Shown here piece by piece: positions 1-62,927 of a stretch of 62,927 bases of DNA (the stretch's first letter is position 1; every line of letters starts with the position of its first letter). Below the pieces are notes generated by a model, which was not told the DNA's origin, did no database searches, and saw nothing but the letters and a program-made list of their open reading frames with translations. The DNA lies in assembly GCA_964352275.1 (NCBI GenBank), contig CAYGRF010000001.1, positions 1 to 62,927 on the forward strand. The letters run 5' to 3'. Source of the DNA: an uncultured Caulobacterales bacterium (lineage in GTDB: Bacteria; Pseudomonadota; Alphaproteobacteria; Caulobacterales; Maricaulaceae). The position numbers were made by a program, and so were the translations under genes.

Positions 1-55
1 ACCTACGACCCCACGCCCCCCAGGCGTGTGCGCTACCGGACTGCGCCACACTCCG
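1..55 (-). tRNA. tRNA-Pro (anticodon GGG), 5' part only; T loop and 3' end lie beyond the window edge
   Basis: Reverse complement of 1-55 reads CGGAGTG-TG-GCGC-AGTCCGGTA-GCGC-A-CACGC-CTGGGGG-GCGTG-GGGTC-GTAGG. That gives an acceptor arm, D arm, anticodon stem with 7-nt loop C-U-GGG-G-G, variable loop and the first T-stem strand. Confidence 0.8.
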
Positions 56-253
56 CAACCAATTGCTCGGCGAATGATGGGCTGTATAAGATGGAAGTGC
101 GGAGCGGGCAACGGCAAAGATGCCGCAGAGGCCGCTTTGAGACATAAATAGACGCGTTTCATGTCTAATGAGGGCTTCACGTTATGATTTATTAACCTCA
201 CCGCGTCATTCTAGCAACACAGTGAATTAGCGAACGCTAGGCGTAGGTCCAAC

Positions 254-2269
254 ATGGTGACGAAAGTCGATAACGTATCATCAGAAACTCAACTGCCAAT
301 GGCCCTGTCAACACTGGGAAAGTGTCTAGGCATTGGCGTCGTGGTTGTTGCCGAGGATATGTCACTGATTTTCACCAACAAACAAACTTTCAAATATCTT
401 GATCTTTCACCTATGGAAGATTTTAAAGACATGAATCTACCAAACATCATGTCATACATGGCCGACCGCGGTGATTTTGGAAAACTCAGTGCGAAGAAAT
501 TTGACGAATTCTCGCATGATGACATTCGTAAATTTTTACTAGCAGAATCCGGCCACAAATTTCCAGGCCGTATCGTCCCGCCTAATGGGAAAATATTAGA
601 CGTAAAGCGTCAAGCCTGCAAAAGCGGATGCTTGATGATCACAATTGAAGATATATCCCGCAAACATGAAAAAGCCGAAGTTTTTAAAATCGCTTCAAAG
701 CTCGGAAAAACTGGCTATTTCACGTATAATTACGATACAGAAACTTTTGAGGTCAACAGTCAATATTTAGATAGTTTATTAACAAGCTCGGAACGTGAAG
801 TTCTAGAAAAAGAGGGGTTTTCAGGCATCTCCCACCCGGACGATGTTGAAGACTCTGAGCGAGAATGGGCAGAAACAGTTCGCCAAGGCAAGCCATACGA
901 TAAAACGACACGCCTAAAAACCAGCCGCAAAGGGGTCGTTTGGTTCCGCATGCATGCGCGTCCACAGCATACCGAGTCCGGCCGTTTATCAAGTGTCGTT
1001 TGCTTTTTTGAAGATGTGACAGACGAACTCGCGCTACAGGATGAACTCCGTAAGGCCAAAGAGCAGGCCGAGAAAACTTTGCAATCACAAAATAATTTTA
1101 TTGCGCGACTTAGCCATGAGATTCGTACGCCCATGAATGCGGTCATCGGCATGACAGACGCGCTTATTCAACACAGCCCTCATCCGGACATTCAGCCCAA
1201 ACTCGAATTGATCCACTCTTCGGCTGATAGCATCATGAATATTCTCGAAGGCACGCTCAATCATTCAAAACTGGACGCCGATAAGCTTATGCTTGACAGC
1301 AAGTCAGGAAATCCGCGCGAAACAGTAGAGAATATTTGCCGTATTTGGGAACCACAAGCCAAGAAAAATGGAACCACAATTCGCTGCCGGATTGATGACA
1401 AAGCGCCCAATGACATCATTTTTGATCGGTTCCGGTATGAACAATGCTTAAATAATTTGCTGTCCAATGCTGTAAAATTCACGCCTAATGGCCATGTCGA
1501 TGTCATCCTGACATTAGTCGACAAACCGGGAAAGCAACCGCGGCTCGTTCTCGCAGTCAGTGACAGCGGTATTGGCATGACAAAAGAGCAACAAGGCCGT
1601 ATTTTCGAAGCTTACACTCAAGCCGACCAATCCATATCCAGCCGCTTTGGCGGCACAGGGTTGGGCATGAGTATTACAAAAAGAATTATTGAAATGATGG
1701 GCGGGAGTATCAGTGTTCGCTCTGAGATGGGAAAAGGCACGATTTTCGCGCTAACGCTGCCCGTTGAAATCACTGAAATTTCTAATATTGATACGAGTGC
1801 GGCCATTATTGACCATATTATGGTCGACCAAGACGCCGCAAAATCTCCATACTCCAATCTCAAAATTCTCGTGGCCGATGACAATCCGATCAACCACATG
1901 GTCGTCGAGTCTTTACTTCAATCCGTTGTTGGGAAAATGTATAAAGCCAATAATGGTCAAGAAGTGCTAGATATTCTTGAAGTACAAGACGTCGATATAG
2001 TGCTGATGGACATTCACATGCCCGTTATGGACGGCATAGAGACAACACTGGCCATTCGGAGCGCCGAAAAGCGTTGGTCAGATATTTTGATCATAGCGCT
2101 TACAGCAGACCCACAATATCAGCAATTGAGACTGTGTAGAAACATTGGCATGGATGATTCACTTGCCAAACCGGTTAAACTGACAACCATTCTCGAGTCT
2201 TTTGACCGTGTACTGAATTTAGACCGGACAAACACCCACTACAAAGAAATTTTTCAAGAAGCGAGCTAA
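254..2269 (+). CDS. hybrid sensor histidine kinase / response regulator (PAS-like N-terminus, HisKA, HATPase, REC)
   Basis: 671-aa ORF. H-box FIARLSHEIRTPMNAV; N box LLSNAVKFTP; G boxes DSGIGM and GGTGLGMSI. C-terminal receiver: ILVADDNPINHMV ... VLMDIHMPVMDG ... ALTA ... KP. Confidence 0.85.
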   Translation: MVTKVDNVSSETQLPMALSTLGKCLGIGVVVVAEDMSLIFTNKQTFKYLDLSPMEDFKDMNLPNIMSYMADRGDFGKLSAKKFDEFSHDDIRKFLLAESGHKFPGRIVPPNGKILDVKRQACKSGCLMITIEDISRKHEKAEVFKIASKLGKTGYFTYNYDTETFEVNSQYLDSLLTSSEREVLEKEGFSGISHPDDVEDSEREWAETVRQGKPYDKTTRLKTSRKGVVWFRMHARPQHTESGRLSSVVCFFEDVTDELALQDELRKAKEQAEKTLQSQNNFIARLSHEIRTPMNAVIGMTDALIQHSPHPDIQPKLELIHSSADSIMNILEGTLNHSKLDADKLMLDSKSGNPRETVENICRIWEPQAKKNGTTIRCRIDDKAPNDIIFDRFRYEQCLNNLLSNAVKFTPNGHVDVILTLVDKPGKQPRLVLAVSDSGIGMTKEQQGRIFEAYTQADQSISSRFGGTGLGMSITKRIIEMMGGSISVRSEMGKGTIFALTLPVEITEISNIDTSAAIIDHIMVDQDAAKSPYSNLKILVADDNPINHMVVESLLQSVVGKMYKANNGQEVLDILEVQDVDIVLMDIHMPVMDGIETTLAIRSAEKRWSDILIIALTADPQYQQLRLCRNIGMDDSLAKPVKLTTILESFDRVLNLDRTNTHYKEIFQEAS

Positions 2270-2329
2270 GCGTCTCTTGACCTCTGCCCCATAAGGATTA
2301 ACTCTATCATCTCAATGAGGGAGATAGAC

Positions 2330-4051
2330 ATGACTTACGGAAAACTTTTAATGGGTAGCGCAGCAATATTTACCCTAGCATCGTGTTCGCAGCCTTCAGT
2401 CGAACAACCCGCGCAGCCTTCAGCCCTATCGGACATTAGCTGGTGCATTTCAGGCGGCCCAATATATACTGCAATTGACTCGGCACCAAAAGTCTCAGCA
2501 CTCGCCGTCAAAGATGGCATCATCACAGCCGTCAGCGAGATGGCACCGCAAGATGATTGGTGCGAATCCAATGCGGGCTCCAGCGCGCAGAAACTTGACT
2601 TAGGGGGACAGACACTCATCCCCGGCCTCACAGATTCTCACGGGCATCTTTTGTGGATCGGTCTTCGAGAAATGATGGTCAATATGACCGGCGCAGAATC
2701 CGTTGGTGAACTGCAAGAGCGGCTCAAACTCGCCGTCTCGGAAACACCCGAAGGGCAAACCATTCATGGACGAGGCTGGATCGAAACCCATTGGCCCGAA
2801 AAACGCTTCCCTAACAAAGACGATCTGGACGCGGTTGCGCCAAACCATCCCGTTATTTTAGGGCGTGCGGATGGGCACGCGGCTGTTGTTAACACGGCGG
2901 CCCTCAAAGCCGCAGGCATTACATCCGACACAGAATCCCCCTTTGGCGGCGACATTTTAAAAGATGAGGCCGGCGAGCCCAATGGCATGCTCATTGATAA
3001 TGCTATGAACCTTGTGGATGCTCTCATTCCTGTTTTGACGGATGAGCGCAAGAAAGCCGCTTATGCCAAGGCCTCAGATGTTTACACAAGCCGGGGCTGG
3101 ACCAATATTCATTCCATGTCCGTGGGCATGGAAAACCTTGACCTTATGAAAGAACTCGCGGCAGATGATAAAATTCAGCTTAAAGTCTACGCATCACCGG
3201 ATATCAAAACGGCCGACGAGCTTAAGCAAGTGCTTGGTTTTACGCCTGGCTCGGATGGACTGATACGCGCCCGCGCGGTTAAGCTATATTCTGATGGCGC
3301 GCTCGGTTCACGCGGCGCGGCCTTGCTCGCCCCTTATGATGATGATCCCGGCAATACAGGCCTGCTCCTGATTACTGAGGAGACCATTATTCCAATTTTG
3401 GAAGAGGCTTTACGGTCGGGCATACAGGTCAACACCCACGCCATTGGAGACCGCGCCAATCAACTCTTACTTAACTGGTACGAAGCTGCGTTTGCGGGTG
3501 TTCCGGCGGAAGACCGCGCCATAGCGGATCCGCGCTGGCGTGTTGAGCATGCCCAGATTTTAGCACCTGATGATATTGACCGGTTCAGAGCCCTCGGCAT
3601 TATTCCGTCCATGCAGCCCTCCCATGCCATTGGCGACTTGCACTTTGCTGTTGACCGTCTGGGTAAAAAGCGCCTTGCCGGTGGTTATGCGTGGCGAAGC
3701 CTCATCGATAGCGGCAGCATCATTGCCGGGGGTTCAGACGCTCCCGTCGAAGTTGGTGATCCCCGTATAGAATTTTACGCGGCAGTGACGCGCCAAGATC
3801 TCAAAGGTTACAGCAATGAAAATTGGTATCCTGAAGAGAAAGTAACGCGTCAAGAAGCTCTTAAAATGTTCACAATTTGGCCCGCTTATGCAGCCTTTGA
3901 AGAGGATAAAACGGGGTCAATTGCCGTCGGTAGAGCGGCTGATTTCACAATATTCAACACGGACATTATGACAGCAGAGCCAACGGATATTCTTAGCGCC
4001 GAAGTGGTTATGACGATTGTCAACGGCAAGGCTGTTTACAAAGCAAAATAG
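2330..4051 (+). CDS. amidohydrolase-family (YtcJ-like metal-dependent hydrolase) lipoprotein
   Basis: Lipobox FTLASC near the N-terminus. Metal-ligand motifs DSHGHL, VNTHAIGD and GGSDAPVE. GAGGGAG lies 6 nt before the ATG at 2330, inside the ORF that opens at 2315. Confidence 0.8.
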   Translation: MTYGKLLMGSAAIFTLASCSQPSVEQPAQPSALSDISWCISGGPIYTAIDSAPKVSALAVKDGIITAVSEMAPQDDWCESNAGSSAQKLDLGGQTLIPGLTDSHGHLLWIGLREMMVNMTGAESVGELQERLKLAVSETPEGQTIHGRGWIETHWPEKRFPNKDDLDAVAPNHPVILGRADGHAAVVNTAALKAAGITSDTESPFGGDILKDEAGEPNGMLIDNAMNLVDALIPVLTDERKKAAYAKASDVYTSRGWTNIHSMSVGMENLDLMKELAADDKIQLKVYASPDIKTADELKQVLGFTPGSDGLIRARAVKLYSDGALGSRGAALLAPYDDDPGNTGLLLITEETIIPILEEALRSGIQVNTHAIGDRANQLLLNWYEAAFAGVPAEDRAIADPRWRVEHAQILAPDDIDRFRALGIIPSMQPSHAIGDLHFAVDRLGKKRLAGGYAWRSLIDSGSIIAGGSDAPVEVGDPRIEFYAAVTRQDLKGYSNENWYPEEKVTRQEALKMFTIWPAYAAFEEDKTGSIAVGRAADFTIFNTDIMTAEPTDILSAEVVMTIVNGKAVYKAK

Positions 4052-6352
4052 CTATTTTATCGATGCTGCGTCTGTTTCCATTTTCGCTCTGATCGCACCA
4101 ATAACCGGCGAGTAACTGTCCGTCCACGCCTTGATACGCATGCTTGGCGTTAAAGTCTCCCATACAGGGTTGCCCGCTGTGATAGATTCTATATCGGCGG
4201 CATTGCCAACCATTACGCCTTTCGTGGCCTCAACAAGGCCCTCATATTCATGACCTGAGAAGTCTGAACGCGATATAAAACGGGCATCTAGGCCTATACT
4301 TTGCGCCGTTTTCACAACGACTGATGACACATCCATGACGCGGTTCGTCGTATGAAAAAACATAATGCCATCATCTTTGAGGCGGGATTGATAAACCGCG
4401 AGAGCTTCCTGGGTCAAAAGGTGTGTGGGAATGGAATCTGATGAAAAAGCATCGATAACAATCAGATCTTGTGAGTTCTTAGGCAGATCCGTGATCGTTA
4501 GCCGTGCATCTCCCGTAATAATTTTTGCATTAGGCGCGCATTCCTGCATATAGCTAAAGTAAGCCGGGTTAAGCGCAACGTCGACAACTGCCGGATCGAT
4601 TTCAAAATACGTCCAGTCATCGCCCGCCTGTTCGTGGCATGCCAGCGCTCCCGCGCCGAGCCCAATAATGGCGGCTGACATTGCGCCTTTGCGGCTGCGC
4701 ACGGCTTTGATGGCTTTATCAAAGCTATTATCAACTGCGTAGTAAGCAAGCGGGACGCGCCGGTTTTCCGGCTCTTGCAACTGAAAATTATGCACTGTAT
4801 CGCCATGTCCAAATACATGGACTGTGCCATAATCGCTGGTGGATTGTGTGACCCGTAAAAGACCAAAAAATGAGCGTTCAGTATGGACGGATTTTTGGAA
4901 AATAAGCGGCAAATACAAACACAGCCCGATAAACACCGCCGCAGACAGTGGAAGCATTTTAGCCCTGAAGGGCTTAAAATTCAGGCCCAGAAGAATAATT
5001 ACAGCTGCAATAATAATGATCAAATGCGTATCGGACGAAATAAACGACAGGCCGATCACCGTCACACATGCAGGCATGAGAAAGCGCAAGCTGAACATAT
5101 AGAGATATTCGCGTACATCCCCCGCAAAATATTGCCGAGACACAGCGAATGTCGCCAACAATAAGACACCAAGAAATTCATACACATTGTTAAAAGCAAT
5201 TGGCGCGATTAAGGCGTTGAAAATACCGCCGAGAACACCGCCTAAAGACATCCAAATGTAAAACTCGGTGAGATGGGATACGTCGGGACGGCGGTCTGCC
5301 AAACGGGAATGACAGTAGAGCGCAATGACGAAATAGCAGCATAAGCTCAGGCCAATAGAAATAATCACGTCATGTTTAAGAACAAACCCAGCGACAATGG
5401 CCAGCACTAAACTTAAAGCAAATGCGGGCGTGAGACCTTGCGTTGTGACAAGCGGTTTTTTCGCAAAGACAATAATGAAAGTCAGCAAATAAAGCCCAAG
5501 CGGCAATATCCACAAGAAGGGCGATGACGCAATATTTTGCGTCATATGCGATGTCAGCCCCAGCATCAGACTTGACGGAATAAATGCGAGGAATACCCAT
5601 AACGCCCGGCTGGATGCCGTCAACGGCTTTGCGCTAGGCGCGCTCAATTCTTCATGAATAGTGCCCAGATTAGGGTTCCTAAAGGCCGTAATGCCCGCCG
5701 CAGCTATAACGCCGATAAGAACGACATACCCCGCAGACCAAAGCCCGGTTTGCTCTTGCAAAACCAGCATAGGTTCAAACAAAACCGGGTAGAGAAATAA
5801 AGACAGCAAGCTTCCGACATTGCTGGCAGCATATAAAAAATACGGGTCCTGCGCATCTTTGTCATTGGTTCGGCTAAACCAGCGCTGGAGGAGCGGCGCA
5901 TTGGCGGAAATAGCGAAGAAAGGCAATCCCACGGATGCTCCGAATAAACCAAGCAGCCAAAAGGCTTGCGCGCCTTCACGCGGCGGCGTCCATCCCGCCG
6001 CGATGGCAAGAGGCAAGAATAAAAGGCCACTGATCAAAACAAGCGTATGGCAAACGACTTGCCATTTCAGCGCTAAATATTTTGATATGAGATGCGCGTA
6101 AATATAACCCGCAAGCAAAACCCCTTGGAAAAATACCATCGCGGTATTCCAGACGTTAGACGAGCCCCCCAAAAGCGGCAAAACCAACTTTGTAAACATG
6201 GGTTGTACGGAAAACAGCAAGAATGCTGATAAGAAAATGGAGAGTGTAAACACACTCACCAAAACCCAAGCGCGGTGTTTCAACGCGTTTCTATCGCCGC
6301 CTTGTAGAATATCAACCATGATCCCAACCCCACTGAGGCCTGACGGCCCCAT
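4052..6352 (-). CDS. polytopic membrane protein fused to a spermidine-synthase-like (class I methyltransferase fold) C-terminal domain
   Basis: 766-aa ORF. About 480 aa form hydrophobic helices. The remainder has AAIIGLGAGALA (SAM/dcSAM-type G-rich loop) and LIVIDAFSSDSIPTHL, typical of aminopropyltransferase-like domains. Confidence 0.65.
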   Translation of the reverse strand: MGPSGLSGVGIMVDILQGGDRNALKHRAWVLVSVFTLSIFLSAFLLFSVQPMFTKLVLPLLGGSSNVWNTAMVFFQGVLLAGYIYAHLISKYLALKWQVVCHTLVLISGLLFLPLAIAAGWTPPREGAQAFWLLGLFGASVGLPFFAISANAPLLQRWFSRTNDKDAQDPYFLYAASNVGSLLSLFLYPVLFEPMLVLQEQTGLWSAGYVVLIGVIAAAGITAFRNPNLGTIHEELSAPSAKPLTASSRALWVFLAFIPSSLMLGLTSHMTQNIASSPFLWILPLGLYLLTFIIVFAKKPLVTTQGLTPAFALSLVLAIVAGFVLKHDVIISIGLSLCCYFVIALYCHSRLADRRPDVSHLTEFYIWMSLGGVLGGIFNALIAPIAFNNVYEFLGVLLLATFAVSRQYFAGDVREYLYMFSLRFLMPACVTVIGLSFISSDTHLIIIIAAVIILLGLNFKPFRAKMLPLSAAVFIGLCLYLPLIFQKSVHTERSFFGLLRVTQSTSDYGTVHVFGHGDTVHNFQLQEPENRRVPLAYYAVDNSFDKAIKAVRSRKGAMSAAIIGLGAGALACHEQAGDDWTYFEIDPAVVDVALNPAYFSYMQECAPNAKIITGDARLTITDLPKNSQDLIVIDAFSSDSIPTHLLTQEALAVYQSRLKDDGIMFFHTTNRVMDVSSVVVKTAQSIGLDARFISRSDFSGHEYEGLVEATKGVMVGNAADIESITAGNPVWETLTPSMRIKAWTDSYSPVIGAIRAKMETDAASIK

Positions 6353-6477
6353 AATCCTTTAGGGTTACGGTAAATGAAAATGATGAATCGGCTGTAAAAC
6401 CACAGACAAAAGTTTTGGCAGACCCGCATGCCCTTATATTAAATGGTGGCCGCGCTACGGTTTATTGGAAGAGGCGC

Positions 6478-6963
6478 TCAATCACGAAAGTTTTTATACT
6501 GAAGCGGTAATTCAAGGCCTAAATCTTTGATGAATTGAATGGCACCTTGAAGGTCGTCGCGTTTCTTTCCGGTCACGCGTAATGTATCACCTTGGATAGC
6601 GACCTGAACCTTCATTTTTGCGCTTTTGATATCTTTGACGATCTGCTTAGCAATATCTTTTTCAATGCCTTCTTTGACAATAATATTTTGCCTCACAGAT
6701 TGCCCCGCAGCAGGCTCAACTTTTTGATAGTCAAGCTGCCCGGGTTCAATGCCGCGTTTATTCAGGTTACTGCGTAAAATCTCGTGCATTTGCTTCAGCT
6801 TCAGATCATCATCGGCAAATACAGTAATCACGCCGTCTTTATGCTCTGCCGTGGATTTAGATCCCTTAAAGTCGTAACGCACGGCAATCTCTCTCGCGAG
6901 GTTTTGCATAGCATTATCGACTTCAGAGAAATCGACTTCGGAGACAACATCAAAAGACGGCAT
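6478..6963 (-). CDS. yajQ: YajQ-family nucleotide/c-di-GMP-binding protein (UPF0234)
   Basis: 161 aa starting MPSFDVVSEVD and ending LPLQYKNFRD, the characteristic family signature. AAGGTG Shine-Dalgarno. Starts 5 nt after the preceding ACAD stop. Confidence 0.85.
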   Translation of the reverse strand: MPSFDVVSEVDFSEVDNAMQNLAREIAVRYDFKGSKSTAEHKDGVITVFADDDLKLKQMHEILRSNLNKRGIEPGQLDYQKVEPAAGQSVRQNIIVKEGIEKDIAKQIVKDIKSAKMKVQVAIQGDTLRVTGKKRDDLQGAIQFIKDLGLELPLQYKNFRD

Positions 6964-6968
6964 TGGGT

Positions 6969-8213
6969 TTACACCTTTGTGTTTGTGTAAGGTTTGAGCT
7001 CTTTGCGCGCAACCTGCATGCGGTGAACCGCATCCGGGCCGTCCGCAAACCGTAAGGTCCGCATTTGGGCATACATATGCGCCAGCGGCGTATCTTGCGA
7101 CACACCTGTTCCTCCAAACATCTGCATCGCTTCATCTATCACTTTGAGCGCCATATTCGGCGCTGCCACCTTGATCTGCGAAATCCAAGGCGCAGCTGCG
7201 CGGGCATCCCCCTGATCCATCATCCAAGCGGCCTTGAGGCAAAGCAGGCGAGCCTGTTCAATTTCGATCCGGCACTGCGCAATAATATCATAATTTGCGC
7301 CCAGCTTGGCGAGCGGGCGGCCAAACGCTGTCCGGCTCACAGCCCGTTTACACATAAGCTCAAGCGCGCGCTCGGCTTGTCCAACTGCGCGCATACAATG
7401 GTGAATACGGCCAGGGCCGAGGCGGCCTTGGCTGACTTCAAAACCTCGGCCTTCACCGATTAAAAGCGCATCAGCAGGCACGCGGACATCCGTCATGCGC
7501 ATGTGCAGGTGGCCATGGGGCGCGTCATCATTGCCAAAAACCTGCATAGCGCGAAGCTTTTCAATACCGGGCAAATCTGCCGGGACAACAAACATGGAGT
7601 GCTGCGCATGGCGGGGCGCTTCATCACGGCCAGCCGTACGCGCCATCAGAATATAGACCTGACAACGCGGATCTCCTGCGCCCGAAGACCAATATTTCTC
7701 GCCGTTAAACACCCACTCATCGCCGTCTTTAACCGCGCTAAAGTCTAGGTTCGTTGCGTCAGACGAGGCCACATCGGGCTCTGTCATCAAGAAAGCAGAT
7801 CGGATCTCGCCTGTTAAAAGAGGCTTGAGCCATGTTTCTTTGTGTCCTGCTGTTCCATAGCGCTCCAACACTTCCATATTCCCGGTGTCGGGCGCAGAGC
7901 AATTGAACACTTCAGGGGCCAGCGCGCACCACCCCATAGGCTCAGCTAGGTAAGCATATTCGACAGTATTGAGACCGAAACCGGCCTTGGAGTCTGTGAG
8001 CCAAAAATTCCAGAGCCCCTGCTCCCGCGCTTTTGCTTTTAAGGTTTCGCGAATTTCGTTCTGGCGTTTTGTGAATTTAAACCGGTCGCCTGCTTTGCCG
8101 ACTTCTGCGTGGTATTCTGCATCTGCATCAAGAATTTCGTCTTGCACCATGCGCGTAACTTTTTCGACAAGCGGTTTGACCCGCTCGCTCATACCGAGAT
8201 CCATAATGCTCAT
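6969..8213 (-). CDS. acyl-CoA dehydrogenase, ACAD10/ACAD11-type
   Basis: 414 aa. MTEPDVASSDATN, GEKYWSSGAGDPRC, GEGRGFEVSQGRLGPGRIHHCMR and RFADGPDAVH match what I recall of the ACAD10/11 dehydrogenase domain. Confidence 0.8.
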   Translation of the reverse strand: MSIMDLGMSERVKPLVEKVTRMVQDEILDADAEYHAEVGKAGDRFKFTKRQNEIRETLKAKAREQGLWNFWLTDSKAGFGLNTVEYAYLAEPMGWCALAPEVFNCSAPDTGNMEVLERYGTAGHKETWLKPLLTGEIRSAFLMTEPDVASSDATNLDFSAVKDGDEWVFNGEKYWSSGAGDPRCQVYILMARTAGRDEAPRHAQHSMFVVPADLPGIEKLRAMQVFGNDDAPHGHLHMRMTDVRVPADALLIGEGRGFEVSQGRLGPGRIHHCMRAVGQAERALELMCKRAVSRTAFGRPLAKLGANYDIIAQCRIEIEQARLLCLKAAWMMDQGDARAAAPWISQIKVAAPNMALKVIDEAMQMFGGTGVSQDTPLAHMYAQMRTLRFADGPDAVHRMQVARKELKPYTNTKV

Positions 8214-8215
8214 AT

Positions 8216-9355
8216 CTAATATCCTTTCATAGTGGCGATAGCGTCCATATGATAATGGGCATCACCAAAGAGTTCTTGCGCGGCGCGAATGCGTTTCAGG
8301 TATAGACCAATATCATATTCATCCGTCATCCCAACGCCGCCGTGCATTTGCACGCCTTCGAGACCCGCCAATTTTGCGACGCTACCGAGTTTGGCCTTCG
8401 TCATCGCCACGATAAGCTCAGCATCTTCAGCCTTGTTATCCAGCGCGGTTAGCGCGGCCAATACGGCAGAGCGGGCAATCTCAATTTCCGAATAAAGATG
8501 CGCCGATCGATGCTGAAGCGCTTGGAACGATCCGATTTCCACGCCGAATTGTTTGCGCTCGCGAATATAATCGGTTGTCGTGCGAAAGGCTTCCGAGCTT
8601 GCGCCCAAAAGCTCAGCTGACAAGATCGCGCGGCCCGCATTAAGAACAGCGCCCAATACGTCCATGCCCTGCCCGACTTCGCCGATCACAGCATCAGCTG
8701 TCACTTCAACATCATCAAAATCAATGTCTGATGCGCCCCGGCTATCGATCAATGCGATTTTTTCTTGCGATATACCTTTGGCTTTCGGGTCAACCAAAAA
8801 CAAAGTCAGACCGTCTATATCGCCGGACTCGCCCGATGTCCGCGCCGCAACAATCAACTGATCCGCCACATGTCCGTCAAGCACCATGCCTTTGCTGCCG
8901 TTAAGCTTAAAACCATTTCCAGATCGCTCCGCGCTCATGGCTGTCGCTTTGGGATTATGTTTGACGCCTTCCTCTAAGGCCAAAGCCATAATGGTTTCGC
9001 CGGACGCGATTTTAGGCAGCCACGCAGCTCTGGCTTCGGCTGAGCCGCCCTGGGTCAGCGCAGTCGCGGCCAGAACCGCCGTTGACAAGAACGGCGATGC
9101 GGTCAGGTTACGCCCCATATTCTCAGCGATAAGACCCGCAGCCATGAAACCCATATCAACGCCGCCATGTTCCTCGCCGATAAGAACACCAGCAAAGCCC
9201 ATTGCAGCCATTTCTTGCCATAAGGCCCGGTCAAAGCCAGTTTCGTCCTGAGCGTCGCGCAATTTACGCATCGCTTTAACCGGTGATTTATCGGCGAAAA
9301 AGCCTTCCGCGCTTTCTGCGAGGAGTTGCTCGTCTTCGTTCAGTACCAATGCCAT
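8216..9355 (-). CDS. acyl-CoA dehydrogenase family protein
   Basis: 379 aa with ACAD N, middle and C-terminal architecture (FQALQHRSA, GGVGMTDEYDIGLYLKR). Separated from each neighbouring gene by 2-3 nt. Confidence 0.8.
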   Translation of the reverse strand: MALVLNEDEQLLAESAEGFFADKSPVKAMRKLRDAQDETGFDRALWQEMAAMGFAGVLIGEEHGGVDMGFMAAGLIAENMGRNLTASPFLSTAVLAATALTQGGSAEARAAWLPKIASGETIMALALEEGVKHNPKATAMSAERSGNGFKLNGSKGMVLDGHVADQLIVAARTSGESGDIDGLTLFLVDPKAKGISQEKIALIDSRGASDIDFDDVEVTADAVIGEVGQGMDVLGAVLNAGRAILSAELLGASSEAFRTTTDYIRERKQFGVEIGSFQALQHRSAHLYSEIEIARSAVLAALTALDNKAEDAELIVAMTKAKLGSVAKLAGLEGVQMHGGVGMTDEYDIGLYLKRIRAAQELFGDAHYHMDAIATMKGY

Positions 9356-9358
9356 TGA

Positions 9359-10537
9359 TTATGCTCCCGGCAATTGCAGAATATGCTTTGAAATAATATT
9401 AAGCTGTATTTCGGATGTCCCGCCCTCAATCGAGTTCGCTTTTGTGCGTAGCCACATGCGCGGCAACTTACCATTATTGGAACGCTCGCTGTCCCACTCG
9501 AGGCCCGAGTGACCTGCCGCATCCATCATGAGCTCAAACTTACGCTTATTCAGCTCGGTTCCGTAATATTTCAGCATGGAACTATCTGCCCCCAAGCTCG
9601 CACCGGCCTTAGCCTCACCCAGTTTACGCTTCATCGTATTGTTAAAGGCCCAATCATCGATCTCGGCTTCAACAACTTTCGCGCGCAGCATAGGATCGGC
9701 AAGCTTACCATCAACTAATCCAAGCGACGCCGCGGCCACTTCGTGCAAAGGACGCGCTACGGCATCATTTTGTCCGCCTATCATCTCGCGCTCATGTGTG
9801 AGCAAATACTTAGCGATGGACCAGCCTTTGTTGAGCTCGCCCACAAGGTTTTCTTTTTCAACGCGGACGTCATCAAAGAATGTCTCGCAAAACGGCGAGT
9901 AACCGGAAATCAGTTTGATCGGTTTTGTGGTCACACCCGGCGTATCCATATCGAATAAAACAAAGCTGATACCGTTGTGTTTTTTGGCTTCGAAATCCGT
10001 CCGAACCAAGCAAAAAATCCAGTCAGCTTGGTCGGCATACGATGTCCAAACTTTTTGTCCGTTGACAAGGAAGTGATCGCCTTTATCTTCGCATTTGGTT
10101 GCCAGAGCCGCCAAATCCGATCCTGCACCCGGCTCGCTATAACCTTGGCACCAGCGGATTTCCCCGCGCGCGATTGGCGGCAGAAACTTTTTCTTTTGTT
10201 CGTCTGTGCCAAATTTCAAAAGTGCAGGCCCAAGCATCCAAATACCAAAGCTTGCAAGCGGGCTTCGGGCGTTAATGCGGTGCATTTCCTGGGCTAAAAC
10301 TTTGCCTTCGGCTTTTGACAAACCGCCGCCGCCATATTCTTTGGGCCATGTCGGAACCGTCCAGCCACGCGCGCCCATACGCTCAAGCCAAAGCTTTTGT
10401 CCTTCGCTCGCAAATGTATAATTGCGGCCACCCCAGCACGCATCATCAAATCCGGACATAGGCGTACGCATATCCTGCGGACAATTTTCCTCAAGCCACA
10501 CGCGCGTGTCGGCCCTGAACTGTTCGAGATCACTCAT
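9359..10537 (-). CDS. acyl-CoA dehydrogenase family protein
   Basis: 392 aa. QGYSEPGAGSDLAAL and GQKVWTSYA motifs; C-terminal GGTSEIQLNIISK. Its start overlaps the upstream kinase stop (TAATG). Confidence 0.8.
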   Translation of the reverse strand: MSDLEQFRADTRVWLEENCPQDMRTPMSGFDDACWGGRNYTFASEGQKLWLERMGARGWTVPTWPKEYGGGGLSKAEGKVLAQEMHRINARSPLASFGIWMLGPALLKFGTDEQKKKFLPPIARGEIRWCQGYSEPGAGSDLAALATKCEDKGDHFLVNGQKVWTSYADQADWIFCLVRTDFEAKKHNGISFVLFDMDTPGVTTKPIKLISGYSPFCETFFDDVRVEKENLVGELNKGWSIAKYLLTHEREMIGGQNDAVARPLHEVAAASLGLVDGKLADPMLRAKVVEAEIDDWAFNNTMKRKLGEAKAGASLGADSSMLKYYGTELNKRKFELMMDAAGHSGLEWDSERSNNGKLPRMWLRTKANSIEGGTSEIQLNIISKHILQLPGA

Positions 10538-11604
10538 TAAAGAACTCCTGTTTTGATTTTAAAGCGTGCAAGATTGCCCAGACCATTTGCCATCTGGCCA
10601 TAGGTCTTGAAGCGGGGATTGTCTGTTTGACCATGATAATAACGGTAATAGATTTGCTGAATAATCACAGCCAAACGCCAAATACCATAAACATAATAGA
10701 ACTGAAAGTTAGACACATCGGCGCCGGTTTTTTGCGCATAAAAATCTAAAACTTCCTGCCGAGTCATCATGCCGGGAGCCATACTGGGCTGCCGAACCAT
10801 CGCATGCATTTCCGGCGGATCGTCAGCCTGTATCCAGTATGATAGTGTATTGCCAAGATCCATAAGCGGATCCCCAAGCGCCGAAATTTCCCAGTCCAAA
10901 ATCGCATTGATCTTTGTTGGATCGTCTTTTTGCAGAATGCAATTATCAATACGGTAGTCACCATGCAAAATAGCGCTACCCATCTCCCGGTCAGGTTTTT
11001 TAGAATCCAGCCAATACCGAACATCTTCAAATGTATCGATGTCTTCTGTCCAGGCCTTTTCAAAGCGGCGGTTCCAGCCTCCGATTTGGCGCTCGACATA
11101 TCCGTCAGGGCGACCAAAATCCGACAGTCCAATCGCCGCATAATCCACGTTATGAAGATCAACCAATTTTGAGAAAAACTCCTCACAGAGCGACCGCGTG
11201 GCGGCTTTATCCCATTCCCACTCTTTTGGAATATGGGTGTGGATCAGGTGGCCCTCTGCGCGTTCCATGACATAAAATTCCGCGCCGATAATGTCTTTAT
11301 CATCCGTATAGAACAACGTCTCCGGCACGCAGGGATAGACAGGTTTGAGCCCCGTCATAATCCGGTATTCACGGTGCATATCGTGACCCGATTTGGGTAT
11401 CGTTCCAAATGGCGGGCGGCGCAGAACTAAGCGGCGGCTGGGATAATCAAGAGCATACGTCAAATTGGACGCGCCGCTCGCATACTGATGAACCTCGGGG
11501 CTGCCGGACAATCCGGAAACGCTGTCTTTCAGCGCCACATCAACCGCCGCTATATCCAGTTCTTCGCCCTTGCGAACCTCGACTGTCGGATTTTCACTCG
11601 ACAT
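10537..11604 (-). CDS. APH-like phosphotransferase (ACAD10/11 N-terminal-kinase / LvaA-like)
   Basis: 355 aa. LVLRRPPFG nucleotide-binding region, catalytic loop ILHGDYRIDNCIL and metal-binding ILDWE. Confidence 0.75.
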   Translation of the reverse strand: MSSENPTVEVRKGEELDIAAVDVALKDSVSGLSGSPEVHQYASGASNLTYALDYPSRRLVLRRPPFGTIPKSGHDMHREYRIMTGLKPVYPCVPETLFYTDDKDIIGAEFYVMERAEGHLIHTHIPKEWEWDKAATRSLCEEFFSKLVDLHNVDYAAIGLSDFGRPDGYVERQIGGWNRRFEKAWTEDIDTFEDVRYWLDSKKPDREMGSAILHGDYRIDNCILQKDDPTKINAILDWEISALGDPLMDLGNTLSYWIQADDPPEMHAMVRQPSMAPGMMTRQEVLDFYAQKTGADVSNFQFYYVYGIWRLAVIIQQIYYRYYHGQTDNPRFKTYGQMANGLGNLARFKIKTGVL

Positions 11605-12363
11605 CTAAATAATGGCTCCGCCGTCAACAACCATGCCCTGACCCGTAAAGTAACTGCCTTCATCGGATACCATATACAATACCGCTCCAACCATTTCTTC
11701 GGGCTGGGCCATGCGTTTAATGGCAAAGTTCGCATTCATATGGGCCTGAACAGCGGGATTATCCTTAAGCGCTGCCGCTATTTTCGTGTCTGTAAATCCG
11801 GGAAGCAGCGCGTTTACGCGAATGTTTTTGTCGCCATATTCTTTGGCAAATCCCTTGGTCATGTTGATAATGGCCGCTTTCGTCATACCGTAAACAACGC
11901 GGCCCAAACCGGGCTGTATGCCGTCAATTGACGCGACATTGACAATGGAGCCGCCGCCGGATTTTAGCATCAGAGGAATAGCTTTGGCGCTCAGATAAAA
12001 CGGGCCTTTAACATTGACTTCCATGGTCTTGTCATAAGCGCTTTCCGGCGTGTCATGGGCAGGGCCAAAATAGGGATTAGTCGCGCCGTTATTGATCAGA
12101 ATGTCTAAACGTCCGTGCTCAGCCATTAAAGCCTCAAGCGCCGCATCATGTGTATGGACTTCGCCTAAATGCAACGTCATTGCGCTCGCTTTCCCGCCTT
12201 TGGCCATAATCGCGTCAGCAACCTTATGGCAATCGGCAAGCTTACGGGAGCTGCACACAACGGTTGCGCCGTGCTCGGCAAAGCCATGCGCAATCGCCTC
12301 ACCAATCCCGCGGCTCGCTCCCGCAATCAAAGCGACTTTTCCAGTTAAATCAAATCTTGCCAT
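11605..12363 (-). CDS. SDR-family oxidoreductase
   Basis: 252 aa. GASRGIGEA cofactor motif, NNGA, YGMTKAA catalytic Y-x3-K. Confidence 0.85.
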   Translation of the reverse strand: MARFDLTGKVALIAGASRGIGEAIAHGFAEHGATVVCSSRKLADCHKVADAIMAKGGKASAMTLHLGEVHTHDAALEALMAEHGRLDILINNGATNPYFGPAHDTPESAYDKTMEVNVKGPFYLSAKAIPLMLKSGGGSIVNVASIDGIQPGLGRVVYGMTKAAIINMTKGFAKEYGDKNIRVNALLPGFTDTKIAAALKDNPAVQAHMNANFAIKRMAQPEEMVGAVLYMVSDEGSYFTGQGMVVDGGAII

Positions 12364-12380
12364 GGGCTACCCCGTTAATT

Positions 12381-13169
12381 CTAGAGCGGCATATCGCCGG
12401 GAACAGTTTTTGTTTTCAGTTTATTCATGCCGCTAATATAGCGGTTATAATCCATTGCTTTATGCCGAAAATACTCTCCAACCACAGGATGAGAAAGCAC
12501 TAAAAATTCATCAGTTTCAATAGCGTTTCGGAGAGCTTCTGCGACATCGGATGGCTCTAAAAGGCCGTCCTTGCTGTCTTCAGCGAACTTCGCTCCTTTT
12601 GTCATATTGGTCCGCACATATTGCGGGCAAATACAATGAACATCAATACCTTGATCTTTGTGGGCAATGGCTAAGGCTTCCGCATAACCTACGGCTGCGT
12701 GTTTTGTCGCGCTATAGGAGGCGCTGCCAATTTGGTTGAGAAGACCGGCCGCTGATGCCGTGATCACAAACCGTCCGGAGCCGCGCTCCATCCAGCCCGG
12801 CAATAGCGCCCGCGCCGCATAGACGCTCGACATCACATTGACCTGCCAACTTGTTTCCCAGTCTTGGTTGCTCGCTCCCGCAGCATGCCCTCCGGGTAAA
12901 TCGCTGAAACCAACCCCTGCATTTGACACGAATACATCGAGCGGGCCATTTACAGCCTCTGCACCTGCAATAAAGTCTTTGACGGCGTGTTCACTCGACA
13001 CGTCGCAGGCAAAGGCATTCGCTCCGATTGCCTTGGCAACCTCATCCGGCGCTTTCAGATCACAAATCACGACGTTCGCGCCGCCTGCAACAAACATTTC
13101 CGCAATAGCCCGGCCAATACCGCTCGGCGCGCCCGCGCCCGTCACTGCAACACTCTGTCCTGAAAACAT
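12381..13169 (-). CDS. SDR-family oxidoreductase
   Basis: 262 aa. TGAGAPSGIGRA, SNAG, YSATKHA (Y-x3-K). Confidence 0.8.
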   Translation of the reverse strand: MFSGQSVAVTGAGAPSGIGRAIAEMFVAGGANVVICDLKAPDEVAKAIGANAFACDVSSEHAVKDFIAGAEAVNGPLDVFVSNAGVGFSDLPGGHAAGASNQDWETSWQVNVMSSVYAARALLPGWMERGSGRFVITASAAGLLNQIGSASYSATKHAAVGYAEALAIAHKDQGIDVHCICPQYVRTNMTKGAKFAEDSKDGLLEPSDVAEALRNAIETDEFLVLSHPVVGEYFRHKAMDYNRYISGMNKLKTKTVPGDMPL

Positions 13170-13312
13170 AGATCCTCCGTGCGAAGCACCATAACAGGCA
13201 AAACTCTCTGGGCAATATTTATATGCAAAAAGTTGCGTATAAATAATGTAGTCATGCTGCCTTTACGCTGACCGTGTTTATGGCATAACTATGTCCTAAG
13301 GGGGTAGGTGTT

Positions 13313-14563
13313 ATGGGTCCGGAAGAATTTGAAACAGATATTGGACACCTAGCGCCGCTCGGCAATGACAATATTCCTGATGTCAATCAATCCCACTATT
13401 GCCATTCCTGCGAAACGCCGTTCACAGGGGTGTATTGTACATCTTGTGGCCAGAAAAACGATGATTACCGCCGCTCCCTATTTAGCCTTATCAAAGAGTT
13501 CTTGAGCTCGGTGACAGCGATTGAGTCGCGTATATGGCGCACATGGGCAGCGCTGTTATTTAAGCCGGGCAAGGTAGCTCGTGAATATGCGGATGGCAGG
13601 CGCACCCACTGGTCATCACCCGTGCGTGTTTATATTGCTATGAGCATTTTGCTTTTCGGCTTTTTGAGCGTTACCCAGATGCAGCTCATCAGTATAGATG
13701 TCGACGTTCAGCCCATAGAGGGCGTTACCAAACCCGTCGAAGACATGACTGCTGATGATCTGAAGCTGGTTCCTGCCATGCATTTTTTCGAAACAAGACG
13801 GGACATTGATGCCCGCAACAAAACACGCAATTTCGATCTGATTAGATTGAAACTGAATGCTGGTAACGGGATAAAGCTCGATATCGACACTGATAGCATC
13901 AAAGACAATGTTAATGAACGAACCGAGCGCGCTATAGAAAATGGCTCGTTATCTCCTGAAGATGCAGCAGAGATCAATGAAGCGCTAGACATGCTGAAAG
14001 CCGGGCAAGAGAGCAGCGCAGAAGATAAGCCAGTAACAGAGACAAGCGCGGAAGGCTCGAACACAATCATATTCTCAGACATAAGCGGTCAAAAATATGA
14101 AATTGGTAGCATGTCTGACGTTTTATTGCCGGTAATCAGGAACCCAACCAAAATAAATGGAGCGGTTTTTAAATACCTACCCCGCATCATGTTTCTAATG
14201 ATGCCGTTTACAATGCTCATCGGCGCTATGTTTGTTCGCGGGCGCGGTAACGCGCTTCTTTATGACCATCTGGTCCACGCTGCCTACATTCACGCAGTCG
14301 CCTTCTTTCTGATCCTTTTGGGGATTTTACTAAGCTTTGTTCTTCCCGGCGGCGCGATTTCGAGATTCATATTTTTAGCTCTCCTCATTTATCTCCCGCT
14401 GAGCCTAAAACGCATGTTTGGCCGCGGCTGGTTTAAAACAATTTGGACCAGCTACGGCGTTGGATTTATATATGCTTTCAATCTGGCCCTTATCATGATC
14501 GCACTGCTCGGGATACAGCTCGTAAGCACTGTTACCGAGTTGGGGACACAGCTACCCTCTTAA
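13313..14563 (+). CDS. DUF3667-like membrane protein with N-terminal zinc ribbon
   Basis: CHSCETPFTGVYCTSCGQKN, then WRTWAALLFKPGKVAREYADGRR and several C-terminal TM helices. Confidence 0.65.
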   Translation: MGPEEFETDIGHLAPLGNDNIPDVNQSHYCHSCETPFTGVYCTSCGQKNDDYRRSLFSLIKEFLSSVTAIESRIWRTWAALLFKPGKVAREYADGRRTHWSSPVRVYIAMSILLFGFLSVTQMQLISIDVDVQPIEGVTKPVEDMTADDLKLVPAMHFFETRRDIDARNKTRNFDLIRLKLNAGNGIKLDIDTDSIKDNVNERTERAIENGSLSPEDAAEINEALDMLKAGQESSAEDKPVTETSAEGSNTIIFSDISGQKYEIGSMSDVLLPVIRNPTKINGAVFKYLPRIMFLMMPFTMLIGAMFVRGRGNALLYDHLVHAAYIHAVAFFLILLGILLSFVLPGGAISRFIFLALLIYLPLSLKRMFGRGWFKTIWTSYGVGFIYAFNLALIMIALLGIQLVSTVTELGTQLPS

Positions 14564-15013
14564 AGACGGCTTGGGCGCGCGGTCTCCAAACCACCACAAA
14601 GTAGAGGCCGTTGCAGCGAAAATGGCGGCTTCAACGATGGCATCATTTTTGGTGATAAGAAATATTCCACCTGTAATCATCCAGAGCGAAAATGTAAGGG
14701 TTGGCCGCACGAGTCTTAGGGTGTTTATTACCCAACTGCTCGCTGTACCTATGGCCGCCTCAGCGTTTATCGAGGCTTCGAGGCCGCGCCACGACCCGGA
14801 CTGCGCCGCAAGTGCTAACTCCATTTCGGTTTCTTGAGAGCGGGCCTGCATTTGAAGTTCATGCAAACGGTATTCATGCGACCACCGCGCCTGTTCTTGC
14901 TCAAAGGTTTGCTTGCGTTCAAAAAATCCAGCAGCGCGCCCAAGCGCCGTTCCCAATAGCCCAAAAATGCCGCCAGCCGCAGCGTCCAATCCTAGTCCAA
15001 GTAAGTTTGCCAT
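14552..15013 (-). CDS. holin, 3-TM 'gene-transfer release' type (likely start MANLLG at 15013)
   Basis: Gly-rich N-terminus MANLLGLGLDAAAGG, a charged coiled segment, then SSWVINTLRLVRPTLTFSLWMITGGIF and further TM segments. The start is overlapped by the endolysin 3' end. Confidence 0.6.
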   Translation of the reverse strand: MANLLGLGLDAAAGGIFGLLGTALGRAAGFFERKQTFEQEQARWSHEYRLHELQMQARSQETEMELALAAQSGSWRGLEASINAEAAIGTASSWVINTLRLVRPTLTFSLWMITGGIFLITKNDAIVEAAIFAATASTLWWFGDRAPKPSLRG

Positions 15014-15426
15014 AAAATCCTTGCCTTTCCTGATCCAAACCAATGGCGAGGGCGGCCCAGATCAATATGTAAAAATGTTGTGTAAAAACCAAAGCCCGTA
15101 AAACCCGCCGTCCGGCATGCATCCATCAAAACCATGCGTTCATGCCCAGCCAGCGCAATATCGACGGCAAGTTTAAGATGCTGTGATAACGGCGCTCCGC
15201 CAACACGGGCATTGTGCAGATATCAGCGATGAGCCGAGAGAATGTGAAAAGGCGTACCGGCTATGTCACGAGCCTTTTGCAGCCTGTCCATAAATTCTGG
15301 CCAATGGTAAACCTCGCCGCAATGACGGCATGCCATTTCGGCTTGGGAGAAGTTTTGCCAACGGGCGAAGCTGTGTTGTGGGGTATTGTTTACAGTTTTA
15401 GTCATGGCCTGAATATACGGCCACAT
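14992..15426 (-). pseudogene. peptidase M15A (D-Ala-D-Ala carboxypeptidase-like) endolysin interrupted by an in-frame TGA at 15223-15225
   Basis: One frame reads ...FSQAEMACRHCG...GTPFHILSAHR-TGA-YLHNARVGGAPLSQHLKLAVDIAL...GFYTTFLHIDLGRPRHWFG. This covers the full M15A motif set: the SxxR...HN..VGG motif, the S.H...A.D motif and the H.D motif. Total length is 144 codons. Confidence 0.7.
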
Positions 15427-15451
15427 GAGAAAACGAGGATTATATAAATAA

Positions 15452-15474
15452 AAAGCCCGCTGAGAGCGGGCTTT
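15452..15474 (-). terminator. rho-independent terminator downstream of the 15509-16726 gene
   Basis: 9-bp stem AAAGCCCGC / GCGGGCTTT with a 5-nt loop, followed on the minus strand by a TTTTATTTAT run. Confidence 0.6.
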
Positions 15475-15508
15475 TCGGCAGTTTTAAACGTGGAATATTT
15501 TGAGCAAC

Positions 15509-16726
15509 TTAGCTGAAGAAGCTCAATTTGCGGGCTTTTTTGGCGCACAAATAATAGAATGTCACGCGATTCTTAAAGCGCTCTGACTTCATTTCTGTAC
15601 ACACTTCTTTGACGATCGCCTCGCCCTTTTCTTTATCGAGTTCGAACTTTTTGACCATCAAATTCATAACCACAGTATTTACTTCCGTGGGATCAGAACA
15701 CGCCACTAAAGATGAGTCGCGGCTGTTAAGCGATGCACCGAGATATTTGACAATATTATCAACGTAGCCAGCCTTAGCATTCGCATCGAACTTTTTGACG
15801 TTCTCATAATATTTATCGTTGCCGTCAGAAGCCTTGCTATCAGCACCCTTTTTCGGCCCGGGTTTTTTACGGGGTGTTCCGTCAAGGTTAGTCTCGCCGC
15901 GTTTCGTGCCAGGCTTAGGCCCAGGTTTCTTACGCGTTTTATCGGCTTTGACACCTCCGGATTTTGCTAGGCCTTTAGCCTGAGGCACCCACTCATCGCG
16001 CTCAATACGGCCCGGAATAGAGTCGATGACTTTTTCAACAACTTCGACATCTTTTTTCTTCCAGTTCGCGATTTGGCGGAAATAGTAGACACCTTTGCCA
16101 TGAAGATCGGCCTCAAATTTCGGCCCAATGCCCTTGATGAGTTTCAAATCATCAGGCTCACCATCCGTTGGTCCGTCCGTATAGAGAACTTGCGGGGCTG
16201 GAGCTGCTTTAGCTGTAGCTTTTTTAGCAGGCTTCGCAGGGGCTTTCTTAGCCTTAGGCTTAGCAGGCGCCTTCGCGGCTACCAATGTGGCCGCAGCGGC
16301 TGCAGCAACAGGAGCCGCCGCAACAGCTTTTTTGGCAGGAGCCGCGACGGGTTTTTCAGCCAAACGAGTCTCAAGATATTTGACGCGAGCAGCGAGATAG
16401 CGGTTACGCCATTCAAGCGCGTAAGTCTCGTCGTCTTCAGATGACGCAGCCTCTTGCGCCGGAGCCGCCGCGCCAGTAGCTGACAGTTGGCTAGTTAAAG
16501 CAGCGACTTCAGTGTCGCGGCCCGAAATAGCCGCTTCAAGGTCATGAATGCGGGTTCGCAGCCCATCATTTTCCGTCCGCAAAGCGCCTTCGCCTTCTAC
16601 GGTTAAGTCGCCATCGTGATCCTTACGGAACAGACCCGACAACAGCATGCCTAAAAGGAAGCAAATGAACCCAAAAATAAATAGTGGGATCCATCCAAAC
16701 GATAAAAGAAAATCAAAATTGTCCAT
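15509..16726 (-). CDS. mosaic membrane-anchored protein: TM, coiled coil, Ala/Lys/Pro-rich tract, helix-hairpin-helix-like motif, C-terminal DUF2853-like domain
   Basis: N-terminal TM WIPLFIFGFICFLLGMLLSGLF. AKAPAKPKAKKAPAKPAKKATAKAAP tract. DDLKLIKGIGPKFEADLHGKGVYYFRQIANW. Duplicated RKKPGPK. The C-terminus aligns by eye with the DUF2853 protein at 47277-47618. Confidence 0.75.
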   Translation of the reverse strand: MDNFDFLLSFGWIPLFIFGFICFLLGMLLSGLFRKDHDGDLTVEGEGALRTENDGLRTRIHDLEAAISGRDTEVAALTSQLSATGAAAPAQEAASSEDDETYALEWRNRYLAARVKYLETRLAEKPVAAPAKKAVAAAPVAAAAAATLVAAKAPAKPKAKKAPAKPAKKATAKAAPAPQVLYTDGPTDGEPDDLKLIKGIGPKFEADLHGKGVYYFRQIANWKKKDVEVVEKVIDSIPGRIERDEWVPQAKGLAKSGGVKADKTRKKPGPKPGTKRGETNLDGTPRKKPGPKKGADSKASDGNDKYYENVKKFDANAKAGYVDNIVKYLGASLNSRDSSLVACSDPTEVNTVVMNLMVKKFELDKEKGEAIVKEVCTEMKSERFKNRVTFYYLCAKKARKLSFFS

Positions 16727-16738
16727 AATACTGTCCTC

Positions 16739-17857
16739 CTACTCGGACTGAGTCACTGTGAATTCGATACGGCGGTTTGCCGCTTTGCCTTCTGGCGTGT
16801 CATTTGTCACCAATGGAATTGAAGATCCATGACCAATTGTTGACAAACGTGTTTCGGCAATACCTTGCTCGACAAGGTATGTCTTAACGCTATCTGCGCG
16901 CGCTTGGCTGAGCCATATATTCAAGTCGATACCACCCTCGGAAACGAATGGCGTGTCATCTGTGTGGCCAGATATATTCAGCGAGAAAGTATCGCATTGA
17001 TCCGCAGCACTATACAGACTGGATAACAAACCAAAGCTATCGGGTTTAATCTCAGCAGAGCCTAAAGCAAATTCAATTTTGTTCCCGCTTTTAAGCGTGT
17101 TGAATAAAGTTTGACATGAGCGCTCACTATTGATCTTGCCTGCAACAGAGATTGGCCCGTCAGGCACCGTAATGTTTGCCGCGCCAACATAACCAGCAGG
17201 GGTTTGCTTGATCATGTCGTAGATTTCATTGCGCACGGCTTCATTTGTCGTAACACCAGTGATCAAAGACTGTGTGTCCTCTAAGACAACACTGCCTGTA
17301 TCCAGTTTTGACAATGCAGAAAGATAAGACGACGCGACATCCCCCCAACCATCATTTGGTGCACCATTCGCTACAGACAGAGTATCATTAGTAACATTGC
17401 CACCGAACAAAGCGCCAGCCTCGCGCAATATACGCTGAACTTCCGCATCGCTGCGCAAATACCCGTTGAGGCTAACCCCTGCGGCATCTTTTGATGCGGA
17501 GAAACTGAAGGGCGCGATCGTTGGAATAACGGGAGTTGGCGTAACAACCATCATGCTACTTTCAACGACATGCCATTTTGGATTAGAATTTCCGCAAGCA
17601 TCGCATTTCGCATCTCTGGCAACTGATAAAGCTTGCTGCATAGCGTCTTCTGACATCACGTCACCAGACAGAGTTGCTACATTACCATCCATATCAAGTT
17701 TGATTGCATTGAACTCATTTAAATCAAGCTCAGACCGTATTGAGTCCGCCATTAACTGTGACTGCGACTCTGCATGGAACGGGCTAAATGTCGCCCATGT
17801 TGCAAACAATGAAATGATGGCAACAAGAATGATCCCCAATAACCATCTCATACCCAT
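16739..17857 (-). CDS. OmpA-family (OmpA/MotB C-terminal domain) protein with N-terminal anchor and BON-like region
   Basis: ISGHTDDTP ... LSQARADSVKTYLVEQGI ... GHGSSIPL ... NRRIEF, the peptidoglycan-binding OmpA_C signature. N-terminal TM LLGIILVAIISLFATWA. Confidence 0.8.
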   Translation of the reverse strand: MGMRWLLGIILVAIISLFATWATFSPFHAESQSQLMADSIRSELDLNEFNAIKLDMDGNVATLSGDVMSEDAMQQALSVARDAKCDACGNSNPKWHVVESSMMVVTPTPVIPTIAPFSFSASKDAAGVSLNGYLRSDAEVQRILREAGALFGGNVTNDTLSVANGAPNDGWGDVASSYLSALSKLDTGSVVLEDTQSLITGVTTNEAVRNEIYDMIKQTPAGYVGAANITVPDGPISVAGKINSERSCQTLFNTLKSGNKIEFALGSAEIKPDSFGLLSSLYSAADQCDTFSLNISGHTDDTPFVSEGGIDLNIWLSQARADSVKTYLVEQGIAETRLSTIGHGSSIPLVTNDTPEGKAANRRIEFTVTQSE

Positions 17858-17961
17858 AATATTCTCCCTAAAAGAACCTATTAAAAACAGGTCATAGCGT
17901 ATGGTCTCGGCACATGCAATGCAGCAATATGTATTTTACATGAACTGAAACTGAAGGTTAA

Positions 17962-18921
17962 TTAAATAGAAAGCCGCTTCTTGGCATCATTATATTCAGT
18001 TTTTAATTGATCGACAATTTCCTGCACTGTTGGCGCACTGTGAATTGTACCAACGCCCTGACCGGACCCCCAAATATCTTTCCACGCTTTTGCATCCGAA
18101 TTGCCGCCTGAACCAAAGTTCATTGCAGTTTTATCAGCGGTTGGCAGATTGTCAGGATCCATGCCAGCAGCCTCAATAGAACTACGCAGGTAATTACCGT
18201 GAACACCTGTAAACAATGACGAATAAACAATGTCCTCACCCGCAGAGTCGACAATAGCCTGTTTATAGGCTTCATCAGCGTTGGCCTCACGGCTCGCAAT
18301 AAACCGCGTGCCCATATAGGCCAGATCGGCGCCCATAGCTTGGGCAGCCAAAATAGATCCGCCTGTGGACATAGATCCAGAACATAAAAGCGGCCCGTCA
18401 TGAAATTCTCTGATTTCCGGCACTAAAGCAAAGGGTGACAAACGGCCAGCGTGACCGCCAGCACCAGCGCAAACCGCTATAATGCCGTCCGCGCCAATGG
18501 ATATGGCTTTTTTCGTATGCCGAATATTGACAACATCATGGAGCACTGTTCCGCCGTAAGAATGCACTGCGTCGTAAACCATTTGCGAGGCTTGTAGGCT
18601 GGTGATGACAATAGGAACTTCGTGCTTTACGCAAACGTCCATGTCGTGTTTCAGGCGGTTGTTGGATGAATGGCAAATTTGGTTGACTGCGAAAGGAGCC
18701 ACTTTCTTATCGGGATTATCTTTCTGATATTGCTCTAGCTCAAGCTTGATGCGCACAATCCACTTTTCAAGTTCTTCTGCCGGGCGCGCATTCAGCGCTG
18801 GAAACGATCCTACAATACCGGCCTTACATTGCGCAATAACAAGCTCGGGTCCGGACACAATAAACAGCGGCGCGCCAATAACTGGCAGTTCGAGGTTTTG
18901 CAAAATGGGTGGCAGTGACAT
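17962..18921 (-). CDS. nitronate monooxygenase (NMO / 2-nitropropane dioxygenase family)
   Basis: 319 aa. PVIGAPLF..., GADGIIAVCAGAGGHAG, AAQAMGADLAYMGTRF: FMN TIM-barrel motifs of the NMO family. Confidence 0.8.
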   Translation of the reverse strand: MSLPPILQNLELPVIGAPLFIVSGPELVIAQCKAGIVGSFPALNARPAEELEKWIVRIKLELEQYQKDNPDKKVAPFAVNQICHSSNNRLKHDMDVCVKHEVPIVITSLQASQMVYDAVHSYGGTVLHDVVNIRHTKKAISIGADGIIAVCAGAGGHAGRLSPFALVPEIREFHDGPLLCSGSMSTGGSILAAQAMGADLAYMGTRFIASREANADEAYKQAIVDSAGEDIVYSSLFTGVHGNYLRSSIEAAGMDPDNLPTADKTAMNFGSGGNSDAKAWKDIWGSGQGVGTIHSAPTVQEIVDQLKTEYNDAKKRLSI

Positions 18922-18944
18922 AAATATTTCCTGTTTAAAATCGT

Positions 18945-20228
18945 TTATTCGTTAAAGAGACCAATTGCGGTCGCAGACGTGGCTTTTACGCCCGTGTCCA
19001 AAGCCAGCTTAGCATCCGGGGCAAACTTGGCAGAATGCAGAGACGGCAAGCGTGTTCCCTCACGCTTTGCTTGTGCAACGTCCTTGGGATTGGCCGCCCC
19101 TAACCAAAACAGAAGGCTGGGAATTTTCGGGTTTGTGCGGCCAAAATGCGAAAAGTCCTCCGCGCCCATCACTGGAGAAATAAATTTAACATTGTCCGCT
19201 CCGATGGCGGGCTTCATAAAGAGCGCAGCTTTATCGGTTAGGACTGGATTATTATATGTGGCAGGAGCCGATTCATCCAGCAAGGTGACCTTTGGTAGCT
19301 TATCTTCAGGCAGCCCCGCCGCACGGCCTAGATTTTCGGCCACGCGCGTAATCCCTTCAAGCGTATGCGCGCGCACTTCGTCCGTATATGAGCGCACGGT
19401 CAATTGTAAATTGACATCATTGCCAATAATGTTGCGTTTGGTGCCGCCCTGGATAACGCCCACAGTGATGACAGCTGCCTCTTGCGGAGAGGTCTCGCGC
19501 GAGACAATTGTTTGCAGCGCTAATATTATCTGAGCCGACAAAACAACAGGGTCTTTGGTACGGTGCGGGTATGCGCCGTGACCTCCAATCCCGAATACGT
19601 CAATATTGACAGAGTCCACATTGGCGAGCGCGTAACCCGGAACAAGACCGACTTCGCCCGCCGCCATGCCAGAATTGACATGCAGAGCCAGATTGTAATC
19701 AGGACGCGGAAACTTAGTGAAAAGACCGTCCGCGAGCATGGCCTGCGCGCCTTTCACAATTTCTTCGGCTGGCTGCAAAATCAACATAAGCGTTCCTGAC
19801 CAAGCGTCTTTTTGCGCCATCATTTCTTGCGCAGTTCCCAGCAACGACGTCATATGCACATCATGTCCGCAAGCATGCATGACAGGATGCGTCTCGCCCG
19901 CTGCGGCTTGGCGCATAACCCGGCTGGCATATTCAAGCCCGGTGTCTTCTTTCACGGGCAAACCGTCCATGTCCGCGCGGATCATGATCGTTTTACCGGG
20001 GCCGTTCTCAAAAAGCGCAACAACACCGGTCCCGCCAAAGCTTTCAGTAACGTCATAGCCCAATGCGCGTAATTCTGCCGCCATAAAGCTAGCGGTTTCG
20101 GTCTCCATGAGAGACAATTCGGGATTTGCATGTAAATGCTTGTAGACTGTCATTAAGTCAGCCGCACTCGCCTGAGAACTCATCGCAAATCCGAGGCAAG
20201 CGCCAATGAGCCATGTTTTGAGTCTCAT
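18945..20228 (-). CDS. exported M20D-family amidohydrolase (hippurate hydrolase / aminoacylase-like)
   Basis: Signal peptide MRLKTWLIGACLGFAMSSQASA. HACGHDVH, GGHGAYPH and QPAEE motifs. GGAG lies 7 nt before the ATG at 20228. Confidence 0.8.
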   Translation of the reverse strand: MRLKTWLIGACLGFAMSSQASAADLMTVYKHLHANPELSLMETETASFMAAELRALGYDVTESFGGTGVVALFENGPGKTIMIRADMDGLPVKEDTGLEYASRVMRQAAAGETHPVMHACGHDVHMTSLLGTAQEMMAQKDAWSGTLMLILQPAEEIVKGAQAMLADGLFTKFPRPDYNLALHVNSGMAAGEVGLVPGYALANVDSVNIDVFGIGGHGAYPHRTKDPVVLSAQIILALQTIVSRETSPQEAAVITVGVIQGGTKRNIIGNDVNLQLTVRSYTDEVRAHTLEGITRVAENLGRAAGLPEDKLPKVTLLDESAPATYNNPVLTDKAALFMKPAIGADNVKFISPVMGAEDFSHFGRTNPKIPSLLFWLGAANPKDVAQAKREGTRLPSLHSAKFAPDAKLALDTGVKATSATAIGLFNE

Positions 20229-20250
20229 GAGTATCTCCAAGATTTAGCGG

Positions 20251-21687
20251 CTATTCCGCATCGCTACGAAAATCGACATCCGCTTCTGATGCCATCCAGA
20301 CAAACCCTGCCCACGCGGCGACATTTTGCGCGATAGCGTCCTTGTCAATTTTGTCAAACGTATCATCGGGCGTATGGTGATAATCAAAATAGTCCGTGCC
20401 GTCTTGCTGCAGGCGGAATACGGGAACCCCGGCGCGCGCCAGCGGAATAATATCCGGCCCGCCTTCAGTCGGATAGTCTTCCCATACAATACCCAAATGC
20501 GCGATAGATTTCTGGATGTCTTTTATGGTGTTTCTTGCCGCGCCTTTGGTTGAGGTTCTGACCGCGTAAACGCGTTCCGCGCCAAAATCCGACTCGCTCG
20601 CGAGCACATGATTGCCGAGCTCATCTTTATGCTGATCCGCATACGCAAATCCGCCGAGCAAGCCGACCTCTTCTGCGCCGTATGCTACAATGCGGATTGT
20701 CCGCTTGGGTTTATACCCCGCATCCAAGATCACTTTGGCTGCACCTGCCGATATGCCGATACCGGCACCATCATCAAGCGCCCCGGTTCCCAAGTCCCAG
20801 CTATCGAGGTGACCTGAAATAAGAATAATCTCATCGGGTTTTTCTGTCCCGATAATTTCACCAATCACGTTGCCGGAAATCATATCTCCGGTTCGTCGCG
20901 GTGTCAGTGTGAGTTTAAGGCGTACAGTCTCACCGCGCGATAGTGTCCGCTCTAATTGATCGGCATCCGGCGCCGATAGCGCTCCGATAGGGATTGCAGG
21001 CACATCATCGGCGTAACGCATTTGACCGGTATGCGGAAAGCGGTGCGAATCCGTTCCAACTGAGCGTATCACAACCGCAGCCGCGCCGCGCTTTCCCGCT
21101 TCTGTCGCGCCGCGTTGGCGTTTAAGATTCGCAGGGCCGTAACCTGCACCGTCATGTGCTTTATCCATAAGACCTGAAATGAATACGATCTTACCTTCTA
21201 GTCCGCCCTCAGGCGCCGCCTCCAAATCTTCGAATGTCTCGAAATAAACTATATCTGCCTCAACCCCTCCCGGCGGCGTTGCCACTGAGCCCCCTAATGC
21301 GGTGATATAAAGGGCTTGCGGATTAGGAGAAAGAATTTCTGCCGTTTCCACGCCGCGTTCCCATCCTGGAATTGTAAACTCTTCGGTGCGTACATTTTGG
21401 AAACCCAGTTCCCTAAACTTGGCTTCTGCCCAGACACGCGCACGGGCTTCAGCCTCGGTACCCGCGAGGCGGGGCCCAATTTCTGTCGTCAGTGATTCTG
21501 TGATGTCGTAAGCATGCGTTCCACTTAGCGCGACATCGATCAGGTTTTGAACCTCCGGCGAAGCAGTAGATACTATCGCAGCGGTTTTTGCTTGTGTTTC
21601 ACTTTGTGCTGCATCTGTTGAAACGGACTGTGCAGAGCACCCGGCCAGTACCAAACCCAACGCGGCACCTAATAATAATTTTTTCAT
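20251..21687 (-). CDS. M28-family aminopeptidase lipoprotein with PA domain
   Basis: Lipobox LAGCS. SGHLDSWDLGTGALDDGAG, GAEEVGLLG and DYHHTPDDT are Zn-ligand motifs of M28. Confidence 0.8.
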   Translation of the reverse strand: MKKLLLGAALGLVLAGCSAQSVSTDAAQSETQAKTAAIVSTASPEVQNLIDVALSGTHAYDITESLTTEIGPRLAGTEAEARARVWAEAKFRELGFQNVRTEEFTIPGWERGVETAEILSPNPQALYITALGGSVATPPGGVEADIVYFETFEDLEAAPEGGLEGKIVFISGLMDKAHDGAGYGPANLKRQRGATEAGKRGAAAVVIRSVGTDSHRFPHTGQMRYADDVPAIPIGALSAPDADQLERTLSRGETVRLKLTLTPRRTGDMISGNVIGEIIGTEKPDEIILISGHLDSWDLGTGALDDGAGIGISAGAAKVILDAGYKPKRTIRIVAYGAEEVGLLGGFAYADQHKDELGNHVLASESDFGAERVYAVRTSTKGAARNTIKDIQKSIAHLGIVWEDYPTEGGPDIIPLARAGVPVFRLQQDGTDYFDYHHTPDDTFDKIDKDAIAQNVAAWAGFVWMASEADVDFRSDAE

Positions 21688-21923
21688 AACTCACCTCATT
21701 CTTGCCACTTTGCTTACAGGGGAGAAGCGCAAGGGCAAAGCCAAAAATCAACCTTTTAATTTCACTAACGTCGCTTTTCAGCACGATTCATGCCCCAAAC
21801 AATCATATCTGATTAAATCACAGACATCGTTTAAGTATGACGCCAATCCATTCACCGTGCATTCAGGAGCTTTACACCATCAGAGCGCGCTCACGAAGCG
21901 GGGCTGCTGAAGGAGTTATCTTG

Positions 21924-22331
21924 ATGATGACGGTTTTACTCACGTTTGGATTACTGATCCTGATTATGTATATTGTGAAGGTCTTTGTTCTAACCAGCAA
22001 GCAAGACAAGTGCTTCCGGCGCATATGGGCCATGAACATGGCAGAATTTAATGCGGAAAAAGATGAAACATATGAACAACTTTTTTCAGTCTACGACCTC
22101 GATTTTTCACACCCGCGCTTGGAGACTAAAAAGCTCGATACACTCATGAAAGATGCCTTAGAGTTCGACTTGAAGAAAAATCAGTATTCTAACGGCATAT
22201 ATATTGCGCCGATTGTCCAAAACGAAATCAAATACCGTATGGAATCTACCGGAAAATTACCCCAATTCAAAATTTGGGCAAAGACATTAAAGTCTAAGGG
22301 CGCGTTCCTCACCGAACAGATCGGAGTTTAA
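21924..22331 (+). CDS. hypothetical small membrane-anchored protein
   Basis: AGGAG lies 8 nt before the ATG at 21924. N-terminal TM MMTVLLTFGLLILIMYIVKVFVL. No recognisable motifs. The DNA looks locally AT-richer. Confidence 0.45.
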   Translation: MMTVLLTFGLLILIMYIVKVFVLTSKQDKCFRRIWAMNMAEFNAEKDETYEQLFSVYDLDFSHPRLETKKLDTLMKDALEFDLKKNQYSNGIYIAPIVQNEIKYRMESTGKLPQFKIWAKTLKSKGAFLTEQIGV

Positions 22332-22430
22332 TCCTTGAAGCCGAGCATTTGAATAAAATTTCACCTTTTCAAATATGAGTGTTTATGTTTCAACAGCACT
22401 TACACAGTCATAATTGATTTGGGGATAATC

Positions 22431-24098
22431 ATGAAGAAAATCACACTTATATTTTTAAGTGCCGCCATGCTGGCTCTACCCGCTTGCGGCTCAAACACGC
22501 CGGACGCGGCAGATACAAAAGCCAAACCGCCAATTGCTTCGGCCGCAGAAATCGGGCGCCGTATTAAGACGCTATCATCGGATGAGTTTCAGGGCCGAGC
22601 GCCCGGCACAGAAGGCGGCAAATTGGCCGCGCAATATATTGCTGACGAGATGAAAGCCGCCGGACTTGTACCCATGGGCAAAGATGGTACATATTTTCAA
22701 CCCGTGAAGCTGACTGAAACTATAGCCCTTCCCGAATCGACAATGACGATCTCAAAAGACGGCGCAGCCATCATCAGTGCGGACCAATCCACAAACGGTG
22801 TTTTTTGGACGAAACGGCTCGATCCCACGATCACGATTAACAATAGCGATCTTGTATTCGTCGGTTACGGTGTTGTCGCGCCGGAATATGGCTGGGATGA
22901 TTATGCCGGATTGGACGTTAAAGGCAAAACGGTTGTGATGCTGGTCAATGATCCGGGGTTTGGCTCTCAGGACGAAGCCTTGTTTAAGGGCAATACCATG
23001 ACCTATTATGGCCGCTGGACGTATAAGTTCGAAGAAGCCGGACGCCAAGGCGCTGCTGCGGCATTGATTATCCACGAAACCGCGCCCGCCAGCTATGGCT
23101 GGGGCGTTGTCTCCGGAAGCTGGACTGGCGCGCAGTACGACTTGGTGCGTCCAGACGGCGGCGCAAGCCGCACACTGATGGAAGGCTGGCTGCATTATGA
23201 TGCGGCAAAATCAGTGATGGATAATGCCGGATTAGACCTTGAGGCCCTGAAAGCCCAATCGATCGTTAAGGGCTTTCAACCCGTTCCTATGGACGGCCTC
23301 AGCCTTTCAGCATCCCTCACACAAGACATCAAAACCGTTGAGTCCAACAATGTTGCGGGCGGCGTTATCGGGACAAAATACCCGGATGAATATGTCCTCT
23401 ACATGGCTCACTGGGATCATCTGGGCATGGACCCAAGCGCCGAAGGCGACCAAATATCCAACGGCGCAGTTGATAACGCAACGGGCACCGCCGCAATTAT
23501 TGAGATTGGCGAAGCGTTTGTACAACAAGGCGCGCCGGAGCGTTCTGCCATTTTTGTCGCTGTCACAGCCGAAGAATCCGGCTTACTGGGATCTGCTTAT
23601 TACGGCGCAGATCCGCTGGTTCCGCTGGATAAAACAGTCGGCGGTATCAATATTGACGCGATTTTGCCGGTCGGCAAAACACGGGATATGATCGTCGTCG
23701 GATACGGCGCGTCCGAGCTCGAAGACCGTCTCAAAGCGGTTCTGGAACCGCGCGGTATGTATGTTGTGCCCGATCCTACGCCTGAGGCCGGATATTATTA
23801 CCGCTCGGATCATATCAGCCTCGGTAAACTCGGCGTTCCGATGCTCTACTCCGACAGCGGTATTGACCACATTACCAAAGGCAAAGAATACGGCGCCGCG
23901 TTTGAAGAAGACTACCGGATCAACCGCTATCATAAACCATCTGACGAATATGATGATAGCTGGGACTTGTCCGGCATGGAAATGACCAGTGAAATCCTGT
24001 TTGAGCTTGGCTATGATCTGGCCAATAGCCGCGATTGGCCAAATTGGTATGAAGGCACGGAGTTCAGGGCGCTTCGGGATAAGATGCTCGCCGAGTAA
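22431..24098 (+). CDS. M28-family metallopeptidase lipoprotein with PA domain
   Basis: Lipobox LPACGS. MAHWDHLG, NGAVDNATG, TAEESGLLGS and YHKPSDE motifs. Confidence 0.8.
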   Translation: MKKITLIFLSAAMLALPACGSNTPDAADTKAKPPIASAAEIGRRIKTLSSDEFQGRAPGTEGGKLAAQYIADEMKAAGLVPMGKDGTYFQPVKLTETIALPESTMTISKDGAAIISADQSTNGVFWTKRLDPTITINNSDLVFVGYGVVAPEYGWDDYAGLDVKGKTVVMLVNDPGFGSQDEALFKGNTMTYYGRWTYKFEEAGRQGAAAALIIHETAPASYGWGVVSGSWTGAQYDLVRPDGGASRTLMEGWLHYDAAKSVMDNAGLDLEALKAQSIVKGFQPVPMDGLSLSASLTQDIKTVESNNVAGGVIGTKYPDEYVLYMAHWDHLGMDPSAEGDQISNGAVDNATGTAAIIEIGEAFVQQGAPERSAIFVAVTAEESGLLGSAYYGADPLVPLDKTVGGINIDAILPVGKTRDMIVVGYGASELEDRLKAVLEPRGMYVVPDPTPEAGYYYRSDHISLGKLGVPMLYSDSGIDHITKGKEYGAAFEEDYRINRYHKPSDEYDDSWDLSGMEMTSEILFELGYDLANSRDWPNWYEGTEFRALRDKMLAE

Positions 24099-25144
24099 TG
24101 CCAGCGCCTATACGCGTCAAATTTCTAGCCAGAACGTCCGCCGATCAAGATCCGGCGCTCTGGCTTTCGCTTTTTGCAAAGCGTGCGCCCAAATTTGGCG
24201 ATTGTGAGTTTATCTTTGATCTTGGCACGCAAAGCTATGATTGGCTGGTTGTCTATGAAGATTTGACGTTCCTGCCCGGTGAAACACGGTCAAATCGATC
24301 TGAAATACTCGCGTGTGCGCGAGAGAACACCCTCTTCATCACCACCGAGCCAACGTCTATAAAAATTTACGGGCCGCATTATTTGCGGCAATTCGGGCAT
24401 GTTTTAAGCGTACAGCCGCGTAATATTATAAGTCACCCGAACCAAATTTTTGAGACGCCGCCCCTGCGTTGGTATTACGGGCGGCCATTATCCCCGGATG
24501 ATAACGAGTATATTGACATTGATACTTACGCAGCAACGCCGCCGCTGGAAAAAACGGCTCAGCTCTCCGCAGTCTGTTCAGACAAGCAAATGACGCCGAC
24601 CCTGAAACAGAGATATGATTTCACGGCAGGACTGAAAGCACGGCTAGGCGATGATTTTGACTGGTTCGGGCGCGGCATACGCCCAATTTCAGACAAAGCC
24701 GAGGCCATGGATCGGTTTCGGTATCACATTGCTATTGAAAACCACATCGAGCCGCATCACTGGACAGAAAAAATCGCTGACTGTTTTCTGGCCTATTGTC
24801 TGCCGTTTTATTACGGCCCGCCGAATATCAATGATTATTTCCCCAAAGAGAGCATCATACCCATAGATATATTCGACTCTGAGGGCGCGGCACGCATTAT
24901 AAAAAATGCCATCGACAATGGTGAATATGAAAAACGCCTCCCCGCAATCATCGAAGCCCGAAAGAGGGTTTTAACGGATTATAATATGATGAGCACCATC
25001 TCGCGGCTCATAAAAGAGCGCCATAACGCAACCCTGCCAGCAAAGCCTAACCAATATATATATGGCCGCCATATATTCCGGCATAAGCACCCCGTTGCGG
25101 CTGCAATAGATGCCCTGCACTGCGCGAGGCATAGCACAAAATAA
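24098..25144 (+). CDS. glycosyltransferase family 10 (fucosyltransferase)-like protein
   Basis: YHIAIENHIEPHHWTEKIADCFLAYCLPFYYGPPNINDYFP resembles the GT10 C-terminal motif, roughly (F/I)xxENSxxxGYxTEKxxDA...P(I/V)YxG...F. No signal peptide. The start overlaps the upstream stop (TAATG). Confidence 0.55.
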   Translation: MPAPIRVKFLARTSADQDPALWLSLFAKRAPKFGDCEFIFDLGTQSYDWLVVYEDLTFLPGETRSNRSEILACARENTLFITTEPTSIKIYGPHYLRQFGHVLSVQPRNIISHPNQIFETPPLRWYYGRPLSPDDNEYIDIDTYAATPPLEKTAQLSAVCSDKQMTPTLKQRYDFTAGLKARLGDDFDWFGRGIRPISDKAEAMDRFRYHIAIENHIEPHHWTEKIADCFLAYCLPFYYGPPNINDYFPKESIIPIDIFDSEGAARIIKNAIDNGEYEKRLPAIIEARKRVLTDYNMMSTISRLIKERHNATLPAKPNQYIYGRHIFRHKHPVAAAIDALHCARHSTK

Positions 25145-25147
25145 ACT

Positions 25148-25558
25148 CTAAACTTGCGTGATATTTGTCGGCCCCCAAAAGGCGCGCATTTCGGTGACTT
25201 TGTTGTCGTCGTTAAATTTGAACGTATCAATCACGTCGATTGTCATGCCGCCCGCCGGAAGTTCAACGTCTACAGCTTTGTCCACAGCTGTCATGGCCCC
25301 AACTGAAACCGTAAAAGCAAAGGCGGCGTGATCCGCCACAATACGCGTTGGTCCGTTTTGTACCAGCTTTGCGCCGTTTTTTACCGCTAAAGTATAGAAG
25401 GCCAATATAGCGTCCTTACCATTTTTAGGCGGCGTTCCAACCGGATCCGTAACGCTCGCATCATCAGCGTAAAGAGCCGCAATCCCGGCGGCGTCCTGCG
25501 CGTTGAATAAATCGATGTAAGCCAGTACTGACGCCGCCATTTTCTCGGGATTAGGCAT
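25148..25558 (-). CDS. ksi: steroid delta-isomerase (ketosteroid isomerase)-like, NTF2 fold
   Basis: ALYADDASVTDPVGTPP and HAAFAFTVS closely parallel the Comamonas testosteroni KSI strings ALFADDATVEDPVGSEP and EAAFAFTVS as I recall them. Tyr14 and Asp38 fall at the same positions, and a VIDTFKF Asp corresponds to Asp99. Confidence 0.7.
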   Translation of the reverse strand: MPNPEKMAASVLAYIDLFNAQDAAGIAALYADDASVTDPVGTPPKNGKDAILAFYTLAVKNGAKLVQNGPTRIVADHAAFAFTVSVGAMTAVDKAVDVELPAGGMTIDVIDTFKFNDDNKVTEMRAFWGPTNITQV

Positions 25559-25603
25559 ATAAAACTCCTATCAAGTTCTCTCAATTTGGGAGAGAGATTA
25601 AGC

Positions 25604-26062
25604 TTACGGAAAATACCGGCTGATTGTATCGACAACGCAGGCGGGTTTATCTTCACCTTCAATTTCGATGGTCACGCGCAGCGTCGATTGAAAGCCGCCT
25701 GGAACCTCTTTGATTTCCAAAAATTCTCCGTGGCCGCGAACGCGGGAGCCGACTTTGACCGGATTGATAAACCGCGTTTTTTCAGACCCGTAATTGATGC
25801 CCATGGACATATTTTCAATCTCTAAGATTTCCGGCATGAACTTGGCGGCCAGTGACAATGTCAGATAGCCGTGGGCAATTGTTGTCCCGAACGGCCCGGA
25901 CTTTGCGCGCGCTTCATCCACATGAATCCATTGATGATCGCCGGTTGCGTCCGCAAACGTATTCACGCGGTCTTGCGTCATATCCATCCACTCAGACGGA
26001 CCGATTTTAAGGCCTTCTTGCCCCAACAAGTCTCCCGGATTTTTAAATGTTGTTTTTGTCAT
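25604..26062 (-). CDS. MaoC-family (R)-specific enoyl-CoA hydratase (hot-dog fold)
   Basis: 152 aa. FADATGDHQWIHVDEARA...FGTTIAHG is the hydratase-2 motif. Confidence 0.8.
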   Translation of the reverse strand: MTKTTFKNPGDLLGQEGLKIGPSEWMDMTQDRVNTFADATGDHQWIHVDEARAKSGPFGTTIAHGYLTLSLAAKFMPEILEIENMSMGINYGSEKTRFINPVKVGSRVRGHGEFLEIKEVPGGFQSTLRVTIEIEGEDKPACVVDTISRYFP

Positions 26063-26135
26063 GCTTTAATATCCTTTTGGGAAAAGTGTTTGTCTCGGCA
26101 TATGCGAGCCACCAGAGGTTTTCAGCGCCTAACTA

Positions 26136-27284
26136 TCACAATCTTTCAATGATTGTCACATTAGCAACGCCGCCGCCTTCGCACATAGTTTGCAGACCAT
26201 AGCGCACTTTGCGGCGCTCCATTTCATGCAGTAATGTTGTCATTAACTTTGTGCCTGTTGAGCCAAGCGGATGACCAAGCGCAATCGCGCCGCCGTTCAC
26301 ATTGACCTTCTCATGCGGTATGCCTGTCTCGCGCATCCAAGCCATAGGCACGGGAGCAAAAGCTTCGTTACATTCGGCCAGATCAATATCATTCGCTGAC
26401 ATGCCTGCGCGCTTGAGAGCTCGCTGCGTTGCAGGAATAGGCCCGGTCAGCATCATGATCGGATCATCGCCCATCACGTCCATATGATGAATACGCGCGC
26501 GGGGCTTTAAATTATAACGCTTGACCGCATCTTCGGAGGCAATCAGCATCGCCGATGACCCGTCACAAGTTTGGCTGGCAACCGCTGCCGTAATCCGTCC
26601 GCCTTCTTGAAGAACCTCCAGATCGGCCATTTTCTCCAGCGTGGATTCGCGGATCGTTTCATCTTGCTCAAGGCCGTTGATCGGGCTGATTTCACGTTCA
26701 AACCAGCCTTGCTCGCGGGCATAGGCTGCTCTGCGGTGACTCTCAAAAGAAAACTCCTCAAGGTCGCGGCGGGATAAATCCCATTGTTTTGCTATAGCTT
26801 CCGCCCCGAAAAACTGGCTGACCGGAGCATTGCCGAACCGTTTAATCCATCCTTCAGAGCCTGAGAACGGGTCTTTAAAGCCTAGGTCTTGCGCGCAAAT
26901 CATCGCTGAGCCGATTGGAATTTTGCTCATTGTCTGTACGCCGCCAGCTATCACCACATCCTGCGTTCCGCTCATGACGGCCTGCGCAGCAAAATGTACG
27001 GCTTGTTGAGAGGAGCCGCATTGACGGTCAATAGTAACGCCCGGAACCGCGAGATCATATCCGGCCGTGAGCCAGCATGTCCGTGCAATATTGCCCGCTA
27101 AGGGCCCGATTGCGTCAAGACAGCCAAATATCACATCATCATATTCTGCTTCCGGTATATCGTTGCGTTCAACAATTTCGCGAATGATATGCGCGCCCAA
27201 ATCGGCTCCGTGAATGTCTTGTAGGCTTCCTCGCCGCTTACCCGTAGGCGTCCTTGCTGCGTCAATTATATAAGCTTCACCCAA
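26136..27284 (-). CDS. thiolase (acetyl-CoA C-acyltransferase, FadA5-like)
   Basis: IDRQCGSSQQA (nucleophile Cys), NEAFA, GHPLGSTG, CEGGGVA. Confidence 0.85.
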   Translation of the reverse strand: MGEAYIIDAARTPTGKRRGSLQDIHGADLGAHIIREIVERNDIPEAEYDDVIFGCLDAIGPLAGNIARTCWLTAGYDLAVPGVTIDRQCGSSQQAVHFAAQAVMSGTQDVVIAGGVQTMSKIPIGSAMICAQDLGFKDPFSGSEGWIKRFGNAPVSQFFGAEAIAKQWDLSRRDLEEFSFESHRRAAYAREQGWFEREISPINGLEQDETIRESTLEKMADLEVLQEGGRITAAVASQTCDGSSAMLIASEDAVKRYNLKPRARIHHMDVMGDDPIMMLTGPIPATQRALKRAGMSANDIDLAECNEAFAPVPMAWMRETGIPHEKVNVNGGAIALGHPLGSTGTKLMTTLLHEMERRKVRYGLQTMCEGGGVANVTIIERL

Positions 27285-27347
27285 ACTCGATTCTCCTATA
27301 ATACTTTTAATGTCTTGTAGGCCTATTGGCGGCTTAAAGTGCGACGC

Positions 27348-28247
27348 TTAACTGACAACGGGGAAATCATATTCATGACCCCATAAATCGCCAATCGTGG
27401 ATTGGGTTGGCTTAAAGTCCGCCCAATCCTCAACAGTTTTTCCGTCATATCCGACTTCAAATCCGATCCCGCCTGGCGCAAAAAAGTAAAACGACACCAT
27501 CTCATCATTCGCGTGGCGACCGAGGGAGGCAAATATGTGAAGTCCGGCGGCTTTCACGCGGTCCATACAGTAGCCAACCTCATCCATACTGCCCATTTCC
27601 GCCATAAGATGAATTACGCCCGTTGGATTAGGGAAATTATATAGCGCCAACGTGTGATGGCGGGGATTATCGGCATGCATGAAATATATACGCTGCGGCG
27701 GCATGCCCTCGGCGAAAGCAGGCAATGTGAGGTCATCACTAGGTCCAAAGCCCATGATATTGCAGTAAAAATCAATGGTTGCATCATTCTCAGGCGCTGG
27801 CAGCACCGCATGCCCTAGCCCCATCTCTCCGGTTTTAAATTCTTTTATACCGTGCCCCGGCTTAAAGGCCTTGCCAGCACTCCGGCCATGATAAATTTCA
27901 ACGCGGTTGCCGGACGGATCATGAAAAGAAGCGAACGCTTTGACCGCGCGCTGTCTTGCGCCGTCTGCATCGCCGCGTTCAACAGGAACGCCCCGGCTTT
28001 CAAGTTCGCCCAGTTGTGCATCATAAGCGGCTTCAGATGACATTTCATAAGCCGCCGATAAAAATCTATCGGCCTCGGCTTTGACGACCATATAGCGGAA
28101 CGGTTCATCATCCATCCGCAAGCACTGCACATCGCTGTGGCTGAGATCTTCAGCGACCTCGAAGCCCAAAACATCAACAGCAAATTTTGACCATCCTGCC
28201 GGGTCTTGCATTTCCAATATAACATAACCGAGATTTGCGACGCCCAT
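27348..28247 (-). CDS. hsaC: type I extradiol ring-cleavage dioxygenase (HsaC/TesB/BphC-like)
   Basis: Two VOC modules. NPRHHTLAL...GVIHLMAEM...LGRHANDEMVSFYFFAPGGIGFEVGY parallels M. tuberculosis HsaC (NPRHHSLAF...GIVHLMVEV...[25 protein letters not shown], from memory). Confidence 0.8.
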   Translation of the reverse strand: MGVANLGYVILEMQDPAGWSKFAVDVLGFEVAEDLSHSDVQCLRMDDEPFRYMVVKAEADRFLSAAYEMSSEAAYDAQLGELESRGVPVERGDADGARQRAVKAFASFHDPSGNRVEIYHGRSAGKAFKPGHGIKEFKTGEMGLGHAVLPAPENDATIDFYCNIMGFGPSDDLTLPAFAEGMPPQRIYFMHADNPRHHTLALYNFPNPTGVIHLMAEMGSMDEVGYCMDRVKAAGLHIFASLGRHANDEMVSFYFFAPGGIGFEVGYDGKTVEDWADFKPTQSTIGDLWGHEYDFPVVS

Positions 28248-28256
28248 GTCTTGCTC

Positions 28257-29087
28257 CTATCCAAACTTCAAAAAATCAATACTCGCCGCGTTAAACATAC
28301 GCGCATGTTCAATCATCACCCAATGCCCGCAGGCATTGACTTCAATGAGACGAGAATGCTCGTTCGCCTCGATACACGCTGCTTTGCCTTGCGGCGGCAT
28401 AAATTCGTCTTGCCGTCCCCAAAATGTGAGGATTGGGCAGCTCAGTTCTTTCATCCGGGCGCCCAGCGCAGGCGTTTTCATTGTCGTGAGAACTTCTTTG
28501 GGCTGATCTTGCGCAATAGCCCAACGCATGGTGATCAATGCATCGGTCACATGTTTGGGATCATAGGTAAACAACCGCATGACTTGGCCTTGCGTATCTT
28601 TGCTCATCCCCGCTTTGTTCGCATCCATCATTTTGGCAATCCCCGGCATGCCCCAATAGTCGCCTTGCTCTTCAAGGCAGCCCGGCCCCATAAGGATAAG
28701 TTTTTCGACAAAGTCCGGATAATCCAGCGCGATCTGAATAGCCACGCCGCCCCCGAGGGAATTACCGACAATGCTGCACCGCTCAACACCGATGGCTTTA
28801 AGACCCGCCATCAGCGTGTCACAAAACAGTTTGAGCGTGTAATCACCTAAATCAAGCGGTTTGTCTGTATAGCCAAAACCAATCATATCCGGCGCGATGA
28901 CCCGGTAGCCAGCATCAGCGAAGGCCTCGACATTGCCGCTGAAATTCGCCCACGCACTATTACCGGGCCCCGACCCATGCAAAAAAACGACAATAGGAGC
29001 GTTTTTTTCACCAAATTCGAGATAATGCATGCGGATTGGCCCCGCTTGCACATAATGGCCCTCTGGCGGGCCGCCCGGCTTAATCAT
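28257..29087 (-). CDS. hsaD: meta-cleavage product hydrolase, alpha/beta-hydrolase fold (HsaD/TesD/BphD-like)
   Basis: HGSGPG oxyanion motif, nucleophile elbow GNSLGG, C-terminal ACGHWVMIEH. Confidence 0.8.
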   Translation of the reverse strand: MIKPGGPPEGHYVQAGPIRMHYLEFGEKNAPIVVFLHGSGPGNSAWANFSGNVEAFADAGYRVIAPDMIGFGYTDKPLDLGDYTLKLFCDTLMAGLKAIGVERCSIVGNSLGGGVAIQIALDYPDFVEKLILMGPGCLEEQGDYWGMPGIAKMMDANKAGMSKDTQGQVMRLFTYDPKHVTDALITMRWAIAQDQPKEVLTTMKTPALGARMKELSCPILTFWGRQDEFMPPQGKAACIEANEHSRLIEVNACGHWVMIEHARMFNAASIDFLKFG

Positions 29088-30262
29088 TAGACAAACACGT
29101 CCGTGCTCGGCGCGCCCAAATGCACTGCGCCAAGATTACGCGCAAAACTAACAGGGCTGTTGGCGACGTGAGCGCGGCCGATATGGACGTCGTGCCAAAT
29201 ATCTTGGATGGGCGAGCCATTATAAACACTGCGTCCGCCGGCAACATTAAACAAAAGATCAACCGCCTCCATCATGCGCTCAATCACCAAACTGGCCTGA
29301 TAACGATATTTGACGCGGTCCATCATGGGGATCTCTTCGTCTGCATTCACGCGCGCCATCATGTGATCAAAATTGCGGAACATAATCGCTTCAGTCTCAT
29401 CAATCAGGTTCGACGCCTCAGCAATCCGCCGCGTTACATCTGGATCCCCGGCAAGGCGGGTCGGATCAGTAGAACTGCCTGTCGCATTCTCAATAAATAA
29501 TTTGAGTGCATGCTTGGCCGCGCCAATAGAGGGCGTACAAACCACACGGATGAACATTTGCGCCCACGGGATAGAGTACATAGGATTGTCTTGGTAATGC
29601 TTACAATTAAAGCCGTCCATCTGGTGATGGGTCCGGTACTCGGGCACAAATACAGGTTCTTTGATCACAATATCGTTTGATCCGGTCGCCTGTAATCCCA
29701 TCGCATGCCACGTATCTTCGATCTCGTAATCCGCGCGCGGCACAAGGAAAGTGCGGTAGTGAATATTCTCTTTGCCCTGATCAAATATCAACCCGCCCAG
29801 CAGCACCCATGAGCAATGCCCCGAACCACTACTCCAGCCCCATTGCCCGGAGAGCTTAAAGCCGCCTTCGACCGTCTCGACCTTTGCGCCTGCTGGATTG
29901 TAAGACGAACTAATCAGCGTATCCGGGCCCGCCGCATACACATCTTTAGCCGCCTTGGGATCCATCAAGGATAATTGGTAGGCATGCACAGCGATAATTC
30001 CGCTGGCCCAAGCCGTTCCCATGTCGCGCTCAGCAATATCAATGGAGGCTTTGAAAAACTCTTGGGGCGTCGATTCAATACCACCATATTGCTTCGGTAG
30101 AAACGCACGAAAATATCCGGTTTGCCGGATAGCCTCAATCACATCTTTGGAAATCTCACGGTTGGCACGTCCTTCGGCAGCTTTTTCCGATACCAAGTCT
30201 AATACGCCTGAAACATCCAAACCCTGATTATCTTGCACAGTTTTTAATGCAGCTTGTCCCAT
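29087..30262 (-). CDS. hsaA: flavin-dependent monooxygenase oxygenase subunit, ACAD fold (HsaA/TesA1-like)
   Basis: ISSSYNPAG, LSGQWGWSSG, FLVPRADYEIEDTWHAMGLQATGSN and PIQDIWHDVHIGRAHVANSP match recalled HsaA strings (ISSSYAPMG, FLIPRSEYEIKDVW..GLRGTGSN, PIQRFWRDAHAGRVHAAN). AAGGAG lies 6 nt before the ATG at 30262. Confidence 0.75.
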   Translation of the reverse strand: MGQAALKTVQDNQGLDVSGVLDLVSEKAAEGRANREISKDVIEAIRQTGYFRAFLPKQYGGIESTPQEFFKASIDIAERDMGTAWASGIIAVHAYQLSLMDPKAAKDVYAAGPDTLISSSYNPAGAKVETVEGGFKLSGQWGWSSGSGHCSWVLLGGLIFDQGKENIHYRTFLVPRADYEIEDTWHAMGLQATGSNDIVIKEPVFVPEYRTHHQMDGFNCKHYQDNPMYSIPWAQMFIRVVCTPSIGAAKHALKLFIENATGSSTDPTRLAGDPDVTRRIAEASNLIDETEAIMFRNFDHMMARVNADEEIPMMDRVKYRYQASLVIERMMEAVDLLFNVAGGRSVYNGSPIQDIWHDVHIGRAHVANSPVSFARNLGAVHLGAPSTDVFV

Positions 30263-30376
30263 ATCAATCTCCTTAATCATCCCTAAACTACCAAACACTG
30301 CGCATTTTTCAATGCTATTTTATACGCAAAGTAAGATAAAATGTCCCATTTTTACGCCAATTGCGTAAAATACCGC

Positions 30377-31900
30377 TCATTTCACGCCGAGTTTAAATTT
30401 CTGCACCTTGCCGGATGCGTTTCGCGGCAAAGCATTATGAACCGTCATTCCGCGCGGAACTTTGTAGTTCGCCATGCGCTCCCGCGCCCATGTGCGTAAA
30501 TCGCCCTGCGACAGCACGGCCCCGGCCGCTAAAACAATATGAGCGTGCGTGACCTCGCCCAAGCGGGGATCGGAAACACCCGTAACGGCAACATCGTTGA
30601 TAGACGGGTGCTGAAGCAGCGTTTTTTCCACTTCTGCCGGATAACAGTTAAAGCCGCCCACAATCACCATATCTTTTTTTCGGTCCGTGATTTTGATGTA
30701 ACCTGCCGCGTCTTGGATGCCAATATCGCCGGTCTTTAGCCAACCATCCTCTGTTATGGTCTCTTGGGTCGCGGACATGTCATCTAAGTAGCCCTGCATT
30801 ACATGAAAGCCGCGCACCCAAATCTCTCCTTCTTGGCCAGTTGCAAGCGCACTTCCTGCTTCATCCGTGATTTGGAGCTCTGTGCCCGGTAGAGGCCGCC
30901 CGCATGTGGTTGCGATTGTTTCAAAATCATCGCCTTGCTGACATAGGCTGACAACACCCGTCGATTCGGTCAGGCCATAGGCGGAATAAACATGATCAAT
31001 ACCCAAATCCTCATGCATCCGCCGAATGAGGTCAACCGGGATGGTTGCTGCTCCAGTGGTCGCGACCCGCAAGCTGGATAGGTCAAACCTTGGGCGCTCT
31101 GGATGATCCAGCAGGGTCTGAAAAATCGTCGGCGCGCCCGGCATAACTGTAATGGAACCGTGCTCAATCCGCCGCATCACATCCACCGGATCAAACACAG
31201 CCAGCGGATAGATCGCGCAGCCTTTAATGAGACAGGATAACCAGCCCGCCTTGTAGCCAAAACTATGAAAGAACGGATTGACGATTAGATAGCGGTCATC
31301 CCCGTTCATTCCAATGGCGTCTGTGAAGGCCTCAAAGACTTTGACGTTTTGCGCATGTGTAGTGATTGCGCCTTTCGGAGCGCCGGTCGTGCCGGACGTA
31401 AAAATAATATCGGAAATATCTGAGTCTTTCAGGCCAAGTGCTCCGCTGCCCTTTTTTGGACGCGCCAGCAGCGCATCAAAGGCGGATTTTTCGCTCTCGC
31501 CCCGGATCACGACAATCTCTTGTAGATCTGGCAGGTCATGCCCAGCAAGCATCTTGGGATAATCAAATCCCAAAAACCCTTTAACTGTGAAAACAAATCG
31601 GCACTTTGCGCGGCGGATAATGTCAGCCGCTTCTGCGCCTTTATACCGTGTATTGAGCGGCACTAATACACAGCCCAAAGCCTGCGCAGCCAAAGCTGTG
31701 ATAATCCATTCTGCGCAATTGGGTGCCCAAATCGCAAATCGGTCACCTGCCGCGAGGCCCATACCGCGAAATACGCCCATGGTACCAGATACTAACCCTT
31801 GAAGTTCGGCATATGACAACGCCCAAGCGCCGTCCTGTATAGCCAATGCATGGGGCCGTGCCAAAGCCTGTTGCGATAGGATGCCGGGTATTGTTACCAT
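30377..31900 (-). CDS. AMP-dependent acyl-CoA synthetase/ligase (FadD3-like by context)
   Basis: IIFTSGTTGAPKGA (A3), YGLTE, TGDIG, GFNCYP and SGKVQK motifs. Confidence 0.8.
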   Translation of the reverse strand: MVTIPGILSQQALARPHALAIQDGAWALSYAELQGLVSGTMGVFRGMGLAAGDRFAIWAPNCAEWIITALAAQALGCVLVPLNTRYKGAEAADIIRRAKCRFVFTVKGFLGFDYPKMLAGHDLPDLQEIVVIRGESEKSAFDALLARPKKGSGALGLKDSDISDIIFTSGTTGAPKGAITTHAQNVKVFEAFTDAIGMNGDDRYLIVNPFFHSFGYKAGWLSCLIKGCAIYPLAVFDPVDVMRRIEHGSITVMPGAPTIFQTLLDHPERPRFDLSSLRVATTGAATIPVDLIRRMHEDLGIDHVYSAYGLTESTGVVSLCQQGDDFETIATTCGRPLPGTELQITDEAGSALATGQEGEIWVRGFHVMQGYLDDMSATQETITEDGWLKTGDIGIQDAAGYIKITDRKKDMVIVGGFNCYPAEVEKTLLQHPSINDVAVTGVSDPRLGEVTHAHIVLAAGAVLSQGDLRTWARERMANYKVPRGMTVHNALPRNASGKVQKFKLGVK

Positions 31901-32013
31901 AAAATTATGCCTAAATATTACGCAATTAAGACCACGGACTATACAAACAGATAAAATTGCGCAACATATGGTCTATATTTTTACGCACTTAATGTCGCGC
32001 GCTAGAGGTAAGT

Positions 32014-32781
32014 ATGGATTTTAAGGGTAAAACCTATATTGTGACAGGCGGCGGGCGCGGGATCGGGCGCGGCATTACCGCCGCTTTTGCCAATGCCGGA
32101 GCCAATGTTGTAATTTGCGGACGGCGCGAGCCTGAAAGCTTTGACGTGCCCATCAATCCCCGCGTGCATTTCATACCGCTTGATATTCGCAGCGCGGAAG
32201 CGGCTGCAGAACTCGTGCAGTTTACATTGTCCAAAACAGGCCGACTTGACGGACTGATCAATAATGCCGGCGGCGGGCCGCCTGTTGCCTCAAAAGACGC
32301 AAGTCCCCGCCTGACCGAGTCCGTTATCAAACTGAACCTGCTGGCACCGATATATCTTTCGCAAGCCGCCTATCCAGAACTGGTCAAAACGGGCGGCTCT
32401 ATCATCAATATTTCCAGCGTCTCGGCCACGCGTTCATCACCGGGCAGTGTTGCTTACGGGGCGGCAAAAGCCGGCCTTTTGAATGTGACCACCTCGCTGG
32501 CTATGGAATGGGCGCCCGATGTACGCGTGAACGCGATTATTGTCGGTCTTGTGCAAACCGAAGCCTCATCTGATCATTATGGCGGCGAAAAAGGCATGGC
32601 GCATCTGGCCGCTGCCCTCCCTATGAAACGTATGGGACGCCCGGAAGATATTGCAAATGCCTGCCTCTTTCTTGCAAATCCCGCCAACAGCTATGTATCC
32701 GGCGCGTGTCTTGAAGTGTTTGGCGGGGGCGAGCAGCCAAGTTTTCTGAAAATAGCCGAAGAAGCGCATAAATTGGGATGA
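32014..32781 (+). CDS. SDR-family oxidoreductase
   Basis: TGGGRGIGRG, NNAG, YGAAKAG. Its stop overlaps the next start (ATGA). Confidence 0.85.
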   Translation: MDFKGKTYIVTGGGRGIGRGITAAFANAGANVVICGRREPESFDVPINPRVHFIPLDIRSAEAAAELVQFTLSKTGRLDGLINNAGGGPPVASKDASPRLTESVIKLNLLAPIYLSQAAYPELVKTGGSIINISSVSATRSSPGSVAYGAAKAGLLNVTTSLAMEWAPDVRVNAIIVGLVQTEASSDHYGGEKGMAHLAAALPMKRMGRPEDIANACLFLANPANSYVSGACLEVFGGGEQPSFLKIAEEAHKLG

Positions 32782-33263
32782 CGATTGAGAGCCGACTATC
32801 CCGCACCGAAGCCGAATTGGCGATCCGTAATGTGATCGCGCTTTACGGTCTTGCGGCTGATTGCGGCGATGTCGATACGGCGCTAGCCTGTCATACCCCG
32901 GATGCGGTTTATGTCGTGAGCGACCCCAACGCCGGACGCGGCGAGCCCTCGCAAGATTTAGAATTGCGCGGCCATGCGGCTATAAGGGATATGCTCTTGT
33001 CCGATATGCATCAATCGCTTCTGCCCGATTGCGCGCATACGGTCGGGCCGCTGTTTGTGAAAGTTGACGGCGATCGCGCAGCCGTCACAGGATATTCGCG
33101 CGTCTATCACCTTAAAGGCGGACAGCCCGCCCTGATGCGCTTGGCATTTAATCATTGGACACTGTCCCGCAGCGGCGAAGATTGGAAAATCGCTCGCCGC
33201 GAATCCCGCGTCATGGGCGAACCTGCCGCGCAAACCTTGTTGAAGAAGGCTTTATCGTTATGA
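32778..33263 (+). CDS. SnoaL-like / NTF2-fold protein
   Basis: 161 aa. ELAIRNVIALYGLAADCGDVD and WKIARRE are typical of SnoaL_4-type proteins. 4-nt overlaps on both sides. Confidence 0.65.
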   Translation: MTIESRLSRTEAELAIRNVIALYGLAADCGDVDTALACHTPDAVYVVSDPNAGRGEPSQDLELRGHAAIRDMLLSDMHQSLLPDCAHTVGPLFVKVDGDRAAVTGYSRVYHLKGGQPALMRLAFNHWTLSRSGEDWKIARRESRVMGEPAAQTLLKKALSL

Positions 33264-34483
33264 ATAATTTTAGAGGATGGCACGTCCTAGGCGGCGGCTT
33301 TGTCAATGCCATGTTAATTGCCGGGGCTGCGATTTATGCATTCGGCGCTTTTGTAACACCGATTGAAGCGGAATTTGGGTTTAGCCGTGAGCAAACCAAT
33401 CTGGGCATCATCGCGCTCTATGTCTCCATGATGCTCTGGGCGGTGCTTGTCGGGCGCTGGCTTGAAAAATATTCGGCGAAATTGTTCTCGATCCTCGGCG
33501 CAATCGCCTTCGGCCTTGGCTATCTGCTGATCGGAACCGCGCAAAGTCCCGTGGTCATCCTGCTCGCCATTGCTATTTTGCTCGGATTTGGTTTTACCGC
33601 TGCAGGCCCGTTTTTAGAAAATGCTCTTGCCGCGCGCTGGTTTACCCGTATGCGCGGCCGGGCGCTCGGTATTGCAGCCATTGCAACATCAGCGGGCGGC
33701 GCTGTGGTTGTCCCAGTTGTTGCTGTCCTGATTGAGCGTTACGGATGGCGCGAGACAACCTTCATCCTCGCCGCCATTATTCCTGCAATTATCATCCTTA
33801 TTGCGTGGCGGTTTATCATCAGCCGACCGGAGGACATCGGTCAGTTTCCGGACGGCGATGCAAGCCCCGCTGAAACCCCCATTATGGACTCAACCGAAAA
33901 GCCCCATATGTGGAGCAACAAGAATTTCTGGCTCATTGCTCTGGGAACCGGGTTGTTACTCGGCAGTGACCAAGCGCTCTTAATATCCCTCATCCCCTAC
34001 GGCGAAGGTCTTGGTTTTAGTAAAGCCCAAGCGGGATATGTTATGGGCGTCATGACTGCTTCAGCGGTTTTCGGAAAACTCGTTGTCGGTTGGCTTGCCG
34101 AGCGTTTTGATAAGAGGCTCTTATTCGCGCTCGTTTGCGTCTCCAATATTATCTTCCTTATCGCCGTGCTGCTCAATCCGTCTTACTGGCAACTCATGAC
34201 CGTTGCGGCGTTTGTCGGCCTCGCCATTGGCGGGGTCTATCCCGTCTGGACAACACTCACGGCCGACTGTTTTGGCCGCGCGCATTTTGCCCGCGTCATC
34301 GGCGCTATGAACCTGATCACCATACCGCTCATGCTCATCTCGATCACATTGATCGGGCGAACATTTGACATGACCGGCAGCTATGCACTCGCCTTTAAAA
34401 TCTTCATCCCGCAAGTGATCTTATCGGCGATCATTATCGGCTTTGTTGCGCTCCCCAAGAAAAAACAAAAGGCCCCTCAATGA
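33260..34483 (+). CDS. MFS transporter
   Basis: About 12 hydrophobic helices and the loop motif ARWFTRMRGRALG. The ATG at 33260 overlaps the upstream TGA (ATGA). The ORF-track start at 33155 would overlap the SnoaL gene by 109 nt. Confidence 0.8.
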   Translation: MNNFRGWHVLGGGFVNAMLIAGAAIYAFGAFVTPIEAEFGFSREQTNLGIIALYVSMMLWAVLVGRWLEKYSAKLFSILGAIAFGLGYLLIGTAQSPVVILLAIAILLGFGFTAAGPFLENALAARWFTRMRGRALGIAAIATSAGGAVVVPVVAVLIERYGWRETTFILAAIIPAIIILIAWRFIISRPEDIGQFPDGDASPAETPIMDSTEKPHMWSNKNFWLIALGTGLLLGSDQALLISLIPYGEGLGFSKAQAGYVMGVMTASAVFGKLVVGWLAERFDKRLLFALVCVSNIIFLIAVLLNPSYWQLMTVAAFVGLAIGGVYPVWTTLTADCFGRAHFARVIGAMNLITIPLMLISITLIGRTFDMTGSYALAFKIFIPQVILSAIIIGFVALPKKKQKAPQ

Positions 34484-35310
34484 CTTTGACATCACTACTG
34501 ACAGCGCGCGACGGCAAAGTCCTGACGATCACGCTTGACCGCCCGGATAAACTCAACGCGCTGACGCCGACGCTTCTGGCGGAATTAAAGTCCACGTTGG
34601 ACGGTGCCGCCGCTGATGACGGGGTTTCCGTGGTGATCATCAATAGCCGTGGCCGCGCCTTTTGCGCAGGCTATGATCTGAATGAAGAAAACTGGATAAC
34701 CTCCCAATACCCAGCCAGCCATCCCGGCGGCGTGGATTACGCGCAGGACAAAAAGGACATTGATGCCTTGCTGGATTACTGGCTGGATATGCGCCGTTTT
34801 CCCAAACCGATCATCGCATCCGTTCACGGCGCGGCGCTCTCCGGCGCAGGCGAGATGCTGGCGGTGTGTGACCTCGTTATTGCCAGCGAAAATGCAAGCT
34901 TTGGTCACCCCGCTGGCCGTGATCTCGGCATTCCACCTACAGTGTTTTTCTGGCCGCTCACCATCGGTATGCGCAAGACCAAAGAGATGCTCTATACCGC
35001 ACGGTCAATGGACGCGCTTGAAGCCGAAAAAACAGGTCTGATTAACGCCGTTGTGGCGGCGGATGTGCTGGATGACCATGTTATGGCTCTCGCGCAAGAC
35101 ATTGCTAAAACTCCGGTCAACCACCTTATGATTCTCAAAGAATCAGCGGATAATTTTTACGATAATATGGGTTTGGAAAAATCTTCGCGCGCGGCCTCAA
35201 AACTCGACGCAGATTTTCACCAAAGCCCAACCTTCCTCGCCTTTTTCAAACTCGTCCGGGAAAAGGGCATGAAAGCGGCGCTGCAGGAGCGTAAACGCCT
35301 ATTCGGATAG
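34480..35310 (+). CDS. enoyl-CoA hydratase/isomerase (crotonase) family protein
   Basis: LTITLDRPDKLNAL, RAFCAGYDL and HGAALSGAGEML (oxyanion-hole segments). Confidence 0.85.
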   Translation: MTLTSLLTARDGKVLTITLDRPDKLNALTPTLLAELKSTLDGAAADDGVSVVIINSRGRAFCAGYDLNEENWITSQYPASHPGGVDYAQDKKDIDALLDYWLDMRRFPKPIIASVHGAALSGAGEMLAVCDLVIASENASFGHPAGRDLGIPPTVFFWPLTIGMRKTKEMLYTARSMDALEAEKTGLINAVVAADVLDDHVMALAQDIAKTPVNHLMILKESADNFYDNMGLEKSSRAASKLDADFHQSPTFLAFFKLVREKGMKAALQERKRLFG

Positions 35311-35332
35311 GCCTTTGCGAAACTGTTGATAG

Positions 35333-35428
35333 TTAGTGCAGTTCCAGTTAAGTCGGAAACGGAAATTGGGCCTTACTTGCCCATTTTCCGATACTTTCGT
35401 GAGTATGACTAAACAAGAAATGCACTAA
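35333..35428. repeat. ~96-bp palindromic intergenic repeat, copy A (MITE/REP-like)
   Basis: Terminal inverted repeats TTAGTGCAGTTCC ... GAAATGCACTAA. Internal hairpin GGAAATTGGGCC-TTAC-TTGCCCATTTTCC. The reverse complement aligns with 48060-48154. Confidence 0.6.
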
Positions 35429-35448
35429 AGCGCGGCAAAGTTCCGACT

Positions 35449-36921
35449 TTACACCGGCGGCATGACAAAAAAGACGGCGGTGGCCATGATTAAAAGACTA
35501 CCAGTAATTGCCATACGCGGCTTGCTGTCTTGCTTCATCAAATACCAAAATACTGGCAACAATAGCACATTCACAAGGATGATAAATGTCTGGAAGGATT
35601 GAGATATAGGCTCCAATATCTCCCCCGACAGACTGGCAGCCAAACGCGGCAGGAATACTGCCATATCGATAGAAACCGCCAAGCCCAGAAAGGCTTTCGC
35701 ACCATCAGAGAGCGTCAGGCGACAGGCCTTCAACACACTCATACCTTTGTCCATCAAAGCAAATCCATACTCCCGGCCGGCAATCAAACCGAGGAAAACA
35801 AAGGTTGTTGACATCGGAATGTCAGACACTTCCTTGAATAGGAATAACAAAGAGGCATAGAAAAAGTCGATAATAGTCGCGGAGCGAATATCGGTAACCG
35901 CCGTTTTGGCTTGTAGAATTTTTTGAACCGGGCCGCCTTTGTTCCAAAACGTGTAAGCCAACAATATAAGAATCGCTGACATCGCTACAAAACCCTCAAG
36001 GGCGGAGAGTTGACGCGGCAAGAATACAAAAATATTGGCAAAATCCTGAATCAACCAAACGCCCCAGAGATAGCCCGTTGTAATCCACTGCAGCAGCACC
36101 CAATAAATGCTATTCTCGGCCCGGTAATTCGCTGCAATCCAAAATATAAAACCGGCAAAAGCCAGCGCCATGACCCCGATCATGACAGGCGGTGCGCCCA
36201 ACAGGCTTAGAAAATAAGCGGAAATTCCTGCGACAACCACAGAAATGCCCGCATCAATTATCTTATTTGTAAAACGCTCATGTGCGGCCAGCGCGATGAG
36301 GTCAACCAAAAGCCCTAAGCAAATGACGGCGCTGGCAGCTTTCAAGCCATACAGTGTCTCATCAATTAAAAGCGGCGGAATAAAACATATGACCAGCGCA
36401 ATCAAAACGCCCATTCCCGTTGCCAGACCCCAAGGGGCCCTGTGACTTAAGGGGTTGTTTTTAAAGTATTTCTCTAATGTTTTCGATAAAACGAGATAAA
36501 CGATGAGGCCGACAATAAAAGCGAGACCATATCCAATGAGGGATTTGGTGAGCATAGACGTCAATCCGCCAACGGACGCAAACACTGTCAGCACCATAAA
36601 TGTTGTCGATACAGGAATTCCAAAGCGCGTAATGATCAAAAGCGCCAGCGGCGGAAGGGTATGATACCATTGTATGCCGCCTTCAGGCCACGGATATTTA
36701 TCAGAATTAGCCAAGCGGCCCCATGACGGGTCTCCGTCATTGATGATCCAGCCATAGGTAAAGGAGGCTACGAGAATGAAGCCAGCAAACAGAAACAGCC
36801 AAAACCAATGTAGGCGCGAATTTGAATTGATAAACGTACCTAGCGTCTGCAAAGCGTCATTGCCAACCACAGCGTAGGCCGCAAATAGAAAGCCAATCGC
36901 TGCAAATATTCCAATTTCCAT
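35449..36921 (-). CDS. polytopic membrane protein, distant PiT/PHO4-superfamily-like permease (candidate sulfate/anion transporter)
   Basis: 490 aa, strongly hydrophobic. N-terminal VVGNDALQTLGTFINS resembles the PiT motif GANDVANAFGTSVGS. Repeated P(V/M)STTF elements (IPVSTTFMVL, IPMSTTFVFLGLIAGRE) resemble the P-x-STTH repeat. Same strand as, and downstream of, the cys operon. Confidence 0.5.
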   Translation of the reverse strand: MEIGIFAAIGFLFAAYAVVGNDALQTLGTFINSNSRLHWFWLFLFAGFILVASFTYGWIINDGDPSWGRLANSDKYPWPEGGIQWYHTLPPLALLIITRFGIPVSTTFMVLTVFASVGGLTSMLTKSLIGYGLAFIVGLIVYLVLSKTLEKYFKNNPLSHRAPWGLATGMGVLIALVICFIPPLLIDETLYGLKAASAVICLGLLVDLIALAAHERFTNKIIDAGISVVVAGISAYFLSLLGAPPVMIGVMALAFAGFIFWIAANYRAENSIYWVLLQWITTGYLWGVWLIQDFANIFVFLPRQLSALEGFVAMSAILILLAYTFWNKGGPVQKILQAKTAVTDIRSATIIDFFYASLLFLFKEVSDIPMSTTFVFLGLIAGREYGFALMDKGMSVLKACRLTLSDGAKAFLGLAVSIDMAVFLPRLAASLSGEILEPISQSFQTFIILVNVLLLPVFWYLMKQDSKPRMAITGSLLIMATAVFFVMPPV

Positions 36922-37085
36922 GGTCCATCCCCTGAATTCTTAGGGATGCATATAGCCCGCGAGCGACATTTTTGTGACAGAGAGGCCTCGTTGACGTACC
37001 TTTTTTCGGTCAGGCAATAATGCGGCAATTGAGCATTAACGCGTTTACACTAAAGGAATAAGCAACGCGCCTAATAGATTTGTGA

Positions 37086-38273
37086 TTAGGCCGCGTTCAC
37101 GCGCACCCATTTCCCATCAATATAGTGGATTCCGCACTCGGTTTTTTCCGTATTGCGCCAGCGTCCTGCACGGGGATCTTCGCCGTCGGCGACGCGGGTC
37201 GTGCAAGGCTGGCAACCAATAGATTGGAAGCCCAGCGCCAGCATAGGATGGGGAGGCAAATCATGTTTACGCATATAGGCTGTCACATCTTTAGCGCTCC
37301 AATAGGCCAGAGGGTTTATCTTGGCTTGGCGGCCGCCAAGCTCCAACATCGGCATATCGGCACGCTCAGGCGTCTGGTAGCGTTTTCTGCCTGTAATCCT
37401 TGCCGTAAATCCATCGATAGCCCCGCTAAGCGGGCGGACTTTACGCAGATCACAACAGGTATCCGGGTCACTTTGGTGGAGCAATCCGTCCGGATCTTCG
37501 GACAGCATTGCCGCGTCATCCGGCGTGATATTTCGAAACCCTGTTAATCCCAGATCGGATATGAGCATGTCCCGATAATGTAGGGTTTCGCGAAAGTGTT
37601 TGCCCGTATCGAGGAAAATAATCGGCAGGCTTTTGTCTATTTCTGAGGCCAGATGCAACATAACAGCCGAATCTACGCCCAAAGATGATGCCAGTACGAT
37701 ATTGCCGTCATAATCGTTAATCGCCCTTGCCATCGCTTGCTGCGCGGAGAGGCCGAAATAAGGGTCTTTTGAGCCTTGCCCGGCGCGGGACGTACGGCGC
37801 GCGTCGAACACGCTGACTGATGGCCCGTTCATCAGCGCATAGCCGCGCTGATAGGTGAGCCCAAACGCATTCATGGCCGAGAACCAATCAGACTCGCTTT
37901 GCCGCGCATAGGTTGCCTCGTCCACTTTAACCGCATCGAAACCGCATTGCAGGGCGAAAACATATTGATCGGGAATGAGCGGGCCTTCGGCGATAAGTTC
38001 GCCTGTAAACCCGTATTTCCGTCGCAGTTCGCGCGCGATGGAAAACCCGCGCCCGTCTGTAAAGGCGGGAAACTCGATAATGACTTTTTTTAGGCCGGGT
38101 AGACGAAGCCTTATCGTCTCCAAATCAATCGTGTTCGGCAAACGCACGCTGCTAAGCGTATTGCTCCCTATAAATGTTTCAAGTTCTGGAAGGGCTTCAT
38201 AGTGCGCCGCGCTGTGTGTGTGGCCGTCGCGTATAAGCACATCCGGCGGGGCCTCCGCGAGGAGATCAGACAT
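37086..38273 (-). CDS. cysH: fused DUF934 domain + APS/PAPS reductase (Fe-S type)
   Basis: The N-terminal ~130 aa (IIEFPAFTDGRGFSIARELRRKYGFTGELIAEG...QCGFDAV) is DUF934. The C-terminus has LASSLGVDSAVMLHL, CCDLRKVRPL, GCQPCT and ECGIH. The ATG at 38273 overlaps the cysI stop (ATGTCTGA). Confidence 0.8.
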   Translation of the reverse strand: MSDLLAEAPPDVLIRDGHTHSAAHYEALPELETFIGSNTLSSVRLPNTIDLETIRLRLPGLKKVIIEFPAFTDGRGFSIARELRRKYGFTGELIAEGPLIPDQYVFALQCGFDAVKVDEATYARQSESDWFSAMNAFGLTYQRGYALMNGPSVSVFDARRTSRAGQGSKDPYFGLSAQQAMARAINDYDGNIVLASSLGVDSAVMLHLASEIDKSLPIIFLDTGKHFRETLHYRDMLISDLGLTGFRNITPDDAAMLSEDPDGLLHQSDPDTCCDLRKVRPLSGAIDGFTARITGRKRYQTPERADMPMLELGGRQAKINPLAYWSAKDVTAYMRKHDLPPHPMLALGFQSIGCQPCTTRVADGEDPRAGRWRNTEKTECGIHYIDGKWVRVNAA

Positions 38274-39915
38274 AGAGCACCTCTTTAAACGGAGCCATGC
38301 CAAGGCGGCGATAAGTGTCGATGAAACGCTCGCCGTCCTCACGCGCGCCAAGGTAAAACTCGACCATCCGCTCTATACCGTCGACCAGTTCATCCTGTGA
38401 CAGGCCCGGCCCAGTGACATCGCCGAGAGACGCAGTTTCACTGCCGTCCCCGCCAAGCTTGACTTGGTAAAACTCGACGCCGGCTTTCTCAAGGCCGAGA
38501 ATACCGATATGCCCCACATGATGATGTCCGCACGCATTGATACAACCGGAGATTTTAATCTTCATCTCGCCAATGGCTTTTTGCCGCGCCGGATCCGCGA
38601 AACGCTCGGCGATTTGCTGGGATAGCGGAATAGATCGGGCCGTCGCCAGCGCGCAATAATCCATACCGGGGCAGCAAATAATGTCAGAAATCAGTCCAAT
38701 ATTAGCATCCGCCAGCCCGGCTTTTTTGAGCGCTGTATATACGGCAGGCAAATCATCTTTTTTGATATGCGGGAGCACCATATTTTGTTCATGGGTGGTG
38801 CGGATTTCGCTAAACCCATATGCGTCTGCAATATCGGCGACAGTGTGCATTTGATCCGCCGTAATATCCCCCGGCGCGCGGTCACGCGGTTTGAGAGATA
38901 TATTGACAATGGCATACCCCGCTTGCTTATGCGCTGCGAGGTTATTATCCGCCCACGCGGTAAAATCCGCATCAGCTTCCCTTGCTGCTTCGAACACGCC
39001 GCTATCTTCGGGTAATAGCTCAAAATTTGGCGGGGCAAAATACGCCGCAATCCGGGCTATCTCCTCGGGAGTGACCGCAATATCAGACGCGGTGAGCGCC
39101 GCATATTCGGATTCTACCTGCTGCTGAAAAGACTCAATGCCTGTCTCTTGAACCAGAATTTTAATGCGCGCTTTATACTTATTATCCCGGCGGCCATAGC
39201 GGTTATAAACACGCATCGTGGCCTCCAGATAAGGGAGCAGTTCTAGGCGCGGTAAGAACTTACGCAAAGTCACGCCGATAATAGGGGTTCGGCCCAATCC
39301 GCCCCCAACGAGGACATGATAACCCACCTCACCATCTGCATTGCGGACAATCTCAAGGCCAATATCATGGGCGCGGATAACCGCGCGGTCATTGTGAGCC
39401 GCGGTGACGGCGATTTTAAATTTGCGCGGCAAAAACGAAAATTCAGGATGCATCGTCGACCATTGCCGCAGCAGCTCTGCCGTTGGGCGCGGGTCTTCAA
39501 TTTCCTCCGCGGTCGCCCCGGCATAGGGGTCAGACGTCACATTACGAATGCAATTTCCCGAGGTTTGGAAACAATGCATCTCGACCTCGGCAAGGTCCGC
39601 CAACATATCAGGCACATCCGTAAGCTCTGGCCAGTTATACTGTATATTTTGCCGCGTGGTGATGTGGCCATAGCCGCGATCATATTTCTCAGCAAGCATG
39701 GCGAGTTGCCGGAGTTGAGTGGCGTTAAGCGTCCCGTAGGGCACGGCCACGCGCAGCATATAGGCATGAAGTTGTAGATACAGCCCGTTCATGAGGCGCA
39801 GCGGACGGAACTGTTCCTCGGTCAGTGCGCCGGATAAGCGGCGCTCTACCTGTCCGCGAAACTGCCTGACGCGCCCTTGAACAATATCATGGTCGAATTC
39901 ATCGTAACGGTACAT
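38266..39915 (-). CDS. cysI: sulfite reductase hemoprotein (nitrite/sulfite reductase family)
   Basis: 549 aa. Siroheme/4Fe-4S Cys cluster CCPGMDYCALA ... SGCINACGHHHVGHIGILG. Confidence 0.85.
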   Translation of the reverse strand: MYRYDEFDHDIVQGRVRQFRGQVERRLSGALTEEQFRPLRLMNGLYLQLHAYMLRVAVPYGTLNATQLRQLAMLAEKYDRGYGHITTRQNIQYNWPELTDVPDMLADLAEVEMHCFQTSGNCIRNVTSDPYAGATAEEIEDPRPTAELLRQWSTMHPEFSFLPRKFKIAVTAAHNDRAVIRAHDIGLEIVRNADGEVGYHVLVGGGLGRTPIIGVTLRKFLPRLELLPYLEATMRVYNRYGRRDNKYKARIKILVQETGIESFQQQVESEYAALTASDIAVTPEEIARIAAYFAPPNFELLPEDSGVFEAAREADADFTAWADNNLAAHKQAGYAIVNISLKPRDRAPGDITADQMHTVADIADAYGFSEIRTTHEQNMVLPHIKKDDLPAVYTALKKAGLADANIGLISDIICCPGMDYCALATARSIPLSQQIAERFADPARQKAIGEMKIKISGCINACGHHHVGHIGILGLEKAGVEFYQVKLGGDGSETASLGDVTGPGLSQDELVDGIERMVEFYLGAREDGERFIDTYRRLGMAPFKEVLYV

Positions 39916-39919
39916 GGGT

Positions 39920-40240
39920 CTAAGCCTTATTCTGGGCGTAAGCCGGATAGTGTGATTGATCGTGAGTCGGGCCGCTAACGCGGAACTTTTCGCGGTACCG
40001 TACCGGCAGATCAGTCTCTGGCTCTATGTCAATGAAATAAACGCCGACAACAAGATTATCATCTTCATCGCGCGCGCCGATGTCAGCCATTTTGGCGATG
40101 ATGTCAGAATCTTCGGTCTTCAGCGCATCCTTATAGTCTAGCGACCATTCGAATGACGGCGTCATCCAAACATTGAGCCCTTCGCGGAGCTCGTTGGCCG
40201 TGAGTGATTGCGGCCCAACACCCTTGTGCTTGGCGCTCAT
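39920..40240 (-). CDS. DUF2849 domain protein
   Basis: 106 aa. Its position between cysG and cysI is conserved in alphaproteobacteria. N-terminal ...LTANELREGLNVWM. 4-nt overlap with cysG. Confidence 0.7.
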   Translation of the reverse strand: MSAKHKGVGPQSLTANELREGLNVWMTPSFEWSLDYKDALKTEDSDIIAKMADIGARDEDDNLVVGVYFIDIEPETDLPVRYREKFRVSGPTHDQSHYPAYAQNKA

Positions 40241-41625
40241 AATGCTGCCTCCGAAAGCGCGGTCTCAATGGCTATGCCGCGCGCTTCGTAACCCAAGAGT
40301 AAAATTGCCGGCCCTTTTATGTCTTTAATTTCAATATCTTGCGCCAGGTTGCCGAGTGTTGTCGGCACAATAATTTGATTGGGGCGGGAGGCGTTTTCAA
40401 CGACCGTTACAGGCAGGTCACGCGGCGAGCCGTGAAGCAGCATGCGCCCTTGAATGAACCGCGACGCTCCGACGCCCATATAGACGGCAGCACGCGCGCC
40501 GGGTAGGCTAATCGCCTTCCAGTCATGCTCGGCAAATCCCTTGGCATCATGCCCTGTCAAAAGCGCTACAGCCCGGTTGTGCCCGCGCGTTGTCAAAGAT
40601 GCGCCGATTTCAGCGGCGGCGGCGGCGGCGGCGGTAATTCCCGGAACAATATCATACGAAATACCCGCCTGTTCCAACGCGTCAATTTCCTCATCAGCGC
40701 GTCCAAAAATCAACGGGTCTCCGCTTTTCAGGCGCACAACCGTGAGGCCTTCTTTCGCTTTTTCGACCAGCACGGCGTTGATTGCATGCTGGGGCGTCGA
40801 CTGGCCGCCGGGCTCTTTACCGACATAAATATATTCCGCTTCGCGGCGGCCAAAATCGAGCACGTCTTGGCTGACAAGGCGGTCATAAACAATAACATCC
40901 GCGCTATGGAGTTTCTGCCGCGCGCCAAGCGTGAGTAGTTCCGCTTTACCTGGCCCGGCTCCCACCAATGACACATGACCGAGCGCCAACTCGTCTTGAC
41001 CCTGAAGCTTTTGAATAACCTTTTGCTCAATTTCAGTGTCCGAATGTTTAATCTGCGCCGTTAAATCTCGTCCGCCAAAAATATCCGCCCAAAAGGCCTG
41101 ACGCGCGGACAGGGTTGGTATTTTATCCGTAACTATGGCCCTGAGCTGTTGAATTTTGAGAGCGAGCGACCCCAATCGTGACGGCAGGCGGCTTTCCAAA
41201 TCCGCTTTTATCGCGCGCGCAAGGCCGGGCGACGTGCCCTCTGTACCAATGGAGACAATAACCGGGCTACGGTCGACAAGGGCGGGCGTGTAAAAATCAC
41301 AACCCGGTTTATGATCTGCGGCGTTAACAAGTACGCCGCATTCCCTCGACTTTGTCGCAATCTCCATATTCAATTCCGGGTTTTCAGTCGCTGCATATAC
41401 CAAAAAGGCGTACTCAATATCGGCATCAACCATCTCTCTTTGGTGCCACGTTAATTGCCCCAAATCGGCCCAACGCTGGATTTCGCTTGAGGCGTCTGTG
41501 GACACAACAACAAGACGGGCATCCGTTTTTAGAAGCGTGCGCAGCTTGGCTTCGGCAGCGCCAAAACCGCCAACAACAAGAATTGTCTTGTCTTGGGTAT
41601 CCAGATGGATAGGAAGAAAACGCAT
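40237..41625 (-). CDS. cysG: siroheme synthase (precorrin-2 dehydrogenase/ferrochelatase + uroporphyrinogen-III C-methyltransferase)
   Basis: N-terminal Rossmann ILVVGGFGAAEAKL. C-terminal SUMT motifs LVGAGPGKAELLTL, VVRLKSGDPLIFGR and VPGITAA. Confidence 0.85.
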   Translation of the reverse strand: MRFLPIHLDTQDKTILVVGGFGAAEAKLRTLLKTDARLVVVSTDASSEIQRWADLGQLTWHQREMVDADIEYAFLVYAATENPELNMEIATKSRECGVLVNAADHKPGCDFYTPALVDRSPVIVSIGTEGTSPGLARAIKADLESRLPSRLGSLALKIQQLRAIVTDKIPTLSARQAFWADIFGGRDLTAQIKHSDTEIEQKVIQKLQGQDELALGHVSLVGAGPGKAELLTLGARQKLHSADVIVYDRLVSQDVLDFGRREAEYIYVGKEPGGQSTPQHAINAVLVEKAKEGLTVVRLKSGDPLIFGRADEEIDALEQAGISYDIVPGITAAAAAAAEIGASLTTRGHNRAVALLTGHDAKGFAEHDWKAISLPGARAAVYMGVGASRFIQGRMLLHGSPRDLPVTVVENASRPNQIIVPTTLGNLAQDIEIKDIKGPAILLLGYEARGIAIETALSEAAL

Positions 41626-41663
41626 TGAGACCTCACATGTGCGTACTTTACTTACGTCTTACC

Positions 41664-41679
41664 GTTCTATATATAGAAC
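41664..41679. promoter_or_regulatory. perfect 16-bp palindrome GTTCTATATATAGAAC in the cysG / XRE-cupin divergent intergenic region (candidate operator)
   Basis: Read directly; it is its own reverse complement. It lies 39 nt from the cysG start and 49 nt from the regulator start. Confidence 0.4.
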
Positions 41680-41727
41680 AAAATAATATTTACCAGACCC
41701 TAAGGTCTAAATTTTTCGTGAGATTAT

Positions 41728-42339
41728 ATGGCCCGCCAAAAACGCAAACCCTGCGCTGAAACCGATGCGATCACTGAGCAACTGGGGAAAACCATACAAC
41801 GCCTGCGGACAGCGGATAAGTTATCACTTGGCGACTTATCCTCCATATCCGGCGTTGCCAAGTCCATGATTTCACAAATCGAGCGCAATGAAACGAACCC
41901 GACTCTCGCAACGCTTTCGCGTCTCAGCCAGGCTTTAGGTGTCAGCGTAGAAACTGTGTTCGCCCAAGATGAAAATACCGACACCCCGCTTGTGCAGCAT
42001 ACCCGCATTCAAGATACGCCGCTTTTGACAAGCGAAGACGGGCTCTGCGAGCTTCGCATTATCGGCTGGATCGAAACCGTGCAATGGACGCAATGGTATG
42101 ACTTCAAAGCTGCGCCGGGCGGACGCCTCGAAAGCTCTCCTCACCCCCACGGCTCGGTAGAAAACCTAACAATCCTCTCAGGCGCATTGCACGTCCATGT
42201 TGACGGCCACATATGGCATGCAAGCGCGGGCGAAACCCTGCGTTATCAAGCCGATAGACCGCATATGATCGTTAATAATGGCGATGTTCCCGCGCAGGCC
42301 ACTATGGTCAATATCCTCGCCCATTCAATTCGGGCGTAA
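41728..42339 (+). CDS. XRE-family HTH transcriptional regulator with C-terminal cupin domain
   Basis: LSLGDLSSISGVAKSMISQIERNETNPTLATLSRLSQALGV (HTH_3), and a C-terminal cupin (HPHGSVENLTILSGAL...G..H). Confidence 0.8.
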   Translation: MARQKRKPCAETDAITEQLGKTIQRLRTADKLSLGDLSSISGVAKSMISQIERNETNPTLATLSRLSQALGVSVETVFAQDENTDTPLVQHTRIQDTPLLTSEDGLCELRIIGWIETVQWTQWYDFKAAPGGRLESSPHPHGSVENLTILSGALHVHVDGHIWHASAGETLRYQADRPHMIVNNGDVPAQATMVNILAHSIRA

Positions 42340-42469
42340 TTGGGTCTATTGGTGTCTTTTTAATGCGAAAGTAACCAATCTTTCATTGGCCTTATCCACA
42401 TTGTTCGTTAGAACACATCGAGTCAGCCGCCCCAAAGCGGCCATCACGACCCAGGGTACGGACAAGACT

Positions 42470-45400
42470 ATGAAATTTAAGCATCTTTTGCTCTCCGCAG
42501 CGATACCGGCAAGCCTTATTGTGGCGGTGCCTTTATCTTTCGCGCAAACCGTTGTCGACGCTGACCGCACCGACCCTATTGTGACATCAACGGCTGGCAC
42601 CAATAGCACGCCTGACGATGTTACGATCAATACAAGCGTCAACATCACCCCGGCTAGTGGCACAGCCATAACTGTGGATTCCGATAATACCGTGATTTTA
42701 GGCGGCAATGTCACGATGGACGATACCAGCGATGTTATTGGCGTCGATCTGCAAGGCGGTAACACAGGCGATTTAACGGTGGCTGGCTCGATTTCCATGA
42801 TCGAGGATTTCACCGGCACGGATGATGACGGCGATAATGTCATTGATGGTGACTTTGCCGAAGGCACTGGCAAAACCGGCATTCTGATTTCCGGCGCGAG
42901 CCCATTTGCCGGGAATGTTACCTTGGCGACCACAGCGCGCATATCCGTCGAAGGCCAAAACTCATACGGCATTCGTATTGAAAATACGAGCGGCCTAACC
43001 GGTGACATCGATATGGGCGGCGTCATCAACATGCTAGGCCGCAACAGCCGCGGGCTTAGCCTTGAGGGCGGCGTGATTGGCAATGTAACCAATAGCGGAA
43101 ATATCACGACGCGCGGCGAGAATGCATCCGCGATTGTCGCATCCGGCGACATTACAGGACAACTCAATAATTCCGGCACGATTGCCAATTCCGGTTACCG
43201 CTTTACAGATCGTCCAACACTTGCCGGGCGCAACTTGTTAGGTCCTGAAGACTTTTGGCAAGCCGGTTCAGCCATTGAAGTGAACGGCAACGTCACAAAC
43301 GGCATCTTCCTCCAGCGCGTTGTCACCACAACCACCAATGACGATGGCACCACCACTGAAACCGTTGACGGTGTAAGTAATATCAATCAACTTGGCAGCG
43401 CTCCTGCGATCCTAATTGACGGTCAAGGCACACCGATTGCGATTGGCATTGTCGCAGCAATTACAGACCCCAATGACGCTAATTTTGTTGAAGCCGAGCA
43501 ATATGCTTTCGTCAACCAAGGCGTATTATCAGCATCCGGTATTTATAACGACTTCAATGCAACGGCTTTCGAAGTTAGGGACGCTACGCTTACGGGCGGC
43601 ATCAATAATACCGCTAACATGGTGGCGAGTGCATTCCGCAGCGGAAACCAAGAGGCGACCGCCGACACTGCGGGAGAGACAGGTCTTGCCCGGGTTATCG
43701 TCCTAGGCGATGGCGCGATTGCAGACCGTATCAATAATTCGGGCCTTATCATTGCCCAAGTCACCGAAGCGACAGATGAAGTTTACGCTGACCGCACAAA
43801 TGTCATAGCCGCCCGTAGTCTACAGGCGGTGGCTATCGATATCGGCGCGAATGCCTCCTTGTCGGAGATTGTTAACTCCAACGGCATTTCAGCAATTCTG
43901 ACAGGACGCAACGGCGAAGCCGTAGCCATTCGTGATGCCTCGGGAACTCTCACCCGTATTGACAATACTGGCAATATTTCCGCTCTCGGCGTGAGTTCTG
44001 ATGCTCAAGGTCTTCAAACCACAAGTTTCAATTTGATTGCGATTGATGTCTCCGCCAACAGCACAGGCTTTACGCTCAACCAATTAGTACCCGTCGACAG
44101 TGACACCACGGATGAACTCACGCCTGCTGACCCTACGATCAGTGGTGATATATTCCTCGGGAGCGGTGACGACACTGTTAACCTCGAGGCCGGGATCATA
44201 TCTGGCGCTCTGGGCTTCGGTGATGGCATGGATGCGTTTAATATTTCCGGCGGCTCCTCTTATAGCGGGAACCTATCAGATACAGACGGCAATCTTACCA
44301 TATCTGTGGCTGATAACAGCACGCTTATAAATACAACCGCAAGCCCCACAGACATTACATCCGCATCTTTTGATGCGACATCCGTATTCCGGCCCACGCT
44401 AGACGGCGCTACCGGCGAAGCCTCTACGCTCAATGCCTCCGGAGACATTACGTTTGCTGACGGCGCAACAATTTCTCCGCTACTGCGTAATGTGATCGAC
44501 TCTGCCAGCACGACATTCCGTATTTTGGATGCGGGCGGCACATTGACCGTTGGCAATGATCTGGGTTCACTCGGCGCGATACAGTCGCCTTTCCTGTATG
44601 ATACATCTTTTGCCATCGACCCGAATGACCCCAACGCCCTGATCATAACGCTCGACCTTCGCTCAACAGATCAACTGGGGCTGGACACGGTTCAAGCCGC
44701 CGGATTTAATTCCGCCTTCAATGCACTGCAAAACAATACAGATCTCGCCAACGCTTTCGTTAATATCACGGACGGTGCCGAATTTAACAGCTCACTTAAT
44801 CAACTCCTGCCTGAATTTGCCGCTGCCGCGCGGCAATTTATCGTGGCCAATGTCGACGGAGCCGTCGGCGCAGTCGGCACCCATTTGGACAATGCCCGCA
44901 AATCTCAAGCCAAATCTGGCGGTGTCTGGATTCAGGAATTTGCCTATTTTGCTGATCGCGATCTCGCGGGCCTATCCGAACAATATCGCGGCCACGGGTT
45001 TGGCCTGTCTGGCGGAATGGATACAGCGTTTGGCCCGTTCCATTCAGTCGGCGTGAACGTAGGCTTTGCCACAACTGAAATTGAAGACGTTGTCGGTGTT
45101 GATGAGCCTCTCGATGTGGTCACATTCCAGCTCGGCACATATGCAGGATATAGTTCAGGCAATCTCGGCGTCGAAGCCTATGCCGGTCTGGGGTTCAATG
45201 ACTTTGAATCCTCTCGCAAGATCGAGGTCGGTAGCTTTAGTGGCTCGTCTCAGGGCGACTGGACGGGGCAGCATTACAACACCTCCTTGCGCGCCGGTTA
45301 TGACCTTAAAATCAGTGATAAATTCTGGGCGCGTCCGGCGGTATCTGTTGACTATCTCAGGCTCACAGAAGACGGCTACACAGAAGACGGGCCGATTGGT

Positions 45401-45745
45401 ATTGCCTTGGAGGTCGATAAACGCACATCCGAGCTTGGCGGCGCGACAGCGATGCTGAACTTCGGCGCGACCTTCCAAGGCCGCCGCACATCGCTTAGCC
45501 CGTCCATCCGCATGGGCTACCGCAACGAATTTATCAATAGCGGTCTTGAAACCAATTACCGTTTCGCCGGACTGAACACACCTGCAACATTGATCGGCGA
45601 AGAATTCCCGTCCAGCGCTATTTTGCTTGGCTTCTCACTCTCCGCTGGCAGTGATTTCTCATCCCTCGGATTGGACATTGATAGCGACATTCGTGACGGG
45701 TTTATCCGTCACACCGGCCGTATTGTTCTCCGCTTGATATTCTAA
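42470..45745 (+). CDS. autotransporter (type Va) outer-membrane protein with long beta-helical passenger
   Basis: Signal peptide MKFKHLLLSAAIPASLIVAVPLSFAQT. Repetitive G/N/T-rich passenger with recurring xNxGxI units. C-terminal ~280-aa barrel ending ...GRIVLRLIF (terminal aromatic residue). Confidence 0.8.
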   Translation: MKFKHLLLSAAIPASLIVAVPLSFAQTVVDADRTDPIVTSTAGTNSTPDDVTINTSVNITPASGTAITVDSDNTVILGGNVTMDDTSDVIGVDLQGGNTGDLTVAGSISMIEDFTGTDDDGDNVIDGDFAEGTGKTGILISGASPFAGNVTLATTARISVEGQNSYGIRIENTSGLTGDIDMGGVINMLGRNSRGLSLEGGVIGNVTNSGNITTRGENASAIVASGDITGQLNNSGTIANSGYRFTDRPTLAGRNLLGPEDFWQAGSAIEVNGNVTNGIFLQRVVTTTTNDDGTTTETVDGVSNINQLGSAPAILIDGQGTPIAIGIVAAITDPNDANFVEAEQYAFVNQGVLSASGIYNDFNATAFEVRDATLTGGINNTANMVASAFRSGNQEATADTAGETGLARVIVLGDGAIADRINNSGLIIAQVTEATDEVYADRTNVIAARSLQAVAIDIGANASLSEIVNSNGISAILTGRNGEAVAIRDASGTLTRIDNTGNISALGVSSDAQGLQTTSFNLIAIDVSANSTGFTLNQLVPVDSDTTDELTPADPTISGDIFLGSGDDTVNLEAGIISGALGFGDGMDAFNISGGSSYSGNLSDTDGNLTISVADNSTLINTTASPTDITSASFDATSVFRPTLDGATGEASTLNASGDITFADGATISPLLRNVIDSASTTFRILDAGGTLTVGNDLGSLGAIQSPFLYDTSFAIDPNDPNALIITLDLRSTDQLGLDTVQAAGFNSAFNALQNNTDLANAFVNITDGAEFNSSLNQLLPEFAAAARQFIVANVDGAVGAVGTHLDNARKSQAKSGGVWIQEFAYFADRDLAGLSEQYRGHGFGLSGGMDTAFGPFHSVGVNVGFATTEIEDVVGVDEPLDVVTFQLGTYAGYSSGNLGVEAYAGLGFNDFESSRKIEVGSFSGSSQGDWTGQHYNTSLRAGYDLKISDKFWARPAVSVDYLRLTEDGYTEDGPIGIALEVDKRTSELGGATAMLNFGATFQGRRTSLSPSIRMGYRNEFINSGLETNYRFAGLNTPATLIGEEFPSSAILLGFSLSAGSDFSSLGLDIDSDIRDGFIRHTGRIVLRLIF

Positions 45746-45823
45746 GACGGCAGCCCCAAACCTTATGCTTGCCGCTTGCGGTGCGCCCTGTTAGAGACGC
45801 GCCGTAATTAGGAGACTATCCGC

Positions 45824-46387
45824 ATGAAAATGAACGGCAACGAAATCAAACCCGGCAATATCATCAAGCACCAAGATACGCTTTGGGTTGCGGTAAAATG
45901 TAATGCGGTCAAGCCCGGTAAGGGCGGAGCATTTAATCAGGTCGAGCTAAAAAACCTTCTCGATGGACGCAAGCTCAATGAGCGCTTCCGCGCTGCCGAA
46001 ACCGTTGAACGTGTCCGGCTTGAGCAAAAAACCCATACCTATCTTTATGCTGACGGCGAAATGCTTGTCTTTATGAATTCAGAAAATTACGAGCAGATAA
46101 ATCTCCAGTCCGAATTTGTTGGCGACCGCGCCGTGTATCTCTCTGATGGTATGGCGGTGGACCTTGAGTTTTACGAAGACCGCCCGATCAGCGTTGCCCT
46201 GCCCGACCAAGTCATCCTTGAAGTGACCGAGACAGAACCTGTGGTCAAAGGCCAAACCGCCGCAAACTCTTTCAAACCAGCCATTTTAGAGAACGGCGTG
46301 CGTACAGCGGTTCCGCCATTTGTCGGCACAGGCGAGAAACTGGTGATCAACACCGAAGACGGTGCTTACGTCAAACGGGCAGATTGA
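45824..46387 (+). CDS. efp: elongation factor P
   Basis: 187 aa; [17 protein letters not shown] loop and overall EF-P sequence. Confidence 0.95.
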
Positions 46388-46388
46388 T

Positions 46389-47204
46389 ATGTCCGGCGCA
46401 TCGGCCCTTATGAATATTATGCAATCGGCGGCGCGCAAAGCCGCGCGCGGATTGCAGCGCGACTTTGGCGAAGTCGAGAACCTGCAAGTCTCCCGCAAAG
46501 GCCCGGCTGACTTCGTCTCCCGCGCGGATAAAAAGGCCGAGAGCGTCATTTTCGAAGAACTCTCTGCTGCCCGTCCGGGCTACGGCTTTCTCATGGAAGA
46601 AGGCGGCGTGGTAGAAGGTACGGATAAGACGCACCGTTTCATTATTGACCCGCTGGACGGCACAACGAATTTCCTCCACGGTATTCCGCATTTTGCAATC
46701 TCAATTGCGCTCGAGCGCACGCTTGAGGGCAAACGCGAGCTTGTCGCTGGTATCGTTTACAACCCTATCACCGACGAAATGTTCATGGCCGAAGCCGGGC
46801 GCGGTGCCTATATCAATGATGGCCGCCGCGGCGGCGCTGACCGCCGGTTAAATCCCGCGCGCCGCGACGATTTTTCGGCCTGCATTTTCGCAACAGGCAT
46901 TCCGTTTATGGGCAAGCCCGGCCATACTAAGTTGCTCAAAGAACTCCACAAAGTCATGGGCTCAACCGCAGGCGTTAGGCGCTTTGGGACAGCATCGCTG
47001 GATCTGGCTTGGACAGCCGCAGGACGCTTTGACGGATTTTGGGAGCGCGGACTGGCCCCATGGGACGTAGCAGCAGGCCTCTTGATCGCCAAAGAATCCG
47101 GCCTGAGAGTAGAGAGCCTATCCGGCGGAAACCCCGTCGATACTGGCGATATTATCTGCACAAACGAAGCGCTATTTGAACCGCTTAAATTGCGGGTGGA
47201 GTAG
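46389..47204 (+). CDS. suhB: inositol monophosphatase family protein
   Basis: FLMEEGG, IIDPLDGTTNFLHG and WDVAAG motifs. The ATG lies 1 nt after the efp stop. Confidence 0.85.
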   Translation: MSGASALMNIMQSAARKAARGLQRDFGEVENLQVSRKGPADFVSRADKKAESVIFEELSAARPGYGFLMEEGGVVEGTDKTHRFIIDPLDGTTNFLHGIPHFAISIALERTLEGKRELVAGIVYNPITDEMFMAEAGRGAYINDGRRGGADRRLNPARRDDFSACIFATGIPFMGKPGHTKLLKELHKVMGSTAGVRRFGTASLDLAWTAAGRFDGFWERGLAPWDVAAGLLIAKESGLRVESLSGGNPVDTGDIICTNEALFEPLKLRVE

Positions 47205-47224
47205 CTCCAGAGCTCCCAAACGCA

Positions 47225-47254
47225 AAACGGCTCGGACGCAATGCCGAGCCGTTT
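47225..47254. terminator. bidirectional stem-loop between convergent suhB and the DUF2853 gene
   Basis: 11-bp stem AAACGGCTCGG / CCGAGCCGTTT with an 8-nt loop. Confidence 0.6.
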
Positions 47255-47276
47255 CACTGTGTTTGGTATGAACAAT

Positions 47277-47618
47277 CTATCCGTAGACAGATTCCTTACC
47301 GAAATGTTTGGCGAGCATGTAATAAACCACAGCGCGATATTTGCTCCGCTCTGAGCGGCCATACTTTTCCATCACTGCGTCGATCGCTGCGTCAAGCTCA
47401 GGGCCGTCGGACAGGCCGAGCTTTTTAATGAGGAAGTTATTTTTCACGGTTTCAAGCTCGGATTTATCACTGCCGGCAACAGTCGACGAATCTGCGTTAT
47501 ATATTGATGGCCCGCAGCCGATCGTCACTTTGGTCAATAAGTCCATATTGGGCGTTTCGCCAATTTTATTTTGAATGTCATCTGCATATTTTGCAATAAG
47601 GTCGTCCCGTTTACTCAT
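47277..47618 (-). CDS. DUF2853 family protein
   Basis: MSKRDDLIAKYADDI...LLTKVTIGCGPSIYNADSSTVAGSD...NFLIKKLGL...KYRAVVYYMLAKHFGKE. AAAGGA lies 6 nt before the ATG at 47618. Confidence 0.75.
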   Translation of the reverse strand: MSKRDDLIAKYADDIQNKIGETPNMDLLTKVTIGCGPSIYNADSSTVAGSDKSELETVKNNFLIKKLGLSDGPELDAAIDAVMEKYGRSERSKYRAVVYYMLAKHFGKESVYG

Positions 47619-47721
47619 GATAGTTCCTTTCAATAAGAGTATGGTCGTTCTAGGCCGCCCCGCCTAAACCCAAGGTGAACATAAGCGAGCGCTATCGTCG
47701 CGCGCAAGTGATTTTCCACGC

Positions 47722-47750
47722 TTGACGCCCCCGTTCCGTTCGCCTATATC
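47722..47750 (+). promoter_or_regulatory. sigma70-like promoter candidate for rpmE
   Basis: TTGACG (47722-47727), 17-nt spacer, TATATC (47745-47750), about 75 nt upstream of the rpmE ATG. Confidence 0.45.
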
Positions 47751-47823
47751 GCCCAACTTGAGCGGGGGACCCTCTAACGTAATCCCGTGACCAGAGCCCT
47801 TGTCTTGGGGCAGGAGATTTAAA

Positions 47824-48042
47824 ATGAAAAAAGACATTCACCCTGATTATCACATGATCACCGTGCAAATGGTGGACGGCAGCGAGTATCAAACACGCTC
47901 AACATACGGCAAAGAAGGCGACCGCCTAGTGCTGGATATTGACAGCAAAACCCATCCGGCCTGGACTGGCGGCGACGCCAAGCTTATGGATCGCGGCGGA
48001 CGCGTGTCACGCTTCAAAGACAAATTCAAAGGTTTCGTATAA
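47824..48042 (+). CDS. rpmE: 50S ribosomal protein L31
   Basis: [10 protein letters not shown]...HPAWTG...RFKDKF. No CxxC pairs are visible, so it appears to be the non-zinc-ribbon form. Confidence 0.95.
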
Positions 48043-48059
48043 ACGATATATACTTTGGT

Positions 48060-48154
48060 TTAGTGCATTTCCTGTACAATTCTACGCATTGAACCATCGG
48101 AAATGGGCAAATAAGGCCCAATTTCCTATTGCGACTTTACAGGAATTACACCAA
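48060..48154. repeat. ~95-bp palindromic intergenic repeat, copy B
   Basis: TTAGTGCATTTCC ... ATCGGAAATGGGCAAATAAGGCCCAATTTCC ... GGAATTACACCAA aligns with the reverse complement of 35333-35428. Confidence 0.6.
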
Positions 48155-48155
48155 G

Positions 48156-48180
48156 CGGCTCCTTTTGGGGCCGTTTTTTT
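48156..48180 (+). terminator. rho-independent terminator of rpmE
   Basis: Stem CGGCTCC / GGGGCCG (one G-U pair), TTTT loop, followed by T7. Confidence 0.7.
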
Positions 48181-48220
48181 ATGCCAACTTTGCACCGGCA
48201 GCATGAGAGCCGTCGCCATT

Positions 48221-48253
48221 AAAAAACCCGCCTCAATGTCTCGAAGCGGGTTT
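48221..48253 (-). terminator. rho-independent terminator of rpmB
   Basis: Stem CCCGCCTC / GAAGCGGG (one mismatch), followed on the minus strand by T6. Confidence 0.6.
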
Positions 48254-48281
48254 GAAGTTTTAGTATAGACTATCGATCTAT

Positions 48282-48581
48282 CTATGCAGCCGCCTCGGCT
48301 TCTGCGTGCTTTTTAATCAAAGCTTTTTTGATTTTCATCGCCTTGTCTGTCAGCTTGGCGTTTTTAGTGCCCATCAGGAAACCGTCAAGACCGCCTTTAA
48401 AGTCGACAGTACGAAGCGTTTTTGCAGCAACGCGCATTCTGTATTTTTGCCCAAGACCATCAGAAGCCAGCGTGACATTACAGAGGTTGACCTCAAAACG
48501 GCGTCGCGTTCTGGTTTTAGAGTGAGACACATTATTTCCGGACATCGGGCCCGTATCAAGAAGATCGCAACGACGAGACAT
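48282..48581 (-). CDS. rpmB: 50S ribosomal protein L28
   Basis: MSRRCDLLDTGPMSGNNVSHSKTRTRRRFEVNL... AAGGTG Shine-Dalgarno before the ATG at 48581. Confidence 0.95.
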   Translation of the reverse strand: MSRRCDLLDTGPMSGNNVSHSKTRTRRRFEVNLCNVTLASDGLGQKYRMRVAAKTLRTVDFKGGLDGFLMGTKNAKLTDKAMKIKKALIKKHAEAEAAA

Positions 48582-48812
48582 ATCGTACACCTTTATACAT
48601 TTAAAAAGCCCGCAAGCGGCGGGCGAATATTCATTAGTGGCCGGACATACGCATTAGGCCGCGCTGCGTCAAGACTTTTTACGCGTTTTTAAAGGCCGAA
48701 AACCGCATCTGTAAATGACCAATTTGTCATGCACATTAACGGTTTTATTCATGTTGGTGATAGGCAGGCACAGATATAAAGAGCTAAATAGATTGACTGT
48801 AAGGATGATACG

Positions 48813-49655
48813 ATGAAACAAATATTAGCCCTCAGCGCAGCCGCAATCATGATGGCCGTTCCGTCCGCGAGCGCTCAAGATAGCCGCCTCCCCCCGGCGG
48901 CTTACACAGAGTTCCCTGTTCCCGGCCCCGGCGAAACCAGCTTTGATTTCGAGATGAAAGGCTATGTCTTTGGCATCCGCATGATCAAAGCGCGGTATAA
49001 AGGCCAATTCTCTGATACGGATTATTTTGTTTTTTCCGATATTAACACGTCAGGTCTCGGCGCGCTGCTCAAGAAACTGCGCATTTGGGCCGTCACCAAA
49101 GGCACGTATAGTGTATCCGGCCTTTATCCGGTCACGCACACACAGCAAAACCTGGACAAAAAAAGCCGCCGCGTGGAAATGCGTTATGATTATCCCGCTC
49201 AGGACATAAGCGTCGATATTAACCCACGGCTCGGCTCGCAGGGCGTGCCCCCCGCATCACAGAAAGAGCGGTTCGAAGCCGACGATACCTTATCCGCGAT
49301 TCTCAACATTATGATGCGCGGTGCCTATATTGACGGCGAAGTTTGTAGCGGCACCATCCGCGTATTTGACAGTAAGCAACATTATGGCCTTCGCATGGAA
49401 GCCGTTGGCGACCGCAATGTTAAATTGGACGATGAAAAGGTCGAATCGATTCATTGCCACATTTACTATGAACCGATTTCCGGCTTTGACCCCGAAGACC
49501 TACCGGAGCCTGAAGAAAGCGGCACCCCGGTCAATATGTACCTTGTCCCGGATGCAGCCACAGGGCTGTATATCCCCGCGCGGTTCACCTATAAAATCAG
49601 CGGCTTCAAAGCGGTCATAAAAGTTGTCGACATGCGAATCGAAAAGGGCGCGTAG
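48813..49655 (+). CDS. exported protein, DUF3108-like
   Basis: Signal peptide ...AVPSASAQ. Beta-rich sequence. A DUF3108 gene next to rpmB is a recurrent arrangement in alphaproteobacteria (from memory). Confidence 0.5.
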   Translation: MKQILALSAAAIMMAVPSASAQDSRLPPAAYTEFPVPGPGETSFDFEMKGYVFGIRMIKARYKGQFSDTDYFVFSDINTSGLGALLKKLRIWAVTKGTYSVSGLYPVTHTQQNLDKKSRRVEMRYDYPAQDISVDINPRLGSQGVPPASQKERFEADDTLSAILNIMMRGAYIDGEVCSGTIRVFDSKQHYGLRMEAVGDRNVKLDDEKVESIHCHIYYEPISGFDPEDLPEPEESGTPVNMYLVPDAATGLYIPARFTYKISGFKAVIKVVDMRIEKGA

Positions 49656-49670
49656 ACGCGCGCCCTCGGC

Positions 49671-51455
49671 CTACATTCTCGCGGGCGTATCGATCCCTAA
49701 AATTGATAAGCCTTGCTCGAGTTGGCGCAAAGTTGTGCCAGCAAGCGCCAAGCGGGACGCTTTGACGGCATCCGGTGTTGTGTCCATCAATATAGGGCAA
49801 TCTGTGTAAAAGCGCGAAAAGCTTTGCGCGAGACGGAATACATGCTCACATAAAATATGCGGCGCGCGCTTCTCCGCCGCTTGAGACAAAGCCTTATCAA
49901 AGGCGTCAAGCGCCAGAACCAAACTAAATTCTGCAGGCTCCGTCAGCATAATTTCGCCGGGCGACACGCCCATATCCTCGGCCTTACGCAGGAGCGACTT
50001 TATCCGCACCGCGGCGTATAACAGGTAAGGCCCAGTTTTGCCTTCAAAGGCTGTAAACCGTTCACTATCAAATATATAATTAGTTGTACGTTGATTTTGT
50101 AAATCAGCAAATTTAAGCGCTGCCATGCCGACTTTATTGGCAATATCGGCGCGCTCGGATACGTCAAAATCTTGCCCAAGACCGGTTTCTTCGAGGCGCG
50201 CCGCTGCCGCCTCTTGCATCATAGCCGTCAAATCGGAAAGCTTGAGCGTGCCGCCTTCGCGGGTCGTGAACGGTTTACCGTTCTTGCCGTTAATGGTGCC
50301 AAATCCCAAATGTTCAAGCTGCTCAGGTCCATACCATCCTGCTTTGACAGCCGCGCGAAAAACCTGCTCAAAATGGAGAGATTGCCGCTGGTCGACAACA
50401 TAGAGAATCATATCCGGATCAATGGCGTTTTTCCGGTCAATTAAAGTGGCCAAATCTGTGGTGTGATACAGCACCGCGCCCGTTCGCGCCCGCAACATTA
50501 CCGGCGGAATGCCTGTACGCTCTTCGGCATTGTAATCCGGGTCCACTGGAATAATAAGCGCCCCATCACTTTCCTGGGTTATGCCCTGTGCAATCATGCC
50601 GTCAATCATGTCCGGGATCAGTCGGTCCACACTGGCCTCGCCTTTCCAGAGGTCAAACGTCACGCCAAGTTCGCCGTAACCCTCTTTGAGGTACGCAATC
50701 GAGACTGTAATGAAATGATCAAGCAAAGCCCGGTATCCGGGACGCCCGGCTTGGAGCTGTGCTGTCGCGATTTGTGAAAGCTTGAGCCGCTCTGGATCCG
50801 CTTTGGATTTACGGCTGGCCTCTGGGTAAAGCCTCTCCATATCGTCCATCGTGACAGGGCTCTGATCCGGGTACCCATCGGTAACGCCTGCATCAAAATA
50901 GACAAGACCCGGCTGCTCATATTCCAGTTCGGAAATCAAGTGCCCCATTTGCAGGCCCCAATCACCCAAATGCACGTCGCCAATAACCGTATGGCCGCAA
51001 AAACGCAGGAGCCGTTTCAGGGCTTCACCAATAACCGCCGAACGCAAATGCCCAACATGCATAGGCTTAGCGACATTGGCCCCGCCGTAATCAATCACAA
51101 TTGTTTGCGACGCTTCGGTTGCCGCGCCCGTACGCGGATCGGCGGCGAGCACGTTGGCCCGCTGCGTCACATAACCACCGGTTGGCTCAATATTGATAAA
51201 GCCCGGCCCGGCAATGGTGAGGTCTTGAATGGCCGGATGCCCGCTCAGAGCGTCAACGATTTTCGCTGCAATGTCGCGTGGATTCGCCTTCTGGCCTCGT
51301 TTTTTTAAAAACCCCGCAGCAGGCATAGCGCCATTACATTGAAAGGGTGCCAGATCCGGACGATCTGATTCGGTGACATGACCGAACCCGGCCGGAAATC
51401 CATGCGCCTCAAAAGCCGCCCGCGCGGCAGCGTTAAGGTCTGAAAGGATGGACAT
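49671..51455 (-). CDS. argS: arginine--tRNA ligase
   Basis: 594 aa. ANVAKPMHVGHLRS (HIGH region) and a C-terminal DALR-type anticodon-binding domain. Confidence 0.95.
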   Translation of the reverse strand: MSILSDLNAAARAAFEAHGFPAGFGHVTESDRPDLAPFQCNGAMPAAGFLKKRGQKANPRDIAAKIVDALSGHPAIQDLTIAGPGFINIEPTGGYVTQRANVLAADPRTGAATEASQTIVIDYGGANVAKPMHVGHLRSAVIGEALKRLLRFCGHTVIGDVHLGDWGLQMGHLISELEYEQPGLVYFDAGVTDGYPDQSPVTMDDMERLYPEASRKSKADPERLKLSQIATAQLQAGRPGYRALLDHFITVSIAYLKEGYGELGVTFDLWKGEASVDRLIPDMIDGMIAQGITQESDGALIIPVDPDYNAEERTGIPPVMLRARTGAVLYHTTDLATLIDRKNAIDPDMILYVVDQRQSLHFEQVFRAAVKAGWYGPEQLEHLGFGTINGKNGKPFTTREGGTLKLSDLTAMMQEAAAARLEETGLGQDFDVSERADIANKVGMAALKFADLQNQRTTNYIFDSERFTAFEGKTGPYLLYAAVRIKSLLRKAEDMGVSPGEIMLTEPAEFSLVLALDAFDKALSQAAEKRAPHILCEHVFRLAQSFSRFYTDCPILMDTTPDAVKASRLALAGTTLRQLEQGLSILGIDTPARM

Positions 51456-51464
51456 AAGCCTAGC

Positions 51465-52052
51465 CTAGTTTTTACCGGCCGAGACGCGGAAGCGTTTACC
51501 GGCCGCATTAAATTCGCGCTGCTCCGGCGTCACAACAAACCCAACAATAATTTCAAAGTTTACCCCCGATGTATCCGGATTAGCGCGCGGAATGACAATC
51601 TCGTCAATACGCTCCGTGACGCTGACCCGGTCTTGCCCGGCGGGAAACGTAACCGTGAGCGGAAAAACCTGCTTTTCAATCACATCAATGTTTTTGCGGG
51701 TTACAGCGACAAAATACTCATATGTCGCGGTAGATTGCGTGGCTGCGGGCCCGCGGCCTAATTCAAATTCCATCTCAAGATCGGCGATGATTGGACGGGT
51801 GCCATAATAGCGGCACAAGCTGCGAATATTACCAATCTCGCCGGTAAAGCCCACATTTGAAAAGCTCTCGGCTCCGCGAAACTCGACAATACGTCCCGCA
51901 TCATAAAGCGAAAAAGCACGGGGACACGGGCCGGGGTTGCGTTCAGCCGCTTCGCCAATCGCAAGCGCCTCTTGTGTGGTGCGGCAGCCGCTCAGGCCAA
52001 TCAACGCAACCAAGGCCGCCATTACAATCATTGATGATTTACGCATCTTCAT
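51465..52052 (-). CDS. hypothetical lipoprotein
   Basis: MKMRKSSMIVMAALVALIGLSGC lipobox. Lies 9 nt upstream of argS on the same strand. Confidence 0.6.
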   Translation of the reverse strand: MKMRKSSMIVMAALVALIGLSGCRTTQEALAIGEAAERNPGPCPRAFSLYDAGRIVEFRGAESFSNVGFTGEIGNIRSLCRYYGTRPIIADLEMEFELGRGPAATQSTATYEYFVAVTRKNIDVIEKQVFPLTVTFPAGQDRVSVTERIDEIVIPRANPDTSGVNFEIIVGFVVTPEQREFNAAGKRFRVSAGKN

Positions 52053-52184
52053 ATCTAAATTCCGCTTCTTCAACACACACGCTATAGCGCGCATCGGATG
52101 TTCCTGTTAAGAGGTAATATGCGTGACGTGTTAACGGGTTAAGGCCCGCCCCGCAACGCCCGCTTTGCGTATGAGGATAATTTA

Positions 52185-53174
52185 ATGAATTCGACGATGA
52201 CTGCGCCCAGCGCCAATGATCACGCTTCCAAAGACCGCACCTCGAAAAAAATCCTGCTCGCCGCGCCGCGGGGCTTTTGCGCCGGTGTCGACCGCGCCAT
52301 TCAGGTTGTTGAACGATCCATAGAGAAATACGGCGCGCCGGTTTATGTCCGCCATGAAATTGTTCACAATCGTCATGTGGTCAACCGCCTCAAAGACATG
52401 GGCGCGATATTCGTTGAAGAACTCGATGAATGCCCCGATGACCGCCCGGTCGTATTCTCAGCCCACGGCGTACCCAAAACCGTGCCTCAGGCCGCCAAAG
52501 CCCGGGATATGAATTTCCTTGATGCTACTTGCCCGCTGGTCTCCAAGGTTCATATGGAAGCCGAAAAACACGCCCGCAACGGCCATCACATCCTGCTTAT
52601 TGGGCATGAAGGTCACCCGGAAGTTATCGGCACTATGGGGCAGCTCCCAGCCGGACAAATGACACTGATTGAAACCGATGAAGACGCGCGGCGCGTCATG
52701 CCAGATAATCCCGAAAATTTGGCTCTCGTCACCCAAACAACGCTTTCTGTGGATGATACGGCGGACATTATCGCCGTTTTAAAAGATCGTTTTCCCACCA
52801 TAGCTTTGCCCTATAAAGAAGATATTTGCTACGCGACGACAAACCGACAAGAAGCCGTCAAAGCCATTGCCGAGCGCTGTGACCTCTTGCTGGTGATTGG
52901 CTCAGTCGCCTCGTCTAATTCCAAACGCCTTGTTGAGGTCGGTCAAAAAGCCGGTGCCAAGCAGGCCATGTTGATCTCAAGCGCAGATAGCCTGAATTGG
53001 GACAGTATTGAAAGCGCGGACACCATAGGACTATCGGCGGGCGCAAGCGCTCCCGAATATCTGACGGACGGCGTCATCGCCGCCCTGCGCTCCCGCTATG
53101 ACATATCGGTGGAAGAAGTCGAAGTGACCCGCGAAAAAGTCATCTTTCGCCTGCCTAAGCAACTACGCGCCTAG
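52185..53174 (+). CDS. ispH: 4-hydroxy-3-methylbut-2-enyl diphosphate reductase
   Basis: [27 protein letters not shown] and QTT motifs. Confidence 0.95.
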
Positions 53175-53187
53175 GGCCCTCGTAATT

Positions 53188-53646
53188 ATGCCGCGCCGCA
53201 CGGATAAATCGCTTGTCATTTACACGGACGGTGCCTGCTCAGGCAATCCTGGGCCCGGCGGCTGGGGCGCATTGATGCAATTTGGCGAGGCCGAAAAAGA
53301 ACTTTTTGGCGGCGAACCGGATACAACCAATAACCGGATGGAATTGATGGCCGCAATCAAAGCGCTCGAAGCCATCAAACCGGGCTTTGCGGGCTCCATC
53401 ACCCTCTGGACCGATAGCACATATGTGATGAAGGGTATCACCGAGTGGATTCACGGCTGGAAAAAACGCGGCTGGAAAAAATCCGACAAAAAACCGGTCG
53501 TCAACTCAGATCTATGGAAACTCCTCGATGCGGTGAACGCCAAGCATGATGTGAATTGGAAATGGGTCAAAGGCCACGCCGGAGTCGACGGCAATGAGCG
53601 CGCGGACGAGCTTGCCAGGCGCGGGATACCGGGCGCAGAGGATTAG
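53188..53646 (+). CDS. rnhA: ribonuclease HI
   Basis: [37 protein letters not shown]...GNERADELA. Confidence 0.95.
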
Positions 53647-53726
53647 CAAGAACGCTATCTGGCGGTTCTTCGATAATAGTTTATTGCGAAAAACCATGCA
53701 CGCAAAAGCTACGCACTATTTTGAGC

Positions 53727-54479
53727 CTAATCATCACCCCGATGATCTATCCCTAAGATACGATCAAGGGCAGTATGAATGCCGCTTAGGACAGCAATCT
53801 CCGGCCCCTGAACCATTTTTACATAGGAATCCATCCTGTAAAGGTTATCGATAAGGTCGTTTCTGAAACCGGCGCTCTCCATCATCAGCATAGGGTAACA
53901 GCTATGGCCGCCATAAGGCGCCGTGCCGAAACGGTCATAAGTGAGCGTGCTGTTAAGTGAAATCACTTGCGGATACTTGCGGTGCAATTCCACCGCATCG
54001 CCGCTAATTCTCATATTGAAATCATCTGTGGCCCGTCGCAGTTGGCTCAATAGCAAGATTGATTTGCGCAGGTTCTCATCCGAAATAATCGAAGCCCGGC
54101 CGCTCGCAATGAGTTCCTCCACCGTCGGGATAGACACCCTGCCCGGGCGGTAGATATGGGAAGCAAACACAGCATCACATTGATCGCGTGTCAAAGAGTC
54201 TACTGCGCCATCGCCAGACATAATTTCCGCGACTTCGGTGAGCAAACCGATTGTGGTTTTTAATTCTTTTTCAATCAACACATTTGCGGCTTCACCCGTG
54301 CCAATCTCAGCATGAAGCCGCTGCATGTACAGAAAATTATCAGCCCGGTCTGCTCTGCGATCATTCCAATTGGCCACTTGGATACCGACAAAAACACCGA
54401 ACACGACTATGATAAAATCAATCCCGACAGCGAACCAGTTTTCTTTTTCAATATGGGCCTTTATACGGCGGAAGATCAT
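53727..54479 (-). CDS. single-pass membrane protein, DUF6090-like, paralog P1
   Basis: MIFRRIKAHIEKENWFAVGIDFIIVVFGVFVGIQVANWN anchor plus a ~210-aa helical ectodomain. About three quarters identical to P3 (59223-59981) by eye. ATGA overlap with P2. Confidence 0.75.
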   Translation of the reverse strand: MIFRRIKAHIEKENWFAVGIDFIIVVFGVFVGIQVANWNDRRADRADNFLYMQRLHAEIGTGEAANVLIEKELKTTIGLLTEVAEIMSGDGAVDSLTRDQCDAVFASHIYRPGRVSIPTVEELIASGRASIISDENLRKSILLLSQLRRATDDFNMRISGDAVELHRKYPQVISLNSTLTYDRFGTAPYGGHSCYPMLMMESAGFRNDLIDNLYRMDSYVKMVQGPEIAVLSGIHTALDRILGIDHRGDD

Positions 54480-55237
54480 GGCGTGGCCTCGTCATGAGAG
54501 ATTTTTAGCGCCAGATCGAGCTGTTTATGAACTTCTTTGACCTGAACGAGCCAAGGCCCTAACCCATCGCGTATAAACGCATCAAAAGTGTCGGCGTTCA
54601 GCGCGATATCATTCATAAGATTCTGGTTCGTCCGAATATAGTCTCGATCACACGACGCGGTAAAGGATCGTTCAAATCCATTCTCACGGAGTTCACTAGG
54701 GTTAAGAACAGACTGCATCTTAAACGCATCGGGATATAAATGGGCAAGGTCGTGCATAGCGCTTTCCAGACCGATAGCAATTTCTAACGCCTCGCGGCGT
54801 TGCAGAAGTCCGACTAATGCTGTGTTTAGATTTGAGTTGCGCACGATATTAAGCCGTCCTGTGGCTTGCAAGCGCGATAAAGCCGGTAGGTCAACACGTC
54901 CAAGATATAAGGCACTGGATCCCGCTAAAGCCGTACATTCTCCATCACTCAAACGGCGTTCAGGGACGAGGCCAAACAATACATTCGTCGCCTCGGCAAT
55001 ATCGGACGCATAGAGCGTTCTATAACTGATGATGTTCGCTGTAAGCGCTTCCGCAGCTATCATTTCTTCGTGCAAGGCTTTAATCGTGGCCTGTTCGTCA
55101 ATGCGGTCTGATCTCGCCTCATTCCAATTGGCGACTTGCATACCAATAAAGACCCCGACAACCACGATAAAGAAATCAATCCCGACAGCGAACCAGTTTT
55201 CTTTTTCAATATGGGCCTTAATGCTGCGAAAGATCAT
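54476..55237 (-). CDS. single-pass membrane protein, DUF6090-like, paralog P2
   Basis: Same N-terminal anchor (MIFRSIKAHIEKENWFAVGIDFFIVVVGVFIGMQVANWN) with a divergent C-terminal domain. Confidence 0.75.
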   Translation of the reverse strand: MIFRSIKAHIEKENWFAVGIDFFIVVVGVFIGMQVANWNEARSDRIDEQATIKALHEEMIAAEALTANIISYRTLYASDIAEATNVLFGLVPERRLSDGECTALAGSSALYLGRVDLPALSRLQATGRLNIVRNSNLNTALVGLLQRREALEIAIGLESAMHDLAHLYPDAFKMQSVLNPSELRENGFERSFTASCDRDYIRTNQNLMNDIALNADTFDAFIRDGLGPWLVQVKEVHKQLDLALKISHDEATP

Positions 55238-55477
55238 GCGCTCATCACCCTATTGATTTATATGAAGTCGCGGATGTCAAAGAGCAATTGCGGGCAATGT
55301 CGTCGATGGTAAGTTTACAAATAAACATCTCTTCATAGCCCCTCCTCTGAGGAGCAACTGTTCACCATTTCTGTGCGGAAAGCTACATATTTATTCCAGC
55401 CGCCGGGGCACTGTATCGGCGGGATAAACGCGTTACGCCAATACCTTTCGGCTCAACTTTTTCAATTATACCGATTT

Positions 55478-56581
55478 CTATTTCGGCGCGCTCGACGCCC
55501 CAACAACTAACCGCGAGAATGTCGCCTGCGCGTAATCGCCGTTCTCTTTATCAACATCCCAATCACCCGTGCCGTTACAGGCCGCGTACCAGAAGCCGGG
55601 ATCGTTCTTTGTACTGCATTGATTGTAAATGCCGGCTTTGAAGTAAAGCGAATCGCCGCCGTAACTATACCGATTATCAAGCGCGTCCACATTGCCGTTC
55701 GCGTCAATATTGTTGGCTAGATTGATCGCGTACTCGGCGGCTGGGCTACCGGCCCGCTCAAAAGTTAAATACATTGTATTTTGATGGACATTAACAACGT
55801 AGCTAAATTCTTCGCCCAGCGCGATACCGCCTTCGCCGGGATCAGCCGGATTGTCCCATAAATTACCCCACACAGGATAGGCTATATCTGTGCGGTCGGG
55901 ATTATCTTTCGCGAGGTTACGTTCATACGTCCAGAATACAGAGCCTGTATCGTGATCCGGCCATTTCTTATAATAGATTTTTAGCGGTTCATTCCCAAAG
56001 CCGAAACCGCTCTTAGTGCTCTCATATTTCACAGCGTGAATTTGTCCGATAACCGCTGAAAAAGCTGGCTTTTTGCTAGGGTTTTCCGCCCGGCGCGCGA
56101 CATGATCAACGGTGAGCGTGGCTTCCATTTTGCCGCCGACAGAGCCAAATTTATCAGAGTCTTTGCGCGCAAGCACGGCGAAATTATTGGCCGCACTGTG
56201 CGTTTTTATTCTACGGTTTTTACCGCGCAGCATATAGCGCAGTTCGCTACGTGTGTTCGTCGTATTTTTGGTCTTGGCCCCTTTATTGGGCGCGGTGAAA
56301 ACCATCCGGTTTTGCTCATCCAAATAAAAGAAATTCGGATGGGAATATGTCTCGAGGTCTTTCACGGAAATACTATCGACCTTTCCGTCATTATTTTCAT
56401 CGACCGGCAGCGTGATGTTCCAGTGGCTCAGGTCAAACTGGCTGGCGGGCGCAAGCGATTTATCTTTGATGCCTTTGCTCTGCGCCGAAGCCGCCGCCGG
56501 AAATGCCATCAGGATCAAAGCTGCTAAGCCAGCCGAGCCAAAACACATGCGCCGTAATCGTTTATCTATCATCATAGTCAT
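55478..56581 (-). CDS. exported polysaccharide lyase family 7 (alginate lyase-like)
   Basis: Signal peptide ...AFPAAASAQ. PL7 signature strings RSELR, GQIH and YFKAGIYNQ. The start is ambiguous among ATGs at 56581, 56575 and 56572. Confidence 0.75.
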   Translation of the reverse strand: MTMMIDKRLRRMCFGSAGLAALILMAFPAAASAQSKGIKDKSLAPASQFDLSHWNITLPVDENNDGKVDSISVKDLETYSHPNFFYLDEQNRMVFTAPNKGAKTKNTTNTRSELRYMLRGKNRRIKTHSAANNFAVLARKDSDKFGSVGGKMEATLTVDHVARRAENPSKKPAFSAVIGQIHAVKYESTKSGFGFGNEPLKIYYKKWPDHDTGSVFWTYERNLAKDNPDRTDIAYPVWGNLWDNPADPGEGGIALGEEFSYVVNVHQNTMYLTFERAGSPAAEYAINLANNIDANGNVDALDNRYSYGGDSLYFKAGIYNQCSTKNDPGFWYAACNGTGDWDVDKENGDYAQATFSRLVVGASSAPK

Positions 56582-56782
56582 ACCCTCTATAATTGGACTG
56601 GCGTTCTTATAGGCCAATTTATATCATGATATATACCAATTACAAATCAGAGTACACTATCCATAACAGCCTCTTATAGATCCGCATTTAGCGCGATAAA
56701 ATCGGTGAAACGCGGCAGCAAATATATTCGCAAATTGCTATATTCTACGATCTGACTTATCCTGCTACCCGGAGTGGTGTTT

Positions 56783-59203
56783 ATGATAAAACAATTGGGA
56801 GTTCTTGTTGTCTTCATATGCCTCATCGCATTTGCAGGCGCGGCGTCGGCGCAGACAGGGCTTGAGGCATTGAAGAACAAACCCGCGATCCCAACACTGG
56901 ATCAACAGGACATAGAGGAAAAGTTCTTCGCCAAGGACAGCAACACATCTTTTGAATATACTGGCGATTGTGAAGAACCGCCGCGCCCGACCGCCACCTG
57001 CACATTAGCAAAGCGGACATTTGGGGCGGTCGCTGTGACGCGGCAAGCCGCGCCATTTCAAGTTCAAATTATCAATACATTCTCGGATGCGCAGCTTAAG
57101 CCCTATCAGGAAGCGGGGCAGCCTTTGTGGGAGCTTCGTCATGTATGTGGAGGCGCGCTCATCGACCGGCATTGGGTGCTAAGCGCAGCGCATTGTTTCC
57201 GCAAGGGCCAACCCTATCTAGTGCGCCTTGATGTCGATAATATCTCCCAAACCAACACTATGACCTATGACGTGGATGAGATTATCCCCCATGAGGCCTA
57301 TAACGCAGAGACACTAGAAAATGACATCGCTCTTATCCGCCTCAAACCCGTGAACAATGGTATGGTTATCGAGCCCTATGACCCGTGGAAAAAGACCAAA
57401 GATAGTAAAAATCAAATTGTCTATGCAGATATAAGCGCGGATGGCCGCCGATTGATAACCATTTCGGACGGCGCCGCGAAATTATGGGACACAGAGACCG
57501 GCAAGCAGCTCTATCATTCGCTGGACATGTTGGAACAAAACCCCGTGATGACCCCTTCCTCGCACCAACTCTTGGGCGTGGACACAGAGGCCGCATGGGT
57601 TGTTGACCTTGAGACGGGGGAAGAGGATGAAATTTATCAGCACAGCACGCCGATAAAAGCAGCAGACTTTAGCCCTGATAATAGCCGCGCTCTGACCATG
57701 GGGCATGACGGCAATATTGTTATATGGGATCGCGCCGCCAAATCATACCGTGCAAGACTCTCGCATGGCCCGGGTCTTTTAACAGCAAAGTTTGCGGCTC
57801 CGGACTATGTGATAACGACCGCCGAAACCGGGGATGCTCGCGCTCACGCTACGCATACGGTCAAACTTTGGTACGCAGGCCACCATTCCAATAGACCGAT
57901 TAGGCAGTTTGACAATGTCCATAAAGAAAACCCCTATTATGTTTTAAGCCATGAGAATACTGTGATGGTAAGACAGCACAATCAATTGGTCATTGCCAAC
58001 TTGGAAACAGGCCAAGACCTACGCAGCATGGACATGCCAAACCCGGATTGGCAAATGACCCCGCCTCATGAAGACGGCACCATAATGACGTGGGATGGCA
58101 GCGGCATCGTCACACATTGGGATATAAAATCCGGGCAGATTAAGCAGCAGTGGAAAGATTGGTTACTTGAATCAATTATTGGCTATGACCCTAAGACAAG
58201 GCACCTTTTAGGATGGCAGGGGGTTCGAACTGTTGAAATCGTTGATAATCGCGGGGCTTATATGTCAACACTTCCGCCGAAAGTGACAGTATGGGACGCC
58301 GATAGCGGCGGAAAAATAAATACCCCTACGCTCACCAACATCAACACACCGAGTGCGAACATTCATTTTATCAATGATGGCAAACACATAGTGATAACTT
58401 CACCGCTTGGCAGGAGCGAGGTGCTGAACGCTGCAAACGGCAAGCGCGTTTTTCAAATCAATCACAGCCTACCGGTTTCCGAAATACGGCCTTCCAAAAG
58501 CGGGAAATACCTCTTAAGCCGCAGTGACTTTGGCTTAGCCGATGTGTGGGTTTCAAAGACAGGGAAAGCCGCCGCCCGGTTTTTTCACGGCGCGTCTGTC
58601 AGCGGCATGAAGCTTTATGATAATGATACGCGTTTATTGACGTGGGGGCTATCCGGCAAAGCGCGGCTTTGGGATATTGAGACCGGTAAGCAATTATCCC
58701 ACTTTGTCCACTTTGGCGGCGAGGACAACGAAACACGCAGCAGCACCGAAACGCCCCGCAACCCCTCGCTTGTGAGTATTGTCAATTTCAGCCAATCCCC
58801 TGCGGATCTGTCCATAGACCAGACCGTCACAACACTGGGCTGGGGCAAAACCAAGCCGGTCAGCCGCGAGTATGAGCCTTCCGCTGTGCTGAGAATGATT
58901 GGTCTCTCGGTTATTGACCACGAAAAGTGTGAAACATTGATGGGCGACTCGGAAGAGATTGGTGACGATGTCTTTTGTGCATACGCAGATGACCGCAAAA
59001 CATGCTATGGCGATAGCGGCGGCCCGGTTATCGGCGGCGAAAAAGTCGTCGGCATCGTTAGCCGCGGCTCCGCCGGCTGCGGCGACGGCATGCCTAGCCT
59101 CTACACAAACGTCGCGAAATATGCAGGCTGGATTAAAAAGACAAGTTGCGCCGAAAATATACAAGGAACGCGGCCGGATTATTGCGAGCATGGTACAGAA
59201 TAA
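56783..59203 (+). CDS. secreted trypsin-fold serine protease with a ~470-aa WD40-like repeat region nested inside the catalytic domain
   Basis: GGAG lies 8 nt before the ATG at 56783. Signal peptide ...AFAGAASAQ. WVLSAAHC (His) and ENDIALIRL (Asp) are in the N-terminal part. TTLGWG and CYGDSGGP (Ser) appear only after ~470 aa of repeats such as AKLWDTETGKQL and ARLWDIETGKQL. Confidence 0.8.
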   Translation: MIKQLGVLVVFICLIAFAGAASAQTGLEALKNKPAIPTLDQQDIEEKFFAKDSNTSFEYTGDCEEPPRPTATCTLAKRTFGAVAVTRQAAPFQVQIINTFSDAQLKPYQEAGQPLWELRHVCGGALIDRHWVLSAAHCFRKGQPYLVRLDVDNISQTNTMTYDVDEIIPHEAYNAETLENDIALIRLKPVNNGMVIEPYDPWKKTKDSKNQIVYADISADGRRLITISDGAAKLWDTETGKQLYHSLDMLEQNPVMTPSSHQLLGVDTEAAWVVDLETGEEDEIYQHSTPIKAADFSPDNSRALTMGHDGNIVIWDRAAKSYRARLSHGPGLLTAKFAAPDYVITTAETGDARAHATHTVKLWYAGHHSNRPIRQFDNVHKENPYYVLSHENTVMVRQHNQLVIANLETGQDLRSMDMPNPDWQMTPPHEDGTIMTWDGSGIVTHWDIKSGQIKQQWKDWLLESIIGYDPKTRHLLGWQGVRTVEIVDNRGAYMSTLPPKVTVWDADSGGKINTPTLTNINTPSANIHFINDGKHIVITSPLGRSEVLNAANGKRVFQINHSLPVSEIRPSKSGKYLLSRSDFGLADVWVSKTGKAAARFFHGASVSGMKLYDNDTRLLTWGLSGKARLWDIETGKQLSHFVHFGGEDNETRSSTETPRNPSLVSIVNFSQSPADLSIDQTVTTLGWGKTKPVSREYEPSAVLRMIGLSVIDHEKCETLMGDSEEIGDDVFCAYADDRKTCYGDSGGPVIGGEKVVGIVSRGSAGCGDGMPSLYTNVAKYAGWIKKTSCAENIQGTRPDYCEHGTE

Positions 59204-59222
59204 CAGCGTCGCCGCCTATCCC

Positions 59223-59981
59223 TTAACCGGGCTTTCCATTACTATGATCAAAACCTAAAATCCGATCCAAAGATCTATGTATATCAGACAATACCGCGAT
59301 TTCGGGTTCATTGACCAATTTGACGAATGAATCCATCCGGTAAAGATTATCTATGAGATCATTTTTGAAGCCCGGATTATTTTTCATGAGCTCAAGATGG
59401 CATTTGTGCCCGCCATATGGCGCAGACCCGAAACGATCATAGGTCAACGTACTATTGAGAATAATGACCTCCGGATATTTCCGGTGCAATTCCAAGGCAT
59501 CATTACTGATGCGTCCATTAAAATCATCCGTTGCGCGGCGCAGTTGCGTTAGCCGCAGAATATCTCTGCGTAATGTATCATCCGATATAACCGACGCGCG
59601 GCCACTTGCGATCAACTCCTCAATGGTTGGAATGGAAACACGTCCCGGGCGATAAATATGCGAAGCGAAAACAGCATCGCATTGATCCCGCGTAAGAGGT
59701 CCGGTTGGGACATCACTGGAAACAATGCCCGCAACTTCAGTCAGGAGCCTAACAGTTTCATTAAGCTCCAAAAGGATAGGAATATTCGCAGCATCCACCG
59801 CTCCCATCTCGTCATGAAGCCGTTGCATATAGAGGAAATTATCAGCGCGGTCTGCCCGAGCAGTATTCCAATTGGCCACTTGGATACCTATGAAAACACC
59901 GAACACAACGATAAGGAAATCAATCCCAACAGCGAACCAGTTCTCTTTCTCAATATGGGCTTTGATGCGGCGGAAGATCAT
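59223..59981 (-). CDS. single-pass membrane protein, DUF6090-like, paralog P3
   Basis: MIFRRIKAHIEKENWFAVGIDFLIVVFGVFIGIQVANWN. Close paralog of P1. ATGA overlap with P4. Confidence 0.75.
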   Translation of the reverse strand: MIFRRIKAHIEKENWFAVGIDFLIVVFGVFIGIQVANWNTARADRADNFLYMQRLHDEMGAVDAANIPILLELNETVRLLTEVAGIVSSDVPTGPLTRDQCDAVFASHIYRPGRVSIPTIEELIASGRASVISDDTLRRDILRLTQLRRATDDFNGRISNDALELHRKYPEVIILNSTLTYDRFGSAPYGGHKCHLELMKNNPGFKNDLIDNLYRMDSFVKLVNEPEIAVLSDIHRSLDRILGFDHSNGKPG

Positions 59982-60754
59982 GGTTTACCTTCTAATTCTG
60001 CATCAATTTCTTTAATGACATTTTGCCCTCTGACACGAAAAGAATCGTAAGCTTTTAAATTGAAAACAATTTGTCCTGTCCAGTATTGGAGTTCTTGTCG
60101 CAACATTGGATTAGACCGCAATGAGGTTAAAATATTTTCGATTTTATCATCACTCAAATTTTGCTCGCAATTCGTGAGAAACACCTCAAGGTCATTTCTC
60201 TCCCCGCCAACAGTCGAATGACAATTTTGCCATAAAGCCTGCGCGGCATCAGGCGGAAAAAGCCCCCTAACTGTTTGTCTGTATTGTGGAAATTCCGACG
60301 TCACAAGGCTGTCGGCACGCTCGTTTTTATCATAAACAATCATCGCATCTTTTAATGTTGGTGAACGCGGCAACCCAAGACGTAGCATCTCGTCAAAGAT
60401 TACGCGTGAACGCGCCTCAGCCGGCACCTGAGAGGCGATAAAAAAATCGACCAAAAGCTCCCAGCATTGACTTTCGCACGGGCCGTCAGCATCAAGAAAC
60501 GAAAGCGCCCGCTTACTGGAAGCAAGGATCTGCTCTCTGAGTTCATATTTATTATTTCCCACACGAATATTTTCCGTCATCTCGGCCCTTAGTTCGGAGA
60601 GATAGCCCGATTCGACTTTCAAAAATTGTCTGGCCTCATTCCAGTTTGCCACTTGCAAACCGATAAAAACACCAAAAACAACGATGATAAAATCAATCCC
60701 AACAGCGAACCAGTTCTCTTTTTCAATATGGGCTTTTATGCGGCGAAAGATAAT
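59978..60754 (-). CDS. single-pass membrane protein, DUF6090-like, paralog P4, probable ATT start
   Basis: The ORF track starts at the internal Met at 60658. The frame stays open upstream and encodes IIFRRIKAHIEKENWFAVGIDFIIVVFGVFIGLQVANWN, beginning with ATT at 60754. AAGGA lies 9 nt upstream and an in-frame TAA is at 60767-60769. Confidence 0.6.
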   Translation of the reverse strand: MIFRRIKAHIEKENWFAVGIDFIIVVFGVFIGLQVANWNEARQFLKVESGYLSELRAEMTENIRVGNNKYELREQILASSKRALSFLDADGPCESQCWELLVDFFIASQVPAEARSRVIFDEMLRLGLPRSPTLKDAMIVYDKNERADSLVTSEFPQYRQTVRGLFPPDAAQALWQNCHSTVGGERNDLEVFLTNCEQNLSDDKIENILTSLRSNPMLRQELQYWTGQIVFNLKAYDSFRVRGQNVIKEIDAELEGKP

Positions 60755-60798
60755 TTCGGTTATTCCTTAGCGGCCATTAAAGTCGGGCTGAGAGGTGT

Positions 60799-61380
60799 TT
60801 ATTTGGATCTGGCTTTACGTCCCAATGTCTCGGCCTTCTTGAGCCAAGGCTCAAAGTCTTTCGGGCCTTTTTTGCGTATGGGCGCGAAATAATTGAGTTT
60901 GACAGGCTTAAATCCCGAAAACCCTAAAACCTGTTTTTTAATCTGATTAAACACCGGCGCGCCGTAGGAGAGCTTGAGAAAAAACTTCGGGGTATCAGAG
61001 GTCACGAAAACCTGCGCGCTGCGCCCGGTCAGCAAGCGGTCCCACATCGGATCATTTTCGTGATATTTAAAGGCGAAACCGGGAAGGAAAACGCGGTCAA
61101 AAAACCCTTTGAGCGATGCGGGTTGTCCGCCCCACCACATGGGAAACCCGAGCAGCAAATGATCGCAATCCTGTATAGACTGTGCTGCCCGCTTAAGATC
61201 AGGCTCCCACTCTTGGCGCTGTTTATAGCCCTCATGCAAGACCGGATCAAAATCCATATCCCGCAAGGCAAACCGCGTGACTTCGGCTCCCGCAGCTTCG
61301 GCAGCCTCCAAATACCGATCCATAAGGGCGGTCACTAAGCGGCTCGTTCCCGGATGTCCGTCAATAGCAGTAATCTTCAT
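60799..61380 (-). CDS. flavodoxin-like fold NAD(P)H dehydrogenase (quinone) family protein
   Basis: 193 aa. MKITAIDGHP..., LLLGFPMWWGGQPASLKGFFDRV is typical of the Flavodoxin_2 / NQO-like family. Confidence 0.8.
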   Translation of the reverse strand: MKITAIDGHPGTSRLVTALMDRYLEAAEAAGAEVTRFALRDMDFDPVLHEGYKQRQEWEPDLKRAAQSIQDCDHLLLGFPMWWGGQPASLKGFFDRVFLPGFAFKYHENDPMWDRLLTGRSAQVFVTSDTPKFFLKLSYGAPVFNQIKKQVLGFSGFKPVKLNYFAPIRKKGPKDFEPWLKKAETLGRKARSK

Positions 61381-61398
61381 AGTACGCCCAAATATAAC

Positions 61399-62538
61399 TT
61401 AAACTGCCTTTTGCGGCGTGATCAGGAATTTCGTTCCGGTTGCCTTGGCGTTATAGCGCGCCACAATGTCCGCGTCCAAAGCCTCAGAGAGTGAAATTTC
61501 ATCAGTATAATGGCTGGCGAATGTGGTTTTCAGCTCTTTGGAGACCCGGGTGCGTAGCCGGGTTCCGACCTCCATGCCCGCTTTGGCGAGGAAATTTGGC
61601 AGCAGCCATCCGCCCACGCCCCACGCCATGCCGTAACCGCGCGTGAGAACCGTTGGTGACACATCAAGACCGCCGTAAAGATAGACTTGTTTGTGCTTAA
61701 CCGAGCCGTAAATGCTGTAAGCGCCCGGCGTGCGCGCGGCGGCCGCTTCCATAGCGCTGAGAATATTAGACGCGAGCTGTCCTCCGCCCGTGGCGTCAAA
61801 GCCAAGCGTTGCGCCGGTCGCATGTATGGCATCCGTCAAATCTGCCATGAAACTGTCTTTGGAACTATCGACAATATATTTCGCGCCAAGACCGCGCAGA
61901 ATTTCAGCCTGTTCTTTCCGGCGTACAATATTGACAAGGTCAACCCCGTCCGCTTGGCAGATTTTATTGAGCATTTGTCCCAGATTTGACGCAGCCGCCG
62001 TATGCACAATCGCGGTGTGATCTTCGAGGCGCATAGTCTCAAGGAATGATAGCGCAGTGAGCGGATTGACAAAACTGGACGCACCGTCTTTGGCCGTATG
62101 ACCGGGCATCAGCGGCATACACATCGCAGCGGGAAGACACCGATATTCAGCATACATGCCCCCGCCCATGACGGCGACAACCTTGCCTATCAGGCTCTGC
62201 GCGTATTCGCTATCGCCTGCGGCAACAACCGTACCTGCGCCCTCATTTCCAACGGGCAGATCTTGGCCGATGCGCGCCTTCATGACGCCCATACCTTGTT
62301 TGGATACAGGCGCCGTTAAAACGCGGTTCGCGCCCTCGCCGCTAGAGTTGGCCCCGTTCATGCTAGCCCAACCAAACATAACGCCGTGATCAGACGGGTT
62401 AATCGGCGTAGCTTCGATGCGCACGACAACCTGATCGGCTTTGGGGGTCGGCATAGGCTTCTCCGCCAATGCCATTGTCAATTCGCCCTTATCTGAAACC
62501 GTGGAAAGCATTTGCAGGTAAGTGGATGGTAACGACAT
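61399..62538 (-). CDS. medium-chain dehydrogenase/reductase (zinc-type alcohol dehydrogenase / quinone oxidoreductase-like)
   Basis: 379 aa. VVVRIEATPINPSD, a GroES-like N-terminus and a Rossmann region HTAAASNLGQML. GGAG Shine-Dalgarno. Confidence 0.8.
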   Translation of the reverse strand: MSLPSTYLQMLSTVSDKGELTMALAEKPMPTPKADQVVVRIEATPINPSDHGVMFGWASMNGANSSGEGANRVLTAPVSKQGMGVMKARIGQDLPVGNEGAGTVVAAGDSEYAQSLIGKVVAVMGGGMYAEYRCLPAAMCMPLMPGHTAKDGASSFVNPLTALSFLETMRLEDHTAIVHTAAASNLGQMLNKICQADGVDLVNIVRRKEQAEILRGLGAKYIVDSSKDSFMADLTDAIHATGATLGFDATGGGQLASNILSAMEAAAARTPGAYSIYGSVKHKQVYLYGGLDVSPTVLTRGYGMAWGVGGWLLPNFLAKAGMEVGTRLRTRVSKELKTTFASHYTDEISLSEALDADIVARYNAKATGTKFLITPQKAV

Positions 62539-62555
62539 GGAAAGCTCCGTAAAAT

Positions 62556-62585
62556 GGGGAATATGAATCTGGGGAATATGAATCT
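62556..62585. repeat. perfect tandem direct repeat 2 x 15 bp (GGGGAATATGAATCT) just upstream of the 61399-62538 gene
   Basis: Read directly: 62556-62570 equals 62571-62585. Confidence 0.7.
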
Positions 62586-62660
62586 ATTGAGCCCGTTCTA
62601 AGGGGTTAGGGCCCCCATGTCTTGCGGAAAATAAAACCGACACAAAAGACCAGGGTAATA

Positions 62661-62800
62661 CCCCCATATTTGGAGCGCCACTTATAAAATAACGCACTGC
62701 TGACACCATGCTCGCAGCATGGCGCAGGCACTGGCGTATGCGCCTTAGCCTACTTTAGTATCGCTATGATTTGGCTGTTACTATATCTGCTTATTCTCAT
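62661..62800 (-). mobile_element. relic of an IS3-family transposase orfA (N-terminal HTH part only, with in-frame TAG)
   Basis: The minus strand reads MRISRYSNSQIIAILK-TAG-AKAHTPVPAPCCEHGVSSALFYKWRSKYGG. This matches the IS3/IS911 OrfA pattern ...FSEEQIIAILKEAEAG.PV.ELCR.HGIS.ATFYKWR.KYGG. Similarity is lost after KYGG. Confidence 0.65.
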
Positions 62801-62927
62801 CGTAAAATCCCCTGCGTGAAGCATATAGAAAATTCTACTTATGATCCCCGCTAAAATATGAAGGAACTACCCACAACAGACTTTCAAATCATAGATAACA
62901 AATCCTTAGATCGTCCACGCTATCTAG

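Follow-up and report, generated by a model that had tools for sequence, protein, structure and literature searches.

In this stretch of Caulobacterales DNA (the window, 62,927 bp in full), we consider the region downstream of rnhA probably to be a small remnant of an interrupted array of DUF6090-like membrane protein genes, with two unrelated genes for exported enzymes lodged between the array fragments. The gene order and strands given in the original prediction, P1(-) P2(-) / PL7 lyase(-) / protease(+) / P3(-) P4(-), were borne out by the ORF coordinates of all six genes (Table 1). Its proposal that lyase, protease and membrane anchors form a functional module found little support, as the paralogs and the enzymes segregate independently in the loci surveyed. 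Across 87 family loci, each spanning at most 21 kb, no PL7 or trypsin-WD40 homologue was found (a survey that is not unbiased, because 80 family loci were chosen by similarity to P3). Conversely, family genes were absent next to five PL7 orthologues (70-80% identity), next to the protease's only two full-length relatives and at 80 ispH loci, and none was found anywhere in the 0.99 Mb of sequence surrounding these three sets of genes. Altogether, about 170 related loci give no sign of the enzymes and the membrane proteins as a conserved team. The simplest view of this seemingly purposeful island is that its genes are neighbors by coincidence, and annotating it as an alginate/protease module is unwarranted.

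Table 1. Features of the region and its surroundings (positions in the window)
Feature	Position	Strand	Description
rnhA	53188..53646	+	last gene of conserved argS-lipoprotein-ispH-rnhA block; left edge of variable region
P1	53727..54479	-	250 aa; DUF6090-like bitopic membrane protein (predicted), subfamily An; downstream member of pair 1
P1 anchor module, codons 1-39	54363..54479	-	MIFRRIKAHIEKENW followed by TM FAVGIDFIIVVFGVFVGIQVANW, then N
P2	54476..55237	-	253-aa paralog, ectodomain subfamily Ab; stop overlaps P1 start by 4 bp
Anchor modules of P2, P3, P4	55121-55237, 59865-59981, 60638-60754	-	same as that of P1
PL7 alginate lyase	55478..56575	-	365 aa (database gene call); Sec-type signal peptide (...AFPAAASA/QS)
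Spacer between divergent lyase and protease starts	56576..56782		207 bp; AT-richer, GC 0.454
S1 serine protease	56783..59203	+	806 aa (gene call); predicted exported; WD40 beta-propeller insertion of ~470 residues
Protease segments (approximate)	N-barrel 57056-57391, propeller 57392-58768, C-barrel 58769-59143	+
P3	59223..59981	-	252-aa paralog, subfamily An; convergent with protease gene
P4	59978..60754	-	258-codon paralog, subfamily Ao; stop overlaps P3 start by 4 bp
IS3-type OrfA helix-turn-helix fragment	62609..62749	-	...CEHGVSSALFYKWRSKYGG...; six-frame translation, ~47 aa

The four paralogs are all matched by one family HMM. P1 and P3 had been described as about three quarters identical, and they are (76% in an alignment, 77% over 246 amino acids by BLASTP); P3 is a lineage-specific duplicate of P1. 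The closest relatives of P1 outside the window, at 66-69% ectodomain identity, are found at L001 and L004, loci from Robiginitomaculum and Caulobacterales MAGs. The statement that P2 and P4 have nothing but the anchor in common is true of these two when compared with each other, because BLASTP aligns residues 1-59 only (69% identity). P2 nevertheless matches P1 and P3 at 35% identity along its whole length, and P4 matches them at 37% over 175 amino acids. P2 and P4 are old, different ectodomain types whose best relatives lie in other genomes, at 66% and 43%, respectively. Subfamily Ab, to which P2 belongs, is present in 16 loci, and the best match to the P2 ectodomain is in L079 (66%, versus 53% in Robiginitomaculum MAGs); P4 is 49% identical over 254 amino acids to L004_10756. 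In both pairs the upstream stop codon and the downstream start codon have four bases in common (CC ATG A), as had been read from the ORFs.

In contrast to the ectodomains, the anchor is nearly constant. When the four paralogs are aligned, 38 of the first 39 columns are invariant. The window holds exactly four copies of the anchor, which at the nucleotide level are only 84-88% identical, with 9-13 synonymous differences per pair among about 35 codons for identical residues. Selection on the protein probably keeps the anchor the same; the ectodomains are of old, distinct types. Each of P1-P4 is predicted to be a bitopic inner-membrane protein that starts with a basic, cytoplasmic N-terminus of 15 residues, crosses the membrane in a single helix with an invariant Asp (Asp21) and a Q-V-x-N-W exit motif, and continues in the periplasm as an all-helical stalk and head (about 210 residues) in which two cysteines are conserved and may form a disulfide. 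An AlphaFold2 model of P3 (pLDDT 89) is all-helical, with one helix from residue 15 to residue 88 (the TM segment plus the stalk) and another from 203 to 242.

The family to which these proteins belong is large. At a cutoff of E<=1e-3 it comprises 13,816 representative clusters (50% identity), the best 150 of which are all single-domain proteins of 173-275 amino acids, and its members consist of a near-invariant 40-residue N-terminal anchor, conserved across Alpha- and Gammaproteobacteria, followed by a helical ectodomain of roughly 210 residues that is variable. By profile comparison the family appears to sit at the edge of Pfam DUF6090 (PF19578). Eighteen of 41 aligned members match PF19578 with E<=0.01, the best of them with E=3e-8, and several homologues carry a precomputed match to it or are named "DUF6090 family protein" by NCBI, so the DUF6090-like label is fair as a statement about the superfamily. 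P1-P4 resemble DUF6090 proteins in size class and in having an N-terminal TM helix that ends in Q-[IV]-x-N-W-N. However, P1, P3 and P4 score 13.0, 17.2 and 13.1 bits, below the gathering threshold of 23.5, and P2 does not match at all; the alignments cover profile positions 2-43 of the 182-position model, which is exactly the anchor segment, and leave the ectodomains of the window outside the model. The literature that was searched contains no mention of DUF6090 or PF19578, and the array organization of the family is therefore not described there.

Elsewhere the family occurs in same-strand arrays of up to 17 genes, one of which (a 7+3-gene array) is supported by independent JGI gene calls. 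Among 329 same-strand junctions in the arrays, 188 are 4-bp overlaps and 37 are 1-bp overlaps. Since such overlaps and arrays are common in the family, the "coupled pairs" of the window are a family habit. The best match of an ectodomain lies in another genome in 287 of 295 cases, and identity to the best match has a median of 28% inside an array and of 52% across genomes. The ectodomains fall into at least 49 recurrent types plus 66 singletons, whose order is shuffled among arrays.

How did the two enzyme genes come to lie among the paralogs? One answer is that they belong there, the paralogs serving as tethers, inhibitors or maturation factors of the lyase and the protease in the processing of algal polymers outside the cell. 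Judging from their N-termini, all six products seem to be either exported or anchored in the membrane; the genes lie close together (the stop codons of protease and P3 are 19 bp apart, and PL7, P2 and P1 share a strand); and the source organism has been found in biofilm and macroalgal metagenomes. We nevertheless hold this explanation to be very improbable, given that co-occurrence is absent in either direction. PL7 orthologues of 70-80% identity reside without family genes in alginate loci or elsewhere, the protease relatives adjoin a MerR gene in one case and TIR-TPR and SLATT genes in the other, and orthologues of P1-P4 occur in arrays that lack such enzymes. A broader version, in which anchors of the family act as adaptors at the membrane for a range of periplasmic enzymes, with those embedded in arrays as clients (the lyase and protease here, and SnoaL-like, cupin, zincin-like or lactonase proteins elsewhere), fares slightly better, and we regard it as unlikely. 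In half of the arrays, non-family ORFs lie within or next to the array, and many of these ORFs begin with what resembles a signal peptide; SnoaL_2 lipoproteins recur in 12 family loci, where the median distance is about 5 bp; other arrays embed a cupin and a putative zincin; and at one array (L176) genes for SnoaL_2, glyoxalase, sulfotransferase, SGL and cupin proteins are found together. Because other arrays embed exported or small-molecule enzymes, a looser tie between arrays and periplasmic enzymes may exist. However, the majority of arrays and of junctions contain no enzyme gene, and the embedded ORFs are heterogeneous (they include an antitoxin-like pair and a phage-like block), which points to a permissive insertion site.

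The reading that we favor is that the divergently transcribed lyase and protease genes would have become neighbors of the paralogs by insertion or rearrangement in a plastic array rather than through shared function. The original prediction had offered, as its second alternative, capture of the enzyme genes by recombination between duplicated pairs. Of this the plasticity stands, as 34 of 64 arrays are interrupted by unrelated ORFs, but the duplication involves P1 and P3 only, not whole pairs. It speaks against insertion that no direct or inverted repeats of the kind left as insertion scars flank the lyase-protease pair; nor did any relative turn up that was close enough to show an empty site, the nearest ispH contigs being only 72-81% identical. 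An accessory origin of the region, which had also been proposed, is supported only in part. It agrees with the left edge. The argS-lipoprotein-ispH-rnhA block is kept in about 20 related metagenome contigs at 62-84% amino acid identity, and in all of these synteny stops directly after rnhA, beyond which gene content differs. It agrees less well with base composition: the AT-richness is modest (GC 48.6% versus 51.3%) and lies in P1-P4, and the GC content of both enzyme genes is that of the remaining window. The IS3-type fragment near the end of the window (position 62927) matches PF01527 HTH_Tnp_1 over profile positions 28-51 only (E=2.2e-4; 21.8 bits, cut-off 24.1). None of the six proteins matched PADLOC (anti-phage defence) or PHROG (phage) models.

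Both pair junctions were assembled through repeated anchor sequence, which raises the question of whether the adjacency of one or both pairs is a metagenome mis-join. In run X1 anchor k-mers reach a depth of 85-125, as against about 12 for the genome, and unitigs break inside anchors. Moreover, the segment 59917-61323, containing P4 and a flavodoxin-like gene, has a depth of 4.4-6.4, under half of the 11.8 of its flanks, and the P4 ectodomain was not recovered in run X2. On the other hand, X1 unitigs with matching ends tile the whole island, single unitigs cross each ATGA junction (54432-55202 and 59917-60381), and neighbors with 4-bp overlaps are the norm in the family. Also, the anchors of paralogs within the genome are only 84-88% identical, so that larger k-mers or read pairs can resolve them. 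On balance a mis-join has, in our estimation, little chance of being the explanation.

We give appreciably more credit, though still less than even, to the idea that P4 is decaying, a change from ATG to ATT having silenced the gene and with it translational coupling into P3. At the position of the family start codon P4 has ATT (60754-60752), and its first canonical start codon (TTG at 60658) falls within the TM helix; P4 also has the lowest GC content (43%) and the reduced sequencing depth just described. Yet the frame of 258 codons is intact, the sequence AAGGA lies 9 nt upstream of the ATT, and P3 has a GAAGG of its own upstream. ATT is, moreover, a rare start codon but one that bacteria use, as in infC.

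If the region is an array remnant, what do arrays do? The genes of a pair would be translated in a coupled manner from one mRNA, and the constant anchor, inserted with its N-terminus in the cytoplasm, could mediate assembly with other paralogs or with a shared membrane partner, with the variable heads serving as a repertoire of periplasmic binding modules. Taken further, DUF6090-like arrays might be an undescribed combinatorial system of the cell envelope, in which a constant anchor plugs into a common partner or into other paralogs, more than 100 exchangeable heads, co-translated from overlapping genes, make up a repertoire of receptors or adaptors, and the lodged enzymes are among the clients; we offer this as a long shot. 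Such a role would be without experimental or structural precedent, judging from Foldseek and from sequence comparison with the PDB: Foldseek returned no PDB match at E<0.3, and the best PDB sequence match had E=0.045. A near-invariant anchor, long arrays of overlapping genes and a pool of old ectodomain types are usually the mark of an assembly or recognition system, and a family of some 14,000 sequence clusters (50% identity) for which we found no literature or structural relative merits attention.

By way of analogy only, the proteins recall sets of type IV pilins and T2SS pseudopilins, which likewise have a conserved hydrophobic N-terminal helix that bears an acidic residue and extends as the long helix alpha-1, a C-terminal domain that is variable and contains a pair of cysteines, and several tandem paralogs, often encoded by overlapping genes. 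We rejected membership in that class: there is no prepilin peptidase site, position 19 is G, F, C or V, F+1/E+5 is absent and the acidic residue is at +2. In addition, the ectodomain is all-helical rather than alpha/beta, P1-P4 match no pilin family in Pfam at E<=0.1, and no secretion ATPase or platform gene recurs near family loci. A stator of the ExbD/TolR/MotB kind was likewise rejected, as the single TM helix with an Asp is all that is shared; there was no ExbD or MotB match in Pfam at E<=0.1 and no recurrent ExbB or MotA neighbor.

As for the enzymes themselves, the lyase is predicted to be secreted and to be an ordinary member of the alginate lyases from the Hellea/Litorimonas/Robiginitomaculum group. 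It matches PF08787 (Alginate_lyase2) at E=8e-59 (199.6 bits, threshold 29.7) over profile positions 1-223 of 225. PL7 enzymes carry the signature motifs R(S/T)E(L/V)R, Q(I/V)H and YFKAG(V/I)YNQ, and the translation of 55478-56617(-), the longest ORF, which starts at TTG 56617, contains RSELR, QIH and YFKAGIYNQ. There are 1480 homologues at E<=1e-20, and the top ones, 64-81% identical, come from Hellea, Litorimonas and alphaproteobacterial MAGs; PL7 proteins of marine alphaproteobacteria in this identity range number in the hundreds. Nothing in the protein sets it apart from other PL7 lyases, signal peptide included. The setting does: the five orthologues sit in four different contexts, two of which are complete, classical alginate-utilization loci, whereas the gene here is an orphan, with no other alginate-utilization gene among the window ORFs scanned.

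The protease had been described as split by a propeller, and it is. PF00089 (Trypsin) matches in two stretches (144 bits) with WD40 propeller models in between (PF00400 at 36.6 bits versus 27, and many propeller models between residues 210 and 650). Residues ~125-203 map to residues 20-103 of PDB trypsins and residues ~673-791 to 114-225; since both halves map, the insertion is real, and the propeller parts the two barrels of a non-contiguous protease domain. In none of the three known members do the catalytic residues H137 (AAHC), D181 (NDIAL) and S745 (GDSGGP) vary, so that the protein is predicted to be a catalytically intact, exported S1 enzyme. It shares both beta-barrels, the His-Asp-Ser triad and the GDSGGP motif with S1A proteases. 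Full-length relatives number two among 5.8 billion proteins, and the split protease is known from three sequence clusters only; among the 60 best matches to it no solved S1 structure exceeds 275 amino acids. Trypsin-like peptidases linked to WD40/TPR modules occur in bacterial conflict systems (Kaur et al. 2020, PMC7159879), and the relative that adjoins TIR-TPR and SLATT genes has a neighborhood of the type reported there. The window protease differs from S1A and conflict-system peptidases in that its propeller is placed between the barrels (at trypsin residues ~103 and 114) instead of being fused at an end; in addition, all three members carry export signals. The trypsin passages of Kaur et al. 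(2020) do not describe a split-trypsin architecture. Most likely the inserted propeller gates or selects substrates. The 3-D model (pLDDT 52.5) is too poor to show how the parts pack. With a whole propeller set between its S1 barrels, the protease lends itself well to the study of how access to a classical catalytic site can be controlled by an inserted domain.

Finally, we note that promoter-like matches in the spacer between the lyase and protease genes were not above shuffled expectation, and that the spacer is possibly a regulatory region shared by the two genes.

Gene order and strand in the ORF map (see table) agree with the original prediction, and the observation itself is confirmed. 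In both pairs the upstream stop codon and the downstream start codon have four bases, ATGA, in common, as had been proposed. The downstream members P1 and P3, expected to be about three quarters identical, proved to be 76–77% identical, and the mutual alignment of the upstream members P2 and P4 is confined to residues 1–59, in keeping with the claim that they share only the anchor (the near-invariant N-terminal module of the family). P2 can nonetheless be aligned with P1/P3 along its entire length (35% identity), and P4 aligns with them over 175 residues (37% identity); one family model matches all four proteins. P4 has ATT at the position where P1–P3 have ATG, with AAGGA located 9 nt before it, and its first canonical start falls within the membrane helix.

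Coordinates and strands of the six genes of the island
Feature	Coordinates	Strand	Basis
P1	53727–54479	−	ORF map
P2	54476–55237	−	ORF map
PL7 lyase	55478–56575	−	ORF map
Protease	56783–59203	+	ORF map
P3	59223–59981	−	ORF map
P4	59978–60754	−	ORF map

Classified by ectodomain (the variable remainder of the protein) and read in the order of transcription, the pairs are Ao (P4)–An (P3) and Ab (P2)–An (P1). The 117 nt encoding the anchor are 84–88% identical among P1–P4 and exhibit 9–13 synonymous differences per pair of genes, and an origin of the anchor identity in recent gene conversion was rejected on these grounds. The constancy of the anchor is therefore due to selection on the protein. The ectodomain of P2 is 66% identical to that of a gene at locus L079 (10001–10759), from a metagenome-assembled genome labeled Gammaproteobacteria, and only 53% identical to those of genes from Robiginitomaculum metagenome-assembled genomes, which hints at either cassette transfer across classes or a mislabeled bin.

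Taken alone, this region is of modest interest; more notable are the underlying family and the split protease. A word-index search returned 414 relatives of P1–P4, and a full profile search 13,816 representative clusters at E ≤ 1e-3 (5,662 at E ≤ 1e-10), the best 150 of which are all single-domain proteins of 173–275 residues. In both Alpha- and Gammaproteobacteria the first 40 residues (MIFRRIKAHVEKENWFAVGIDFxIVVxGVFIGIQVANWN) hardly vary, and the remaining ~210 residues exhibit about 30% identity and two conserved cysteines. The Pfam DUF6090 model matches 18 of 41 relatives of P1–P4 (best E = 3e-8), and the designation "DUF6090-like" is therefore fair at the level of the superfamily, but P1–P4 themselves fall below the Pfam threshold and resemble DUF6090 in the anchor only. 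No paper on DUF6090 or PF19578 was found in the literature collection searched, and defense and phage libraries yielded no matches to the six proteins of the island.

The predicted model of P3 is confident (pLDDT 89) and all-helical: a first helix extends from the membrane as far as residue 88, a head comes next, and a helix of 40 residues then returns. When this model was compared with the PDB by Foldseek, no match had an E value under 0.3, and the weak ones were generic helical bundles; RpoD, the top profile match among PDB sequences, was set aside because its E value of 0.045 is not meaningful. We infer an N-in topology in which a disulfide-stabilized periplasmic head would be carried on a helical stalk, with translation probably coupled within each pair. 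The anchor, with its invariant Asp21, Gln34, Asn37, and Trp38, may serve as an assembly or docking element, and the heads could constitute a binding repertoire. The family resembles pilins in its constant N-terminal helix, its variable head with a pair of cysteines, and its tandem genes, and it resembles ExbD/MotB in having one transmembrane helix with an aspartate. Both likenesses are analogies only: the family was tested for the defining features of each group and has those of neither.

A search with the family profile yielded 80 genome loci, where the genes are arranged in same-strand arrays with as many as 16–17 members and consecutive genes overlap by 4 bp at 188 and by 1 bp at 37 of 329 junctions; the same pattern is seen in independent JGI gene calls. 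Nearly every ectodomain (287 of 295) has its best match outside its own genome; the best identities have a median of 28% within an array and 52% between genomes. Clustering of the ectodomains gave at least 49 recurrent types and 66 singletons, and no conserved order of ectodomains was seen among the arrays. The arrays are thus built of old, differing cassettes whose order has been shuffled. Unrelated ORFs, including SnoaL-like lipoproteins, a cupin, an antitoxin-like pair, and a phage-like block, lie inside 34 of 64 arrays. The presence inside arrays of a pair resembling an antitoxin and a toxin, and of a phage-like block that includes a terminase-like ORF (L027, 12406–12690; L043, 4238–4914; L074, 10985–18118), suggests that arrays are permissive insertion sites.

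Two other proteins recur in or near the arrays. One, found in 18 loci (for example, L068, 7180–9051; L025, 12386–14548; L176, 1794–3908), is a protein of 600–730 residues with an N-terminal transmembrane segment (KLFxELKRRNVFRVAGVY..), TPR repeats recognized by Pfam, and a middle region that, by eye only, looks TolB-like; the pairs in the window have no such gene nearby. The other, found within arrays in 24 loci (for example, L020, 8915–9466; L001, 5145–6891), is a small membrane protein of 160–200 residues whose transmembrane helix ends in (Q/E)V(R)QN. Kinship of these small proteins with the family was considered, but the hhalign probability was 1%, which is not significant, and so they are not demonstrably related to it.

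The lyase has a full-length PL7 domain (E = 8e-59), the motifs RSELR, QIH, and YFKAGIYNQ, and a signal peptide. It has about 1,480 homologs, which come from Hellea, Litorimonas, and related marine Alphaproteobacteria and are 64–81% identical among the best matches listed. The protease is a chymotrypsin-fold S1 enzyme with about 470 residues of WD40 propeller between its two barrels: the Pfam Trypsin model matches it in two stretches, and residues 20–103 and 114–225 of solved trypsins map onto its opposite ends. Only two full-length relatives were found among 5.8 billion proteins (33% and 28% identity). All three members have export signals and retain His137, Asp181, and Ser745 without variation. 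The propeller could act as a substrate gate; an AlphaFold model built from the three sequences had too low a confidence (pLDDT 52.5) to be relied on. A 35-nt inverted repeat, 80% complementary (56479–56513 and 56821–56855), covers the signal-peptide ends of the lyase (..AFPAAASAQS) and of the divergent protease (..AFAGAASAQT), and may reflect either chance in alanine-rich codons or a common origin of the two leaders.

Do the enzymes and the membrane proteins belong together? The preferred reading had been a functional extracellular module in which P1–P4 are partners of the lyase and the protease. No PL7 or trypsin-propeller homolog was present in 87 family loci, however, and five orthologs of the lyase (70–80% identity) occur in four other settings (two classical alginate-utilization loci, a VWA/DUF2339 site, an ABC/HlyD site, and a β-oxidation site), all without family genes. 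Of the two protease relatives, one lies beside a MerR gene and the other beside TIR–TPR and SLATT genes. Enzymes and paralogs thus occur apart in the loci compared, which is the segregation half of the pattern originally said to refute such a module, and the module interpretation is not supported. No RNA-seq run was found to contain this stretch of DNA. A looser link, a general tendency of arrays to harbor periplasmic enzymes, is retained as a rival. The alternative offered originally, capture of the enzyme genes by recombination between duplicated pairs, is supported in part. It is favored by the frequent interruption of arrays, and P1 and P3 are a within-locus duplicate, one of only seven such cases, but the two pairs taken as wholes are not duplicates of one another. 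No orphan anchor relics were found between the pairs (the window has only four anchor copies), and no insertion scars were found around the lyase and protease genes. Most economically, these two genes can be read as having lodged in a plastic array. As to the 28%-identical protease (L089–L091), its gene is head-to-head with that of a TIR_2–TPR protein and near that of a SLATT_3 protein, surroundings typical of conflict or defense systems and unlike those in the window.

The proposal of an accessory origin is likewise borne out in part. About 20 related metagenome contigs share a conserved argS–lipoprotein–ispH–rnhA block, and in all of them synteny ends directly after rnhA, the gene to the left of the island, with differing content downstream, so that the left edge is genuine. 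On the right no boundary could be drawn, since every relative lacks the flavodoxin-like and ADH genes, too, downstream of rnhA. The island has a GC content of 48.6% as compared to 51.3% outside, but the low values belong to P1–P4 (43–49%), and those of the lyase (50%) and protease (51%) genes look native. The predicted IS3 relic is a short OrfA-like fragment (62.6–62.75 kb) slightly under the Pfam threshold.

The source of the assembly is a biofilm metagenome, and the same sequence is present at low depth in a macroalgal metagenome. Identical P3 fragments in the latter might have indicated a mobile cassette, but other parts of the window are there too at 99–100% identity, and so the fragments belong to the same strain, sampled there at low depth. 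Unitigs from metagenome run X1 tile the island, each ATGA junction being crossed by a single unitig, and break within anchors, where k-mer depth is 85–125 as compared to about 12 for the genome (the high depth was located at the P3 anchor, 59883–60004). Many genes with the same anchor sequence are therefore present in the biofilm community. Over 59917–61323 (P4 and the flavodoxin-like gene) X1 depth falls to 4.4–6.4, against about 11.8 on both flanks, and in a second run, X2, the P4 ectodomain (60005–60614) is without a contig and its flanks have contigs. This may mean that P4 is a variant confined to a sub-population, with about half of the population perhaps carrying something else in this interval; a mis-join is unlikely.

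Finally, promoter and terminator scans gave counts no higher than shuffled expectation; one terminator-like hairpin (53716–53698) lies just past P1. No tRNA genes or Rfam matches were found in the whole window, and three sizeable ORFs have no Pfam match at E ≤ 1e-5 (4052–6352, − strand, 766 residues; 24098–25144, + strand, 348 residues; 35449–36921, − strand, 490 residues). The other Pfam-scanned ORFs are ordinary chromosomal metabolic genes and genes for a sensor kinase, an OmpA-family protein, DUF proteins, and one autotransporter. A low-GC patch at 47277–48600 (about 0.45) is ordinary, containing rpmE (47824–48042, + strand) and rpmB (48282–48581, − strand). At 41728–45745 a gene for an HTH_3–cupin regulator is followed by the overlapping autotransporter gene, whose 1155-residue product has a PF03797 β-domain and a passenger domain without a Pfam match.

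What the first reader, a model, noticed from the sequence alone, without database searches (positions are those of the whole stretch)
57350..58765. Trypsin catalytic domain split by a ~470-aa WD40-like propeller inserted between the Asp and Ser halves
- In one uninterrupted ORF, His (SAAHC, residue 140 from the GTG at 56774) and Asp (ENDIALIRL, residue 184) lie in the N-terminal beta-barrel half.
- The matching second half (SLVSIVNF...TTLGWG, CAYADDRKTCYGDSGGP with Ser748, GIVSRGSAGCG, YTNVAKYAGWI) resumes only at about residue 665.
- The Asp-to-Ser spacing is 564 residues, against roughly 90 in ordinary trypsins.
- The insert has about 10-11 degenerate units of 40-45 aa, each ending in a hydrophobic-W-D-x-x-[ST]G-like motif.
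- The motifs are AKLWDTETGKQL, VVDLETGEED, IVIWDRAAKS, VKLWYAGHHS, VIANLETGQD, VTHWDIKSGQ, VTVWDADSGG, VLNAANGKRV, DVWVSKTGKA and ARLWDIETGKQL.
- The first and last motifs are nearly identical, as expected for a ring-closing propeller.
- The insertion point corresponds to the linker that crosses between the two barrels.
- I know of terminal trypsin-WD40 fusions but not of a propeller nested in the protease fold.
- It could gate substrate access or tether the protease to a partner, perhaps the flanking DUF6090-like proteins.
Basis: partly seen in the sequence, partly recalled or inferred. Interest (0 to 1): 0.8.

Follow-up and report, generated by a model that had tools for sequence, protein, structure and literature searches.

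The report
Trypsin protease with nested beta-propeller
This gene encodes a secreted trypsin-type protease whose catalytic domain is interrupted, at the hinge between its two halves, by a large ten-bladed beta-propeller; it belongs to a real, undescribed bacterial family that in nearly every other genome sits next to a membrane TIR-domain immune-type receptor.

Summary
One uninterrupted ORF (56774/56783..59203, +) matches Pfam Trypsin (E = 7e-42) in two pieces. Between them lie about 445 residues of WD40-type propeller, roughly 10 four-stranded blades.

It is not an assembly artefact. An exhaustive profile search found about 50 divergent protein clusters with the same nesting. His, Asp, Ser and three trypsin disulfides are invariant in all 50. 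AlphaFold2 models the whole protein confidently (pLDDT 83.8, pTM 0.81).

The insertion sits in the loop that starts the inter-barrel linker, the site of the trypsin Arg117 nick. A tree of catalytic cores suggests it arose once, within a clade of proteobacterial trypsins that carry Lys instead of Asp at pocket residue 189.

In 27 of 28 propeller-bearing loci, and about 40 of 44 unsplit relatives, the protease gene lies beside a TIR-transmembrane-TPR gene. A small lipoprotein gene and a SLATT-like membrane protein gene often accompany it. The window copy is the single exception. It is an orphan beside an alginate lyase, and the proposed DUF6090 partnership recurs nowhere.

I found no paper on this family. 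The closest precedents are S46 peptidases and prolyl oligopeptidases. Verdict: a real new variant of a known kind, of fairly high interest.

The parts
56771..56774 (+). GGAG ribosome-binding site, 8 nt upstream of the ATG at 56783 (the probable true start; the GTG at 56774 overlaps it)
   Evidence: Read directly from the sequence. The database gene call P0001 is 806 aa and starts at the ATG.
56783..56851 (+). Sec-type signal peptide, MIKQLGVLVVFICLIAFAGAASA|Q, with an AxA cleavage motif
   Evidence: Identified by inspection. AlphaFold2 models residues 2-23 as a helix. Homologues P0002 and P0003 also have N-terminal hydrophobic leaders.
56852..57013 (+). Disordered N-terminal region (residues 24-77) carrying a Cys pair, C63 and C73, conserved across the family
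   Evidence: pLDDT is below 50 for residues 21-77. C63 and C73 are at least 90% conserved in 50 homologues. The alignment is shown.
57014..57379 (+). N-terminal beta-barrel half of the S1 protease (residues about 78-199).
   Evidence: Aligns to bovine trypsin chain residues 21-93. Matches Pfam PF00089. pLDDT is about 80-96. H137, D181 and the C122/C138 pair are invariant in 50 of 50 homologues.
57380..57418 (+). N-side linker (residues about 200-212, PYDPWKKTKDSKN)
   Evidence: pLDDT is below 50 for residues 204-206, and the 10-residue block averages 62.
57419..58711 (+). WD40-type beta-propeller insert (residues about 213-643) with about 10 four-stranded blades. The last three blades (about 540-640; motifs NHSLP, FHG, LLTW) are the best-conserved part
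   Evidence: Pfam WD40 and more than 15 beta-propeller families hit this region. The full-length model has 41 strands here. The insert modelled alone gives pLDDT 90.3 and pTM 0.87. Foldseek matches WD40 proteins at E about 1e-20.
58712..58762 (+). C-side linker (residues about 644-660, GGEDNETRSSTETPRNP). It ends just before the residue equivalent to trypsin Arg117-Val118
   Evidence: pLDDT is below 50 for residues 648-654. SLVSIVNF aligns to trypsin RVASISLP.
58763..59152 (+). C-terminal beta-barrel half of the S1 protease (residues about 661-790). It contains Ser745 (59015-59017; Ser748 in GTG numbering), oxyanion-hole Gly743, Asp744 (position 194) and Lys739 (58997-58999) at pocket position 189
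   Evidence: Aligns to bovine trypsin chain residues 116-221. Matches Pfam profile positions 103-220. G743, D744, S745, G746 and C716, C732, C741, C766 are invariant. Lys is at position 189 in 49 of 50 homologues.
59153..59203 (+). C-terminal tail with a Cys pair, followed by the stop codon
   Evidence: The Cys pair is conserved in at least 50% of the family (consensus).

Best explanation
**Shown**
- The ORF encodes a secreted or periplasmic, catalytically competent S1 (chymotrypsin-fold) serine protease.
- A WD40-type beta-propeller of about 445 residues and about 10 blades is inserted into the surface loop that begins the inter-barrel linker. This corresponds to chymotrypsinogen residues about 112-117, the Arg117 nick-site loop.
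- The gene belongs to an unnamed proteobacterial clade of S1 proteases with Lys at S1-pocket position 189.
- The propeller insertion marks one sub-clade of these proteases, consistent with a single origin. Insert length then drifted between about 270 and 540 residues.

**Inferred**
- A closed propeller brings its two ends together, so it can occupy a loop without disturbing the host fold. Trypsin tolerates a chain break at this loop.
- The two barrels therefore reassemble into a normal active site, and the propeller hangs on two flexible linkers as a built-in protein- or ligand-binding platform. It recruits or selects the substrate, or docks the enzyme to a partner.
- Because it is anchored at the hinge between the barrels that share the active site, it may also couple binding to activity.
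- In nearly all relatives the partner set is a TIR-transmembrane-TPR receptor-like protein, a small lipoprotein and often a SLATT/DUF4231-like membrane protein. The family most likely performs periplasmic proteolysis within an envelope-to-cytoplasm TIR signalling or defence module.
- The window copy keeps all family-conserved catalytic and propeller residues but has lost this linkage. It acts either with partners encoded elsewhere in the genome or alone.
For: **Split trypsin and propeller**

**Family and conservation**
- The catalytic triad, oxyanion Gly, Asp194 and three canonical disulfides are invariant in 50 of 50 homologues that share only 20-35% identity.
- Lys189 is present in 49 of 50.

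**Structure**
- The full-length AlphaFold2 model has pLDDT 83.8 and pTM 0.81. Both protease halves score about 90, with 6-7 and 7 strands plus a C-terminal helix. Only the two linkers and the N-terminal region are disordered.
- The insert modelled alone has pLDDT 90.3 and pTM 0.87.

**Insertion site and origin**
- Arg122-Val123 of human trypsin(ogen) is a surface nick site whose single cleavage is not inactivating (PMC5487703).
- On a tree of catalytic cores, split members fall on one side of the midpoint root and unsplit members on the other.
- The Asp-to-GWG spacing is 309-580 residues in split members and 36-68 in unsplit members.

**Neighbourhood**
- TIR-TM-TPR lies adjacent in 27 of 28 split loci and 38-42 of 44 unsplit loci. 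The m338 SLATT-like gene is present in 12 of 28 split loci and 0 of 44 unsplit loci (examples).
- The partner's TIR_2 domain scores 7e-22 and is followed by TPRs.

**Location**
- The signal peptide and the conserved disulfides fit an oxidising extracytoplasmic location.
Against: - No coordinates or predicted aligned error were available. The triad geometry and the position of the propeller relative to the active-site cleft were not measured.
- The placement of the 112-117 loop away from the cleft rests on my general knowledge of S1 structures, not on this model.
- The window, a 62.9-kb contig, has no TIR-TPR, small-lipoprotein or m338 homologue. The module-based function is therefore extrapolated from relatives no more than 35% identical.
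- No canonical Arg|Ile-Val-Gly-Gly activation site is present. How, or whether, the enzyme is activated is unknown.
- Trp215 is Arg in this copy, as in 8 of 50 family members.
- No experiment exists for any member of the family.
- PADLOC has no model for the protease, the m338 protein or the small protein. A defence role is only suggested by the TIR and SLATT-like content.
Confidence: 0.6

Rival explanations
1. Gating filter, as in prolyl oligopeptidase or S46 peptidases. The propeller packs over the active-site cleft and admits only small or unfolded substrates, or only substrates threaded through or past the propeller.
For: - Both known protease families with a large domain nested in the catalytic domain use it to cover the active site. 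In S46 the helical domain 277-573 covers the cleft (PMC4021333). For S9 prolyl oligopeptidases this is from my own knowledge.
- A pTM of 0.81 suggests a defined, not floppy, arrangement of the domains.
Against: - The insertion loop is the Arg117 nick-site loop at the start of the inter-barrel linker. By my own recollection of S1 structures it is not adjacent to the cleft.
- Both linkers have low confidence.
- Unsplit relatives work in the same gene neighbourhood without any cap.
- Insert size varies from about 270 to 540 residues across the family. That is hard to reconcile with a precisely fitted lid.
Confidence: 0.15
2. Nutritional exoenzyme in this genome. The orphan copy has been co-opted as a secreted digestive protease working with the divergently transcribed PL7 alginate lyase on algal cell-wall material. 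The propeller would bind the matrix.
For: - The alginate lyase (PF08787, E = 8e-59) lies 156 bp upstream on the opposite strand.
- Both proteins have similar signal peptides, which explains inverted repeat I1.
- The lyase-protease pair is bracketed by a duplicated two-gene unit, as if moved together.
- The TIR-TPR cassette is absent.
Against: - No other family locus pairs the protease with an alginate lyase.
- The copy retains the family-specific Lys189 and the conserved propeller motifs, H561 in NHSLP, G543 and G584. That argues for the ancestral interaction being kept.
- A single adjacency is weak evidence.
Confidence: 0.15
3. Catalytically dead scaffold. The trypsin halves serve only as a binding module, as in many conflict-system trypsin domains.
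For: Inactive trypsin domains are common in some bacterial conflict systems (PMC7159879). No canonical zymogen-activation N-terminus is present.
Against: His, Asp, Ser, Gly193 and Asp194 are invariant in 50 of 50 homologues despite 20-35% overall identity. This is the signature of selection on catalysis.
Confidence: 0.04
4. Assembly chimera or frameshift-fused genes. The nesting would be an artefact of joining a WD40 gene to trypsin fragments.
For: None beyond the rarity of the architecture in word-indexed searches, where only 2 full-length hits appeared.
Against: - The same architecture occurs in about 50 clusters and 23 reference genomes.
- Independent assemblies carry the same gene.
- GC content is even across the ORF.
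- The frame is uninterrupted.
- The insertion point is the same throughout the family.
Confidence: 0.01

Closest known systems
S46 peptidases (DAP BII, DPP7, DPP11), clan PA
   Same: - They have a chymotrypsin double-barrel catalytic domain interrupted between the catalytic Asp and Ser by a large foreign domain. In DAP BII the catalytic domain is residues 25-276 plus 574-722, with the insert at 277-573 and the triad His86, Asp224, Ser657 (PMC4021333).
- They are secreted or periplasmic enzymes of Proteobacteria and Bacteroidetes.
   Different: - Their insert is an all-helical domain unique to S46, not a WD40 propeller.
- It covers the cleft and turns the enzyme into a dipeptidyl exopeptidase.
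- There is no detectable sequence relationship beyond the clan. No Peptidase_S46 hit appeared in the Pfam scan at E <= 1.
- Whether the two insertion points are topologically equivalent was not tested.
Prolyl oligopeptidase family S9 (POP, oligopeptidase B, DPP-IV)
   Same: A serine peptidase whose catalytic domain is formed from N- and C-terminal segments with a beta-propeller between them. The propeller controls substrate access (my own knowledge; related papers are listed).
   Different: - The catalytic domain is an alpha/beta-hydrolase with Ser-Asp-His order, not a chymotrypsin fold.
- The propeller is an unclosed 7- or 8-bladed non-WD40 type.
- There is no sequence relationship. Only a sub-threshold DPPIV_N hit appeared, at 13 bits.
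Ordinary bacterial S1 trypsins, in particular the unsplit Lys189 trypsins of Steroidobacteraceae, Sphingomonadales and Parvularculaceae (loci L035-L079), and P0007
   Same: - They share the catalytic core, the disulfides, the RKTCxGDSGGP motif with Lys189, and the N-terminal Cys-pair region.
- They share the neighbouring TIR-TM-TPR gene.
   Different: - They have no insert. The Asp-to-GWG spacing is 36-68 residues, against 505 here.
- They often occur as two tandem paralogues.
- They have no m338 SLATT-like neighbour.
Terminal trypsin + WD40/TPR fusions of bacterial conflict systems (STAND/VMAP-type, e.g. P0048)
   Same: A trypsin-fold peptidase is combined with WD40 repeats in one polypeptide, and the systems are associated with TIR and SLATT components (PMC7159879; P0048).
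   Different: - Those proteins are cytoplasmic and NTPase-centred.
- Their domains are in series, not nested.
- Their trypsin is of the Trypsin_2 type and often inactive.
- Here the protein is exported, has no NTPase, and the propeller lies inside the protease fold.
Drosophila Easter / Spatzle / Toll pathway (functional analogy for the cassette found in relatives)
   Same: An extracytoplasmic trypsin-fold protease, a small disulfide-containing secreted protein, and a single-pass membrane receptor with a cytoplasmic TIR domain (cassette composition; pathway from my own knowledge).
   Different: - This is purely an analogy. No homology of the ligand or the ectodomain is shown, and no cleavage has been demonstrated.
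- The window itself lacks the receptor and the small protein.

Membership tests
Peptidase family S1 (PF00089 Trypsin; clan PA) | Significant match to the family profile over the whole catalytic domain | tested here: met
   PF00089 scores E = 7e-42 and 144 bits against a cut-off of 20.6, in two stretches. Bovine trypsin chain residues 21-93 and 116-221 of 223 are covered.
Peptidase family S1 (PF00089 Trypsin; clan PA) | Catalytic triad in His-Asp-Ser order within the motifs AAHC, DIAL and GDSGGP, with oxyanion-hole Gly193 | tested here: met
   H137, D181, S745 and G743 (ATG numbering) are present and invariant in 50 of 50 homologues.
Peptidase family S1 (PF00089 Trypsin; clan PA) | Conserved disulfides 42-58, 168-182 and 191-220 | tested here: met
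   C122/C138, C716/C732 and C741/C766 are invariant in 50 of 50. Their positions follow the trypsin alignment.
Peptidase family S1 (PF00089 Trypsin; clan PA) | Two six-stranded beta-barrels plus a C-terminal helix, with the triad assembled at their interface | tested here: inconclusive
   The AlphaFold2 secondary structure shows 6-7 and 7 strands plus helix 777-789. pLDDT is about 90 in both halves and pTM is 0.81. No coordinates were available, so barrel packing and triad distances were not measured.
Peptidase family S1 (PF00089 Trypsin; clan PA) | Zymogen activation that creates an Ile16-type N-terminus (Arg/Lys | Ile-Val-Gly-Gly) | tested here: not met
   No such motif is present. The family consensus before the first strand is YSxNAVxVP(R/K)xAAPFQ. 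This feature is not universal among bacterial S1 enzymes, so it does not exclude membership.
WD40-repeat beta-propeller (PF00400 and related) | Profile match above threshold and repeated 40-45-residue units with the [LIV]WD..[ST]G motif | tested here: met
PF00400 scores 36.6 bits against a cut-off of 27. More than 15 WD40-type propeller families hit at E = 1e-15 to 1e-5.
WD40-repeat beta-propeller (PF00400 and related) | Four-stranded antiparallel blades arranged in a closed ring | tested here: inconclusive
   There are 41-42 strands in groups of four, with pLDDT 90.3 and pTM 0.87 for the insert alone. Foldseek matches WD40 proteins at E about 1e-20, but the global TMq is at most 0.43. One 10-bladed ring cannot be told apart from another arrangement without coordinates.
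Peptidase family S46 (DPP7/DPP11/DAP BII) | S46-specific helical insert and S46 profile match | tested here: not met
   No Peptidase_S46 hit appeared in the Pfam scan at E <= 1. The insert is all-beta. S46 is an architectural analogue only.
Prolyl oligopeptidase family S9 | Alpha/beta-hydrolase catalytic domain (Peptidase_S9) | tested here: not met
   There is no Peptidase_S9 hit, only a sub-threshold DPPIV_N hit of 13.4 bits against a cut-off of 22.
Unnamed 'Lys189 trypsin + TIR-TM-TPR' gene cassette (defined here) | RKTCxGDSGGP motif with Lys at S1-pocket position 189, and placement inside the clade on a catalytic-core tree | tested here: met
   K739 is present, and Lys is at this position in 49 of 50 family members. 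P0001 nests with L012, L013 and P0125 in the split clade.
Unnamed 'Lys189 trypsin + TIR-TM-TPR' gene cassette (defined here) | Adjacent TIR-transmembrane-TPR gene, with or without a small lipoprotein and a DUF4231/SLATT-like gene | tested here: not met
   tblastn finds no homologue anywhere in the 62.9-kb window at E <= 0.01. Such a gene is present in 27 of 28 split loci and 38-42 of 44 unsplit loci. The rest of this genome could not be searched.
Known anti-phage defence systems (PADLOC-DB 2.0) | Match to a defence-system protein model | tested here: not met
   There is no hit for P0001, the m338 protein or the small protein. The TIR-TPR partner gives only generic TIR-domain hits, and homologue P0126 gives one marginal LmuA hit at E = 3.4e-4, 18 bits.

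The most novel reading that the evidence does not exclude
The family to which this protein belongs could be the extracytoplasmic arm of a previously unrecognised bacterial trans-envelope TIR pathway.

- A periplasmic Lys189 protease, in one clade equipped with a propeller sensor wedged into the hinge of its own catalytic fold, would process a small disulfide-looped lipoprotein or the receptor's TPR ectodomain.
- That cleavage would switch on a membrane TIR receptor, and in the propeller clade a SLATT-like pore.
- This would be a prokaryotic counterpart in logic to protease -> Spatzle -> Toll.
- The nested propeller would act as an allosteric switch that turns ligand binding into protease activation.
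- The window copy would be a detached sensor-protease.
Probability: 0.15. Interest if true: 0.9.

Novelty: new variant of a known kind. Interest (0 to 1): 0.68.

Why it matters
- **Protein architecture.** The chymotrypsin fold is one of the most studied enzyme scaffolds. A natural, conserved insertion of a whole propeller of about 10 blades at the hinge between its two barrels shows that this hinge loop is a permissive, evolvable site. The only nested domain I know of in clan PA is the S46 helical domain.
- **A possible natural switch.** The architecture offers a candidate for a ligand-controlled protease switch, the kind of design that protein engineers build by domain insertion.
- **An unusual specificity pocket.** The near-invariant Lys at pocket position 189 predicts a specificity unlike trypsin's. 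Acidic P1 residues would be the obvious guess.
- **A new gene cassette.** The tight linkage of the wider clade to a membrane TIR-TPR protein, a small lipoprotein and a SLATT-like protein defines an undescribed cassette. It joins periplasmic proteolysis to a cytoplasmic TIR domain. This makes testable the question of whether bacteria have protease-triggered transmembrane TIR signalling.
- **Experimental entry points.** Cultured carriers exist, such as Algimonas ampicilliniresistens, Algimonas arctica and Aurantiacibacter marinus.

Tried and rejected
- **Word-indexed homology search.** It found only two full-length relatives and would have suggested a near-unique protein. The exhaustive profile search corrected this.
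- **Alignments A2 and A3.** These mixed trypsin-only and WD40-only hits as input for structure prediction. In A2 the WD40-only rows spilled into the protease halves, and A3 was superseded. I used the 50-member family alignment A4 instead.
- **Foldseek of both models against the PDB.** The output is dominated by local WD40 repeat matches with poor global TM-scores, at most 0.25 for the full model and 0.43 for the insert. It shows that no solved structure shares the architecture. It could not give the blade-ring geometry or confirm the trypsin superposition.
- **Model coordinates.** They are not exposed, so triad distances and domain contacts could not be measured.
- **Library scans.** NCBIfam gave no family for the protease or the DUF6090-like neighbours. 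PADLOC gave nothing specific.
- **Partner-gene search in the window and L001.** Nothing was found. L001 turned out to be uninformative because its contig ends 137 nt upstream of the gene.
- **Apparent intermediate insert sizes.** These were tblastn artefacts caused by tandem trypsin paralogues.
- **JGI metagenome scan for close relatives of P0001.** It returned only two irrelevant 29-residue matches.
- **DUF6090 partnership.** I rejected it because that gene family occurs beside the protease in no other locus.
- **First/last repeat identity as a sign of recent duplication or ring closure.** I rejected it: 24 of 36 nucleotides match, and the flanks share 15 of 45 residues.
- **Literature searches.** They found no description of the family or of the cassette.


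Full report
**1. The observation**

The window has one uninterrupted ORF at 56774..59203 on the + strand, 809 aa from a GTG. A GGAG lies 8 nt before the ATG at 56783, and the database gene call P0001 is 806 aa, so the ATG is the likelier start.

Pfam matches PF00089 Trypsin at E = 7e-42 in two stretches. PF00400 WD40 scores above its cut-off, and more than 15 propeller families hit between the two stretches. Bovine trypsin aligns as chain residues 21-93 to query 121-193 and residues 116-221 to query 685-792. GC content is even across the ORF.

**2. It is a family, not a one-off or a chimera**

The word-indexed search found only two full-length relatives, P0002 at 33% and P0003 at 28% identity. 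An exhaustive HMM search of 1.84 billion cluster representatives with their alignment found many more.

Mapping bovine trypsin onto the hits shows about 50 clusters, of 599-902 aa, with the same split. The N-terminal part covers trypsin residues about 22-93 and the C-terminal part about 100-221, separated by roughly 270-600 residues.

In a 50-member alignment sharing only 20-35% identity, these residues are invariant: His137, Asp181, Ser745, Gly743, Asp744 and the three canonical disulfide pairs. That is selection for catalysis in an oxidising compartment.

All three proteins first aligned carry N-terminal hydrophobic leaders; here the leader is MIKQLGVLVVFICLIAFAGAASA|Q. P0003, P0126 and P0271 were each assembled independently in several runs. 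Sources give no name except one JGI "WD40 repeat protein". NCBIfam has no model.

**3. Structure**

AlphaFold2 on the family alignment gave mean pLDDT 83.8 and pTM 0.81.
- Both protease halves are at about 90, with 6-7 and 7 strands and the C-terminal helix expected of the chymotrypsin fold.
- Between residues 214 and 642 there are 41 strands in groups of four, about 10 blades.
- The only low-confidence parts are residues 21-77, 204-206 and 648-654. The first is an N-terminal region with a conserved Cys pair. The other two lie in the linkers.

The insert modelled alone gave pLDDT 90.3 and pTM 0.87.

Foldseek against the PDB returns WD40 proteins at E about 1e-20, but the global TM-score is at most 0.25 for the full model and 0.43 for the insert. 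No solved structure shares the architecture. The ring does not superpose on ordinary 7- or 8-bladed or tandem propellers.

The triad geometry, the ring closure and the position of the propeller relative to the cleft therefore remain unmeasured.

**4. Where the insert sits**

The N-terminal half ends just after the DIALIRL strand, near trypsin residue 111. The C-terminal half resumes at SLVSIVNF, which aligns with trypsin RVASISLP, residues 117-124.

The propeller therefore replaces the short surface loop at chymotrypsinogen residues about 112-117, at the start of the inter-barrel linker. In mammalian trypsins this loop holds the Arg117-Val118 nick site (human Arg122-Val123). It is surface-exposed, and a single cleavage there does not inactivate the enzyme (PMC5487703).

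A closed propeller brings its two ends together, so it is a natural guest for such a loop. That last step is my inference.

**5. Evolution**

A scan of one genome per species with the family-specific motif KTCxGDSGGP returned 72 loci.
- 23 carry full-length split proteases. They come from Caulobacterales (Hellea, Algimonas, Litorimonas, Hyphomonas, Henriciella, Marinicaulis, Maricaulaceae), Aurantiacibacter and unclassified Alphaproteobacteria.
- About 44 carry unsplit Lys189 trypsins. They come from Steroidobacteraceae, Sphingomonadales and Parvularculaceae.

The Asp-to-GWG spacing is 309-580 residues in split members and 36-68 in unsplit members. On a neighbour-joining tree of the catalytic cores, with the insert removed, all split members fall on one side of the midpoint root. 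P0001 groups with Caulobacterales and Hellea sequences.

This is consistent with a single insertion event followed by drift in blade number.

The window itself is alphaproteobacterial and chromosomal. Its EF-P falls in a 90% cluster with a named Alphaproteobacteria MAG, and its neighbours include ArgRS, IspH and RNase H. P0001 has no relative above 35% identity.

**6. Lys189**

Position 189 at the base of the S1 pocket, which is Asp in trypsin, is Lys in 49 of 50 family members. The motif RKTCxGDSGGP defines the whole clade, split and unsplit.

This predicts a specificity that is not trypsin-like. Acidic P1 residues are the simple guess, though as I recall the engineered D189K trypsin did not simply invert specificity.

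**7. Gene neighbourhood**

I clustered the ORFs around 72 loci.
- A TIR_2 / transmembrane / TPR protein of about 640-650 aa lies next to the protease in 27 of 28 split loci and in 38-42 of 44 unsplit loci. Its TIR_2 domain scores E = 7e-22.
- A 338-aa membrane protein with sub-threshold DUF4231 and SLATT_3 matches is present in 12 of 28 split loci and 0 of 44 unsplit loci.
- A small lipoprotein-like ORF of 63-139 aa, with a C-x8-C-x2-GGG motif in three examples, lies between the protease and TIR-TPR genes in most split loci.
- The nearest relative of P0001 (P0125) and of P0002 (P0122) both have all four genes.

The TIR domain keeps the S-x-W-V-x-x-E motif, and I recall that Glu as the catalytic residue of TIR NADases.

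The only split locus without the cassette is the window. No homologue exists anywhere in its 62.9 kb. Here the gene is divergent from a PL7 alginate lyase. The lyase-protease pair is bracketed by a duplicated two-gene unit of DUF6090-like membrane proteins, with 76% identity between copies 1 and 3.

PADLOC has no model for the cassette, and I found no paper describing it.

**8. Mechanism**

*Shown:*
- The protein is an exported S1 protease with an intact catalytic apparatus.
- A confidently folded WD40-type insert of about 10 blades sits in the hinge loop.

*Inferred:*
- The barrels reassemble as usual.
- The propeller, on two flexible linkers, serves as a built-in binding platform for a substrate, ligand or partner.
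- Its best-conserved part is the last three blades, residues 540-640, with the motifs (D/N)HSLP, FHG and LLTW. That makes this surface the likely interaction site.
- Because unsplit relatives live in the same TIR-TPR neighbourhood, the propeller is an added module, not a requirement for catalysis. Its co-occurrence with the SLATT-like gene hints at an added sensing or output layer.
- Anchoring at the hinge of the two barrels that share the active site leaves room for allosteric coupling.

A lid of the prolyl-oligopeptidase or S46 type is possible. It is disfavoured by the location of the loop, the flexible linkers and the twofold variation in insert size.

For the window copy, a co-opted nutritional role beside the alginate lyase cannot be excluded.

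**9. Comparison with known families and novelty**

- The protein is a member of family S1 by profile, triad and disulfides. It lacks the classical Ile16 activation motif.
- It is not an S46 or S9 peptidase. Those are the closest architectural precedents. S46 has a helical domain nested between Asp224 and Ser657 of a chymotrypsin fold (PMC4021333). S9 has a propeller nested in an alpha/beta-hydrolase peptidase.
- Terminal trypsin-WD40 fusions exist in cytoplasmic conflict systems (PMC7159879), but those domains are not nested.

I rate it a new variant of a known kind. The nesting itself is confirmed and conserved, the family is undescribed, and the linked TIR cassette is the most promising lead.

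Noticed in passing
Related loci: L002 392-6107; L006 6859-12600; L009 4569-10457; L084 6863-12592; L085 4554-10448; most of L012-L080: A conserved 3-4 gene cassette surrounds the protease. It comprises a TIR_2 / transmembrane / TPR protein of about 646 aa, a small lipoprotein-like ORF of 63-139 aa (C-x8-C-x2-GGG in three examples), and a 338-aa DUF4231/SLATT_3-like membrane protein. TIR-TPR is adjacent in 27 of 28 split and 38-42 of 44 unsplit loci. It is absent from PADLOC and from the literature searched.
   Followed up: partly
window 58997-58999 (Lys739 in ATG numbering, equivalent to chymotrypsin position 189): The S1 specificity-pocket residue is Lys instead of trypsin's Asp. This holds in 49 of 50 family members and defines the motif RKTCxGDSGGP, which retrieves the whole clade. 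It predicts a specificity that is not trypsin-like, possibly for acidic P1 residues.
   Followed up: partly
window 53727-55237 and 59223-60658: A two-gene unit of DUF6090-like membrane proteins is duplicated on either side of the alginate-lyase and protease pair. Copy 1 and copy 3 share 76% protein identity, and a 200-nt repeat family, D1, has 4 copies. The lyase-protease pair looks like an insertion into, or a recombination product of, a paralogue array. The fourth copy (59978-60658) appears to lack its N-terminal transmembrane segment in the listed ORF.
   Followed up: partly
window 56479-56513 and 56821-56855: A 35-nt inverted repeat, 80% complementary, is explained by similar signal-peptide ends on divergently transcribed genes (...AAASAQ in the alginate lyase and ...GAASAQ in the protease). 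It is probably not a regulatory hairpin.
   Followed up: partly
Loci L040, L051, L054, L063, L065, L071, L075: Unsplit Lys189 trypsin loci often carry two tandem trypsin paralogues next to the TIR-TPR gene. Propeller-bearing loci carry only one protease gene.
   Followed up: no
Loci L022 and L026 (Asp-to-GWG spacing 309 aa); L024, L027, L030 (397 aa); L020, L021, L023, L025, L034 (about 558-560 aa); L029 (580 aa): Insert length varies about twofold across the split clade, which implies propellers with different blade numbers at the same insertion point.
   Followed up: partly
window 56969-57001 (Cys63 and Cys73 in ATG numbering): A Cys pair in the otherwise disordered N-terminal region is at least 90% conserved across the family. 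No canonical Arg|Ile-Val-Gly-Gly activation site exists, so the mode of activation, if any, is unknown.
   Followed up: partly
window 42278-45745 (+): An 1155-aa ORF has a C-terminal autotransporter beta-domain (PF03797, E = 6e-39) and an unannotated passenger region.
   Followed up: no
L006 1-5698 and L084 1-5781: In two Caulobacterales loci the cassette lies directly downstream of a type II secretion gene cluster (gspF to gspN) and a prepilin peptidase gene. This may be coincidental synteny between related genomes.
   Followed up: no
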